This document shows positions 1-64,000 of a stretch of 64,000 bases of DNA, piece by piece; the first letter of the stretch is position 1; the number at the start of each line of letters is the position of its first letter. Location of the stretch: assembly GCA_964016885.1 (NCBI GenBank), contig OZ024742.1:204600001-204664000 (forward strand). The letters run 5' to 3'. The stretch comes from Eledone cirrhosa (lineage: Eukaryota). Both the position numbers and the translations under genes were made by a program. The notes below the pieces were generated by a model. That model was not told the origin of the DNA, did no database searches, and saw nothing but the letters and a program-made list of their open reading frames with translations.

Positions 1-349
1 TATGCTTATTTCAGCTGTAATATAATTCTTTCCTCATACATGCCTTATTGATTGTATTGACTCCTGCATTATAAACACTTAACATTACCTGATCTCCAAT
101 GCTAAGATATCTTATATTTTATATCTATCCTATCTTACATTTTTCCTTGCTGGTACCTTTTTTGCCTGTACTTTTTGCTTGTACCTCTTGCACTTTCCAC
201 CAGTGCTCCTTGTAATTGTATCCTCTCAAGCATAACATCTTTTTAACTCCTGATTCTCTACATGTTGTCTACGACACTAACAACACTTATGTATCTACCT
301 AAATGTTCTGAATGACTAGGATTTTAATCACCTGTTTAGACATTCCCTA

Positions 350-396
350 TGCTCCGATGATCACAGACATCCCTCTGGGAGAAACAATTGTCAGCA
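350..396 (+). ncRNA. Type I minimal hammerhead ribozyme in a PLE-like 3' terminal remnant (1-560)
   Basis: tgct-CCGATGA-tcacaga catccc tctggga-GAAA-caattg-TC-agca: stem I tgct/agca, palindromic stem III, GUC cleavage site. Followed by AATAAA and CATTGAG (470). Confidence 0.75.
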
Positions 397-559
397 AATA
401 AATGTATTAAACTAAGATTTGATTGTTTTAACACGTTGTATCTCGGCTCTGTAAACACTTGATCATTTGCATTGAGCCTTTTGTCATACCGTTAACCGGC
501 TACTACTTAGTACTATACTACCCTCCATATTTATAATTATATATTAAACATATATAAGT

Positions 560-1483
<924 letters not shown>

Positions 1484-1661
1484 AATCTACCAAAATATAC
1501 GGTAGTGTCCAATCCGTATGAAGAACTCAATGTAATCCAAATATCATGAAAAGCGATGTATTCAAAATTTTTTCGATGAAAAACACAGGAAAACAGAGTC
1601 AGATAAATTTATAACAATAATGAATAAAAACAAAGAAACAGTTCCTTATATTAAAAAATTC

Positions 1662-1795
1662 ATCATTTTACGATCGTTTCTAGCATATATATGTGTGTGT
1701 TGGTATGTATATCATATAGATCTATGTAAAAGTTTTACAAACTATCAGAGGGAATATACATACCTACACATATATATGCTGTCTTTAGAAATAAT
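1662..1795 (-). ncRNA. Hammerhead ribozyme with long stem II (core mutated to CUAAAGA)
   Basis: Reverse complement: attattt-CTAAAGA-c agcatatatatgtg...cacatatatatgct a-GAAA-cgatcg-TA-aaatgat. Confidence 0.65.
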
Positions 1796-1897
1796 TGTTT
1801 CTACTTTTGGCACAAGGCCAGCAATTACCCAGTGTATTACTGGTACTTTATTTTATCGACCCCGTAAAGATGAAAAGCAAAGTCAACCTCGGCGGGA
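1796..1897 (-). mobile_element. 5'-truncated tRNA-derived SINE with 10-bp target-site duplication
   Basis: Matches the 3' part of 4846-5035. Flanked by tagaaataat at 1786-1795 and 1898-1907. Confidence 0.85.
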
Positions 1898-2660
1898 TAG
1901 AAATAATGATATTTGTTTATTGAAAAAAGCCAACAAAGATTTAATAAAATAGGTCGGTTTGGTAACAGGTTTTGAATTGACCAATAGAAAAGTAGTAAGT
2001 GGTCAAGTTTATAGAATAGTAGTAGTAGAGATTTAATTAAGGGGTAGAGAGAATGCAGACTTCAGTTTTGAATGGAAAGAGTATTTTGAATTAAAAGATT
2101 ACTTTGGGGATGAAAATAGGTCAAGCCGGTGAAAGGAACACGAAAATTTGAGGTTATTAAAGAATAATGCTAATGTTAAAATCTAGGGAGAATAAAATTT
2201 TACTATAAATCTGTTCGTGAAAAATATCAATCTTATTTAAAACATAAGGAATATAGATCTATAAAAAGAAATTAGAATATAGATCTATAAAAATTAATTT
2301 AATTGATAGGTATATTTATAGGGATAAATTTATATTAATTCATATAGATATGATAATATATAATTTATATTAATTCATATTAATTCATATATGAATTAAT
2401 ATAAATTTATCCCTATAAATATACCTATCAATTAAATTAATTTAATTTCTTTTTATAGATCTACATTCCTTAATGTTTAAATAAGATTGATATATTTCAC
2501 TAACACATTTATAGTACAATTGTATTCTCCTTAGATTTTAACATTAGCATTATTCTTTAATAACATCAAATTTTCGTGTACCTTTCAACGATCGTAAAAT
2601 GATGAATTTTTTAATATAAGGAAAGGAACTGTTTCTTTGTTTTTATTCATTATTTTATTA

Positions 2661-2707
<47 letters not shown>

Positions 2708-2721
2708 ATATAATATATATA

Positions 2722-2782
<61 letters not shown>

Positions 2783-2802
2783 ATATATAATATATATAAA
2801 TA

Positions 2803-2833
<31 letters not shown>

Positions 2834-2861
2834 ATATATAATATATATAAATAATATATAT

Positions 2862-3100
2862 ATATAGAGATTACAATAATCAAAGTTCAGTTTAAGTCAT
2901 GACTTAAACTGAACTTTGATTATTGTAATCTCTATATAACTGCTCTGTAAAACAACTGATGTTATTACATTGAGCTATTTATCTTACTGGTAATAGGATA
3001 GTAATTAATGACTATCTTTCACTATTTAAGGTTTGTATAAATAATATATTACCATTAAAGGTTTTATTACATACATAACCATAAATAGTATCCTTAATAC
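2862..3100 (+). mobile_element. Ultra-short fold-back PLE-tail insertion (family of 20604-24767)
   Basis: Perfect palindrome 2862-2936, then a tail nearly identical to 24600-24765. Confidence 0.75.
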
Positions 3101-3134
<34 letters not shown>

Positions 3135-3180
3135 ATATAATATATATATATAATATATATAAATAATATATATATATATA

Positions 3181-4440
3181 TTGGATTAAATGCTCTGAAA
3201 TAGCGATATATATGTGAAGATAGACATAGAATATTCGAAAATATTCTGTATGTTTATAATAAACATTTTGAAGACCTAATCGCTATAGAATAGAATACGT
3301 CACGTATTACAATTAGATTCTCGATAAAAGCAAGGGAAGTAACCTACGCGTTTCATTCTTATTAGAAATCTTCAGGATTACATATCCAGTGCTTTTATCG
3401 AGAATGACACAGCTAGAGACTTATAGAATACTTAGCTGTGTACAGGAACTGGTTTGAAAGAGCGGTTGCCGGTCCGGCAGAAATTAGAAATTGGATTAAA
3501 TGCTCTGAAATAGCGATATATATGTGAAGATAGACATAGAATATTCGAAAATATTCTGTATGTTTATAATAAACATTTTGAAGACCTAATCGCTATAGAA
3601 TAGAATACGTCACGTATTACAATTAGATTCTCGATAAAAGCAAGGGAAGTAACCTACGCGTTTCATTCTTATTAGAAATCTTCAGGATTACATATCCAGT
3701 GCTTTTATCGAGAATGACACAGCTAGAGACTTATAGAATACTTAGCTGTGTACAGGAACTGGTTTGAAAGAGCGGTTGCCGGTCCGGCAGAAATTAGAAA
3801 TTGGATTAAATGCTCTGAAATAGCGATATATATGTGAAGATAGACATAGAATATTCGAAAATATTCTGTATATTTATAATAAACATTTGAAGACCTAATC
3901 GCTATAGAATAGAATACGTCACGTATTACAATTAGATTCTCGATAAAAGCAAGGGAAGTAACCTACGCGTTTCATTCTTATTAGAAATCTTCAGGATTAC
4001 ATATCCAGTGCTTTTATCGAGAATGACACAGCTATAGACTTATAGAATACTTAGCTGTGTATATTCTATAGCGATTAGGTCTTCAAAATGTTTATTATAA
4101 ACATACAGAATATTTTCGAATATTCTATGTCTATCTTCACATATATATCGCTATTTCAGAGCATTTAATCCAATTTCTAATTTCTGCCGGACCGGCAACC
4201 GCTCTTTCAAACCAGTTCCTGTACACAGCTAAGTATTCTATAAGTCTCTAGCTGTGTCATTCTCGATAAAAGCACTGGATATGTAATCCTGAAGATTTCT
4301 AATAAGAATGAAACGCGTAGGTTACTTCCTTGCTTTTATCGAGAATCTAAGTGTAATACGTGACGTATTCTATTCTATAGCGATTAGGTCTTCAAAATGT
4401 TTATTACAAACATACAGAATATTTTCGAATATTCTATGTC

Positions 4441-4442
<2 letters not shown>
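3181..4442. mobile_element. Retrozyme-like 310-bp tandem repeat: about 2.8 units (HHR on -) plus about 1.2 inverted units (HHR on +)
   Basis: ttggattaaa recurs at 3181, 3491 and 3801. Inversion junction at about 4061/4062. One HHR per unit; no ORF. Confidence 0.85.
4283..4325 (+). ncRNA. Type I hammerhead ribozyme (copies on - at 3339-3381, 3649-3691, 3958-4000)
   Basis: gtaatc-CTGAAGA-tttct aata agaat-GAAA-cgcg-TA-ggttac. Stem I is extended past an internal loop by ttctcgataaaagca/tgcttttatcgagaa. Confidence 0.88.
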
Positions 4443-4472
<30 letters not shown>

Positions 4473-4542
4473 ATATAATATATATAAATAATATACATTT
4501 ATATGTATATATTATATATATATATGTATAATATATATAAAT

Positions 4543-4628
<86 letters not shown>

Positions 4629-4646
4629 ATATAATATATATAAATA

Positions 4647-4677
<31 letters not shown>

Positions 4678-4701
4678 ATTATATATATATATATAAATAA
4701 C

Positions 4702-4732
<31 letters not shown>

Positions 4733-4776
4733 ATATAAATAACATATATATATATATATAATATATATATATATAT

Positions 4777-4818
<42 letters not shown>

Positions 4819-4845
4819 ATATATATATAATATATATATATATAA

Positions 4846-5035
4846 TGAGGGCGGTGGATTGGCAGTATCGGTAGAGGGTCGGACGCCATGCTTTCCAGCA
4901 TAGTTACGTCCCTTTACGTTCTGAGTTCAAATCCCGCCGAGGTTGACTTTGCCTTTCATCCTTATGGGGTCAATAAAATAAAGTACCAGTAATGCACTGG
5001 GTAATTGCTGGCCTTGTGCCTAAAGTAGAAACAAT
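4846..5035 (+). mobile_element. Full-length tRNA-derived SINE (Meta-domain-like body); fragments at 5756-5860, 15830-15965, 27425-27487
   Basis: A-box-like tggcagtatcgg, B-box gagttcaaatccc, body gcctttcatcc..ggggtc(g)ataaaataaagtacc. Confidence 0.85.
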
Positions 5036-5110
5036 TATATATATATATATATATAATATATATATATTATATATATAATATATATATATATATATATTGT
5101 ATATATATAT

Positions 5111-5141
<31 letters not shown>

Positions 5142-5206
5142 TATATACATATATAATATATATATAGAATCATCTGGAATTTATATAATATATATATATA
5201 ATATAT

Positions 5207-5238
<32 letters not shown>

Positions 5239-5259
5239 ATATATATATATATAATATAT

Positions 5260-5405
5260 AGGAACCAGTAAGACCCCGACAGCTGAGCTCAAGCCGTTTC
5301 GACGGCTAATTCTGGACTCAAGTATTGAGTACTTTGGTGCGTTATGGTCCACCTGGTTCCTTACCACATTTCCTTCGTAATATATATATATATATATTAT
5401 ATATA

Positions 5406-5438
<33 letters not shown>

Positions 5439-5520
5439 ATAATATATATGATATATATATCATATATATATATAATATATATATATAATATATATATATA
5501 TATAATATATATATATATAT

Positions 5521-5559
<39 letters not shown>

Positions 5560-5642
5560 CATATGGTTGTGGTTCCTATTACCAACTATTGAGTAGTTTG
5601 ATGCGTTATGGTCCACCTGGTTCCTTACCACATTTCCTTCGT
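5260..5642 (+). repeat. Two short copies of an unclassified retroelement tail (5260-5380, 5557-5642)
   Basis: Shared tattgagta...gcgttatggtccacctggttccttaccacatttccttcgt ending in (TA)n. Confidence 0.55.
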
Positions 5643-5669
5643 TATATATATATTTATATATTATATATA

Positions 5670-5700
<31 letters not shown>

Positions 5701-5964
5701 ATAATATATATAATATATATATATATAATATATATATATATTATATATATTATATATCCCGCCGAGGTTGACTTTGCCTTTCATCATTACGGGGTCGATA
5801 AAATAAAGTACCAGTAATGCACTGGGTAATTGCTGGCCTTGTGCCTAACGTAGAAACAATTATATATATATATTATATATATATATATTATATATATATT
5901 ATATATATATTATATATATATATATATATTATATATATATATATATATTATATATATATATATA

Positions 5965-6260
5965 TTACGATATTAAACAAATGGAAACTATATTTATAAA
6001 ACTATATTTATTTCGTTATATATATTTCTGGGATATCATATTAAAAATATGGTATGCCTTCCTCAGACAAAATACAATATACAAGCTGTTTTATAATATG
6101 ATATCCCAGAAATATATATAACGAAATGAATATGGTTTTATAAATATAGTTTCCATTTGTTTAATATCGTAAACCTACTCCAAAAACTGTTGAGTGCTTT
6201 TATATCAGTTATAAAATATTTACTCGTTGTAACCCAACAATTTTAAATAAATCTGTTGCA
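5965..6260. mobile_element. Fold-back HHR element (family of 61315-61590); HHR on - at 6009-6074
   Basis: Inverted arms 5965-6042/6095-6172 plus tail. Reverse complement: tattttgt-CTGAGGA-agg..ccatatt ttt aatatg..cca-GAAA-tatata-TA-acgaaata. Confidence 0.75.
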
Positions 6261-6266
6261 TATATA

Positions 6267-6464
<198 letters not shown>

Positions 6465-6465
6465 A

Positions 6466-6535
<70 letters not shown>

Positions 6536-6539
6536 ATAT

Positions 6540-6573
<34 letters not shown>

Positions 6574-6622
6574 ATATATTATATATACATATATTATATA
6601 TATATATATATATTATATATAT

Positions 6623-6656
<34 letters not shown>

Positions 6657-6886
6657 ATATTATATATATATATATATTATATATATATATATATATTATA
6701 TATATATATATATTATATATATATATATATTATATATATATATATATATTATATATATATATATTATATATATATATATATATTATATATATATATATTA
6801 TATATATATATATTATATATATATATTATATATATATATATATATATTATATATATTATATATATTATATATATATATATATTATA

Positions 6887-6929
<43 letters not shown>

Positions 6930-7041
6930 ATATTATATATATATATATATATATATCTAAAATATATTATATATATTATATATATATATATTATATATAT
7001 ATATATATTATATATATATATATATGTATTATACATATTAT

Positions 7042-7097
<56 letters not shown>

Positions 7098-7103
7098 ATA
7101 TAT

Positions 7104-7136
<33 letters not shown>

Positions 7137-7296
7137 ATATATATATATATATATATGATATATATATATATATTATATATATATATATATTATATATATA
7201 TATTATATATATATATATTATATATATATATATATATTATATATATATATATTATATATATATATATATGATATATATATATTATATATATATATA

Positions 7297-7388
<92 letters not shown>

Positions 7389-7455
7389 ATATATATATTA
7401 TATATGATATATATATTATATATATATTTTATTTCATTGTTTTAACTTATATATG

Positions 7456-7516
<61 letters not shown>

Positions 7517-7523
7517 GTATATA

Positions 7524-7571
<48 letters not shown>

Positions 7572-7594
7572 TATATATATATATATATATATAT

Positions 7595-7849
7595 TAATAA
7601 TAATAAATTTGAAGACTAAAATCCAAAGAGGGCTCGATAAGGATAAATATATATCGAATATATAAGAACCGTAGGGCAAATATTTATTAAAATAACAGAT
7701 TAAAGTTTAAGCAAAGAATCGCTGCTTTCACCCTTAACGGGATCTTCTGAAACTAACAAAGTCAATCTCATTGACTTTGTTAGTTTCAGAAGATCCCGTT
7801 AAGGGTGAAAGCAGCGATTCTTTGCTGAAACTTTAATCTGTTATTTTAT

Positions 7850-7855
<6 letters not shown>
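7595..7855. mobile_element. Fold-back HHR-like element; HHR on - at 7704-7754 and on + at 7782-7832; third copy at 11287-11362 (-)
   Basis: Inverted arms 7681-7766/7770-7855. agttt-CAGAAGA-t ccc gttaa ggg t-GAAA-gca..tgc-TT-aaact; distal stem acagatt/aatctgt in the 11.3-kb copy. Confidence 0.65.
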
Positions 7856-7880
<25 letters not shown>

Positions 7881-7887
<7 letters not shown>

Positions 7888-8610
7888 GCCTATGATGGTT
7901 GGAAGATCACTGATGAAGGACAAACTTTTTCATATGTAACCCATTTGCAACGCCGCAGCTCCATTATTATCATATTTACACATATATTTTTTCCTCTGCT
8001 GCTACCCGTCTGTTTCGTTCTTTGTATCTTTACCCTTTCTAGCAGTCTCTCTCTCTGTTAGCCTCTTCCTCACCCTTCACTCACTCATTCTCTGTCACTA
8101 CCTCTCCTCCTCCTCTTTCTTCCCGTTTGACCTGTGTGTGATTCTTTTCTCTCGCACGCTGGCCAAGCTGGTATGAATTTTTTTTTTTTTTTTTTTCTCT
8201 CTCTCGTCTACGATTTCACAAAACTTATGTTTACCGAATTCGCAGACCAGACCCCTTCTTCCCCCCGTTAGACCTGTGCGAAATTCCTTCCTTGCTCACA
8301 TTTTCAACCAGGTTTGATGGTCTTTATTCTCTCGTTCACGATTTCACCGAATTTAAATTCATAGAAACCTGGGACTTGTCTCTTTCTTCATCACTTTCTG
8401 TTGCTTAAACCATTTTGTTTGTTTACCCTCGCATCCCCTTTATTTACGTGTCCCAACGACTTTTTTTAGCCGTTGCTCGCACCAACCGGAGGTATATGGT
8501 CTTTAAAGCGATGAAATGCCTATGATGGTTGGAAGATCACTGATGAAGGACAAACTTTTTCATATGTAACCCATTTGCAACGCCGCAGCTCCATTATTAT
8601 CATATTTACA
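7881..8610 (+). mobile_element. 630-bp non-coding unit with about 100-bp terminal direct repeats carrying a permuted HHR-like motif
   Basis: 7881-7985 repeats at 8511-8612. Homologues at about 37350-37840 and 61955-62066. Confidence 0.65.
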
Positions 8611-8677
8611 TATATATATTATATATATATATATATCTTATATATATATATATATATATAATATATATCTATCTATC

Positions 8678-11232
8678 TAAGGCGGGTAAAATTCCCGAGA
8701 TCCATGGACGAGTTCTCTCCAGCGGTCTCTGTCTCTCATTATCGCTGCCATGTCCTGCGTCTCCAACAGACCAGTGTCTGTCCTTAGGGCATCAACATAC
8801 GTTAACCTTGGTCTTCTTCTTCTAGTGTGTCCATGTAGGGGCTCCCACATGAGCACTGAGTGCAATGTCAACTCTGGATGTCGGTGAGCATGTCCAGCTA
8901 ACCTCAGTCTCCTCGAGGAGAGTGGTATACAGATACTTGCGATCCAAGAACACAGGATCCTACACGATGAGCCCGTGAGGAGTGTGATGATTGGGAAGAG
9001 GAGCCAGCTCATCACTACATCGGCAGTGAAGAACATGACCAATGCTGCATTGGGGGGAGTGGGTTTTGTTTTCAGCACAAAAACCAGTCTATTGGTGAGG
9101 GAAATAATGCCTGTCTATCCGCGAGTGTTGAGGGTGACCTTCAATGGAAACCCAAGACTGACAGTCATCTCAGCCTATAGTCCAACCGAGGGGGACAGTT
9201 ATGTGAGTGCGGAAGAGTTCCATGAGGAGGTGTGTAGAGCTGTCAACACCACTCCGTCACAAAATATCCTGCTTGTTTGGGGGGGACTTCAATGCACATC
9301 TGAGTAAGGAGGGCAGTGAAGATCCTTGCTGGTACTTCCATAACAACACCAACCGAAATGGAAGACTACTGAGAGACACCCTGCTGGAGGCGAACTTGAT
9401 AGCGACCAACCTAAGGTTTAGGAAGAATCCGGGGAAGATGTGGACCTACATCTCAGATATGCACCTGTCCAAGTCCCAGATTGATTTCATTCTGGTGAGG
9501 AAAAAGTGGCGGAATAGTGTTCTGAACACAGAACCATACAACTATTTCAGTACACTGGGTAGTGACCACCGGCTTGTTATGAGTGAGGTCCGGGTGAGCT
9601 TAAGAAAGAGCAAGGCTCGGCCCCGGAGAGCAATCTATGACTGGGGAGCTTTCAAGGAAGATGATAAGCTACAAGAGAGGTTCACAGTGGAAGTGAGAAA
9701 CAGGTTCAGTGCTCTGTGTGGAGAGTCAGAGGAGTGAGAGATTGGATGGACTGAGGAGAGTGTGACGAGGAGGTAAGGGCACTTCACCAATGCAGTGGCG
9801 GACCCTGGTGACGATAAAAAAGAACAAAAAGACGCACGTCAGCTCTGCAAACCCAAAAGTGTGTGCAGCCAGAGAACACCTGAAAGCTGCCAAGGACCAA
9901 TTCTATGCTGATCCTACGGAGGAGAGGAAGGAGACTATAGAGGTGATGAGGGAAGAACTGTGTACCGCTTACACTGAGGCCAGAGAGGGGACACTGATAG
10001 AGAAGATCAGAAGTGTGGAGAGAGCGGTTGACAGATCTGGATGTAAGGAGAGCTGGATGATCATCAACGAGATCACAGGGGGGGGGTCTGTAACCGGGCA
10101 CTGGAGAAAGGAGTTGCCCCAAATCAGTGGAGGATCAGTAACATCGTCCCAGTGCCAAAGAAGGGAGATCTCTCTAACACCAACAACTACAGGGGGATCT
10201 CACTGACGTCACTTGTGGCAAAGACCCTCAACAGGATGATTCTTAACAGGATCCAGCCTGAGATGGAGAAGAAGCTCAGAGAGAACCAGAACGGCTTCAG
10301 AGAGGGAAGATCAACCACCAGTCACATCCTGATGCTGAGGAGGATATTAGAGGGAGCTAGAGCAAAGTGTCTTCCTGCGGTCATGGTTTTCATTGACTTT
10401 AGGAAGGCCTTTGATTCTGTGGACCGTCACTGCCTGATGAAGATCTTACAGGTTTATGGAATCCCCAAGAAGATAGTGGACCTGATATCACTGCTCTACA
10501 CAAACAGCAAAGCCCAAGTCATTACACGTGATGGGATGACAGAGTTCTTTGAGATACTGGCTGGAGTGCTCCAGGGAGATACATTGGCTCCCTACCTTTT
10601 TATCATCGTAGTGGACTATTGTATGCGCCTTGCACTGGAGAAACACCAGGACTCTGGCTTTACTGTAGCACCGGCTCAGAGCAGGAGAGTTAAGGCGAAA
10701 AAGGTATCGGATGCTGAATTTGCCGATGACATAGTTTTGGTGACAAATACAGTGAAGGAGGCAGAGGATTTGATGCGGGAGGTTGAGACTGTGTCGATGA
10801 GTGTGGGGCTGAGAATGAATGAGACTAAAACAAAATATCTGGTAGAGAATGTTGAGAAGCCAGAGGGGATCACTAATGTAGGCGGGAAGCCGCTAGAATT
10901 GGTTGAGGGCTTCCTGTATTTGGGAGCAAAGATTGGGAATACGGAAGATGATGTGGTTGAGAGGAAGGGCAAAGCCTGGGCGGCGTGCCACAGCTTGAGA
11001 TCGGTGTGGAAGTCGGACCTTCGTAAAGACCTGAAAATCCGTCTCTTCATTGGTGTAGTGGAGTCTGTGCTGCTGTACGGGTCTCAGACCTGGACACTGA
11101 CCAAGAAACTCACTCAGATGGTGTATGGGTGCTTCACGAGAATGCTGAGGATGGCTCTGAACATTAATCAGTATACACTGAGGATGAAAAAACTCAGAGC
11201 TGTATGGGAGCATCCCAAAAGTCAGCTCAAAA
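8678..11232. mobile_element. RTE-clade LINE with 5' inversion (3' end on - at 8678-8915; APE-RT body on + at 8915-11232)
   Basis: APE motifs (SAYSPT, GDFNAH, QIDFIL, SDHRL) and RT motifs (NYRGISL, FIDFRKAFDSV, GVLQGDTLAP, FADD). C-terminus RRLRLAGH..HPE..WEP is on the opposite strand. (TAGA)n tail. Confidence 0.9.
8975..11232 (+). pseudogene. Frameshifted APE endonuclease-reverse transcriptase ORF
   Basis: ORF pieces 8975-9307, 9207-9737, 9790-10206, 10152-11342. Confidence 0.88.
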
Positions 11233-11396
11233 GAATATGTATATATATATTATATATATATATAATATATATATATTTATTAAATAACAGATTAAACTTT
11301 AAGCAAAGAATCGCTGCTTTCACCCTTAACGGGATCTTCTGAAACTAACAAAGTCAATCTGTAAACGCAGAATATATATATTATATTGTTATACTT

Positions 11397-11429
<33 letters not shown>

Positions 11430-11597
11430 TATATTATATTGTTATACTTTATATATATATATATAATATATATATATATTATATTGTTATACTTTATATA
11501 TATATATATAATATATATAATATATATAATATATATAATATATATATATATAATATATATATATATATTATATATATATATAATATATATATATATA

Positions 11598-11708
<111 letters not shown>

Positions 11709-11851
11709 GAGTTTATGTTGGTTGTATACCAACACATGAGTATGCAGGCTGGAGCACTCGACGAAGTGTGCAGGTTGGTTTGGTTACTCCGGAGTAGTGT
11801 AAAATAAAGTTAAATAAAAAGTCAAATGATTAAAATTTAGCTTCGTTTATT

Positions 11852-11906
11852 ACTGCTATATATAATTCAGTGACAGCCATCTTTGGCTGTGACCTCTTCA
11901 GGCAGT
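11852..11906 (-). ncRNA. Hammerhead ribozyme variant in the PLE 3' end
   Basis: Reverse complement: actgc-CTGAAGA-ggtc acagcca aaga tggctgt cact-GAAT-tatata-TA-gcagt, then AATAAA. Confidence 0.7.
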
Positions 11907-13096
11907 TTGAATTAGTATGGTATAGACAAGTACATATGTTGTTGAGGTGTATAATATTGTCAATACTCTGATATGCCCAGTTCCTGGTTGGGTTGTTATT
12001 TCACTGAGGAACTGGTATCATATGAATTCAAACAAACGAATTTCAGTGTCAAAGGTCCTCTTCTCCTCTCATTGGTCAGTTATTAGAACATTCCTCATTC
12101 TAAGTGTTGTTATTGTTGGAGTTAGCTTAAAAAATTGATAAAATAGTAGAAGGGACAAGGTGTTAAAGGAACAAAATAACAAACAAAGTGTCAAACTTCC
12201 CATTGGTCAGTTCTGAGAGCATTCCTCACTCAGAAGTCTATAGAATTCTTTCTGGGGTGAGGCTCCCTGTAGTGTTTTTGTTTGCTATTGTTAAGTACAT
12301 TTGACATCTACCATTATTCTGGTAGTGTTGTTGGTGTTGCGGTCAGCTTATATCTTGCTGCTGCTAACAATTTAGAAGTATCCAGTGTGTGTTTTTTTCT
12401 TAATCCCTCCTGCCACCATCTCTCATAGTGGTGGGGGGGGGGGTTCTTCCATGTATATGAAGAAATATAAGGCAATAAATGAAGAAAACAGAAAATAAAT
12501 AAATAATATAATAAAATAATTAATATAATTTGTATAATTTGAAAATAAATAAATAAAGAAAGAATCAATGAAAAATTGGTGAAAAAGTAATGAAAATGAA
12601 TATGGAGAAGTGAAAAATAATGTAGGATAAAGTGTGTGTGTGCTATAACCAATCTCAAGGTCAGAAATATGTTGGATAGATTGGTATGAGGCCAAGATGT
12701 TAAGATAAGATAAGATAATCAAACTAAATGTGTTTGTGTTATAATCAATCTCAACTTAAAAATAAATATAAAGTGATACAGTGAAGAGGGCAGAAAACAA
12801 ATAACAAATTAATAAAGAGAAATCAAGATTTAAAATTGGAACTTGAAAATCAGAAATCTAGTAAATTAAAAAGTGTTTGTGTTATATAGATGTTGGCCAA
12901 ATTATAATGGCTGTGTCCGATTCTATCTCTAGGCTATCCTGGTGTCTGCTCAGCCTGGGTTGTTCCCTTGAGGGGAGTTCACAACCTAGGGTGTTGTTAC
13001 TGCCCATATAGCTTGAAGGAGGTCTGGCCGAGAGGTGTTTTCATGTTCTGTAGAAGTCCCTATAGCTTGAGGGGAGTTCACATCTTCTTGTGTTGC

Positions 13097-14933
13097 TACT
13101 GTCCATATATCTTGAGAAAGGTCCCGGCTCTAAGGTGTCTGCATGTCCCGAAGAAGTCGGTTCTGGGGTTTATAAGGCCGCTTCCACCTCTTAGTATCTC
13201 GAGGGTCTCGTTCAGGCATAGTTTGCATATGCAAGATCCCCCTTTATCGGGTTGTACTTTCCTGATTATGTACCAGGCCAGAGAGCATGGGGTCCTGTCC
13301 AGCTTAAGCTTCCAGATCAGGTCGGAGAGAGCTGTGCTTTTCGTTTTGGCCTCCTTGAATGAATGGCGATGGTTGTACCAGCGGTCTTTAAAGCTCGTTG
13401 ATGTGGCTCCTATGTAGAGGTGTTCGGAGTTGGGTGTTTTAACCCTACAACCGTATACTAGATTCTTCTTGAGGCATTCATTACCAAGGGGGCATGATTC
13501 GGGGTTTCTGCAGTTGCAGAGGGTGGTCGGCCTCTGCGTGCCTAGATTAGTGTTCCCGTTATGTGTTACATGTTGGTCTTTCCCCAGGCTCGGTGGGGGG
13601 TCCTCGGGTCTGTTTGGGTTCTTGGGTGGGCTCTGGGTCCCCCCTTCCCTCCTTTCACATGGTTCTGCTGAGTGTTTGTATAGCCATCTTCAGGTTGTGT
13701 GTAGTTTTTAAGCCTACTTCTGTTGATGCTAGCTATGTGTTGGACCAAATTTCTCGTGGTGGAATACGAGAGCTTCACAGTGTGTCGGTTGAAGATCCTG
13801 TGGTATCTGTAGTCCCTCGGGAAGCATTTGTCAAGTGCTCCAAAGAATAATCGGGCCAAGCTTTTCTTTAGGGCCGCTGAGTAGGGTGGGTTGAACCACG
13901 TGATTTGTCGGTGTCTCATCCTATATGTGTGGGTCGGGGGCGTCGTGATTTGTTGGAGATTTGTTGGGTTGCTGGTGGTTTCCGCACTGTTGCTTCCCCT
14001 TTGGGCTCTATGCTTTTTGTTATCTTCGCGGCCCGAATTTGTGGGGTGGTCGTTGTACGCCCCAGGAGATCCATCGTGGGGTGGTCGCCCCCCCCCCCTA
14101 CGTGTCTTGCGGTTGGGGTCGTCTGTCCTGGGGTGGTTAGCGTCACGCCTGAGACTGCTACTCATATTGTGCTCCATCTCGTGGTCAAGCGCACTAGTCC
14201 CCACCGCCCGTGTGGTGGTGTCGGGCACATGGTTCCTATTTGATTCTGCTCTGCCTGTATTGTTAGGGCTCGCCCCCCCCCCCCGGGCAACGCGGTTGTG
14301 GGTGTCTGTTGGGCTATCCCCATCCCGGCTTTTCGGACTATATGTTATATTTTGGCCATGTGCCACCTTCTTTAGAGCTGCGTTGTAATATTCCGCGTGG
14401 TTATTGAATATTACCTTACTTGCGGACAGGCTGGAGATCCTGTCCGAGACACTCTTCACCACTGCCTTGGTTATGGATCTAGGGTGGTTTGATTTGGCGT
14501 TAACATATACGAGTTTCTCGTTGGGCTTGTGGTAGGGGTAGTATTGCTCGGTGTCCAGGTTTAGGGTGGTGTCTAGGAAGTTAACTACCTTCCTATTTGG
14601 GTCTATTTCTATGCTGAGCCCATGGTTCTTAAAGAAATGGCGAATACGCCTCCTCATACTCTCCAACATATTGGTGCTGTGGTTATGTACTGTGAATAGA
14701 GCATCGTCACAATATAATCCGCCGCCCAGGCAGGGGATTTCATCTTTTATCTGCTTCAGCAGGTAGAGCCCAACGAGGTCCGTTACCTGCGCTGAGTCGC
14801 TGGAGCCCATCGTGATGTCAAAGTTATTTGGCCAATCGCTCCTGGTCCAAAGGTCTCCATCGAAGCGGATTAAGGTCTTTCTTGCGGCGTGGATGATGCT
14901 CACCTCCTCTCGGGTTAGGTCCGTATTGAACAT
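13097..14933 (-). pseudogene. PLE reverse transcriptase plus GIY-YIG endonuclease (interrupted)
   Basis: DITMGS, YCDD, FLDTTL, SNHPRSI, WFNPPYS; then, translated by hand, CNCRNPESCPLGNECLKKNLVYGC..LYIGATSTSFKDRWYNH..CKLCLNE. Confidence 0.88.
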
Positions 14934-15002
14934 CCTAAAAATAGGGCCTTATTAAGTATTATATATATAGCAGTAATAAACGAAGCTAAATTTTAATCAT
15001 TT

Positions 15003-15120
<118 letters not shown>

Positions 15121-15971
15121 TATATATATAATATATATATATAATATATATATATAATATATATATATATATATAATATATATATATTATATATATCTAT
15201 AATATATATTATATATATATATATAATATATATATATATAATATATATATATAATATATATTATATATATATATATAATATATATATATAATATATATTA
15301 TATATATATATATAATATATATATATATAATATATATATATATATAATATAATAAATATTATATATATATATAATATATATATATATAATATATATATAT
15401 AATATAATATATATTATATATATATATATAATATATATATATATAATATAATATATATTATATATATATATAATATATATATAATATATATTATATATAT
15501 ATATAATATATATATAATATATATATATATAATATATATACAATATATATATATAATATATATATTATATATATATAATATATATATTATATATATATAA
15601 TATATATATAATATATATATATATATAATATATATATAATATATATATATATATAATATATATATAATATATATATATATAATATATATATATAATATAT
15701 ATATATATAATATATATATATAGATATAAAATATATATATATATAATATATATATTATATATATATATATAATATATATATATAATATATATATTATATA
15801 TATATAATATATATATAATATATATATAATATAGTTACGTCCCTTTACGATCTGAGTTCAAATCCCGCCGAGGTTGACTTTGCCTTTCATCCTTACGGGG
15901 TCGATAAAATAAAGTACCAGTAATGCACTTGGTAATTGCTGGCCTTGTGCCTAAAGTAGAAACAAATATAT

Positions 15972-16039
<68 letters not shown>

Positions 16040-16248
16040 ATATATATAATATATATATATAATATATGTATATATATATATATATAATATATATATATAT
16101 ATAATATATATATTATATATATATATATAATATATATATTATATATATATATAATATATATATATATAATATATATATTATATATATATAATATATATAT
16201 ATATATAATATATATATTATATATATATAATATATATATATATAATAT

Positions 16249-16280
<32 letters not shown>

Positions 16281-16626
16281 ATATATATATATATAATATA
16301 TATATATATATATAATATATATAATATATATATATATATTATATATATTATATATATATATATATTATATATATTATATATATATATATTATATATATTA
16401 TATATATATATTATATTATATATATTATATATATATATATATATTATATATATTATATATATATATATATTATATATATATATATATTATATATATATAT
16501 ATATTATATATATATATATATTATATATATATAATATATATTATATATATATATATTATATATATATAATATATATATTATATATATATATATTTATATA
16601 TTATATATATATATATATATAAAATA

Positions 16627-16679
<53 letters not shown>

Positions 16680-17138
16680 ATAATATATATATATATAATA
16701 TATATATATATATAATATATATATAATATATATATATATATATTATATATATTATATATATTATATATATATATTATATATATATATATATTATATATTA
16801 AACAAACATCCCGAATTAAGCCGTATAGTGTCTAGCAACCATCGTTGCTCATTTGTTCAAACAGAGGAACTAGTGCCTTCGTGGGCCCCTGATATATTCA
16901 AGAGATATATTCTAAAAAAATATATATCTTATCTCAATTTACTTTATTTTATTTCATTTTATTTTATTTCATTTCATGTTATCTAATTTTATTTATTTAC
17001 TTACTTGACTCCATTTATTTATTTATTTATTTATTTATTCATTTATTTATTTATCTATTTATTTATTTATATTTAAATTTAGATTTTAATTTTAAAATTT
17101 TAAAATTTTAATTTTAATTTTATTTATTTAATTAATTT

Positions 17139-17186
<48 letters not shown>

Positions 17187-17783
17187 TTACATTTATTTAC
17201 ATTTAATTACATTTAATTATACATATAATTATAATTATACATTTGATTTTAATTATATCTTATATTATATTATTTTAATTTAGTCTATGTTATTTGATTT
17301 TAGTTTACCTTATTTTATCTTATTTTACGATTATACTATATTATGTTCTATGTATATAATTTTTAATTTTTAATTTTATATTATTTTATCTCATTCCTTA
17401 CCCTATATTTTATATTTTATATGTAAGTTTGTTATGTATTTCTTTGTATTTCTTTTTATATATATTATAAGTCTGTTTTTTACCTATTTTTTACCTATTT
17501 TTTACCTACTCTTACCTAATCCCATTATCTTATCTACTCTTGTCTGTTCTCTTATCCATGTGTCTACTCTTGTCTGTTCTCTTATCCATGTGTATGCTTG
17601 TATGTAACTATATGTTGACAGCACACCGCCCAACTGTGACTGATAGCACCCCTTATTTTTATTTTTATTTTTATTTTTACTTTTATTTTTATTTTTATTC
17701 TTATCCTCTATCATCTATTATTACCTTTCATTCTTCAATGTCTTGGATTTGTTATTGCTTGTATGGTATGTAATTAACCTTTA

Positions 17784-17829
17784 TGCTCTGATGAGTCCCA
17801 CTTATAGTGCGGATGAAACAATGTTAGCA
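17784..17829 (+). ncRNA. Type I hammerhead at the 3' end of non-coding element 16800-17870; sister copy 48394-48438 (-)
   Basis: tgct-CTGATGA-gtcc cac ttata gtg cggat-GAAA-caatg-TT-agca. Confidence 0.8.
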
Positions 17830-17910
17830 AGTAAAGATATGCATATGCTATAAGCGTTCTTTGTTATTTATTTATTATATATATATATATTATATATATA
17901 TATATTATAT

Positions 17911-17952
<42 letters not shown>

Positions 17953-18042
17953 ATATTATATATATATATATAATATATATATATATTATATATATATATA
18001 TATTATATATATATATATTATATATATATATATATATTATAT

Positions 18043-19548
18043 ATATCACGATAAATTAACGGAGGCATAGGCCGTCGTTATTCCCTGTAAATAATGTGCT
18101 CAAAGGGGAGATCCTGAGCCCTTTAAAATATAATATGTTGAGAAGGTAACACACCAGAGAGAGATATATAGTGTGTTATCAATAATACAGGGAAAAAAAC
18201 CACCAGTGTATGGAATCTATAACCTATGAAAGGCAGACTATAGACATGATAATTAAAAATATAAATTAAAGCGTAAATAAATACCTCTATAACTATATAA
18301 CACACGTACAAATCCAAAGATATGTTTCACAAAAAAATTTGTTGAAAGAAATGGTTTAGTCTCGGTTCATCAGCGTGTGTAAGGCCATACATTTCAGACA
18401 ACACTAAGAGAATTTTACAATTGACTGTCCAGCTATACGTGGGAGAGAGAAGTCACAGCGTGTTTACGGGCAGTGAACCAGTGGATCTCTTCCCCTTTGA
18501 CCACATTATTTACAGGGAATAACGACGGCCTATGCCTCCGTTAATTTATCGTGATATTTCGCTCCTAATAACAGTCTTTCCATCTCTGTTTGGTTGAGCA
18601 CACTTCTCTGAGTGGCTTTGGGCTGCCCTTTCTAGCAGTTCGTCTCTCAGAGGCCACTGGTTCACTGCCCTTAAACACGCTGTGACTTCTCTCTCCCACG
18701 TGTAGCTGGACAGTCAATTGTAAAATTCTCTTAGTGTTGTCTGAAATGTATGGCCTTACACACGCTGATGAACCGAGACTAGACCATTTCTTTCAACAAA
18801 TTTTTTGGTGAAACATATCTTTGGATTTGTACATGTGTTATATAGTTATAGAGGTATTTATTTACGCTTTAATTTATATTTTTAATTATCGTGTCTATAG
18901 TCTGCCTTTCATGGGTTATAGATTCCATACACTGGTGGGTTTTTTCCCTGTATTATTGATAACACACTATATATATCTCTCTCGTGTGTTACCTTCGCAA
19001 CATATTATATTTTAAAGGGCTCAGGATCTCTTCCCCTTTGAGCACATTATTTACAGGGAATAACGACGGCCTATGCCTCCGTTAATTTATCGTGATATTT
19101 CGCTCCTAATAACAGTCTTTCCATCTCTGTTTGGTTGAGCACACTTCTCTGAGTGGCTTTGGGCTGCCCTTTCTAGCAGTTCGTCTCTCAGATTCCACTG
19201 GTTCACTGCCCTTAAACACGCTGTGACTTCTCTCTCCCACGTGGAGCTGGACAGTCAATTGTAAAATTCTCTTAGTGTTGTCTGAAATGTATGGCCTTAC
19301 ACACGCTGATGAACCGAGACTAGACCATTTCTTTCAACAAATTTTTTGGTGAAACATATCTTTGGATTTGTACGTGTGTTATATAGTTATAGAGGTATTT
19401 ATTTACGCTTTAATTTATATTTTTAATTATCGTGTCTATAGTCTGCCTTTCATAGGTTATAGATTCCATACACTGGTGGTTTTTTTCCCTGTATTATTGA
19501 TAACACACTATATATCTCTCTCTCGTGTGTTACCTTCTCAACATATTA
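18043..19548. mobile_element. Retrozyme-like 541-bp repeat: about 0.8 unit inverted plus about 2 direct units
   Basis: 18483-19023 is repeated at +541. 18043-18484 is its reverse complement. One HHR per unit. Confidence 0.85.
19299..19379 (+). ncRNA. Type I hammerhead ribozyme (copies 18758-18838 on +, 18300-18380 on -)
   Basis: acacacg-CTGATGA-acc...ggt-GAAA-ca tatc tttg gatt tg-TA-cgtgtgt: perfect 7-bp stem I, GUA site. Confidence 0.88.
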
Positions 19549-19868
19549 TATATTATATATATATACATTATATATATATATTATATATATATATATTATA
19601 TATATATATATTATATATATATATATAATATATATTATATATATCTATATATATATATAGTAAATATATATATATTATATATATATATATATATTATATA
19701 TATATATATAATATATATTATATATATATATAATATATATATAATATATATATATATATATTATATATATCGTTAACTACTTTTCCTATCAGAATGAACT
19801 CATGAAAAGATTCGAAGGAAACACCATAAGAAATATACAGACCCGGCGCATAGATGTACCAGCTATAG

Positions 19869-20045
19869 CAGGCATGTCAAATATGCGGCCCGCAGGCCAC
19901 ATTCGGCCCTTTGCAAGCACACCTGGGGCCCCCACAAAGGTTTTTACAGCGCGAGCATGTTTTATCTTCATAATATAAGATTTCAAAAATTAGTTGTAAT
20001 GTGCACAATTAGTTGTCGTGTGTGGCCCTCAGACAACACTTTTTC
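19869..20045. mobile_element. hAT (Charlie/MER30-like) MITE remnant
   Basis: caggcatgtcaaa..tgcggcccgcaggccaca terminus and gtgtggccc..agacaa subterminal motif. Confidence 0.6.
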
Positions 20046-20391
20046 TTTTTTTTTTTTTTCCTTCTTTCTTTTTTCACTTCTTTCCCTTTAATATTTTTTT
20101 TTTTAATCTCTACCTTTTTATTCACTTTTTATCTCTTCATATTATCTTCCTTTTACTTTTTTATTATGTTTTAACCATTGTTTCTATTTTTTTATTTTGT
20201 GTGCCATCAATTGTATCTGCATCTTGTGAGATCTGCTTGTGCCCTAGCATTTAGCTGTGGTGCTTAACAACCCAGCATGTACTCTCTCCTTATTTGCCAT
20301 CTCCGATCTCCCTATCTTTACCCTCTATTGTATTCCGATTGTTCGTGTGACTAAGCTTGGTAGAGCTTATACTCAGCACTGTGTTTATTAA

Positions 20392-20436
20392 GCTCTGATG
20401 TTTCCTACCCAACGGTATGGATGAAACATTGTAAGC
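20392..20436 (+). ncRNA. Degenerate hammerhead in PLE-like tail (about 20050-20600)
   Basis: gct-CTGATGT-ttcc tacc caac ggta tggat-GAAA-cattg-TA-agc, then AATAAA and CATTGAG. Confidence 0.65.
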
Positions 20437-21702
20437 AAATAAAAACTGTTTGATTATGTAAGCGTTCTTTGGTTTCTTTTACATATAACGACTCTGTTCT
20501 CGTACATTGAGCAAATACAATACCGTCAAAATATAACACGGTGCGTGTGTGTTTATACACATGCACTCCGTGCTATTCGTACGTAAATAAATACTTATAT
20601 ACGTATAGAAATTACATGAATCAAAGTTCTGTTCAAATCATTTATTCGCTTACAATTGTTTCTTCCAAACCGAGGTTTGGAGTCTTCGGAGCAATTTTTC
20701 AATGATTGTTTACATACATGACCTCCTTTCCAACACAAGAGACATACAGAAACTTATGTATACGTTGATGCACAGTGGGTTGACATCCATTATAATATTT
20801 TAGCATGGCAATTTACATTCAAAGATTAAAGTCATATTAAAAGAAAACAAAAATAAAGTTAAAATACAGTTAAAATACAACATTGGCAGTTTACGAAGAT
20901 AATGCAAGAGGATAGTTAGAAGTAGTTAGTGTATGCAATAGTTACACGTGGGGCATGCATGTGTGTTTTATTTATATAAGATTATAGTGCGGCAGGGTGT
21001 TATATGTAATACAAGCACTTTAAGCGGGCAATCAAGAGTATTATGGGGGTTGTATTGGTAATGTATTTTTTATATGTATGATATAGAAGCTTGTGTGCAG
21101 AGAAATATTAAAAATATTAAAAATGAGAAGCAAAACAATGTTATGGTTTTCGTATACACCACCATTTTCACAATCCAGGAAACGTAATATATAGATTATA
21201 TGTCCTTCACATAATCTACGATGATTCAATATTGGATGCTTGATGAATTATGTTAGAATATTATAGCTTGTTGTTCTTTAATCCAATTTTATAGAGCAGG
21301 TTGTTTTTGTTGCGAGAATTAACATCGTATTATTTTCCGGAAGTGTGTGTGTGATTAAGGGGAGTTAATGCGTGAGGGGAGGTAATAAGCTGATTTCTAT
21401 AACTAAATTTATTATCCTAATGTACATTAAATGGTGTCTCAAATGAGTCTCTATCATATAAGGTTATAAACAGTTTCTAAATTTAAGTATCCTATCTATA
21501 AATTACAGTGTAGTCTATCAAGAGGTACTAAAGGTGTTCATATTAGGATGATTACCCTCTATCATAGAGTGCCACAACCGAATATTCCACATGAAGAGCC
21601 AGATCCCCAAATCAATGATCTTTGTAAGTGTAGTCTACCCGCAGAACCTTCACTTCTACTTATAGACTATAAAAATTCAATATAGAAAGAACTAGAAAAC
21701 TA

Positions 21703-23035
21703 TTGCACAAGACATTCAAAAACTATAACCTTAGTATCACCATGGACAAAAACACTAAAAAGGTTAACTTCCTGTACGCCACCCTCTGCCTAGACTCAAA
21801 GATATATACACCTTTCCATAAACCTAACGAAAAACTCATTTACGTAGATACCAAGTCTAACCACCCTAGATCAATATTAAACTCTATCTCTAAGGGAGTA
21901 TCCAATAGAATCTCTAATCTATCATATGACGTAAACATATTTAGCAAAAACTCGCAATATTATAATCAGGCATTAGCTAGATCAGGCCATAATATAGAGA
22001 TCGAGTTCCTACCTACAAAAACACATAGCTACAACATTATTTCGCACAATATGTCCATGAGGAAATTTAGTAATAAGAATAGCAACCACACACACACTAA
22101 TACGGAGGATGCCATCAAAAGTAACCCACACCACAGAAATTACCATAGTACCATACAAAGAAACAACTCACCAGACATAAAAAACAAAAATAGAAGAAGA
22201 AATAATACATTTTTCAACCCTCCTTTCAATCTAAACGTCTCTACCAACCTACCTAGGGCTTTCTTCTCACTACTAGATAAAAACTTCCCATCTGGCCACA
22301 AGTACCATAGCCTTTTAAACAAAAAGACTATTAAAATCTCCTACTCTACTACGCCTAACATAGCATACCACATAGCTAGTAGCAATAAAAGAAAAATTAA
22401 TTCTTACTTCCAACAAACTAAATCACAACAGACGATAAACCTTCAAAATAACATTATATCAACTAACCCTAATAACAATAGAAATAATAGTAATAGCACT
22501 AGTGTAAGCAATAACGCTGGGAAAGACAACCCCCATAACCATAATCCTATAGCTACCATCCAGACTTCTACACAACATAATAACCGGCAGACTAACACCC
22601 AGAATAATTGTAACTGTAGATCAAATAGAACCTGCCCTTTAGATAAAAAATACTTAATCAAGGATATCATATACTCATGCACCGTCACAACTAGCAACTC
22701 TTCTAAAACCTATATAGGCTCTACTTCAAACTGCTTCAAAACCAGATACAATTCGCACCTCCACTCTTTCAAAAAACAGTCTAGCCAACTCCACTTCACT
22801 ATCTAGCTACATACACTATCTAAAAACTAAAAATAAATCTTATACACTTAAATGGGAAGTGATAGGTAACGCGACATCGTACAAACCACCTAATAAATTT
22901 TGTAACCTCTGTCTACTAGAGACCCATACTATTATCTTCTCAAACCATAACCTCCTTAATAAAAAATCAGAAGTGTTCGCGTCTTGCCAGCACCGCTTCC
23001 GACACTCCTTCCAAAACTTTAAACCCAATATATAA
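21703..23035 (+). pseudogene. PLE RT thumb, linker and GIY-YIG endonuclease remnant
   Basis: FHKPNEKLIYV..SNHPRSI, FFNPPFN, KISYSTTPN, CNCRSNRTCPL..IIYSC..TYIGSTSNCFKTRYNSH; frameshift near 22780. Confidence 0.88.
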
Positions 23036-24514
23036 CAATGTCAAACTTGAACCCGTCACCACCTCTAGCAACAAACCTCAAGGGCACACCTTACACCACA
23101 TCTCCACACTCATTGATCCACTTTAACACAAATAGTGACATCCTTCTTGAACCTTTTACCCTAGAGATATCCCCATGTACATCTACTTTTTATATATTTG
23201 CCTTCAATTACTTAGACTACATTACACCACTATATAATTAATGTAAACTTTAAACACTGAATTGGTTGTGCTAATGTTGTTCTGTGTATAGAGTACCTTC
23301 ATTGGATAAATGGAAGATTAATTAATTTATTAACATAAAAGAGCTATATAACCTATATGCTGCGTGCAATGAATTATGTACAAGTGATGTATGAGTTATA
23401 CATACATGTATGACTTGATGGTCAGATTAGTGACATTGTAAGTGAGAATTGATCTCTGGTCTACCCTAGTGATATTTAACTTTGCCATGCAATCAGACAT
23501 GCACTGACCCAGAGCTTACCAGGAGTTGTATATAGAAGTGATTCTAATAAAACCCTGCCAGGTTCTGCGGGTAGACTACACTTACAAAGATCATTGATTT
23601 GGGGATCTGGCTCTTCATGTGGAATATTCGGTTGTGGCACTCTATGATAGAGGGTAATCATCCTAATATGAACACCTTTAGTACTTCTTGATAGACTACA
23701 CTGTAATTTATAGATAGGATACTTAAATTTAGAAACTGTTTATAACCTTATATGATAGAGACTCATTTGAGACACCATTTAATGTACATTAGGATAATAA
23801 ATTTAGTTATAGAAATCAGCTTATTACCTCCCCTCACGCATTAACTCCCCTTAATCACACACACACTTCCGGAAAATAATACGATGTTAATTCTCGCAAC
23901 AAAAACAACCTGCTCTATAAAATTGGATTAAAGAACAACAAGCTATAATATTCTAACATAATTCATCAAGCATCCAATATTGAATCATCGTAGATTATGT
24001 GAAGGACATATAATCTATATATTACGTTTCCTGGATTGTGAAAATGGTGGTGTATACGAAAACCATAACATTGTTTTGCTTCTCATTTTTAATATTTTTA
24101 ATATTTCTCTGCACACAAGCTTCTATATCATACATATAAAAAATACATTACCAATACAACCCCCATAATACTCTTGATTGCCCGCTTAAAGTGCTTGTAT
24201 TACATATAACACCCTGCCTCACTATAATCTTATATAAATAAGACACACATGCATGCCCCACGTGTAACTATTGCATACACTAACTACTTCTAACTATCCT
24301 CTTGCATTATCTTCGTAAACTGCCAATGTTGTATTTTAACTGTATTTTAACTTTATTTTTGTTTTCTTTTAATATGACTTTAATCTTTGAATGTAAATTG
24401 CCATGCTAAAATATTATAATGGATGTCAACCCACTGTGCATCAACATATACATATGTTTCTGTATGTCTCTTGTGTTGGAAAGGAGGCCATGTATGTAAA
24501 CAATCATTGAAAAA

Positions 24515-24563
24515 TTGCTCCGAAGACTCCAAACCTCGGTTTGGAAGAAACAATTGTAAGCGA
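24515..24563 (+). ncRNA. Type I hammerhead in the PLE pseudo-LTR (inverted copy 20646-20694)
   Basis: ttgct-CCGAAGA-c tccaaacc tc ggtttgga a-GAAA-caattg-TA-agcga, then AATAAA. Confidence 0.8.
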
Positions 24564-24834
24564 ATAAATGATTTGAACAGAACTTTGATTCATGTAATTT
24601 CTATATAACTGCTCTGTAGAACAACTGATGTTATTATATTGAGCTATTTATCTTACTGGTAATAAGGTAGTAATAAATTACTGTCTTTCACTATTTAGGG
24701 TTTAAAATATATATAACTATAAAAGGTTTTAGTATATACATAACCATAAATAGTATCCTTAATACTTATATACATATACATTTATATTTATACGTTTACA
24801 TTTATATATATATACATATACATATATGAATATA

Positions 24835-24965
24835 CTAGCAAATTTCTTGATGTTACAAACCGTAGCCTATTTTGGCTATGTGTTTAATTTGACAGAGATG
24901 GATGGAATATTTTCCAAGTGAAACTCTTTTACACACACACACAGAACGGGAATTATATATATAGA
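24835..24965 (-). mobile_element. Possible 131-bp mini-Helitron
   Basis: Reverse complement reads a|TCtatatatataa...CTAG|t, like the termini of 43870-45989; the 3' hairpin is decayed. Confidence 0.45.
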
Positions 24966-26149
24966 TGTACATCTATATATTTTTGCATTTGTACATACAA
25001 ACATATGCATTTATATCACAAACGGTTTGTTTTTTCTTAATTTTTCTTTTAATTGAGTCTGGCAGACCTTTTTGTTTATAGTTAGTATACTGTTCAACCT
25101 AGCAAATTTTGGTCCCTTATAATCTGAATACAGATGTGTATATATCTGTGTTTTTCTCTCTTTATATTGAATTATATTACACGGCCGGAAATGTTTTTCC
25201 TTGAACTAATTTTAATTGAAAGGGACCTTAATGAGTTTCTAACTCAATATATTATACTTTGATATATGCACATATATGCATTTATACATATGCCTTTATA
25301 CACACATGCATATGCATTTATGCATATACACATGCATTTATACATATAGACATACACATTTATGTTAAAAACTTATATACGTTTATACATATATATTTAT
25401 ATATGAGTGTATGCTTGTTTGTAAGGGTCTACATGGATGCATGTGTGTACGTGTGTCTGTGTGTGCATCTATACATATATATATATTCACGTGTTTGTAT
25501 ATAGACATATGTGTGTGTTTGTGTGTGTGGGTGTGTGTTGATGCATGTACACATATATAGGTGATGACATGTATATATATAGAGACGTGAGCCTATTCAT
25601 GTCTGAATCAACATACACAAACACACAACACAAACACCTACACACACATACACAAACACACAACACAAACACCTACACACACATACACAAACACATACAC
25701 ACAAACAGAGACACACTCATGCACACACAAACATACGCACACACTAAGTTGTACCACACCTTCTGAACTGGAAATATACACAATTCAAGTAAGACTTGTT
25801 GTGTACGTGGTCCCTTGACTCCCCGGACGAGGTCATCTCGCCTGAGGGAAGAACCTCGGGAAGGTGGAAGGGTTGATACAGCGTATATCGCTGGCTGTTT
25901 TCCCCGGTAACACTTTCACCAGTTTGTGTGCGGAGTGCAGCTAGGATATGACATTAAGCCAAGGGTGTAGAGTTTGTCCACCCCATCTCTATAAACTTTC
26001 ATTTTGTCACTGTACTAACGTATTGTTAAAAGTAAAATAAAATTTAGTGTTAAAGGGAAAAATTCAAAATAGAAAAACAATCATAAAAACACTTTTTTTT
26101 TTTTAGTATTGATTTGTTTGATTTTTTTTTAAAAAGGGAAGGAATAAAA

Positions 26150-26420
26150 ATTGCGAAAGGAATACAAGCGGCTGAATCGAGGTTCATCTGAAGGGTCTTT
26201 ACAGTAATGCTACTCGATAGAGTACGTAGCTTGGAAATCAGGGAGACTCTCCAGCTACAACCGCTACTTCTTTGCAATATAGCCTCGGACGTCTGGATAG
26301 AATGTCTAAGGAAAGAATCTCTAGACAGATTTTATGAGCAGAGCACCAGGCAGGAGACCTAGAGGTTGAATATGAGCAAGATAGTTGGATGACATCTATA
26401 CGTTTTATTGGTCTCGGTTG
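26150..26420 (+). pseudogene. Degraded RTE-type LINE C-terminal fragment
   Basis: IQAAESRF..LLDRVRSLEIRETLQLQPLL..RMSKERISRQIL..GRRPRG. Confidence 0.55.
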
Positions 26421-26599
26421 CAGATACAGCCGGATGGGGCCAGCTTTAAGGCGTGTCTATGGACTTTGCCCCCACGACCCTCCGAAGAATAAAGAAGAAA
26501 AAGAAAAAAGAAAAAGAAAACAGAAAAAGAAAAGAAAAAGGAAGAGGAAAAAAAAAAGAAAAAGAAAAAGAGGAAAAAGAAAAGAAAAAGAAAAAGAAA

Positions 26600-27370
26600 A
26601 AGACGCCATCCAATAAAGTTTTTTGTGGGGTGGAGTGGGGAGGGGGGCAGTGAAGTGAGAGATTCCTAGTCTTCATTAAGACATCTCTCTAGGAGAAGGT
26701 CACTCTGATATAAAACCTACGACTTCGTTTGCATCCAATGATGTAGACCAGTTCTACTTTTTGGGTAAATGCAATCGATGGTCAGAGAGTGGGATTGACT
26801 TCGTTCAAAGCCTTTCTTCACTTAAAAAACCTTCAAGCATAGGCATCTCTTCATATCTGACATCTTAAGTATCAAGCGATAGCATTACTCGAAATCGAGT
26901 TGCAGCCATCCTATATGTATTATGCATGTATATACGTATGTATGCATGCACGTATGTATGATATATTATGTATGTACGTATGCACGTATGTATAATATAT
27001 GTATGTATGACATTATGTATGTACGTATGCACGTATGTATGCGTGTACGCATGTATATATTATGCGTGTATGTATGCATGTATGCATTATACGTTGCGCG
27101 GGGACATAGAAATAATGGAGCTGGATACCCGATCGCGCGGTTAAACCACTGGGAGTGAAAGACTCCTAGCCTTTATCTAGGCATTCTTCTAGGAGAAGGC
27201 AACTCAGAAAACTGGGATAATTCCGATATAAAACTTTCGGCTCAGTAGTTACTGATGATGTTGATATTTTCTTCTTTTGGGGTTAGAGTTACTGTATCTC
27301 AGAGAGTGGGATTGGCTCAGTGCACAGTTTTTCCTCACTTAAAAAAAATCTTCATGCACAGGCATTGCAC
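26600..27370 (+). mobile_element. Old diverged copies of the RTE-derived SINE (26600-26912, 27150-27370; also 31775-32295)
   Basis: Share ctaggagaagg..actc..atataaaac and gagtgggatt; the first copy ends tactcgaaatcgagttgcagccat plus (TATG)n. Confidence 0.65.
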
Positions 27371-27863
27371 GATGGCATTAATTAATAATTACTTAATAAT
27401 TAATTAATAAAGTACCAATAATTAATTAATAAAGTACCAGTAATGCACTGGGAAATTGCTGGCCTTGTGCCTAAAGTAGAAACAATTAATTAATAATTAC
27501 TAATAATGTTATATCGTGCAATGGCCATACTCGATAACGAAGGGCGCAGCCATTATGTATTTATGTAGTGACCAACGGTAACAACACGATCCAGCCACTG
27601 AATGATCGTCGTTGAACAACAGGCTCTCCACCTCCTCACCAGCACACTCACACCTAGCTACCAATTAGTGACGTTCACATTCATAAAAAGAGCGAAACCC
27701 TATTTAAGAACATTCACTTTCCATTTTAAACGGCAATTGTTATCAATCACTAGCTGAAACTTATAGTAACTGCAAATTGTTGTGTTTCGCCTGTGAGGAC
27801 ACAAGCGAAAATCCAGAATAACAAAACGCAAAACTTGGCCTTAATAAAGAATATATATATATG

Positions 27864-27939
<76 letters not shown>

Positions 27940-28422
27940 TACACACATGTGTATACACTACATACGGAGAACCTGTTTCCCCAAACCAGAACCATCGAGC
28001 CATCATAGAACTACATGATCGTTATACAAGGTGTTTTAAAATATTTTTATATAAATGGCCTGTTTCCAAGGATGTCACATTAAAATATATATTGTAAATT
28101 AGTGTTATAATGTTGACAAATTTTGAGGAATAAATCTTAATAAGATTTATTCCTCAAAATTCCCCAGAAATGATGGACTAACATACCTGAAGAAAGACCT
28201 GGTAGAGAAATATTCTGCATACCAAAATATAGTTATTCATAGGGATATTTCCCGTAATATTAAGGATGGTACTAACATTGACATAAAGTCGAGCATCTCT
28301 TGAACTCGAAACCGTTACATCATGTCACATTTGGAAAGGTTATATTTTTTAATTTCGGGAGTAGGAGATAGCTATGAAATACCTGATATAGAAAAAGGAC
28401 AGCAAATCCCTTAAAGCCTTAA

Positions 28423-28630
28423 CCTTTTAGCATTTAAACCGGCCATATCCGACCAGAATTCTCTCACCTCTTTCTGTTGAAACCGGCTGTAACCCGCTGC
28501 TTATACTTATGTTAAGGTATTGTTCTCAAAATAAATAAAATCAAAATCTCATAACTTCTATACTATGTAAGAAAAAGCCTTTTTTGTGAAAATGAAATAG
28601 TAAATATAGAGTAATGTAAATGCTAAAGGG
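28423..28630. mobile_element. piggyBac-like MITE
   Basis: TTAA|ccttttagcattta...taaatgctaaaggg|tTTAA terminal inverted repeats. Confidence 0.7.
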
Positions 28631-28949
28631 TTTAACTGGAACTTAAGATTGTTGATTATGTCACATTTCTGTGGGAGATATTACCCACGTGATTAACAGC
28701 TACTCAAAAGAGGTCCTCAGAGAACTACTTCTCAATGTGGTATGATGTTGGGAAAACAATATACACTGCCATCCATAGACTGCCCGGTGATAAATAGAGA
28801 AACTCCATCCTGCTACTGAATATGTACAGACATACCAACATAAGGTACATGGGTGGGATATTCTCATGAAACCTCCACCAAGTACAAACGTAACAAGCCT
28901 GTTATGGTTGTTTGGGGCAGAAAAGAAAAATGATATACAATTATAAGGG

Positions 28950-29757
28950 TCAGCTGTCCAGAGGATATGGACATATATTTACGGCTATAGATGTCAGCAG
29001 TCCAGCAGATGTCACCTGTCCAGCGGTATGTACATTTATATAGTTATAGAGGTTGTGGACATATAGTTATAGATGTCAGCTGTCCAGAAGATGTTAGCTG
29101 TCCAGCAGCTCTCCAGCAGATGTCCATCTATACATGTCAGGTATCCAGCAGATGTGGACATATATATACAGCTATAAATGTCGGCTGTCCAGCAGTGTGG
29201 ACATTTATGTAGTTATAGATGTCAAGATATGATGACAATATATGATGCCTATTCACAAAATTTCAGCAAATTTTAATTTTTCATGCATTACATTTTATAT
29301 TGAGTAATATTGAAATGTAGAGTTTTTCTCCATAAATTATATCAATGATTTAAAATCAATCATCATTTTCTTACAAAAAAAATGCTTGTATATATATATA
29401 CAGTTATAGATGTCAGCTGTCCACCAGATATTGACATATATATATATATATATATACAGCTACGTATGTCGGCTGTCCTCGAGATATGGACATGTATATA
29501 TAGTTATTGATGTCAGCTGTCCACCAGATGTGGACACACACACATTATATATATATATATAAGTTATTCCGGGTTGAATCGAGGATAACCACAGTAAGTA
29601 AGGTACTCAATACATAGCAGAGTATAAATGTTTTAATATAGAAAAGGTTCTACAGGACTAGAATTGTTTAATTCGTGAGAAATCATCAGGAAGCTGTATA
29701 TATATATATATATATATATATGCAGATATAGATGTCAACTATCCACCAGATGTGAAC

Positions 29758-29788
<31 letters not shown>

Positions 29789-29859
29789 GCTATAGATGTC
29801 GGCTGTCCACCAGATGTGGACATATATACAGCTATAGATGTCGGCTGTACAGCAAGTAT

Positions 29860-29865
<6 letters not shown>
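28950..29865 (+). repeat. Degenerate minisatellite of about 43 bp (further copy at 30805-30860)
   Basis: Unit approximately tatagatgtc(a/g)gctgtccaccagatgtggacatatatacagc. Confidence 0.8.
29562..29695 (-). mobile_element. Short HHR-bearing tail insertion (family of 60015-60208); HHR 29645-29695 with mutated GAAA
   Basis: Reverse complement: agcttc-CTGATGA-tttc tcac gaat-taaa-caattctagtcctg-TA-gaacct; tail matches 60144-60208. Confidence 0.7.
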
Positions 29866-29907
<42 letters not shown>

Positions 29908-29911
<4 letters not shown>

Positions 29912-30433
29912 CGTTTCTGAATTTGTTTAGCAAGATTCTTTATCTGAAAACGTGTGTTGAAACCGTTATACTTTGGGAGGGTCATGTTGCCAATAAGAAA
30001 CACACGCACCAGTTGCTTTCACTTCAATTTATTATAATAAATTTATAAATTTAGGAATTTATAAATTTCCGGTTGGTTGGTTGGTTGGTTCCACAACCAG
30101 ATGGTTGTTTATATATTGTCAAAGTTCTTTTGTCACACATTATGTGACCTCTTCAGTGACTGGGATTTTTTTCTTTGTTCATCTTCAGAAGATGGCGTAG
30201 GACAGAACAAAGGAGAGGCACAAAAACAAAGAAAAGAATCCCCAGTCACTGAAGAGGTCACAGAATGTGTGACGAAAGAACTTTGACAATATATAAACAA
30301 CCATCTGGTTGTGGAACGAACCAACCAACTGGAAATTTATAAATTCCTAAATTTATAAATTTATTATAATAAATTGAAGTGAAAGCAACTGGTGCGTGTG
30401 TTTCTTATTGGCAACATGACACTCCCAAAGTAT

Positions 30434-30440
<7 letters not shown>
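29908..30440. mobile_element. Fold-back non-coding derivative of the PLE at 46172-47852; HHRs at 30245-30287 (+) and 30118-30160 (-)
   Basis: Inverted arms about 29965-30180/30225-30437. gtca-CTGAAGA-g gtcaca gaatg tgtgac-GAAA-gaac-TT-tgac. Confidence 0.8.
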
Positions 30441-30477
<37 letters not shown>

Positions 30478-30489
30478 GCGTGCGTGTGT

Positions 30490-30771
30490 ATGTCTTATAT
30501 ATTTCCGTAGAAAGGATAAAGGGAAGAACAGTGCTCTATGTATAGTACAGAGCTATTTGAATATATAATAAACAACACAATATAATTATTCCATTACCTA
30601 AGGTTTCAGGAAACTAGACGGTCTTAACAGAAACGTCCAGTACGCTTATCAGCTGAAATATTTATGTTATGGATATATTATTCAGGATGAGCGTACTGGA
30701 CGTTTCTGTTAAGATCGTCTAGTTTCCTGACACCTTAGGTAATGGAATAATTATATTGTGTTGTTTATTAT

Positions 30772-30772
<1 letters not shown>
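30490..30772. mobile_element. Fold-back HHR element; HHR at 30587-30660 (-); relative at 37245-37313 (+)
   Basis: Arms 30566-30650/30686-30770. Reverse complement: tatttcag-CTGATAA-..actggacg..cgtctagt..-GAAA-ccttagg-TA-atggaata. The 37-kb copy has CTGATGA and GACA. Confidence 0.65.
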
Positions 30773-30809
<37 letters not shown>

Positions 30810-31097
30810 TCCAACAGTGTGGACATTTATATAGTTATAGAAGTCAGCTACCCAGCAGAGAAGGAAAATATTAATAGACAACTGCTTCCAAACTTTCAGC
30901 TTCTGAACCGGGATTATAAATTTACAATTATACCGATAATTACTTGTAAACTTAGATAAGTTAATAAATTTTCATATTGACAATAAATGTCTTTACCAGA
31001 CACTTTTATATCTGTAGTTAAATATATATTACATTATAGCATTGCTGGTGATTGGGATTTTGTCTTCATTTATGCCTATATTCCTCTGCTTCGTCAA

Positions 31098-31128
<31 letters not shown>

Positions 31129-31177
31129 TGTATGTATGTATGTATGTATGTATGTATGTATGTATGTATGTATGTAT

Positions 31178-31752
31178 GTTGGTGCTACTGGTAACATGTA
31201 TCCCAGTACAACCTGTCTCATGGTCGGGTCGTTGGCGACTAAACTGGCAACCCCACCAAGGTTTCTTGGTGGGGAGGGTGACTTTGGACATCCTGCAGGA
31301 CTAAAAACAAAACCTGTCAAAGAGCAAAGGACCTAATCACCGGGAGAGATGACTCCTTAGCCTTTGTCAAGGCAGAATTCTAGGAGAAGGAAAACTCTGA
31401 TATAAAACCTGCAACCCTGATGGTATCCAATGATGTTGACTTGTTCTTCTTTTTCGTAAATATCATATTGGTTAAGAGAGTGGGACTGGCTTTGTGCAGT
31501 GCCTTTGCTCACTATAAAAGCTTCACGGCACAGGCACTGCTTTATATCTGGAGATCTCTCTGCACTTGTCGTCACATGGTACCATGGGCCCTGCACTATG
31601 TGTCAACAATTGTCACAAGTGTAGTGTTTGTACCAGAGTTTTCAAGTCGCTGGCTGGACTAAAAAGTCACACCCGTTCAGTGCATTGGTAGGGGTTCTCC
31701 TACATGGATATAAAGTAGTGGCCGTACTCGAAAACGAGTTGGCAGCCACCAT
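31178..31752 (+). mobile_element. RTE-derived bipartite non-autonomous retroposon (about 600 bp)
   Basis: RTE-5'UTR-like ctaggagaaggaaaactctga. The 3' part encodes a C2H2 remnant [20 protein letters not shown], then hairpin ctcgaaaacgag and a (TATG)n tail. Confidence 0.75.
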
Positions 31753-32490
31753 GTATGTATGTATGTATGTGTATCAGGTCGCTCTTCGGCGCTACTAGTA
31801 ATATGTAAGCCAGTACAACCTGTCCATGGTCAGGTAGTCGGCGGCTACACCGGCAACCCTACCAAACTTACTTGGTGAGGAGGATGAATTTGGACACCCT
31901 GCGGGATGAAAAAACAAAATCCGTCAAAGGCGGAGGAACTCAGGAGAGTCAACGGCTATCCAATAATTTTTATTTAATTTTTTTTTTTTTTTTATTGTAG
32001 CGAGAGATTCCTAATCTTCATAAAACCTGCGACTTCGTTTGCATCCAATGATGTAGACCAATTATTCTTTTTAGGTAAATGCATTCGATGTTCAGACAGC
32101 GGGATTGGCCCCGTGCAAAGCGTTTCCTCACTTAAAATAACATCAAACACAGGCATCGTTTGATATGTGATATTTTTGCGATGCATGTCATTGCTGACCA
32201 TAGGCAAATCCCTAGCAGGACTAGAAAGCCACGTCCGTGACGCCCATGTTTGAGTATCAAGCGCTGGCATTACTCGAATTTGAGTTGCAGCCATCATGCA
32301 TGCATGCATGTATGTGCTAAATATAAACATATACAAGGTGTAGTAGTTTGCCTGGAGCATTATGGAATATGAAGATATAATGTATGTATATGTATATATT
32401 CTTTTATTATTTTAGTGATTTCAGGCATTAGACTTTGGCCATGCTGAAGCACCACTTTAAAGTGATTTAGTTGAATGTTCCAACCCAATA

Positions 32491-32557
<67 letters not shown>

Positions 32558-32747
32558 TAGACCACCCGTGACCCGTTGGGTCACTTTCATTTCAAAATAT
32601 TTTTTAAAAATCATGTTCACTTAAAAATAATTTTTAAGTAATCAAAATATACACATACATGTATATAATGTGAAATGAAATTGGAAGGCCCATATATAGA
32701 CGTGTGTGTATGGGTATATATAAATGTGTGTTTGTATACATAAATAG

Positions 32748-32778
<31 letters not shown>

Positions 32779-32876
32779 TGTGGGTGTCTGTGATCTATAT
32801 ACACTGGTCATAGACACACACACACATATACATATATACACACACACATATATATATATATACGCAACACCACCAG

Positions 32877-32916
<40 letters not shown>

Positions 32917-33101
32917 CTGTCTCTCTGTTTATGAAGGTACCCGGAAAAACCCCATATGTCGGGAACCCGTGCTTCGATTTACGCGAAACTTGTTTTATTC
33001 CATTTGTATTCCCATTTCAGAAGCAACTTCCTCTCAAAGTATTTTCCCATTATGCGCCCTTTTGGCTGTATTACATTACAGACAAGCAAGCAATCACGGA
33101 G

Positions 33102-33177
<76 letters not shown>

Positions 33178-33179
33178 GA

Positions 33180-33295
33180 AGTAGTTCTGGATTGTTTCCA
33201 TCTACCAAATTTCGCACAAGGCATAGGACGACACAAAGCTATGATAGAAGACACTTTCTCAAGGTATCCAGCGGTGGGACCGAACCCGAAACCCC
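33180..33295 (-). mobile_element. Degraded tRNA-SINE of a second family
   Basis: Reverse complement: gggttcggtcccaccgc..accttgagaaagtgtcttctatcatagc (B box plus CORE-like body). Confidence 0.6.
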
Positions 33296-34368
33296 TTTCA
33301 TCGCTGATTGTCTATATAAAAGTCAGTCAACGTTGAAGCTTATTATAGTAGCAGGCTTTGCAGAATATTTCTAGTACTACAATCAAATATAAAGTAACAT
33401 TGTTGGTACAGTAGAAGAAAAAACAGAGCATCTGTAACATTGCAATGGAAATCAGCACCAAATTGCATCAGTTGTTTTCAATAACAGTGCCAGGAAAATA
33501 ACACCAATGCCTAAACAGCAGGATGCCGATACATAGAGCTGTATGTAGCGTTAATAGCTACCAGGTACGTGTGTGATATTAGTGTTTGGAGGGTAGATGT
33601 GATACTAACAACTGGACGGTACATGCACATTTGAAAGAACCGCTCATGTTCGGACACCATATAAAATAAACGAAGCAACACTCTGAACTTATGACACAGT
33701 TTGACTTGAAAAAAATGCTCATTGTTTAATCGATTGATGGGTTGGGAAAGTAATATGGAATAAGTACATGAATAGAAGGACGTATGAGGCAATAAGACGA
33801 AAGTGTACGATGCTTCTAGTAGATGTAAGGTGTCGGGAATGTGTAGCTTGATCCACTATGTTCCAGTATTGAACTTAGTAAAGAGAGCAGAGAAGTGATT
33901 CGTTAAATGGAGAAAGAAGTAGAAAATGCCTGGATATCTGGAGAATAAAACGAATGTTGAAAGAACAAATTCTCAGTATGCAGTAAAACGTAATAATTTC
34001 AACATGGTTGAAGCTGTGCCAGTTGTACCCAGTTCAGTGTACTTGATAAATAGATAAAAAGAAGAAAAGGTGTGCTGCAGTGTCAGTAAAATAAAATCAA
34101 GAACTCCGCTGGGATGAGCACTAGTGTTGGAAGTGGCCGAAACCGTTGTGATCTGTAATCTGATGAGAATAGATTTACACTGCTAATTACAAGTATTGGG
34201 TGCTCATTCGGTTGGTAGAATGTTTTAACTTCAATGGTATATTAAACACCCACGTCAATTTGCATGCATGTATATATATATGTATATTTTTTTAATAAAA
34301 TTAGAATTTTATTTCTCGCCCTAGCACAGCTAATACATAACTGTAAGTATGCACACGTAGACATATAC

Positions 34369-34409
<41 letters not shown>

Positions 34410-34412
<3 letters not shown>

Positions 34413-34900
34413 GAGGTGTGTCAGAAAAGTTCCAGGGCTGATGTCAAAAGATTTATTTCAAACCCAAACTCTTAGTGTGAACTAAGAGTTTTCTCCTTCA
34501 AAGTAATCCCCCTGGAGTCTAATGCACTTTTCCATCCTTTTCTGCTACGTTTGCATGCACTCCTGGAAGGATTCTTCCGAGATCCTCCGCAGTTCCGTCG
34601 TCACGGCTTTTTTGATGTCGTCCACGTCTTCAAAACGGGTCCCCTCCGGGTCGTACTCGAAGATCCATCACCGGTGATGGCTGTCCTTAGCAAGTCTGGT
34701 TCGGTTTCAAGACGCTCGAGGATGTCCTGGCACACTTGCATGCGTCAACCCTTCTAGTCATCGTTCAGCAATTTTGACACCATCTTCGCGCAGACTTTCC
34801 GCATGTCCAAATCTTCAATGAGAATCTTCCAGACGCTGTCCCGATTCATGCCCAGCTCATTTGCCATCAGTCGAACAGTCAGCCGACGATCGCTACGCAT
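34410..34900 (-). mobile_element. Mariner transposon remnant with internal deletion
   Basis: TA|cgaggtgtgtcagaaaagt terminal inverted repeat. Hand translation: DRRLTVRLMANELG..MRKVCAKMV..ITGD..IFEYDP, joined to RFEDVDDIKKAV..KCIRLQGDYFEG. Confidence 0.88.
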
Positions 34901-35344
34901 AGAAGTTGTGTAGACCATTTATGTCAATACTTCAGTGCTGCTTCGAAAACTATACTTTTACAAAATCATCGGCTTTTTCCAAAAGGGGGTTCCTGCCCCC
35001 AGGGGTCCCCTACCCAATATGTGCCAATTCTGAGAGTTAACATTCATATGTAGGACAAACGTAGCCCATGTGTCAAGTTTTGTGAAAATCGGTTGCGAAC
35101 TCCAGAAGTTATGACGTTTTGTTGCATTGCACTGCAGTGCTTCAGTCGACTCCAAGAAAGTGGTTAAAGTGGTTAAATGGGTTATCTGCTGGGGGCCCTA
35201 TAATCAATATCTGTAAAAATGAAAATGCCCATGACCATCCGGAGTACATAAGTAACCTATGTCTTAAGTTTTGTGAAAATACTGTAGAAATGCATAAGGT
35301 TTATACATACGCGCGTGCGTTCGTGTATGTGTGTGTGTGTGTGT

Positions 35345-35388
<44 letters not shown>

Positions 35389-37874
35389 GTCGGGGCATAC
35401 GTATGTACTGGCCTAAATCTTCACTATTTACTTTTACTATTTTAATAACCTCTGTCATTTTCGTTTTCAATTTTATTTACATCATTCTTAAACTCCGGGG
35501 CTGGAAATCATTCTGTTATTTTAAATAGAATATTAGTCTAACGACTCCGTTTATACCATAAACTTGGTCTTGTCTTTGTATAAAATTGTTCTTCACGCTC
35601 CACATAACGACGTATTATCCTCGCTTTTTTCCCGTTCATTGCCAGGGAACGTCTTCACGAACCAAAATATCGTCTTCCTGTTTTCGTTCGGTTGCAACGT
35701 TGTTCGAAATATTTACTTCTGCGTTTACAGATTACTCTCAGTTCAATTTGAATGGGAAATTCCTGTTTCATCGATTTTCTCCGTAACCATGAAAGCTTGT
35801 AGCTTGAAAGTCGACCCAACGCCTCCTCGGGTCATTCTGCATAACTGTGTAAATTTTCGCTGCATTCCACCAAGCCGTTTCGAGGTTCATCCGATTACAC
35901 CTACATATACAACGTCCGACCACTTCCAATTTATATAGTAGATTTGTTTATATATGAATGACAAAATTATTTATATTTAATATAGAGCAATTGTAATTTA
36001 AAAATGAAAATGAAACGTACTGTAGAAGCCAACAGTTTATTAACAGCAAAATAACGTTGTTTTTGATATGTTATTTTAAATAAGACAATGAATTGAAAAA
36101 TACTACTTACTGTTAGTGGTGGTTAACATGTATTAGAATTAAAATGAAAATGATATTTGAAAAAACGTACTTGAGAACATGACTCCCTTCTTCGCAATTT
36201 AAGGCTTTTATTTCTTTTGATGGAAAACAGTGACCGTTTTCGGTTTGGCATTTCGTAAAATGGTACTGCAGAATTGATTTCATAAAACGGTACTGTATGA
36301 TAGTTTACACTTTGATTTCCCTGGTCAGCAAGAGGGGCCTCTATATATTAGATGTTTATTAGAAGAGGGGGAAATAACTAACCCCAGTATTAGAACAGGA
36401 GGTTCGCAATGTAGGGGTTTTATTTACGGTACTGTATGATCGTTATAGAAGTATTTAAATTTAATATACAGCAACTGTAATTGAAAAATGAAAATGAAAC
36501 GTACTGTAGAAGGCAACAGTTTATTAATCTGCATTTTCAAACTTGCATATCATCGACATTGCTATTTCGCTGTTAATAAACAACGCTTTTCACGTCGCTC
36601 CACTTCTCATTGTACGCCGTCCAGCCCCAAGTGCATATTTCTATTTTTTTTTTCCTGAAACTGCTTCTTTATAATAAATTTTCAATAATATTTTTCAAAT
36701 TATTGGTACTGTATGTTAACAGCGAAAGAACGTTGATGAGTTTTAAAATGTGTATGAAATTGTAAATAACTCATCCAAGTATTAGAACAGGGGGAAATAA
36801 CTCACCAAACGCGATAGTATTGGGGCCCCAGGGACCACATTTTTTCAAGTTAGAGATTTGAAACCTCGTCTATTTGCTTCCTTGGCACTTTTTACATAGG
36901 TGTGTAAATTTTCATGTCAGTCCGACCACGCCTACTACCATTTAACCGTGCACATCTGAATTTCAACCACCACCCATTTCACAAATATATATTAGATATC
37001 GTCTTTTTTTAATGTATCATGGATTACGTTACTAATTACATGTAAGATGTAATTGTTACACTAAGACAGTGTAACAACGTCTTCGTTTAATTTCTGTTTA
37101 TATTGTAAATTACGATTTTATTTGATGTATCATATCTACATGTATATATACTTGCGTATAATATCAATATACACACTACACATGCTAGCAGAAAACCACC
37201 CGAATGGTGGTTTTTCTGCTAGTATATATTAAATATTAAAGATTTCTATCTGATGAACGACTTCAGACGCCTCTGTTAGAATCGTCTGACTTCGTGACAC
37301 CTTGAGTAATGGACTAATTATATTGTGTTGTTTATTACATAATTAAATATGGTTCGTATTTTTTCTATCACCTTACTGCTATCCTCTTTCTCTCTCCCCC
37401 TTCTCTCTCCTTGTACCTCTTGCTTTCCTTCACCCCCTCTGCTGGTCACACACTCTCTCGGCTGGTCTCTTCCTCACACTTTCACTCACTCACTCTCTGC
37501 TACTCCCCTCTCTCACTTCCTCCTGTCTGACCTGTGTGAAATCCTTTTCTCTCTCACTTTTCGCGTGGTTCGGACGTGTCTGTCTCTTCTCGTCGATTGA
37601 TTTGTTCGGACTTAAGTCCACAAGATTCATTGACTTGTCTCTGTTTTCCTCTCTTTACGTTGCATTACTACCATGTTGTTTGTTTACTTTCCCCTTCCAA
37701 TTCGCTCTGTCCCTATAACTTATTTTAGTTATCGCTCGCACTGATTTTGAGCTTTCTGGTCTTTAAGGCGAGGTAAAAACCAATGATAAACAGCAGACCA
37801 CTGGTGATGGACAGTCCCGTTTCTCGGCCTATTTTCATTCATATATATATAAATATATACACACACACACATAT

Positions 37875-38165
37875 ATGTACGTATAGGTTATATCGAACAC
37901 TAATCAGTTCGATTAGTTTGTAAACACTGTGCCGTGCCGGTGACCAATCGTCACCTGTTTGTACAAAACTGGCTTTGAGGAACAATCAACATGTTTCTGG
38001 GTCATTACACTCCATCAGGTCTGTATACCTCTGCCAGTCTATTGAACGGTTTAAAATATATAGTATTTTCTTAAGTACACATGGTTGAGTAGCCTCACTT
38101 CAATATTGAGCGAGTTATGAACATTATTATTAATGTTCGATATAACCCCATACGTACATATGTAT
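37875..38165. mobile_element. Small element with about 35-bp terminal inverted repeats and a degenerate HHR (37968-38038, -); end fragment at 60245-60310
   Basis: Reverse complement: actggc agagg tat acagac-CTGATGG-..-GAAA-catg-TT-gattgt tcctc aaa gccagt. Confidence 0.55.
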
Positions 38166-38313
38166 ATCTATATATATGTATATACATATATATGTATATA
38201 CATATATATATATGTATATATATATATGTATATACATAAATATATATGTGTATATATATATGTATATATATATATATGTATATATATATATGTATATATA
38301 TGTATATACATAA

Positions 38314-38345
<32 letters not shown>

Positions 38346-38446
38346 GTATATACATAAATATATATGTATATATGTATATATATGTATATATATATATATG
38401 TATATATATATGTATATACATATATATATGTATATATATATATATG

Positions 38447-38480
<34 letters not shown>

Positions 38481-38805
38481 CATAGATATATATATATATG
38501 TATATACATAGATATATATATATGTATATACATACATATATATATATATGTATATACATAGATATATGCATATATATATATATATATATGTATATACATA
38601 TATATGTATATACATATATATATACATATATATATATATATGTATATACATATATATGTATATACATATATATATGTATACATATATATATGTATACATA
38701 TATATATATATACATATATATATGTATACATATATATATATGTATATATATATATATATGTATATACATATATATATATGTATATATATATATATATGTA
38801 TATAC

Positions 38806-38836
<31 letters not shown>

Positions 38837-38991
38837 TATGTATATACATATATATATATGTATATACATATATATGTATATACATATATATGTATATACA
38901 TATATATATGTATACATATATATGTATATATATATATATATATGTATATACATATATATGTATATACATATATATATATATATATGTATGT

Positions 38992-39968
38992 AGATAAATC
39001 TACCAAGAGTTTACGGTAGTGTCCAATCCGTATGAAGAACTCAATGTATTCCGGATATCATGGAAAGAAGAGATGTAATGAAAAATCACTTTCGGTGAAA
39101 GATAAACGGTATACAGAGTCAAGATAAAATATTAAACAAATAATGAATAAAACAATGAAACAGTTCCTTATATTAAACAAAAAAAGTTCATTATTTAACG
39201 ATCGTTTCTAGGATATATATGTGTTAGAATTGGCATGCATATTCAACAGATCTATGTACAAAATTATACAAAATTATACAAACTATCAAGATTAAATATA
39301 CATACCAAACACACATATACGCCGTCTTCAGAAATAATGAAATATATTTATTGATAATAACAACAATTCAAAATTTCAGGTCCGTTTGGGAACAAAATTG
39401 ACCAATGAAAATACAAAAGGTTTTATGCAGTTTGGCGTGTGTATATACATGTAACTACCCCGTACACATATTTATACAAAGATGTATGCTCAACATGCAT
39501 ACGCATGCCAAAAAGATGCATGCAAATACAAAATTTCAAGGTTAATGTCTCTGTAAGTTTATAATGCACAGATAAGATGCGTATAGACACATAAATATGA
39601 AATAAGTGTATACACATATTCTCATACTCACACATATCCGTACACTCACACACACGCGCGCGTATATGCATAAACATACACATAATTACGAACATACATA
39701 CACACACACACCCCCACACACATATATATATGTGGATATAATATTATCATAAGCACATGGATATTAATTCACTCACATAAACACTGCCACACACATTTAG
39801 ATCAAGATACAGAAATTAGGTGGGAGGGGGGGGAGAGGTCAGTATTCAACGGTTTGGGCAGACTGCTTATTTATAGATGTATCTATAAACTAAGAAATAA
39901 AAAATAAAAATTAAAAAGGAGAGAAAAGAAAAAGAAAAAAGAAAAAAGAAATATATCAAGAAAATATA

Positions 39969-40040
<72 letters not shown>

Positions 40041-40134
40041 CATATACACACATCTACACTTAGAACACACATACACACACATATATAAACATATACATAT
40101 ACACACATACACACATATACACACATACATATAA

Positions 40135-40167
<33 letters not shown>

Positions 40168-41331
40168 TACACATATAATCACACCACATATATATAATAT
40201 ATATACACATACACGCACATATACATACACATACATACTTATATACATACAGATATACACATACATACCTATATATACACACAAATACATACAGACATAC
40301 ATACATACATACACACAAATACTTACGCATCCATATATCGGTATATACACCACTACACTCTCACACAACTCAGACATACAAAGAAAAAGGTATATACCTA
40401 TACACATATACACATACAAATAGAGATACATATACATATATATATATATATACACATATATATATATATATATACATACACATATACACACATATATATA
40501 CACATACACATACATACATGTACTCACACATACATATACATACATACACACATACACACATACATATATAGTCATACACACACATACACCTACACGAACA
40601 TACACATACACATATATAAAGATATATATACACACACACACATACACACACACACATATATATAAAATAAAGATATATATATATATATATATATACATAC
40701 ACATATACATAGACATATATGTACATACATACACATACATACATACATATACACATATATATATATATATATACACACATAGACACATACATACATACAC
40801 ACACAACATACATACACACACATATATACTCATACATAGACATAGATATATATTCATACATACATACGCACTTACATATACTCATATATACAAATACATA
40901 CGCATCCATATATGCGTATATACATACAAACACCACTATACTCTCACACAACTCAGACATACAAAGAAAAAGGTATATACATATACATATATACACACAT
41001 TAATAGAGATACATATACACATATATATATATATATACACATACATTTATATATATACACCCACACACACATACAACCATAAACACACATACAAACACAC
41101 ACATACACACATATATACATACATATATATACACACACAAAAAAAAAAAAAAAAAAAAACCCACATACACATATATATTTTTTTACACATATATATACAT
41201 ATATATACATATACACACCCTCACATATACACACATACACATAAGTTATATTATAATAATAAATAATATACATATATATATATATATACACATACGAATA
41301 TAGACATATATACACACATAGATATACATAC

Positions 41332-41363
<32 letters not shown>

Positions 41364-41601
41364 TCACATATATATGTGCGCACACGTACATATATACACA
41401 TACACACATATACACATAAACATATACATGTGCATACATGTACATACACACATATAGCCACATAGATACGAAGATAGACATATATATAGAGAGACATACA
41501 TATATATACACATATATATATACACATACATACACACACATATATATATATATATACACACACACATACACGCCCACACACATATACACATATACACATA
41601 T

Positions 41602-41635
<34 letters not shown>

Positions 41636-42364
41636 ATACACATGCATATACACACATATATATATATATACACACACATATATACACACAATCTTACATT
41701 CTTATTTGCATGCACATATATGTATTTTTATATTCAGATATAAATACCCAAACATATATACACCTACCTACATATATATTCATACATACACGCTTACAAA
41801 CACAGATGATAATAGTAAGGGGGAAAGGGGGGGGTGGAGAAGGGGATTATAGTAAATATATGTTTCAAGAAACATAGAATATTATCTGTATCTGGATCCC
41901 AATATATGTTTTTACATAGTTTCAGTGTTAGGAAATACAAGAAATACGGCAAAATTATGCATTTCAAAATAAGTATACCATTAATTATATGTTAACTAAA
42001 CTAAAGATAGTTAACATATTGATTTCTAAGGTGTAAATTAGTTAGGTTCATAATATTTGAAGCAGAATTTTGAAGTTAAATAGTAGTAGAGTATTAATTA
42101 TAGTATAACTAAATTAAAGTTATTAACGTTATGGTATCAATATTAGGAAATGAATTTAGTAATAGGGAAAAAACAAATAAAGTATTACATCGGTAGTAGA
42201 ATATAAATTATAGGTTAACTAAATTAAAAATTATATATTAATTTCTATAGTATATGTTAATTAGGTATATAATAAATAAAACAGATATTGTATTTTATCA
42301 ATAGCAGAATATAATTATATGCAAATAGAAATCAAAATTAATACATATACATATACATATACAT

Positions 42365-42431
<67 letters not shown>

Positions 42432-43315
42432 TACATACACATACATATACATACATACATATACATATTTTTTCAAAAATTGCAAAGAATATATTAACTA
42501 GGTATACATCCAAAACACATCCCATTCTATGATTACATGACACTCTGCAATCCGTCTGTATAAGGATACTAATTTTAAGCCAATTAAATTAAATTTTTAG
42601 GTTGACTAAATTTAAAACCAAATTATAAATATATTTCTAAAATGTATATTAATTAGGTCTATAATACTAAAAATTATTTCTCTGTCATTGGATACACGAT
42701 ATTTTGTTATATTTTATCTGTAAAGGAATTTTAATAAAAGGTTTAAATAAATTAAAATTAATCTATAAATTAAATTACTAAGTATATATTAGTAATATTT
42801 AAAGGTTTTTCACAATTTATGATTACACAATATTTTATATTCTCATCTGTAGTAGAATTTTAATTAAATTAAATTTATAGGTTAACTAACATTTAAATTA
42901 AATTAATTTCTAAAATAATGTTATTAATTAGGTTTATAATATTTAAATGTTTTTTTTAGTTTATGATTACACGATATAATTAATTCCTGTCGTTTATTTA
43001 ATAGGATATCCTTAGATTTCATTATTTCAAATAGTTCTTGGGAACATAATCTACATTCATTTCTATTATATTGATAAGGGGTGGCTCTTTTGAGCACACT
43101 CCAGGTCAAATCATATTGTATATTCTTATTTTTATAACTATTGATTTTTTCTGCTAGAGATGTTGTATTAGCCAGTGCGGCATTTTTAAAACTATGCTTG
43201 TGGGTATTAAACCTTGTCTTAAAATTGTTAGAGGTAGCTCCTATATATGAGCAAATAGAATCTTTAGTTTTAACATTACATTTATAGACTATGTTGTTAA
43301 CAAGACAATTCCCTA
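38992..43315 (-). mobile_element. 5'-truncated PLE: GIY-YIG remnant, about 3.9-kb 3' region, HHR and tail
   Basis: 42924-43315: [47 protein letters not shown] on the same strand. Continuity of the intervening DNA is inferred. Confidence 0.6.
39188..39340 (-). ncRNA. Hammerhead ribozyme with stem II region of about 115 nt
   Basis: Reverse complement: tcattattt-CTGAAGA-cggcgtatatgtgt...acacatatatatccta-GAAA-cgatcg-TT-aaataatga (perfect 9-bp stem I). Confidence 0.8.
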
Positions 43316-43449
43316 TATACATATATATATATGTATATATATATATGTATATACATATATATATATACATATATATATACATATATATATATACATATAT
43401 ATATATATATGTATATACATATATATATATACATATATATATATATATG

Positions 43450-43554
<105 letters not shown>

Positions 43555-43555
43555 G

Positions 43556-43615
<60 letters not shown>

Positions 43616-43775
43616 CATATATATATATACATATATATATATATGTATATACATATATATATATATACATATATATATATACATATATATATATACATAT
43701 GTATATATATACATATATATATATACATATATATATATACATATGTATATATATACATATATATATATACATATG

Positions 43776-43869
<94 letters not shown>

Positions 43870-43870
<1 letters not shown>

Positions 43871-45989
43871 TAGCAGATTTACCCGGCGTTTCTCGGGGTT
43901 GGAAATTATGCTAGGAAGTAAAAGAAGAACATTATTTGTCCCCAACCTGTCAAAATAAGCAGAAGTCTTCAATAATTAATGCAAACGAATATTTAGTGCA
44001 ATCTTTCTACACATAAAACTATGCTGATAATGAAGGAAAACACTGAACAGGATGTAGTTATACAAATGATTAAAGACAATACACGTTGCAAATCTGTAAA
44101 AAAACACGCAGTTTTGTTAAAGTACAAAAAGTTGTAATGAAAGCAGAGTTGTATACAAACAAAAAAACAATGAGAGTAGAATAAGAGAAAATCTATTCTT
44201 TGAGAGCATCCTTTGCTGTGTATGGTTAAATTTTTAACTTATAATCCCAAATATCCTGCATGACATATTCATTGGTATGTTTTGTAATGAGTAAGGTGAA
44301 GTCAAGGCAGAGCTGTAATAAGTTTTTTTGTTAACACTAAAGCACTTCAGGATAGACGATATTCTTTGTTTTTCTTTTCAGAACAAACGCAAAGAGATTA
44401 TCTCGACTGCCAACTCGTGAGCAGGCAACGTAGAATTGTCCGTGCGAAAAGCAAGGTTCATCCAAGTGAATTCCAGCGACGGACAGAGTTTGACCTTGCG
44501 ACTTGTTTATGGACATCGCAAAGGCAATACGAAGGGGAAATTGGGTTCGGCGAAAGGAGACCGGAGTATCCACGCCTGATGTAGTCAGGCTAATTTTTGT
44601 TATTATCACATCCTCGCCTTTTCCACATCCAGATAGAATGGTAGCGTCAATACTAAGTGGAGACAGTTTTTTAACCACAAGGCGTGTACCATTGCATAGT
44701 TTTGGAGGAGTGATATTTCTCAGCAAAATAACTGGTGTTCCCTCTTTCAGAACCAATGTATTAGGAGGTAAACCAGGAGGAATTAAAGAATTTAGAAATT
44801 CAACTGGATAATTGACCGTAATCCTGTGGATCACATACAGTATCAATAGATTTATATATCCGTGGACATCCAGGAAGAAGCTGAAGAAGCTGATCGTTAA
44901 TACAGCTAACCGTGATATTTATGGGTCCAAGAATGGCTCTTTCGCATAGCCAATCAAAATTCGTATAGTTATCACGCAAGTTCGGGAATACACTCGCCTT
45001 GAGATCATCGACAGTTTCAACTACATTGCAGATGTGATCAATTGCTATGTGTCCATCTGTATCCGGAGGTAGGTTACCATCTCCTATTGTAAGAATGTCT
45101 CCAGAAAATGTTGATGACAGAGGGTCCCCATGCAACCTTGCACGCATGTTGGTAGTTAATCTTAATGATGTCACTTGTCGCCACAATGGTGAAGACTTAA
45201 GACATGCATTTACCGCATCTGCTCTTGTTCCTTTCGGTATTATAGGAAGAGTCTGTCTGAAGTCTCCTGATAGCAGAAGGGCGACACCCCCCATAACATC
45301 ACTGCAATCCCGTATGTCTTGCAAAGTCTTTGGTTATATGACAAGTAGGAGTTTCCAATTTTGCCAAATCAAGGAGCAATTTAAAAAATGAATGTGCCGT
45401 CCTTCCACCAGGGAGCAAAGTTGCTGCCTTTCATATTTTGTACTGTCTCTGCAGATCTTGCTGCAGCAGTAGCCGTAGCATCCATAGCAAGGCGTGTTTC
45501 ACGTAGCTCTGAAGTCTCTGCAGCTCGTGCTGCAGCAGTTGCTTTAGCGTTATTGGTTCGACGAACTAACCGACGCTCAGCGGCGGACAAAGATGTTGCA
45601 ATAACTGTACTCACCGCATTTAGTGATTGTCTATTTTTGGTTATAGGCGGAGCGTCGTTTACACGCATTGTTTTCTTCGACCGATAGCCAATATGTGCAT
45701 ACTTTCTTTTACGGGGCATATTTGGTGAAAAGGTTATCTCCCTTTTTTAAAAGGATTATTAATAAAGTTTGTTATCTCCCTTACATCAATTTTTCTACCA
45801 ATAAATTTGATATCGATTTTTATTGCTCTACGTGGGGCGATTTAAAAAGTGTTTGTGATGTGACAATCTTAGCGACCTGTGCAACGTGCACAGAAAATTT
45901 GGTCAAATTCAGTTGGTAATTGTGAAAGCCTTATGCATGCAAAGTTGTACACAGACACACACACATCGTCGCTTTTATATATATAAAGA
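43870..45989 (-). mobile_element. Internally deleted Helitron with both termini
   Basis: a|TCtttatatata 5' end; cccgagaaacgccggg hairpin plus CTAG|t 3' end. N-terminal ORF 45381-45719 is joined to Pif1-like helicase fragments. Confidence 0.9.
44337..45330 (-). pseudogene. Helitron Pif1-like helicase C-terminal part (frameshifted)
   Basis: [60 protein letters not shown]. Confidence 0.92.
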
Positions 45990-46053
45990 TATATATACAT
46001 ATATATCTATGTATATATATATATATGTATATACATATATATATATATATATG

Positions 46054-46085
<32 letters not shown>

Positions 46086-46086
46086 T

Positions 46087-46154
<68 letters not shown>

Positions 46155-46171
46155 CATATATATATATATAT

Positions 46172-47849
46172 ATATTGTTATACATTGGGAGGGTCATGTT
46201 GCCAATAAGAAACACACGCACAAGTTGCTTTCACTTCAGTTTATTATATATTTATAAATTTATAAATTTACAAATCTACAAACTTATAAATTTCTGGTTG
46301 GCTGGTTGGTTCCACAACCAGATAGTTGTTTATATATAGTCATAGTCCTTTCGTCACACACTCTGTGACCTCTTCAGTGACTGGGATTCCTTTCTTTGTT
46401 TCTGTGTCTTTCCTTTCTTCTATCCTACGCCATTTTGTTTCTGTGTGTATGTTGTGTGCTCAGTTTGCGCATGCGCCACATCCGGGTGTCTGTGTGTGTT
46501 TGTGTTCATTTATCTATTTGTTTATTTATTTATTTATTTATTGTTGGTTGGTTGTTTGTTCTATGTGTGTGTGTGTTTTCATTTTGTCCTGTGTGTGTGT
46601 TTTCATTTTGTCCTTAATTGTAAGTTGTTTGTTCTATGTGTGTGTGTGTTTTCATTTTGTCCTGTGTGTGTTTTCATTTTGTCCTTAATTGTAAGTTGTG
46701 ATGTTGCTGTTCCACTCATATTTTCTATTTAATTTTGGTTGTAATTCTTTTATGCTTACTGCCTCTGTAATTTGCCTAAACATTGCATCCTTTCTGTGTG
46801 TGGATTCTATTTTTATTTCTATGTTGTCTAATCTACCCTTGTGTTCTATCTTAGCATGTTGGTAGAGCACAGATGATTCTTTATTATCTTGAAGGTCTCG
46901 CCAGTGTTCATTTATTTGTTCCCTATACTACGAGCTGTCTCACCTATGTACACTATATTTTTGTTTCTACATTGTCCTTCAGTACATCTTATGCTATACA
47001 CTACATTTCTAGTTTTACAGTTAATATGGGGGCTTATTTTACAGGTTATACATTTCTTATCTATACATGAGGGTCTTTGGAACGGGTATGTCTTGCTAAT
47101 AAGTGTTTTTACAGAGGTACCTGGTCTTTCTACTATCTTAATATTGAGTTTATGTTTATTTAGGGCCCTTCTAAATTTGTAGGCTAGTTCGCTTCTAGGG
47201 GTTGTATTGATGAACATTACACTCTGGTATTTATTGCTATCATACCATGAGTTTATTCTATTGGCCTTGTACCTAGTTCTTTCTATTCTATTCCAAAATT
47301 TGCTCCTATACAAGGGGCAGGTCCCATTTATGTCATTATTTACCATTTTTTCCCGTTTGGTTCTGGCTCCTTTATACACTCTGATTCTATTTCTCTGACT
47401 GTAGCCAGAGAACTGCAACCAACAATAAATAAATAAATAAATAAACAAATAGATAAATGAACACAAACACACACAGACACCCGGATGTGGCGCATGCGCA
47501 AACTGAGCACACAACACATACACAGAAACAAAATGGCGTAGGATAGAAGAAAGGAAAGACACAGAAACAAAGAAAAGAATCCCCAGTCACTGAAGAGGTC
47601 ACAGAGTGTGTGACGAAAGGACTATGACTATATATAAACAACTATCTGGTTGTGGAACCAACCAACCAACCAGAAATTTATAAGTTTGTAGATTTGTAAA
47701 TTTATAAATTTATAAATATATAATAAATTGAAGTGAAAGCAACTGGTGCATGTGTTTCTTATTGGCAACATGACCCTCCCAAAGTATAACAATATCGGTT
47801 TCAACAGACGATTTCAGATAAAGAATCTTGCTAAACAAATTCAGAAACG

Positions 47850-47852
<3 letters not shown>
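46172..47852 (-). mobile_element. PLE GIY-YIG remnant flanked by inverted pseudo-LTRs; HHRs at 46338-46382 (-) and 47585-47629 (+)
   Basis: CKTRNVVYSIRC..VYIGETARS..EAVSIKELQPKLN. Arms about 46174-46552/47415-47794. agtca-CTGAAGA-ggtcaca gagtg tgtgac-GAAA-ggac-TA-tgact. Confidence 0.88.
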
Positions 47853-47886
<34 letters not shown>

Positions 47887-47904
47887 CTTCAATTTTATTA
47901 TTAT

Positions 47905-47937
<33 letters not shown>

Positions 47938-47946
<9 letters not shown>

Positions 47947-48081
47947 AGATCAAAAGATGGTTAAAACGGTTTAACCATCTTTTGATCTTATATATTATGT
48001 ATACTCCAGTCCTACAAACTGTAGAGTGCTTCTTATCCGATATCTGCATTGCTTTATTGTACTACAATAAAACTCACCTCC

Positions 48082-48085
<4 letters not shown>
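47938..48085 (+). mobile_element. Ultra-short hairpin-plus-tail insertion in (TA)n
   Basis: atataagatcaaaagatggttaaa/tttaaccatcttttgatcttatat arms, then about 85 bp of tail. Confidence 0.55.
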
Positions 48086-48170
<85 letters not shown>

Positions 48171-48173
48171 ATA

Positions 48174-48207
<34 letters not shown>

Positions 48208-48219
48208 CATATATGTATG

Positions 48220-48339
<120 letters not shown>

Positions 48340-48771
48340 CATATATATATAATCAACAACAAAGAACGCCTATAGCATATGCATATCTTTACTTGCTAAC
48401 ATTGTTTCATCCGCACTATAGTGGGACTCATCAGAGCATAAAGGTTAATTACATATTACAAGCAATAACAAATCCAAGACATTGAAGAAATAAAGAATAA
48501 AAATACTAAAAGACAAAAAATAAAAGATAAAAAATAAAAATAAAAAATATTGAGGAAGTAAAAATAAAAATCGAGCTAACCTTATACTGCCTATTGGATA
48601 AGTGGAGTGTTATACACCCCTGATCCTCTCCCTTATATACTATACATATATATACATATATATATATATATGTACATATATATATGTATATATACATACA
48701 TATATATGTCTTTATACATATATATATACATACATATATATATATACATACATAAATACATATATATATAT

Positions 48772-48815
<44 letters not shown>

Positions 48816-48859
48816 CATATATATATATCATACATATATATATATATATATATACATAC

Positions 48860-48892
<33 letters not shown>

Positions 48893-48941
48893 CATATATA
48901 TACATATATATATACATATACATATATATACATATATACAT

Positions 48942-49262
48942 ATATTGTTATATTTGGGGAGGGTCATATTTGCGTAATATTGCCAGAATTAATAACAGAA
49001 CACACTCACTGTTTGGTTGGTTTTCGCTTCTCGCTGTCTTTATATATATATATCTGCGATCTAACTTACTCGGTCCTCAATGTTGCCATTGACTGACCGG
49101 CGGTCAAAAATAATACAGATACAATATAGACACAAACACATATATATAGTTTACATAATTTACATAATCTTTCGTTGCACATCTGCAACATCGTCAGTGG
49201 TGTTATATTCATTGTTCCTCCTGTTGTGTTGTATGTCTACGCCATTTTTTTGTTGTTGTTCC
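48942..49262 (-). mobile_element. Diverged relative of the 46-kb PLE end with HHR-like core (49161-49200)
   Basis: Shares tattgttata..gggagggtcat. Reverse complement: CTGACGA-t gttgca gatg tgcaac-GAAA-gat-TA; stem I is weak. Confidence 0.55.
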
Positions 49263-49330
49263 ATATATACATACATATATATATATACATATGTATATAT
49301 ATATATATATATATTATATATGTACATATA

Positions 49331-49417
<87 letters not shown>

Positions 49418-49463
49418 ACATATACATATATATACATATATATATACATATATATATATATAC

Positions 49464-53021
<3,558 letters not shown>

Positions 53022-53149
53022 TATATATACATACATATATATATACATACATAAATATATATATATTTATAAATATATATATACATACATATATACATAC
53101 ATACATACATACATATATATATATATACATATATATACATACATATAAA

Positions 53150-54005
53150 TAAATAAATAAATAAATGAAATTAAATAAGTAAATAAATAAAATTAAATTA
53201 ATAAAATTAGATAAAATGAAATGAAATAAAATAAAATAAAATGAAATAAAGTAAATTGAGATAAGATATATATTTTTTTAGAATATATCTCTTGAATATA
53301 TCAGGGGCCCACGAAGGCACTAAGTGTCACAGTTATATGTATCACTTGACCATTTTTTAAAAATATATTTCTTGAAAATATCAGGGGCCCACGAAGGCTC
53401 TAAGTGTCACAGTCACCAGTATTACTTGACCATTGCAAGGCAATGGATGCGTCCCAGGTTGGGCAGTCTCAAAAGTTCACTCGAAAGTCACGGGTGTGCA
53501 TTCACACAGTTGAGCGGTGGGGTAATCACAAACCGGTTCACACCCGGGCAGGAGTCCAATGGTCAAACAGAGGTGCATCGAAGGAAGGTAGGAGAATTCA
53601 CGTGCATTAGCAAGCGAGGTGCAGGCGGGTTAGCCAAAGCAAGCAGACACAGTTGGAGCGCATACAAAAGATATATAAAAAGACAAAAGATATATAAAAA
53701 ATAGCTTCAAGAGCCATGAAGTCACCGCATTGGGACATCACAAGATTGTACACATCAATATGTTCAGCACGTATATGCACATATACACACCACATGCATA
53801 TGCAGAGACGGTATACATATATATATATATATTTTTTTATATACAGACATATACAACCACCTACACCCATACACATATAAATGTATACACAGACACACAC
53901 GCACACACACACAGCGTAGGACACCCGGGTCAAAGCTGATATTATATTATACTGCCTGCTGGATAAGTGGAGTGTTATACACCCCTGATCCTCTCCCTAG
54001 TATAC
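53150..54005. repeat. Unclassified repeat related to 16860-17050 (inverted) and 48585-48635
   Basis: Shares gaatatatcaggggcccacgaaggcacta and ggataagtggagtgttatacacccctgatcctctccct. Confidence 0.55.
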
Positions 54006-54028
54006 TATATATATATATATATACATAC

Positions 54029-54101
<73 letters not shown>

Positions 54102-54214
54102 CATATATATATATATATACATACATATATATATATATATACATACATATATATATACATACATATATATATATATATACATTCATATATATATACATAC
54201 ATATATATATATAT

Positions 54215-54247
<33 letters not shown>

Positions 54248-54400
54248 CATACATATATATATATACATACATATATATATATATACATATATATATACAT
54301 ACATATATATATATATATATATACATACATATATATATACATACATATATATATATATACATACATATATATATATCATACATATATATATATACATATA

Positions 54401-54469
<69 letters not shown>

Positions 54470-54529
54470 ATACATACATATATATATATATACATACGTA
54501 AATATATATATATACATACATATATATAA

Positions 54530-55125
54530 CCTTGAATAACTTTGAAATGTTTTGGCCAGTATTGGCCCAGGCCATGTCTAACTTAATAGCACCACCTGGC
54601 GAAGTCTTTCAATTCAAGATTTGGGCACCATGGCCCATTCGAGAAGAGAATTACTGTTTGCGGAGACATATCCGGATGTGGGTGGTTTGTCCGGGATTAC
54701 TTGGAGGAATTTGTCCAAAGACTTCTTGAATTTTGTGTGGTCAGTTTCTGTTTTGACGTGTCCTGGTGTGATGTTGAAGAGAGCAGGGCCGATTGAGGTG
54801 AAATAATTGTGCCGTATTGTTGTTATGAGTTGCGATTTAGATTTTTGAATGGGACGGATAGCACGGGGCCCAAGCCTTGGGTGTATCTTGAAGGCGATGC
54901 CAACATCATTTGGGCAGTGATGATGGAACATTTTCCACATCATGCAGATAATATAACGCTCACGGCGACGTTGGAGTGAGTAAAGTTTCACGTTTTCTAA
55001 TCGACCCCAGTAGTCAAGGTCTGACATGCCATCTATCTTTTTCGTGATTGCCCTTTGAGGAGCTTCAAGTTTCATGATACTTTGTTTCGTGTGGGGAGAC
55101 CACAGTGGACAACAGTATTCAAATG
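54530..55125 (-). mobile_element. CR1/L2-group LINE 3' fragment
   Basis: FEYCCPLWSPH..LEAPQRAITK..DYWGRL..LYSLQRRRERY. Confidence 0.82.
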
Positions 55126-55589
55126 AACGATACATACACTTATGATATATGAACGATACATACACTTTAACATATAAATGCAACGTTGTTATATTACATT
55201 TATAAAGAAATATACAAGTAACGTTTCCGATTCAGAAACAAAAACATAAGTGTTTGAACTGTGAATATGTTGTGAATAAGTTGTAGAACACCTATTTATA
55301 TGAATGATACATAAACTTTAACATATAAATACAGCGTTGTTATATTATATTACATTCATAAAGAAATATACTAAGTAACGGTTTGGGGGGGTTTTTTGTT
55401 CTCGATTCAAACGATTCAAGAACAACGTTTAAAACACAGTTGTAGAATTAAAAACTAACTGAAAAGAAATATTACCCAAGCTGTGAATAACTTTAAATTT
55501 GATTCTGACAACTTTGTCGAAACTTTTAAAGAAGATCATCGACTATTTTGAAAAATAAATACGAAATATTAGTGAATAGACGAACTCAT

Positions 55590-58500
55590 CATGGCAAAAA
55601 GTGCAAGTCTCCTTCGACCAAATCGCAACTACAACCGTTGTATACAGTGGAGCTACGAGCTTAACAAAGTATTATATGAAGCATACAAACAATCTGAACC
55701 CCAAAAGTTCGGTTTTATGCAAAGGCTTTATGGAACTCCAAACACCCAGAATTAGACTTTTCTCCAAAGCATTTAAATGAACAGGCAAAACGTATCATTA
55801 GATGTAAATTGATACATCTAACGGAATTGAGTGATACTACAAATACATCCCTTGTAGACAGCCACCCCACCTCCACTGACAGACAAAGAGAATGGCCAGC
55901 TAAATCTAACAGTGAACAGCTCACCAACAATTTTGCTGAAATCCATCCCACTTCCACTGAAGAACAGCGAGAAAGGTCAGCTAACGAGGCTGAAATTCAT
56001 GACTCTACTGAACAAACAGAGCACCAAAAACTTGTGGACATCCTACAAGTGATATGGAACGATATGTTTCAAGAGATACACAGCTTTAATGTGAGTGACA
56101 GACCATACAACACTAGAATCAGTAAAGAACCCACTAAATTGGAATTGGAAGCGGTGAATGAAATAGCTGGCAATTATCTGAAGGCTATACGATCTAAAGG
56201 TGTAGAAACGACATTTGAAACGCTTAATGTTTTGTTATATGTTTCAGCTGTCACATTGCTATCATATAACACACATCTAAAACCATGCAATCAAGATACA
56301 AACAGAAAGCTTGAACCAGCGTGGATGCGAAATTTAAAAACCAAAATTTTGTCCCTGAGACGAAGTATCTAACACATCGCAGTCGTTATGAAATGCAACA
56401 TAGAGAGCAACTTCACACGACACCAGGAAGACCTAAAGAAAAAGTTAGAGAGACGATTTGGAGATACAAAATTTAAAACTTTGAACTCCAAATTACACCA
56501 GTTGAAACAACAACTCACAGCTACAACAGAAAGACTAAAATATAAGTCAACAGCACATAAACGACAAGTGCTAAATAGATTGTTTGCTAGAGATCCTAAA
56601 TCAGTTTATCGCAGCTTCGGTGGCAAAAGCTCAATCCCTGTAAACGACACCCCTTCAAAAGAACAGGTTAAGAGCTACTGGAGATCTGTATGGGAAACGG
56701 ATGACGGATTCAACAGACAAGCTAATTGGCTAAAAGAACTGGAACAGGACTACTGCCAACATGTCCAGACAAAACAATATGACATAGATGGGTCAATACT
56801 GGAAACAGCTCTACAGAAAATGTCGAATAGGAAATCGCCAGGCCCAGACCTCATTACAGGATACTGGTTGAAGAATTTCACTTTCTATCGGCAAGATCTC
56901 ATACGGCTGTTTACAGAAACCATTAAAGGCACACAAGAACTGCCCAGATGGTTATCAACTGCCACTACTCTCCTCATTCCCCAAAATAGCCAAACCACCC
57001 TTGCTAAAAATTACCGCCCAATTGCCTGCCCAAACATCATGTATACATTATATACTGGGTGCCTTAACCTGTTCTTACAGGATCACTGTGCTACCAACAA
57101 CATCATAACACCTGAGCAAGCTGGTGGAAAGAGGGAGGTGTGGGGTTGCATAGATCACCTACTAACTAACAAAATGATTCAGGAAAAAAACAACAAAGAA
57201 TCACAGAAACATGACTGTGGTGTGGCTGGACTATCAAAAAGCATTTGATAGTGTACCTCATGGGTGGATTATTAAGGCTTTACAGTTAGCTAAAGTCCCA
57301 CAACCATTGGTAGCTGCTGTTGAACGCCTGACCAAGAACTGGTACACCAATTTGATCCTTAGAGATGAGAAGGAGCAGGTTAAGACTGATAAGATACATT
57401 ACCAGAAGGGCATCTTTCAGGGTGATAGCTTGTCAGTGTTACTCTTCGTTCTCTCACTGAATCCACTATCTTACCTACTCAGGAAACAAGGTGGACAAAG
57501 AAGTGGGCCCAGAAGTATCTCCCATCTTTTCTTTGTTGATGACCTGAAGTTGTATGGGCCAAATATCAATGACATCAAGAAACAATTGGACCTCATTACA
57601 CAATTTTCAACCGACATCAAAATGAAATTTGGTGAGTCCCAGTGTGCATATTTGGCAGTAAAACGTGGAAGAGCTGTGCCCTCCTCTAGAAATCTAGAGA
57701 TGAACGGCCTGACAATACAACCTCTGAAGTCAGGTGACAACTACAGATATCTTGGACAGGATGAGAATGTCAGATATGATGAACCCATAAATAAGGAGAG
57801 AAACCGAACTGAATACCTCAGAAGAGTAAAGAAAATATGGTCATCAGAACTGTCAGCATACAACAAATACATTGCCCACAATACTTATGCTGTGCCAATT
57901 CTAACGCCAACATTTGGCCTGCTGAACTGGTCATTGCAAGAACTAAGTGAGATGGATGTTAGAACTCGAAAACTGGGAACTTTAACATCAATGGTGATGT
58001 GGATAGGCTATACTTCTCTTGCAAGGAAGGTGGCCGGGGTCTAAAATCAATATTAACAACATATGAGACCCGGATAGTAACACTGAAGCAACACCTTCAA
58101 CAGAGGAAAAAGGTTGGCAACCATCTTGCCCAGGTTTATGAGCATGAAAAAAAAAATATCATTAGAATAGCGACTGATCTGGAGGAGAGATATGGAATAA
58201 AATCTGATATAAATCTCTCACTCAGAGAAATCGGAAGATCCTATTCAATGTTAAAACAAGATAAAAAAATTGACCAATTTACAGAAAAAGTTGTGCATGG
58301 ATACTTGAGGCGTAAAACACAGACCATAGAGGGGATAAACCACTCAAAAAGCCTGGCATGGAGTTCCGACAAGTTTATGACATCACACCTTGAGGGATAT
58401 CTCTATGCAATACAGGAACAAGAACTCCCTACCAAATATCTGCTGCACAAAAGAGGAGGGCCAGCAGCTGACAATAAATGTAGGCGATGTAAAACAAAGA

Positions 58501-59120
58501 TCGAGGATGTAAGCCACATTGTTGCCAGCTGCGAAAGAATGTCATCTCGCTACTACCTCCCCATGAGACACGATGGGATAGCTAGAATCATCTGGAACGC
58601 ACTTCGGAAAACAAAATTAACAAAAAACGAGGAAGAATATATTGAGGCAGATGCCACTAAGGAATACTGGTGGAACCTGAAAATAAAAACTGCCACCAAA
58701 TTAAAGCACAACCGGCCTGATATTGTTGTTTGGGACCACACATAGAAAACGTGTTCTGTTGTGGAGATCAGCTGTAAACGTTGTCAGAAAAATACAGGAG
58801 AAGGAGGACATCTACGGACCATTGATGAGGAGTTTACAAATCCAGTATCCAAGATACACTTTTAGCTTCATACCCATCATTATTGGAGCTACGGGTTATA
58901 TACCAACACGCTTGGACCAAAGTATGACTGAACTTGGATTTGCGGACAAAAAGCGCAGCTCCCTAATTCATAGTCTACAAATGGCTGCGATAGCTGGCAC
59001 CTTCAAAATTTGCAAAACATTCTTGCGATTCAAGGGATGACAATTTCTTTTCTTTTACAAACTTGCCACCAGGAAGGTGGCCGGTCAAAAAAATATACTC
59101 GAAATTAAGAGAAAGAGATA
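55590..59120 (+). mobile_element. Near full-length RLE-type non-LTR retrotransposon (R4/Dong-like), frameshifted
   Basis: KSPGPD, NYRPIAC, DYQKAFDSVPH, GIFQGDSLS, FVDDLKLY, YRYLG, GGRGL, CRRC..SHIVASC knuckle, RHD, NRPDIV; ends in (TA/CA)n. Confidence 0.88.
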
Positions 59121-59330
59121 ACATATATGTACATATATATATATATACATACATATATATATACATATATATATATACACATATATATATACATACATAT
59201 ATATACACATATATATATACATACATACATATATATATATATTTACATATATATAGACATACATACATATATATATATATAAATATATATATATACATAT
59301 ATATATACATACATACATATATATATATAT

Positions 59331-59948
59331 ATGGTGGCTGCCAACTCGTTTTCGAGTACAGCCACTACTTTATATCCATGTAGGAGAACCCCTAGCGATG
59401 CGCTGAACGAGTGTGACTTTTTAGTTCAGCCAGCGACTTGAAAACTCTGGTACAAACACTACACTTGTGACAATTATTGACACATAGTGCTGGGCCCATG
59501 GTACCATGTGACGACAAGTGCAGAGAGATCTCCAGATATAAAGCAATGCCTATGCCGTGAAGCTTTTATAGTGAGCAAAGGCACTGCACAAAGCCAGTCC
59601 CACTCTCTTAACCAAGATGATATTTACCAAAAAAGAAGAACAAGTCAACATCATTGGATACCATCAGGGTTGCAGGTATATATCAGAGATTTCCTTCTCC
59701 TAGAAATCTGCCTTGAGAAAGGCTAAGGGGTCATCTCATGTCAGGTCACCTGTTGGTGCTACTGGTAACATGTATCCCAGTACAACCTGTCTCATGGTCG
59801 GATCGTTGGCGACTAAACTGGCAACCCCACTAAGGTTTCTTGGTGAGGAGGGTGACTTTCGACATCCTGCAGGACTAAAAACAAAACCTGTCAAAGGGCA
59901 AAGGAGCTCTTAAGAGTCAATGGCCATCCAAAATCACCGGGAGAGATA
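59331..59948. mobile_element. RTE-derived retroposon with exact 5' inversion
   Basis: 3' part on - at 59331-59737; 5' part on + at 59739-59948. Confidence 0.88.
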
Positions 59949-59983
59949 TATATATATACATATATATATACATACATATATAT

Positions 59984-60014
<31 letters not shown>

Positions 60015-60016
<2 letters not shown>

Positions 60017-60208
60017 GTTTTAATATAGAAGAGATTCTACAGGACTAGAACTGTTTCATTCATTAGAAATCATCAGGATTCCTGATGATTTCTAATGAAT
60101 GAAACAGTTCTAGTCCTGTAGAATCTCTTCTATATTAAAACTATTATACTCTGCTATGTATTGAGTACCTTACTTACTGTGGTTACCTCCGATTCAACCC
60201 GGAATAAC
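60015..60208 (+). mobile_element. Fold-back HHR element; HHR at 60076-60126
   Basis: Palindrome 60015-60143 plus tail. ggattc-CTGATGA-tttc taat gaat-GAAA-cag ttctagtc ctg-TA-gaatct. Confidence 0.8.
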
Positions 60209-60488
60209 GTATATATATATATATATATATACGTACGACTTAATTCGGGCTGTTTGTTTACAAACAAACCGAGCATTATAATAAATGTTCGGTAAACCCA
60301 TACGTACATATATATATGTGTGCATGTATGTATATATATACATACTACTGTACGTCTGTATACATATATGTATGTACGTATACATACTTATATTTAAGTA
60401 ACAGCCGTACTAAGAGTGAGAAATGAAATTTCGTTTCATTTTTTACATATATATATATATACATATATATATACATATATATATATAC

Positions 60489-60690
60489 ATTGCACTCAGT
60501 GCTCCTTTGGGAGCCCCTACATGGACACACTAGAAGAGGAAGACCAAGGTTAACATATGTTGATGCCCTAAGTACAGACACTGGTCTGTTGGAGATGCAG
60601 GATATGGCAGCGATAATGAGGGACAGAGACCGCTGGAGAGAACTCGTCCATGGATCTCGGGAATTTTACCCGCCTTAGATAGATAGATAT
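60489..60690 (+). mobile_element. Short 3' fragment of the same RTE LINE as 8678-8915
   Basis: LHSVLLWEPLHGHTRRGRPRLTY..EFYPP* followed directly by (TAGA)n. Confidence 0.88.
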
Positions 60691-60850
60691 ATATACATAT
60701 GATATATAAAATAATACAACTGGCTTTCCACAAAATACATATAGTTAGCACCCCAAACACAAAATTGGGATTATACTAACGTATACCCTAATGTTTGTTG
60801 AGTGAGATGGTTACCAGTCAGAGTTTAGCTTAAAGCTGTTACTGTATTAA

Positions 60851-60934
<84 letters not shown>

Positions 60935-60952
60935 ATATACATATATATATAC

Positions 60953-61075
<123 letters not shown>

Positions 61076-61076
61076 C

Positions 61077-61123
<47 letters not shown>

Positions 61124-61172
61124 CATATATATATACATATACATATATATATATATATATAAATATATATAC

Positions 61173-61289
<117 letters not shown>

Positions 61290-61394
61290 CATATATATAT
61301 ACATATACATATATACTGCCAATTCAACTTTTCAAATACAAGTCGATGTTGTACGGTATGTCAAATCTATTTATCTATAAAACTGTTTATATTG

Positions 61395-61460
61395 TATTTT
61401 GTCTGAGGAAGGCATAGCATATTGTTAATATGATATCCCTGAAATATATATAATGAAATA
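61395..61460 (+). ncRNA. Type I hammerhead in element 61315-61590
   Basis: tattttgt-CTGAGGA-agg..catatt gtt aatatg..cct-GAAA-tatata-TA-atgaaata, overlapping AATAAA. Confidence 0.75.
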
Positions 61461-61609
61461 AATATGGTTTTATAAATATAGTTTCCATTTATTTAATATC
61501 GTAAATATACTCCAAATACTTATCGAGTGCTTTTATATCAGTTATAAATATTTACTAGTTGTAACCCAACAATTTAAATATAACTTTCCATATACATATA
61601 TATATATAT

Positions 61610-61688
<79 letters not shown>

Positions 61689-61689
61689 C

Positions 61690-61935
<246 letters not shown>

Positions 61936-62090
61936 GATTTTTAATGCAATGAAATATTTAATGCAATGAAATATCTATGATCGTCGGCAAATCACTGATG
62001 AGGGACTTATTTTATTACATGTTATCCATGTGCAACCTGCAGTATTCTTCTCCCCATTTTTTCACATATATATATATATATATATATATA

Positions 62091-64000
62091 CTAGCATTAA
62101 AGCCCGGCGTTGCTCGGGGTCAGTAAGTTACCAAAGTTAGGTTGCACCACCCATTTTATGGCACCACTTTTTTGTCTGCCATGCACTGGTTGAATGAATT
62201 GCAAGCCTGCACTGCCGAAGCAGGAGCTGCGCCAGCAATGACAATTGTACTTTCGCCTATTGATATTATCTCTGTGCAAAGAAGTGTTCAAATTTATTGT
62301 TTCACAGTATTTGCGCAACACGCGCGTAGACGATGCCAGCCGAACAACAGAGCTGCGATGGAGTTGTTCTGCATGACATGTTTTAACGGGGGAGGGGTGG
62401 ATTGACGGAACCGCAAACAGGGGCCTGAAAACATTGTCGAATTATGACAACCAAAAAAGAGGAAGACGGGTGATTGTATGGTTGGTGCATCATGTACGTC
62501 GGACGTAGAAGATGAGCCTGCTGATGTGCCGACGGAGAGAGGGAAATAGAGCTGAGCGGAGGCCAGGTGTTGGTGAAGTGTGAAGTAATTGCAGGGAACC
62601 GCCTATAAATGTAAATCCCGTCATTAAAGCATTGTTGACCCTTTGAGAGTCGTACGGAGGTGAAATACTAACCTGTCCACGGTCCTTCGAGGCCCACCAA
62701 ACGGGGGTTGGTGAGGAGCAACAGCTGATATTTGGGTAGGGTCGGAGTTGCAATGAAGCTTTGTAACGCCGCGAGAATCAGCCTTTGTACGGCAGATGGT
62801 GGGGAGTGTCCAGTGCACTGCAGTGAAGGTTAACCCTAGAAAGTACTCACGAAAAGGCAAAAAATAAAAAAATAAAAAAGTTATAAAAGCATCACTCTTG
62901 CTGCCGACACGCGAGCAGCCAACGTAAAGCTGACCATGAGAGAAACACGGCTCCCCCAAATGTATTCCCGCGACAGACAGTGTTTGTCCCTGCGCTTTGT
63001 TAATTGACATTGCGAAGCATGGCCTGACCGGGAACTGGGACCTCCGAAATGTGAAAGGTAGGTCTGCTCCTGATGGGAAAAGATGCATCCTCGGTATGAG
63101 CACAACCTTGCCCCGACCACACCCTGTGATTATCGTGGCCTCAATCAGATTGGGAGCTAAGGACTTAACGACCAAACGTGTGCCATTGCATTGTTTCGGC
63201 GGAACCAAATTTCGAATCAGCATTATAGGGGCACCAACTTTAAGTTTCAAAATGTGTGGGGGTAATCCGGGGGGCTCAAAGGAATTTAGTACCTCTATTG
63301 GATAGTTGATGGCGTCCTCGGGGTCAGGAGTTCTATCGATATACTTATATACGTAGCCATCCCCAGGAATGAGTTTTAGCATTTGATCATTAATATGGTT
63401 AAGAGTTTTATTCCTCGGGGCCAGAATAGCCCTTTGGACAAGCCAATCCATATTATGATAATTTGCTTGGAGATCTAGGAACACTGCATCCCTGAGATCA
63501 GAAGGCGTACTAACAACAGTACAAAGTGAGTCGATGGCAATATTACCCTTTTCATCCCCGGACGTTTTGCCTTCGCCAAGTGCAAGGAGGGTGTGAGAAA
63601 ATGCTGCTGATGTAATATCACCTCGCATATGAGCACGCATGTTAGTGTGAAGTTTCAGAGTCTTCCCCAGGGGCCAATATGCGGATGACTTAAGACACGC
63701 ACGTACTGCATCAGCTCTAGTCCCCTTGGGAATAACGGGAAGCGTTTGCCTGAAGTCCCCTGAAAGAAGAAGTGTTATGCCTCCCATTGGAGCCGTAGAG
63801 TCGTTGATGTCTCTCAGAGTTCTATCGAGCGCCTCAAGAGCACCTCTGTGGGCCATCGTGCATTCGTCCCAAACGATAAGCTTGCATCGTCTGAACACTT
63901 CTGCCTGATCGGAGCTCTTACTGATGTTGCAAATGGGTGTCTCAGTATTCGCTAAGTCAAGCCGGAGCTTGAAATAGGAGTGAGCTGTCCTGCCGCCCGG
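62091..64000 (-). mobile_element. Helitron 3' portion (runs off the window)
   Basis: CTAG at 62091 with hairpin cccggcgttgctcggg; helicase ORF upstream. Confidence 0.9.
62624..64000 (-). CDS. Helitron Rep/Hel protein, Pif1-like helicase domain (partial)
   Basis: GRTAHS, IVWDECTM, GDFRQTLP, CNGTRL, QFPVRPCFAMSINKAQGQT, FSHGQLYVGCSRV. Confidence 0.9.
   Translation of the reverse strand, partial: PGGRTAHSYFKLRLDLANTETPICNISKSSDQAEVFRRCKLIVWDECTMAHRGALEALDRTLRDINDSTAPMGGITLLLSGDFRQTLPVIPKGTRADAVRACLKSSAYWPLGKTLKLHTNMRAHMRGDITSAAFSHTLLALGEGKTSGDEKGNIAIDSLCTVVSTPSDLRDAVFLDLQANYHNMDWLVQRAILAPRNKTLNHINDQMLKLIPGDGYVYKYIDRTPDPEDAINYPIEVLNSFEPPGLPPHILKLKVGAPIMLIRNLVPPKQCNGTRLVVKSLAPNLIEATIITGCGRGKVVLIPRMHLFPSGADLPFTFRRSQFPVRPCFAMSINKAQGQTLSVAGIHLGEPCFSHGQLYVGCSRVGSKSDAFITFLFFYFLPFREYFLGLTFTAVHWTLPTICRTKADSRGVTKLHCNSDPTQISAVAPHQPPFGGPRRTVDRLVFHLRTTLKGSTML

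What the first reader, a model, noticed from the sequence alone, without database searches (positions are those of the whole stretch)
3181..4442. 310-nt retrozyme with rolling-circle signature
Seen: about 2.8 near-identical tandem units plus about 1.2 inverted units, no ORF, one intact HHR per unit with a 15-bp distal stem I beyond an internal loop, and a second hairpin (acacagcta/tagctgtgt). The two arms begin and end at different phases of the unit. Known: non-LTR retrozymes are short HHR tandem repeats expressed as circRNAs. Inference: both arms were copied from a circular RNA, recently given their identity, probably by a PLE reverse transcriptase.
Basis: partly seen in the sequence, partly recalled or inferred. 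Interest (0 to 1): 0.8.

Follow-up and report, generated by a model that had tools for sequence, protein, structure and literature searches.

The report
Hammerhead retrozyme with Penelope-type ends
A 310-base non-coding repeat carrying a hammerhead (predicted self-cutting RNA) motif sits as two back-to-back arrays in a TA microsatellite with outer ends 40 bases apart, which likely marks it as a retrozyme pasted in by a Penelope-type jumping-gene enzyme, probably copying a small RNA circle.

Summary
3180-4061 is 2.85 units of a 310-bp repeat, and 4062-4443 is 1.23 inverted units. Each unit has one type I hammerhead and no ORF. The family is abundant in sequencing runs, and 10 of 10 common variants in the ribozyme region keep its fold. 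It fits the known animal non-LTR retrozymes.

The 'rolling-circle signature' is overstated. Both arms point their 3' ends outward into (TA)n, 40 nt apart. That matches the Penelope 'tail', and all 11 other two-armed structures I examined in this window have such an overhang. The inner ends look like 5' truncations. The ribozyme is a weak, dimer-type one (1-bp helix III, U.U in helix II), so uncut linear multimers could also be the template. A circle remains likelier (about 0.55), since each arm crosses the cut site and neither ends there. No RNA data were available.

The scan has already noted a 310-nt two-armed family elsewhere in this genome, and similar elements in other genomes. Verdict: known class with an apparently unpublished Penelope footprint; moderate interest.

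The parts
3101..3179 (.). Left (TA)n target tract
3180..4061 (-). Arm A: 2.85 tandem 310-bp units, ribozyme sense on - strand; 5' end at 4061 (phase 213), 3' end at 3180 (phase 165)
3180..3219 (-). 40-nt 3' extension of arm A beyond the point where arm B ends (PLE-type tail; edges uncertain by 1-3 nt because of TA microhomology)
   Evidence: tail defined in 10.1101/2021.04.23.441226 and PMC11167929
3318..3404 (-). Type I hammerhead with extended stem I, core at 3375, predicted cut 3345/3344
3628..3714 (-). Type I hammerhead, core at 3685, predicted cut 3655/3654
3937..4023 (-). Type I hammerhead, core at 3994, predicted cut 3964/3963
3345..3654 (-). Predicted cut-to-cut monomer, 310 nt, 34% GC; its ends are brought together by stem I
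4041..4070 (+). Head-to-head junction at 4061/4062; 4041-4049 is complementary to 4062-4070 (9 bp, 12-nt loop), a candidate snap-back scar
   Evidence: weak as a free DNA hairpin
4062..4443 (+). Arm B: 1.23 units, ribozyme sense on + strand; 5' end phase 53, 3' end phase 125
4260..4345 (+). Type I hammerhead of arm B, core at 4289, predicted cut 4319/4320
4444..4844 (.). Right (TA)n target tract

Best explanation
This is one insertion of an abundant 310-bp hammerhead repeat with two head-to-head arms in a TA tract; it is likely a non-autonomous retrozyme that a Penelope-like endonuclease/reverse transcriptase copied into cut (TA)n DNA, probably from a circular monomer RNA. Steps: (1) tandem copies are transcribed (inferred). 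(2) Two ribozymes pair through the palindromic helix III and cut out a 310-nt monomer, whose ends are held together by stem I and are ligated by a host ligase (predicted, by analogy with PMC7229834). (3) The PLE enzyme nicks both strands in (TA)n and starts cDNA at two internal sites 40 nt apart, phases 165 and 125 (end positions shown; priming inferred from PMC11167929). (4) The cDNAs run past the cut site, three times in arm A and once in arm B, and stop at phases 213 and 53 (crossing shown; circle inferred, about 0.55, against uncut multimer about 0.35 and template jumping about 0.1). (5) The arms join 5' to 5', perhaps by a short snap-back of arm A's cDNA end that then anneals to arm B's cDNA (inferred, about 0.4).
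For: Unit, arms and phases. Canonical-type hammerhead: 6-bp proximal helix I, UAU bulge, 6-nt loop 2, aligned along HH9; 1 of 20,000 shuffles. Dimer fold 7 kcal/mol below two monomer folds on a natural three-core stretch. Family abundance: 9,347 of 12.5 million and 6,996 of 12.8 million RAD reads, and 557 and 736 contigs, lie on one unit; 2,046 X21 reads pass straight from unit to unit at an edge depth of about 2,150. 10 of 10 common variants in the 87-nt ribozyme region keep the fold, while 31% of all and 52% of transition changes would (variants are not independent). At six sites where the locus has the minority letter in X21 reads (at most 8-30%), 4 of 4 passes across both arms carry it, so both arms share one template lineage. 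One-sided overhangs in 11 of 11 other two-armed structures (55-91 nt in nine, 167 in one, overhangs on both sides in one), including 46176-47851 with a hammerhead core and a GIY-YIG-like ORF. Loose ends into TA repeats at 3516 in 9 contigs each of X1 and X2, the point to which arm B's own end aligns on by chance. PLE tail, inverted 5'-truncated copy and (TA)n bias are described in 10.1101/2021.04.23.441226. Snap-back: a 9-nt match arises in 168 of 96,100 phase pairs, and 5 of 9 other centres are perfect stems of 21-65 bp with loops of 0-4 nt.
Against: No RNA, cleavage or circle was observed. The ribozyme has two weak points, and in the free-energy minimum the core is mispaired. PAc in vitro uses unprocessed RNA and does not need cleavage (PMC11167929). 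In Xenopus, 8 of 9 predicted retrozyme dimers did not cut in vitro (10.64898/2026.07.22.740005). A linear transcript of a homogeneous array would also give identical passes. No autonomous partner was found: outside the locus the unit matches the window only at a 28-30-nt ribozyme core. Recurrence of the long 3' end (phase 165) is weak: 1-2 contigs, and the 3490 A>T variant may belong to a subfamily. Only 24 of 205 loose-end rows were shown, and contigs lose single-copy branches, so random ends would be under-seen. The snap-back test was post hoc, and the junction is not a stable DNA hairpin (z = -0.8).
Confidence: 0.6

Rival explanations
1. Same element and same PLE enzyme, but the template is a linear, uncut multimer transcript of a donor array; the ribozyme plays no part in making this insertion.
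For: Weak, dimer-type ribozyme. Linear dimers and trimers persist in axolotl (PMC7229834). Unprocessed RNA is the dominant PAc substrate in vitro (PMC11167929). Arm A is only 882 nt. Three private differences cluster in arm A's first 190 nt and three in arm B's last pass, as if the passes came from different donor units.
Against: The fold is kept in 10 of 10 common variants, which suggests cleavage matters to spread. The six private differences are not common variants. No end at the cut site among the rows shown.
Confidence: 0.27
2. A stack of bare pseudo-LTRs from a 5'-truncated autonomous PLE, not an independent retrozyme.
For: Tail, inversion and TA target are PLE traits; ORF-bearing neighbours look alike; retrozymes derive from pLTRs (10.64898/2026.07.22.740005).
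Against: Three head-to-tail units with no ORF between them. Reads pass from unit to unit at near full depth, and none of the loose-end rows shown points to a common upstream body. The ribozyme has canonical helix sizes and G12 core, not the long helix II and extra base of PLE minimal hammerheads (PMC4209133).
Confidence: 0.08
3. Local DNA events: a monomer expanded by unequal crossover or slippage, and the inverted arm came from replication fold-back or an assembly artefact.
For: The locus's own junction (3442/3602 in unit terms) is not listed in the 4 runs laid; two of six private differences are homopolymer indels.
Against: Both outer ends abut TA at PLE-like staggered sites; the same layout recurs 11 times nearby in unrelated sequences; inverted joints at other phases occur in raw reads of two other samples.
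Confidence: 0.05

Closest known systems
Metazoan non-LTR retrozymes of coral, mussel and axolotl (Cervera and de la Pena 2020, PMC7229834; Results parts 1-2 of 3 and Discussion read)
   Same: 150-450-bp tandem unit, one type I hammerhead each, no ORF, GC under 50%, many copies. Helix III of one pair plus a palindromic tetraloop as in HHR_Amex1; U.U at the base of helix II as in HHR_Amex2.
   Different: Here both weak points sit in one ribozyme. The copy is two-armed, head to head, with a 40-nt tail in (TA)n; 'inverted', 'tail', 'microsatellite', 'cephalopod' occur 0 times in that paper's main text. RNA and cleavage are untested here.
Vertebrate non-LTR retrozymes as PLE derivatives (Li, Clavereau and Pollet 2026, 10.64898/2026.07.22.740005; parts 1-3 of 5 read)
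   Same: [quoted passage not shown]
   Different: Their link rests on co-occurrence and pLTR homology; here the link is the insertion footprint. 'tail' and 'head-to-head' occur 0 times in their main text. No pLTR homologue was found in this window beyond a ribozyme core.
EN+ Penelope-like elements (Craig et al. 2021, 10.1101/2021.04.23.441226, passages; Arkhipova et al. 2013, PMC3846280, passages; Frangieh et al. 2024, PMC11167929, parts 1-2 of 4)
   Same: Partial tandems, an inverted 5'-truncated copy, a 30-40-bp tail on one end, AT-rich or (TA)n targets, palindromes at inverted junctions, two internal RT start sites.
   Different: No RT/GIY-YIG ORF; canonical-type rather than minimal hammerhead; the whole body is the repeated unit.

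Membership tests
Metazoan non-LTR retrozyme | Tandem repeat of 150-450 bp | tested here: met
   310 bp, 2.8 copies
Metazoan non-LTR retrozyme | Type I hammerhead with full core in each unit | tested here: met
   4 of 4 units that span the core; below the Rfam HH9 gathering score
Metazoan non-LTR retrozyme | No protein-coding ORF; GC under 50% | tested here: met
   Longest Met-ORF 26 aa, stop-to-stop 59 aa; GC 34%
Metazoan non-LTR retrozyme | Many genomic copies | tested here: met
   Thousands of reads and hundreds of variant contigs on one unit in 4 of 4 runs; no copy number obtained
Metazoan non-LTR retrozyme | Stable self-paired monomer | tested here: met
   z = -3.6, 0 of 100 shuffles as good; 57% paired as a circle
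Metazoan non-LTR retrozyme | Target-site duplication when present; no LTR, PBS or PPT | tested here: inconclusive
   A TSD cannot be read inside (TA)n; no LTR-bounded layout; PBS and PPT not searched
Metazoan non-LTR retrozyme | Self-cleavage in vitro | not testable with these tools
   Only energies for monomer and dimer folds
Metazoan non-LTR retrozyme | Expressed as linear and circular RNA | not testable with these tools
   No RNA reads were at hand
Autonomous EN+ PLE | RT plus GIY-YIG ORF between pLTRs | tested here: not met
   No ORF of 110 aa or more inside 3180-4443
Autonomous EN+ PLE | Inverted 5'-truncated arm and one-sided 30-40-bp tail | tested here: met
   Head-to-head arms, 40-nt tail
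Autonomous EN+ PLE | Minimal hammerhead (long helix II, extra base after A9, G10.1-C11.1) | tested here: not met
   Helix II of 3 pairs plus U.U, no extra base, 6-bp helix I (PMC4209133)
Viroid-like replicon with ribozymes in both polarities | Ribozyme on both strands of the unit | tested here: not met
   The hammerhead descriptor hits one polarity per unit; Rfam finds no other ribozyme

The most novel reading that the evidence does not exclude
The locus is a direct genomic record of a Penelope enzyme copying a ribozyme-made RNA circle from both ends of a break in (TA)n, with the two cDNAs joined by snap-back and annealing. The two fixed start sites and the junction scars would then define the retrozyme-PLE transposition cycle, which the papers read here propose but do not show.
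Probability: 0.3. Interest if true: 0.65.

Novelty: new variant of a known kind. Interest (0 to 1): 0.4.

Why it matters
How animal retrozymes re-enter the genome is open: PLEs are the proposed helper, and circular templates the proposed source of tandems. This copy carries the PLE insertion footprint itself (head-to-head arms, 40-nt tail, TA target), which is more direct than co-occurrence or homology. It also names the positions to test: start sites at phases 165 and 125, and the circle junction at 4319/4320. The element class is known, and one locus cannot separate a circle from an uncut multimer, so the value lies in a testable system, not a new kind of element.

Tried and rejected
No whole genome was held, so copy number, end distribution and partner search could not be done genome-wide; the picture of ends rests on the 24 of 205 loose-end rows shown. 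No RNA holder listed. Read pile-ups at 3485, 3489, 3621 and 3624 fall on AATT sites in RAD libraries and were rejected as restriction ends (my inference); the seven variant positions next to them (3483-3485, 3487, 3488, 3490, 3623) were dropped before the count (26 changes at 25 positions kept, 10 of them in the ribozyme region). Rfam at gathering threshold: 0 hits in the window. A 20-base motif scan of metagenome contigs: 0. No tRNA gene in the window. The promoter scan is bacterial and uninformative (4 found, 2.5 expected); the promoter is unknown. Absence of variants in the 12 core positions alone is not significant (about 0.3 by hand from 25 variable sites in 310). An A-to-G excess in the RNA sense (6 versus 2 U-to-C among kept variants) is too small to call editing. 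Pfam names only 1 of the 4 PLE-like ORF fragments GIY-YIG, below its cut-off; the Atlas hit for 46915-47415 is a lead only (GIY-YIG in 18-27% of members, score 0.92-0.93). Look-ups of earlier notes by sequence and by nearby place were empty, so identity with the earlier 310-nt family is not checked. 'Not in print' rests on searches and finds 60, 61; supplements were not read and may show such structures.

Full report
Observation. The window is AT-rich animal-type DNA full of (TA)n tracts and retroelement fragments. Earlier notes call the host a cephalopod; I did not test that. Between two TA tracts lies a 1,264-bp island, 3180-4443. I number the 310-bp unit from the base after the predicted cut. 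Arm A reads on the minus strand from phase 213 (4061) to phase 165 (3180), 2.85 units. Arm B reads on the plus strand from phase 53 (4062) to phase 125 (4443), 1.23 units. The 5' ends meet at 4061/4062, and both 3' ends face outward into TA. There are six private differences in 1,264 nt, none a common variant in the reads, so the copy is young, or some differences are assembly errors. No ORF: the longest from Met is 26 aa.

Ribozyme. Each arm carries a full type I hammerhead core (3375, 3685, 3994 on minus; 4289 on plus; cut at 4319/4320). A descriptor finds it in 1 of 20,000 shuffled units. Helix I has 6 proximal pairs, a UAU bulge, 3 pairs and a 15-bp distal stem. Helix II has three pairs on a U.U at 10.1-11.1 with a 6-nt loop. 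Helix III is one pair closing CGCG. Rfam aligns it along HH9 but at 17 bits against a threshold of 52. These are the two weak points described separately for the axolotl ribozymes Amex1 and Amex2, which cut poorly as monomers and well as dimers (PMC7229834). Constrained folding favours the dimer over two monomer folds by 7 kcal/mol, and the unconstrained minimum lies 11 kcal/mol lower still, with the core mispaired. So 'intact' is right for the core, but activity is predicted to need a dimer or protein help.

The family. No genome was held. On one unit, 4 of 4 runs gave dense cover: 557 and 736 contigs (one sample), and 9,347 and 6,996 RAD reads from two other samples. In X21, 2,046 reads pass from one unit into the next at an edge depth of about 2,150. 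The AATT-to-AATT fragment 3489-3624, which spans both points where this insertion's arms end, is the deepest part, so most units probably lie inside multimers (inference). After dropping seven positions next to restriction sites, 26 variants remain. The 10 in the 87-nt ribozyme region all keep the fold: N7, loop 2, wobble changes in stem I, and U10.1 to A making a pair. About 31% of all and 52% of transition changes would do so, giving a rough p of 1e-3 for transitions, with the caveat that subfamilies make variants non-independent. At six sites the locus has the minority letter (for example, the other letter in 3,522 of 3,838 X21 reads at 3496 and 3,408 of 3,824 at 3529), and all four passes in both arms carry it. 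Both arms therefore come from one template lineage.

The phases are a Penelope footprint. Arm A's 3' end lies 40 nt beyond arm B's. PLE insertions are described as partial tandems with an inverted 5'-truncated copy and a 30-40-bp tail on one end, often in (TA)n (10.1101/2021.04.23.441226, passages). In vitro the tail equals the distance between two internal RT start sites, and the enzyme cuts and extends both strands of AT-rich DNA (PMC11167929). I picked 11 other inverted structures in this window. All 11 have an overhang: 55-91 nt on one side in nine, 167 nt in one, and both sides in the large 20604-24605 element. Four carry a hammerhead-like core in head-to-head orientation (18047, 29910, 46176, 60016). 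Two include GIY-YIG-type ORF fragments (46915-47415, Atlas lead; 21673-22803, 47% identical over 60 aa to the Pfam-hit fragment at 13099). In the contigs, loose ends into TA repeats cluster at 3516 (9 contigs in each of X1 and X2), the position to which arm B's own end aligns on by chance; I read this as the short end recurring. The long end has weaker support (1-2 contigs near 3485-3488). Inverted joints at other phases (3450/3527, 3537/3684) occur in the RAD reads, and this locus's own joint is not listed. So the outer ends look fixed and the inner ends variable; differing phases do not by themselves show rolling-circle copying.

Circle or multimer. Priming at phases 165 and 125 is internal to the monomer, so any cDNA longer than 165 nt must cross the cut site: arm A does so three times, arm B once, and neither stops there. 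The template was a circle, an uncut multimer, or monomers bridged by jumps. For the circle: the conserved fold implies cleavage matters, stem I closes the monomer's ends, and circles are shown for the class (PMC7229834). For the multimer: the weak ribozyme, linear dimers and trimers in axolotl, PAc's use of unprocessed RNA, and 8 of 9 Xenopus dimers inactive in vitro. I put these at about 0.55, 0.35 and 0.1. One locus cannot decide.

The junction. The first 9 nt of arm B are complementary to 4041-4049, 12 nt inside arm A's end. That 9-mer occurs twice in the unit (phases 53 and 225). A match this long arises in 168 of 96,100 phase pairs (post hoc). Of 9 other centres examined, 5 are perfect stems of 21-65 bp with 0-4-nt loops, 1 is a 19-bp stem with an 8-nt loop, 2 have 6-7-bp central hairpins and 1 has none. 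Two independent truncations would rarely coincide so exactly. A simple reading is that one cDNA end folds back, copies a few bases of itself and then anneals to the partner cDNA. Junction palindromes were noted for rotifer PLEs and read as self-priming on an antisense template (PMC3846280, passages). Against: the junction is not a stable DNA hairpin (z = -0.8).

Comparison and novelty. The element meets every sequence-level criterion for a metazoan non-LTR retrozyme that I could test; cleavage and circular RNA were not testable. It is not an autonomous PLE. The PLE link was proposed in 2020 and argued from homology in 2026. Neither main text uses 'tail' or 'head-to-head', and searches showed no paper on two-armed or cephalopod retrozymes; supplements were not read. 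Also seen: PMC4209133 parts 1-2 of 4 and PMC7761336 passages. My reading was recorded before I saw earlier notes. Those notes describe a 310-nt two-armed family in this genome and similar ones elsewhere; they are unchecked, and their copy numbers are not used as evidence. Verdict: new variant of a known kind, interest 0.4.

Noticed in passing
window 4031-4038 and 4065-4072: The private change at 4035 makes 4031-4038 a perfect 8-bp complement of arm B's 4065-4072; possibly a change templated across the junction.
   Followed up: partly
window 18045-19553: A second two-armed hammerhead repeat: about 541-bp unit, two tandem units on + (cores 18765, 19306), one arm on - (core 18373), 83-nt tail, long helix II, in (TA)n.
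   Followed up: partly
window 60016-60209 and 29562-29696: Perfect palindrome centred at 60079 with a 67-nt tail; its hammerhead-like core and helix II (with U.U) resemble the focal ribozyme. A decayed single arm lies at 29562-29696.
   Followed up: partly
window 46176-47851 and 29910-30437: Two insertions of one PLE family with a hammerhead core (46377, 47590, 30249), 55-60-nt tail, and a GIY-YIG-like ORF fragment at 46915-47415.
   Followed up: partly
window 20604-24802, 11700-14948, 42927-43250: PLE fragments with a cysteine-rich linker before the GIY-YIG motif; 20604-21649 and 23560-24605 are 1,046-bp inverted arms at 99.4%. The 2866-3100 palindrome next to the finding is the 3' end of that same family.
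   Followed up: partly
window 17788 (+) and 48434 (-): Two more hammerhead-like cores in a 146-bp repeat, 94% alike; a third similar core seems to lie near 20396.
   Followed up: no
window 31180-31963, 49532-50136, 51609-52193, 52414-53020, 59331-59947: A roughly 600-bp GC-richer repeat family in five or more copies between TA tracts; not classified.
   Followed up: no
window 4845-5035, 1754-1899, 5756-5860, 15831-15965, 27428-27491: A short repeat family, full length about 190 bp and otherwise 5'-truncated, ending in TA; looks like a SINE (label from recall).
   Followed up: no
window 8888-11342, 55698-59040, 44337-45333: Two broken LINE-type RT elements (Pfam RVT_1) and a Pif1 helicase fragment, probably Helitron-type.
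   Followed up: no

Follow-up and report, generated by a model that had tools for sequence, protein, structure and literature searches.

A hammerhead fold of S-G-C order predicted at the 3′ end of a non-coding Penelope-like repeat, probably of Naiad origin, in Eledone cirrhosa

The element at positions 7881 to 8610 of the window, by which the whole analysed stretch of 64,000 nt from Eledone cirrhosa contig OZ024742.1 is meant, is best explained as a Naiad-derived Penelope-like repeat with an S-G-C hammerhead at its 3′ end, and this explanation taken as a whole is considered quite probable. Its parts carry their own degrees of confidence. In the structural model the 3′ end very probably folds as a hammerhead whose blocks stand in the non-circularly permuted order S-G-C, and cleavage is predicted with good confidence to fall between positions 8496 and 8497. 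Judged by sequence comparison, a Naiad origin of the repeat family is probable. The coordinates of the features are collected in Table 1.

Table 1. Features of the element and of its relatives in the window (pairing values are from 38 aligned copies)
Feature	Positions	Strand	Details
Non-autonomous Penelope-like element	7881-8610	+	1.16 units (630-nt unit and 100-nt repeat); between (TA)n tracts
5′ partial repeat (pseudo-LTR), incomplete ribozyme	7881-7980	+	GAAA and CUGAUGA blocks kept, substrate strand absent
P1 closing helix, 5′ strand	8450-8453	+	pairs with 8548-8551; 95% of cells paired, 2/4 pairs with two-sided changes
Hairpin P2 of the four-way junction	8454-8475	+	8454-8458/8471-8475; 87% paired, 4/5 pairs two-sided
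Upstream strand giving most of stem II	8477-8480	+	pairs with 8508-8511; 94% paired, 3/4 two-sided
6-bp pseudoknot linking stems II and I, 5′ strand	8482-8487	+	pairs with 8527-8532; 93% paired, 5/6 two-sided
Predicted kink-turn, non-bulged strand	8488-8490	+	3n, G2n, A1n
Substrate block S	8491-8503	+	stem III strand 8491-8494, U16.1 8495, H17 (A) 8496, stem I strand 8497-8503
Block G	8508-8520	+	stem II strand 8508-8512, GAAA 8513-8516, stem III 3′ strand 8517-8520
Predicted kink-turn, bulged strand	8521-8526	+	3-nt bulge, GA, 3b; overlaps the cut site and stem I strand of the initial annotation
Pseudoknot 3′ strand, then block C	8527-8551	+	pseudoknot 8527-8532, stem I 8533-8539, CUGAUGA 8540-8546, N10.1 8547, P1 8548-8551
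3′ tail	8552-8610	+	
Decayed subfamily C copy	37350-37842	+	94% to a relative; ribozyme core mutated
5′-truncated tail fragment, subfamily B	61935-62071	+	start close to the predicted cut, TA microhomology blurring the exact place; short internal duplication

The repeat family and its copies

By its sequence the element is likely one copy of a non-coding, non-autonomous Penelope-like repeat family derived from Naiads. The initial annotation had read it as a 630-nt unit with a terminal repeat, and this was borne out, the 100-nt repeats at 7881-7980 and 8511-8610 being identical at an offset of 630 nt. The longest ATG-initiated ORF of the 630-nt unit is at most 32 aa, and 67% of the element is pyrimidine. 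The traits that PMC8557442 lists for Naiads and other Penelope-like elements are all found, namely 5′ truncation, partial tandems, an inverted 5′ copy, a 30-40-nt tail, a microsatellite target and the lack of an ORF. In 28 distinct loci of family A the 3′ ends are fixed at one of two sites about 40 nt apart, the 5′ ends are ragged and head-to-tail units are spaced by 614-631 nt; several of these loci have an inverted 5′ copy, and the flanks are mostly (TA)n. Family copies stop about 50 nt or about 84-99 nt past GAAA, an optional extension of about 40 nt that is characteristic of Penelope-like elements. Unit spacings of further subfamilies are 496-506, 530-634 and 753-762 nt.

Near-full copies of the unit with 90-98% identity number at least 40 in the 3-Gb genome, where the best 40 of 3,688 candidates were scored. 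One core pattern has 5,450 exact matches genome-wide against 1 for the reversed control, and three relaxed core patterns, which largely capture other subfamilies, gave 759, 596 and 111 matches against 0, 4 and 0 for their controls. The family and its head-to-tail joint are also present in DNA of a second organism (three contig runs). Within the window, the copies that had been pointed out near 61968-62006 and 37709-37812 are indeed related to the motif at 8513-8551 and belong to the last two elements of Table 1.

Some further observations concern the locus and its surroundings. The pyrimidine-rich body of the unit contains internal imperfect repeats (8122-8150/8264-8292 and 8200-8227/8328-8355) that are 79-82% alike. 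A palindromic repeat at 60066-60110 shows GAAA and CUGAUGA on either strand; loci L014, L134 and L153 have motifs like it, and the parse scores them as incomplete. The reverse transcriptase (RT) ORFs of the window at 10047-11342 and 57178-58044 were considered as partners of the element and rejected, no link to it being found. The ORF fragments at 10047-11342 and 57178-58745 (PF00078; zf-RVT) come from LINE-type elements unrelated to the element at 7881-8610.

Predicted fold of the 3′ end

Both parts of the hammerhead core, CUGAnGA (8540-8546) and GAAA (8513-8516), are present, and the motifs listed in the initial annotation were found where it had placed them, with the core halves in reversed order. 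Its reading of a retrozyme-like repeat whose atypical hammerhead has a multibranched stem II was upheld, as were the helices now called P1 and P2 and the main part of stem II, all with two-sided changes in the 38 copies (Table 1). The circularly permuted type II topology that it had assigned was not, since the substrate strand lies upstream of GAAA and the block order is S-G-C, a non-circular permutation. Stem III is formed by 8491-8494/8517-8520 with the pair U8495-A8516, stem I by 8497-8503/8533-8539, and stem II by 8477-8480/8508-8511 with the single pair 8512/8547, the last within a four-way junction with P1 and P2. Because the upstream substrate strand pairs in stems III and I, the cut is predicted at 8496/8497 instead of after CUA at 7892 and 8522, as had been proposed. 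The tertiary contact between stems I and II is present as a 6-bp pseudoknot with two-sided changes at 5/6 pairs, and at least 5/6 of its pairs are formed in 90 of 98 copies. In the older subfamily G (L128-L157) the same ribozyme is seen without hairpin P2 and with a longer P1, which suggests that a three-way junction is possible. A possible remnant of a second ribozyme lies at 37240-37320, shortly before the subfamily C copy, where a lone CUGAUGA precedes a hairpin.

Support for the fold comes from covariation and from conservation. In an alignment of 38 copies, which were chosen by the authors, are mostly well formed and represent about six subfamilies, 92.4% of 1,202 cells were paired, as against 78.5% after shuffling, a control that ignores relatedness, and at most 50% when slid. 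Two-sided changes were found at 24/32 pairs, and 0 of 500 shuffles reached these values; the count of further pair types in the same copies was not above shuffles (292/500). Stems I, II and III were 92%, 94% and 96% paired, each with two-sided changes, and the U16.1-A15.1 pair was kept in 37/38 copies. The 10.1-11.1 pair was non-standard in 6/38 copies and the seventh pair of stem I in 21/38. An anchored parse covered 139 of 162 copies, the other 23 being left out as truncated, and gave U at the place of U16.1 in 121 and A, C or U at H17 in 133, with G in 6. At least 9 of the 10 pairs of stems I and III were formed in 101 of the 139 (73%), as against 26% after cross-family swaps. The substrate strand and the 5′ strand of the pseudoknot were part of no search pattern by which the copies had been collected. 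Among family A copies collected by similarity alone, minor alleles were rarer in the core (4/644) than in the body (305/14,594; Fisher p=0.006), and variation in the stems was not significantly lower than in the body (p=0.14).

These data bear directly on the topology of the initial annotation, in which a type II circularly permuted hammerhead with a hairpin stem I and a one-pair stem III would cut at 7892 and 8522 and release a 630-nt monomer. The core halves do stand in the order G then C, the copy at 7881-8610 can be drawn in this way, and amphibian type I hammerheads are known in which stem III has one pair and a 4-nt loop (PMC7229834). Nevertheless this topology is now very improbable. 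Its hairpin stem I (8523-8526/8536-8539) is 77% paired with a single two-sided change in the 38 copies, its A15.1-U16.1 pair (8516/8521) forms in 22 of them, and the place it gives to U16.1 is U in 76 and A in 50 of the 139 parsed copies. In other subfamilies A or G is frequent at this place. Computed energies were −0.6 kcal/mol for the whole of this fold and −9.4 for just the three scaffold helices, and −0.5 kcal/mol for its stem I duplex against −5.3 for the alternative with the upstream strand, with which the same bases pair better and covary. In the 38 genomic copies gtcc/ggac, one of the two helices for which covariation had been asked, does covary (95% paired, 2/4 pairs two-sided), and tgat/atca, the helix of the hairpin, does not. 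Compensatory changes had also been read from the diverged copy at 37709. The same helices do covary in the 38 copies, but taken alone the 37709 copy is weak evidence because it is a decayed copy of another subfamily with both core halves and stem III altered. A palindromic dimer, considered for the one-pair stem III, was dropped after the upstream strand had been found.

In a kink-turn, two helices are separated by a 3-nt bulge and, next to it, tandem G-A and A-G pairs, and such motifs are bound by proteins of the L7Ae family. Between stem III and the pseudoknot one strand has a 3-nt bulge and GA and the other strand has GA, and in the S-G-C model the pseudoknot likely joins stem III through such a kink-turn. 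The non-bulged GA at 8488-8490, a place that was part of no search pattern, was found in 78 of 98 copies, these being counted with the GA of the bulged strand as a filter. This non-bulged GA is kept in subfamilies A, B, C and G and is replaced, mostly by ordinary pairs, in 11/11 copies of D/E. As an alternative to the hammerhead, a K-turn of the C/D or SECIS kind had been offered in the initial annotation; the kink-turn as such is likely one real part of the fold, but neither a SECIS nor a C/D match was obtained from Rfam. For the whole to be a SECIS or box C/D-type element and not a ribozyme is most unlikely, even with a kink-turn-like motif present and SECIS elements known from some Naiads (PMC8557442), as the Rfam scan of the window gave no match of any kind at gathering score, the unit is without an ORF to recode, and every core base of the hammerhead is there, as are stems I-III, with covariation.

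Traces of cleavage and the source of the enzyme

If the ribozyme cuts in vivo, copies made from cut RNA would begin at the cut. In the UC-cut subfamily, picked for TA microhomology that favours joins just 5′ of the cut, 25 of 29 places (42 rows) begin at the cut or at most 2 nt after it and the other 4 begin 1-4 nt before it, with a binomial p of about 2e-6 against a flat 3:4 split; in the cleanest variant the count is 16/18. The pre-cut positions are richer in TA microhomology, yet just 4 of the 29 starts fall there. With a stricter pattern, not equal in strictness to that giving 25/29, 1 place was found to start 8-12 nt before the cut. Among 100 listed of 1,343 matches (about 27 places), 5′ starts scatter over 12 nt past the cut with few before it, and the signal is therefore a step and not a single sharp peak. 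An automated breakpoint scan, noisy from false motifs and indels, pointed in the same direction (26 versus 10 of 163 local copies). This clustering of 5′ ends where the cut is predicted lends indirect support, from sequence, to cleavage in vivo, and suggests that cut RNA serves as a template there.

On the other hand, most copies run through the predicted cut site, so that most templates would have been uncut or re-ligated, and a core opened beside N10.1 could slow catalysis. It may accordingly be asked whether the short families have a hammerhead-derived fold that no longer cuts and persists as a signal for recognition or packaging by a Penelope-type enzyme. We regard this as improbable, given that the subfamilies have in common the catalytic bases, U16.1 and an H17 other than G, and that 5′ ends gather at the predicted cut.

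The 5′ repeat begins past the substrate strand, so that the locus at 7881-8610 has one complete ribozyme and no 630-nt monomer, as had been proposed for it, would be released from this locus alone. At least two tandem ribozymes are present in 9 of 28 family A loci, and according to the model these nine could release a unit-length monomer. From circle formation in type I retrozymes (PMC7229834) we infer by analogy that such monomers may form circles. The circularised unit folds to −114 kcal/mol against −91 ± 4 for 25 shuffles and is only 48% paired.

In the mechanism proposed for the S-G-C hammerhead, a read-through or tandem transcript would fold so that the upstream substrate strand docks onto stems I and III. 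Stem II would take the form of a four-way junction where the strand past CUGAUGA gives one pair and then exits into P1, and the 6-bp pseudoknot would clamp stems I and II, likely meeting stem III via the kink-turn. Loci with two whole ribozymes would yield unit-length monomers of about 500-760 nt, depending on subfamily, that could be ligated into circles. A Penelope-type RT/endonuclease acting in trans would nick (TA)n and prime at the AT-rich tail. Copying of the template for 0.2 to 2.3 rounds would account for the fixed 3′ and ragged 5′ ends and for the partial tandems, and reverse transcription of cut linear RNA would halt at the cut.

Naiads have been reported to be without a canonical hammerhead, and 18 of their consensus sequences were flagged only with the unexplained motifs 'HHR_core' or 'HHR_half_core' (PMC8557442). 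By eye, at least 16 of the 54 consensus sequences published in its supplement carry the permuted ribozyme class. The S-G-C fold with stem II, the pseudoknot and mostly P1 could be drawn in ten of these Naiads (Amil, Aacu, Anas, Bfor, whose stem I is short, Obim, Ovul, Esco and three further sequences), and a C-S-G form in six (three Nbra families and three others). The P2 loop and the GAAA-CUGAUGA spacing of two octopus Naiads match, again by eye, those of subfamilies B and C. Searches of the Eledone assembly itself by motif and protein found no intact Naiad, the best 150 of 318 candidates being scored, a scope within which a young, divergent Naiad may be missed. All the scored Naiad-like RT matches were decayed, with a longest open frame of 223 aa. 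A second RT motif gave 0 matches in the genome, and no ribozyme was found by profile and descriptor near the decayed Naiad-like RT remnants at 60 loci. With no intact Naiad and no ribozyme near the remnants, the link to Naiads rests on the comparison by eye with published consensus sequences.

The enzyme that moves the family today may nevertheless have another source. In loci L051 and L084 a family copy is joined head to head, with no TA tract between, to a near-intact element with C-terminal endonuclease motifs, which by its motifs we take to be Neptune-like, Pfam giving no hit, and these two fusions hint at a borrowed motor. It is thus conceivable, if somewhat doubtful, that a family with this ribozyme and a Naiad origin is now moved by a Neptune-like element of the same genome, a view that concerns only the enzyme donor and is compatible with the best explanation. 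The decay of all 150 scored Naiad-like RT matches, set against family A copies that are 90-98% identical, also speaks for it. Against it, just 2 fusions were seen in about 105 loci and no common 3′ sequence exists. A Neptune-like 3′ end occurs in 9/52, 11/62 and 4/59 loci of three sets, for which shared (TA)n targeting can account, and a young Naiad may have gone unseen among the lower-ranked candidates.

Other Penelope-like sequences were noted in passing. Locus L081 contains at 588-3730 a near-intact Penelope-like element with one frameshift between two long ORFs and C-terminal endonuclease motifs, joined head to head with a subfamily B copy, and a similar fusion lies in L084 at 1735-1738. 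Pfam gave no match for three Penelope-like peptides. In the window, 7682-7854 and 11275-11363 hold an inverted pair and a third copy of a Neptune-like Penelope 3′ end, the pair lying directly upstream of the element. This 3′ end carries a type I hammerhead-like motif with the core CAGAAGA in place of CUGAnGA. A further Penelope-like 3′ end, in L082 at 1900-1950, has a canonical-looking type I hammerhead with a palindromic stem III.

Relation to known hammerheads and retroelements

The family shares with animal non-LTR retrozymes (Cervera and de la Pena 2020, PMC7229834; Li et al. 2026, bioRxiv 10.64898/2026.07.22.740005) a build of non-coding tandem units that each hold one hammerhead, and those retrozymes have been proposed as non-autonomous partners of Penelope-like elements (PMC7229834; 10.64898/2026.07.22.740005). 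They have type I hammerheads and tandem units of 170-400 nt (same sources), whereas here the hammerhead is rearranged to S-G-C order, the units are spaced by 496-762 nt, and copies mostly hold 1-2.3 units and are dispersed. In the available part of Li et al. (2026) only type I descriptors were used (bioRxiv 10.64898/2026.07.22.740005). Type II hammerheads (Perreault et al. 2011, PMC3088659) resemble the present one in having GAAA before CUGAUGA and a pseudoknot as the contact between stems I and II. In type II (GSC) the substrate strand stands between GAAA and CUGAUGA (PMC3088659), with stems I and III as hairpins, whereas here it is upstream of GAAA.

Naiads (Craig et al. 2021, PMC8557442) are alike in (TA)n targets, 5′ truncation, partial tandems, inverted 5′ copies and a 30-40-nt tail, and the 3′ ends of octopus Naiads have, by eye, the same ribozyme fold and P2 loop. 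They differ in that the present repeat family is non-coding, with units of 500-760 nt. In the open-licence PMC and bioRxiv literature, no description of a permuted hammerhead from Naiads or from animal repeats was found. A wider reading, which we favour slightly over its denial, is that across animals Naiads and their short non-coding passengers carry an undescribed hammerhead, non-circularly permuted, with a four-way-junction catalytic block and a stem III hinged by a kink-turn. A host kink-turn-binding protein could then switch cutting, the short families would make up a second class of retrozymes in animals, with circles of 500-760 nt, and Naiads would not be without hammerheads. This would offer an answer to a stated puzzle, Naiads being the one large animal group of Penelope-like elements reported without a hammerhead. 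With a 110-nt transcript it would become possible to test what part self-cleavage plays in Penelope-type retrotransposition.

The closest known ribozymes are the type-SGC hammerheads (HRIMA-1 and variants), which cleave in vitro (Eckert et al. 2023, PMC10085705). The S-G-C order, all core bases and an extra helix joining stems I and II are common to both, and the linker between stems I and II, typically 3 nt in type-SGC (PMC10085705), is 4 nt in the element at 7881-8610. Block C, whose interruption was assumed impossible in the searches of Eckert et al. (PMC10085705), is interrupted here: past N10.1 the chain enters P1, and an upstream strand completes stem II. If the CUGAnGA block can be interrupted, current descriptor searches undercount hammerheads. 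A likely kink-turn between stem III and the pseudoknot is a further difference. No animal or retroelement source was found in the available text and supplement of that paper (PMC10085705), whose alignments may list accessions only, whereas here there are thousands of copies in an animal retroelement, by which non-circularly permuted hammerheads would extend from metatranscriptome contigs to high-copy animal retroelements. Since block C is not uninterrupted, with the single pair 8547/8512 and the rest of stem II supplied by 8477-8480, the predicted ribozyme is a variant of the known S-G-C class and not a plain member of type-SGC, and it is carried by a non-autonomous Penelope-like element.

What the first reader, a model, noticed from the sequence alone, without database searches (positions are those of the whole stretch)
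18043..19548. Larger 541-nt retrozyme-like unit with a full-stem hammerhead
Seen: two tandem units plus an inverted permuted arm. The HHR has a 7-bp stem I, a non-palindromic stem III and a loop II of about 30 nt. Each copy has private mutations (stem I in 18758, stem II in 18300) while 19299 is intact. Inference: a monomer-active ribozyme in a second, unrelated circRNA family, longer than the 310-nt one.
Basis: partly seen in the sequence, partly recalled or inferred. Interest (0 to 1): 0.72.

Follow-up and report, generated by a model that had tools for sequence, protein, structure and literature searches.

The report
Penelope-type hammerhead repeat, 541 bases
This is one copy of an abundant, non-coding 541-base jumping repeat that carries a hammerhead self-cutting RNA motif and has the insertion layout of Penelope-like transposons, so it is likely a new family of a known kind (animal retrozymes); whether its oddly built ribozyme cuts, or the RNA forms circles, is untested.

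Summary
Observation confirmed: 1.98 tandem 541-nt units (+, 18483-19551) joined head-to-head to an inverted 442-nt arm (18043-18484). Both 3' ends lie in (TA)n. There are three type I hammerhead copies, and the stated private mutations are present. The layout (partial tandem, inverted 5'-truncated arm, extension at one end only, TA target) is the published Penelope-like (PLE) insertion pattern. Five of five two-armed insertions examined in the window show it, beside Hydra-like PLE coding fragments. Public runs show a high-copy, ORF-less family; both 3' ends recur in other organisms (1-2 contigs each) while 5' stops are scattered. Best reading: a non-autonomous PLE, i.e. a non-LTR retrozyme. 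Published units span 51-972 bp, so 541 is ordinary. 'Monomer-active' is unproven: the predicted active fold is about 0.3% of the ensemble, and relatives favour another helix II (7-8-nt loop behind a 20-nt insert). No RNA data were available, and the proposed junction search cannot show circles because tandem DNA has the same junction. This scan already noted the same architecture for other families in this genome, but not this family. New member of a known kind.

The parts
17865..18046 (.). (TA)n microsatellite, left target flank
18043..18484 (-). Inverted, 5'-truncated arm (unit positions 18654-19098); carries the long 3' end
18043..18127 (-). 3' extension (unit positions 19011-19098, 88 nt) present at this end only; equivalent of the PLE tail
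   Evidence: tail described in PMC8557442
18300..18380 (-). Hammerhead copy C; C-G pair of helix II broken in either register
18483..18484 (.). Head-to-head inversion joint with 2-nt GG microhomology
18483..19023 (+). Unit 1, 541 nt, non-coding
18758..18838 (+). Hammerhead copy A; G18833A (CpG-type change) breaks stem I pair 2
19024..19551 (+). Unit 2, 528 nt; carries the short 3' end (unit position 19010)
19290..19391 (+). Hammerhead copy B (core and stems 19299-19379) with distal stem I; predicted cut 19372/19373; two alternative helix II pairings
19543..19770 (.). (TA)n microsatellite, right target flank

Best explanation
This is one insertion of a high-copy, ORF-less 541-nt repeat with a type I hammerhead motif, likely a non-autonomous Penelope-like element (non-LTR retrozyme) that a PLE reverse transcriptase/GIY-YIG endonuclease, likely of the (TA)n-targeting Hydra clade, would have pasted into a TA microsatellite. 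Shown: the layout, the TA flanks, the non-coding unit, the family's abundance and tandem form, and the recurrence of the two 3' ends. Inferred: the endonuclease nicks both strands of (TA)n, and each free 3' end primes reverse transcription at one of two preferred AT-ending sites 88 nt apart on the RNA. The two cDNAs stop at variable points and are joined head to head through a 2-nt microhomology. The cDNAs run through three hammerhead cut sites, so the template was either a religated circle (about 50%) or an uncut multimeric transcript (about 50%). After insertion each copy picked up roughly 1% private changes (1-6 per 358 nt), which damaged two of the three ribozymes. Self-cleavage of copy 19299 as a monomer is possible but untested (about 35-40%).
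For: Layout. The published PLE pattern is partial tandem + inverted 5'-truncated copy + tail at one end (PMC8557442; PMC8969392). Five of 5 two-armed insertions examined in the window have one short and one long 3' end in (TA)n, offsets 41-88 nt. Long end: in organism B one contig stops aligning at 19098 and goes on with AT repeat, and a second contig ends at 19098. Short end: in organism C one contig stops aligning at 19010 with 5 letters left over. Five further opposite-strand joints occur in other copies; 12 stop positions in all (window included) are scattered over the unit. Abundance: 1699 contigs laid in X1 and 1919-2461 reads in each of three RAD runs. Tandem joint seen in 7 of 8 runs laid. 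Coding PLE fragments in the window: GIY-YIG and CxCx5C linker in 2 of 3 fragments. Three homologues read carry RWK/RWR and DKT motifs, matching the Hydra clade, which inserts in (TA)n and bears hammerheads. Animal retrozymes as non-autonomous PLEs, 51-972 bp: preprint 10.64898/2026.07.22.740005.
Against: No coding partner sharing sequence with the unit was found: blastn and nhmmer against the window hit only the element itself, and no whole genome is held. The fixed-end evidence outside the window is only 1-2 contigs per end, and RAD reads did not list these ends among the loose ends shown (287 not shown). Head-to-head orientation was checked on one of the five outside joints (X6 record 16). 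The 88-nt extension is longer than the 30-40 bp tail described for coding PLEs. The 541 circle is only modestly structured (z -2.3, 1 of 60 shuffles as low; minus strand z -2.2; paired fraction 0.56 against 0.57), unlike the 310-nt unit (z -5.3) and the 'highly self-paired' published retrozyme circles (PMC7229834).
Confidence: 0.85

Rival explanations
1. One reading: an autonomous-folding, monomer-active hammerhead that releases 541-nt monomers which accumulate as circRNA, the circle being the transposition template.
For: Intact core and long stems I and III. Relatives pair stem III fully (CAGAUC/GAUUUG), as in monomer-active PLE hammerheads with a large helix III (PMC4209133). Both + units share allele C18983 where the inverted arm and most relatives have G; two laps round one circle would give this, but it is a single site.
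Against: Predicted active fold about 0.3% of the ensemble for copy B. Helix II pair probability is 0.01-0.02 (long loop) or up to 0.08 (other register), with the core mostly paired in the circle; the models ignore tertiary contacts and co-transcriptional folding. Only 1 of 9 predicted Xenopus retrozymes cleaved in vitro. Only 1 of 12 5' stops lies within 3 nt of the cut site (0.16 expected), so there is no footprint of cut linear monomers.
Confidence: 0.3
2. The unit is merely the pseudo-LTR of a coding PLE, and this locus is a doubly truncated insertion of such an element, not a self-propagating non-coding family.
For: Fixed 3' ends, an inverted arm and a hammerhead are pLTR hallmarks. Coding PLE fragments lie nearby. 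Loose ends are shown for only 30 letters, so a link to an ORF cannot be excluded.
Against: The unit runs on into itself with no room for an ORF, here and in contigs of two other organisms (X4 records 9 and 12; X6 record 14). The best-supported loose ends read, by eye, as diverged versions of the unit itself.
Confidence: 0.08
3. A decayed satellite or fold-back repeat amplified at DNA level (unequal crossover, template switch), whose hammerhead is an inherited fossil.
For: A tandem pair could arise by local duplication; units 1 and 2 share C18983 against the arm. Private changes include CpG-type decay.
Against: Otherwise star-like divergence (unit1-unit2 6, arm-unit2 7, arm-unit1 11 differences in 358 nt). 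Both 3' ends sit exactly at TA runs, and four other insertions share the pattern. Changes in relatives keep pairing in stem III, distal stem I and helix II.
Confidence: 0.05

Closest known systems
Metazoan non-LTR retrozymes (Cervera and de la Pena 2020, PMC7229834; Li, Clavereau and Pollet 2026, 10.64898/2026.07.22.740005)
   Same: Non-coding tandem unit, GC 39%, one type I hammerhead per unit, at least two consecutive units, co-occurring with PLEs; size inside the 51-972 bp range.
   Different: Longer than the 170-400 nt circles shown by northern blot. Core halves are 38 nt apart, and stem III is 6 bp rather than 1-2 bp with a palindromic loop. The circle is weakly structured. Expression and circularity are untested.
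PLE insertions and pseudo-LTRs, Hydra clade (Craig et al. 2021, PMC8557442)
   Same: Partial tandem, inverted 5'-truncated arm, extension at one end, (TA)n target, hammerhead near the 3' end.
   Different: No RT or GIY-YIG ORF; extension 88 nt against 30-40 bp; partner element not identified.
PLE hammerheads with a large helix III in fungi and protists (Cervera and de la Pena 2014, PMC4209133) and 'HHR_half_core' motifs with 35-50 nt spacing in Naiads (PMC8557442)
   Same: Long helix III predicted to allow monomer activity; wide spacing of the two core halves.
   Different: Animal host; two alternative helix II pairings, one of which places about 20 nt between A9 and 10.1. No activity data.

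Membership tests
Type I hammerhead ribozyme | CUGANGA, GAAA and NUH^ core closed by stem I | tested here: met
   (0 of 20,000 strict, 2 of 20,000 relaxed shuffles); Rfam models do not match
Type I hammerhead ribozyme | Helix II directly joining A9 and G12, usually G10.1-C11.1 | tested here: inconclusive
   Window copies allow a 7-pair helix with an A-U base and 24-nt loop, or 4 pairs with a U.U base behind a 20-nt insert; relatives with both strands visible keep the second
Type I hammerhead ribozyme | Self-cleavage | not testable with these tools
   Folding models give the active form about 0.3% of the ensemble
Non-LTR retrozyme | Non-coding tandem units, each with a type I hammerhead | tested here: met
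Non-LTR retrozyme | Multi-copy family in the genome | tested here: met
   1699 contigs in X1; about 2000 reads in each of 3 RAD runs; copy number not measured
Non-LTR retrozyme | Highly self-paired predicted circle | tested here: inconclusive
   z -2.3, paired fraction equal to shuffles; 310-nt unit z -5.3
Non-LTR retrozyme | Expressed as linear and circular monomer RNA | not testable with these tools
   No RNA run was available to lay
PLE-mobilised insertion | Partial tandem plus inverted 5'-truncated copy | tested here: met
   five more opposite-strand joints
PLE-mobilised insertion | Defined 3' ends with an extension at one end; microsatellite target | tested here: met
   (1-2 outside contigs per end)
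Autonomous PLE | RT and GIY-YIG ORF between pLTRs | tested here: not met
   Longest stop-free frame 75 codons
Non-autonomous derivative of a specific Hydra-clade PLE | Sequence shared with the termini of a coding PLE | tested here: inconclusive
   None within the window; genome not held

The most novel reading that the evidence does not exclude
The family carries a four-way-junction hammerhead: helix II is the short GUCAA/UUGAC-type stem with a 7-8-nt loop, and a 20-nt hairpin is inserted between A9 and position 10.1. This pairing and the long-loop pairing use the same 3' strand, so the RNA would switch between a cutting and a silent form, keeping the 541-nt circle intact while a Hydra-clade RT copies round it.
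Probability: 0.15. Interest if true: 0.6.

Novelty: new member of a known kind. Interest (0 to 1): 0.3.

Why it matters
As filed, it adds one more retrozyme or non-autonomous PLE family to a genome that holds many, and shows the PLE insertion signature on it; that supports a link already proposed in print. The one feature of wider interest is the hammerhead's helix II region. If an insert of about 20 nt at A9/10.1 is tolerated, or acts as a switch, standard descriptors and Rfam miss a class of animal hammerheads, and it would offer a testable answer to how retrozyme circles avoid cutting themselves, which PMC7229834 leaves open.

Tried and rejected
Whole-genome search: no genome is held. Rfam: no hit at gathering score; at E<=10 only a chance AT-rich pestivirus match. 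Metagenome scans: 0 hits for a 22-nt body pattern; 13 of 13 hits for an 18-nt hammerhead pattern extend no further than 22 nt and lack the second core half, so they are chance. Pfam found nothing on 4 of 4 PLE homologues scanned, so the clade was read from motifs by eye. Summed contig depth was not used as copy number. The depth step at 19091-19128 in X1 and X5 fits a 3' end but also coincides with an indel-rich site, so it was not counted. RAD read ends fall at TTAA-like cut sites and say nothing on element ends. Enrichment of 5' stops at the cleavage site was not found (1 of 12). Three of five end-offset rows were a script error (a sequence compared with itself) and were replaced. Relationship to the 310-nt unit: rejected. 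An internal 8-nt repeat of the stem I 3' strand (18984-18991, in a hairpin with 18960-18967) could be a decoy, but in the circle with the intact copy stem I forms at P about 0.9, so it was dropped. No earlier scan note matched this sequence or lay near it.

Full report
Setting. The window is eukaryotic, AT-microsatellite-rich DNA full of transposon remains. No whole genome is held. Earlier scan notes call the host a cephalopod; I did not check this.

Observation. The element runs from 18043 to 19551. The plus arm holds unit 1 (18483-19023) and unit 2 (19024-19551, 528 nt), which differ at 9 positions. The minus arm, 18043-18484, is the reverse complement of 18654-19098 with a 3-nt deletion. 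The arms meet head to head over a shared GG. Both 3' ends run into (TA)n, at unit positions 19010 and 19098, 88 nt apart. The longest stop-free frame is 75 codons, and there is no similarity to the 310-nt unit.

The hammerhead. Copy 19299 has stem I of 7 pairs, an internal loop and 6 further pairs (19290-19391), CUGAUGA, GAAA 38 nt later, stem III with 6 of 7 positions paired, and GUA^C at 19372/19373. Two of 20,000 shuffles gave a relaxed motif and none a strict one, though the strict descriptor was set after the fact. Rfam does not recognise it.

Activity is doubtful on paper. The drawn fold of copy B is -16.1 kcal/mol against an ensemble of -20.4; the constrained ensemble is about 0.3% of the whole. 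Copies A and C are far lower. In a circle holding copy B, stem I forms (P about 0.9) but helix II does not (0.01-0.08) and much of the core is paired. These models ignore tertiary contacts and co-transcriptional folding, so they lower but do not exclude activity. In the 2026 preprint 1 of 9 predicted retrozymes cleaved.

Helix II may be drawn wrongly. Relatives keep stem III fully paired (CAGAUC/GAUUUG) and improve the distal stem I (18752 G>A is the majority allele). Next to GAAA, a subfamily seen in three RAD runs (158, 135 and 136 reads, agreement 0.89-0.96, possibly few loci) pairs GUCAA with UUGAC around a 7-nt loop. Fourteen contigs of X1 and one of X5 pair GUCA with UGGC. G at 18792 is in 119 of 212, 65 of 139 and 48 of 97 aligned RAD reads. 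In the one relative where both strands can be read (X6 record 15, one contig of depth 3, reasoned from tables 3 and 4) this pairing has 5 pairs with G10.1-C11.1, whereas the long-loop pairing has an A.C base and 3 pairs.

That register puts 20 nt, able to form a small hairpin, between A9 and 10.1. Against it: in the window copies its base is U.U (tolerated in some natural hammerheads, PMC3088659, and axolotl HHR_Amex2), it is 3 kcal/mol worse than the long-loop form, no two-sided compensatory change is shown, the 5' strand of the RAD subfamily is not visible, and ACC at 18772-18774 looks conserved, which suits the long-loop form. The register is therefore open. Two literature searches and the passages read gave no natural hammerhead with such an insert; this is a thin search. 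Core halves 35-50 nt apart were noted in Naiad PLEs.

The family. Eleven listed runs hold part of the stretch, three of them half or more of its words. Laid on one unit, X1 gave 1699 contigs and three RAD runs gave 2461, 1919 and 1956 reads. The tandem joint appears in 7 of the 8 runs laid (not X7, which covers a third of the unit). In organism B one contig stops aligning at 19098 and continues with AT repeat, and another ends there; in organism C one contig stops aligning at 19010 with 5 letters over. Five other opposite-strand joints were listed. With the window's own joint that gives 12 stop positions, scattered, with 1 within 3 nt of the cut site against 0.16 expected. So 3' ends look fixed and 5' ends variable, on small numbers.

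Mechanism. Partial tandem, inverted 5'-truncated copy, a tail at one end and microsatellite targets are the described marks of PLE insertion (PMC8557442; PMC8969392). Five of five two-armed insertions examined in the window, from four families, have one short and one long 3' end in (TA)n, 41-88 nt apart. The window also holds three coding PLE fragments with a C-terminal GIY-YIG region. Two show the CxCx5C linker, and the three homologues read carry RWK or RWR and DKT, which fits the Hydra clade, known to insert in (TA)n and to carry hammerheads. None shares DNA with the 541 unit, so the actual partner is unknown.

I infer two-ended target-primed reverse transcription. The three copies share minority alleles (18752 G, 18964 A) and otherwise diverge like a star (6, 7 and 11 differences in 358 nt), so they stem from one event. 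The cDNAs pass three cut sites, so the template was a circle or an uncut multimer. One site leans to separate templates per arm: both plus units have C18983, while the arm and most relatives have G. The circle is only modestly structured (z -2.3; the 310-nt unit -5.3).

Comparison and novelty. Non-LTR retrozymes are non-coding tandem units with type I hammerheads, shown as 170-400-nt circles in coral, mussel and axolotl (PMC7229834). A 2026 preprint finds consensus lengths of 51-972 bp and argues they are non-autonomous PLEs. Long-helix-III, monomer-active PLE hammerheads are known from fungi and protists (PMC4209133). This element meets the sequence-level criteria; expression, cleavage and circularity could not be tested. 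It is a new member of a known kind. Earlier notes of this scan describe the same two-armed layout for 310-, 422-, 467- and 478-nt families in this genome and a 493-nt long-stem-II family elsewhere; none matched this sequence. My reading was fixed before those look-ups, and they are not independent support.

Papers seen: 10.64898/2026.07.22.740005 parts 1-3 of 5; PMC7229834 passages, parts 2-3 of 6 and Discussion; PMC8557442 passages and section 11; PMC4209133 parts 1-2 of 4; PMC6765202, PMC3088659 and PMC8969392 passages only. No supplements were read; hammerhead drawings in them could bear on whether the wide-core variant is already described. Hammerhead position numbering is partly recalled.

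Noticed in passing
window 3180-4457: 310-nt hammerhead family: 2.8 tandem units on the minus strand plus an inverted arm, ends 41 nt apart in (TA)n; its circle folds strongly (z -5.3).
   Followed up: partly
window 29910-30437 and 46176-47851: Another short family with a hammerhead core (CUGAAGA...GAAA), two-armed, with the same short and long ends in both insertions (offsets 54 and 60 nt).
   Followed up: partly
window about 11860-11901, minus strand: About 1.2 kb downstream of the coding PLE fragment 13096-14948 lies a decayed motif sharing 15 nt (core plus start of helix II) with the 29910-30437 family; seen by eye, a possible link between a coding PLE and a short hammerhead family.
   Followed up: no
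window 17718-17863, 48360-48500, about 20390-20470: Short hammerhead family with a 1-2-bp stem III (dimer type); the first copy shares the TA array with the finding's left end.
   Followed up: no
window 60009-60208, 29563-29692; 6025-6066, 61403-61444: Two more small families with hammerhead-like cores; the first is two-armed with ends 68 nt apart.
   Followed up: partly
window 13096-14948 (-), 21673-23035 (+), 42945-43307 (-): Frameshifted or truncated Hydra-like PLE RT/GIY-YIG fragments; the second sits between 772-bp inverted repeats (20878-21649, 23560-24331, 99.6% identical).
   Followed up: partly
window 8888-11342, 55698-59040, 44337-45333: Broken LINE-type endonuclease/RT frames and PIF1 helicase fragments (Helitron-like).
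   Followed up: no
window 31180-31963, 49532-53018, 59331-59947: A roughly 600-nt, 47% GC repeat family flanked by (ATAC)n-type arrays, some copies inverted; no hammerhead was found in it by the scans used.
   Followed up: no
window 18960-18991 (and +541): An 8-pair hairpin whose 3' strand repeats 8 nt of the hammerhead's stem I 3' strand; a TATA-like run lies in its loop.
   Followed up: partly
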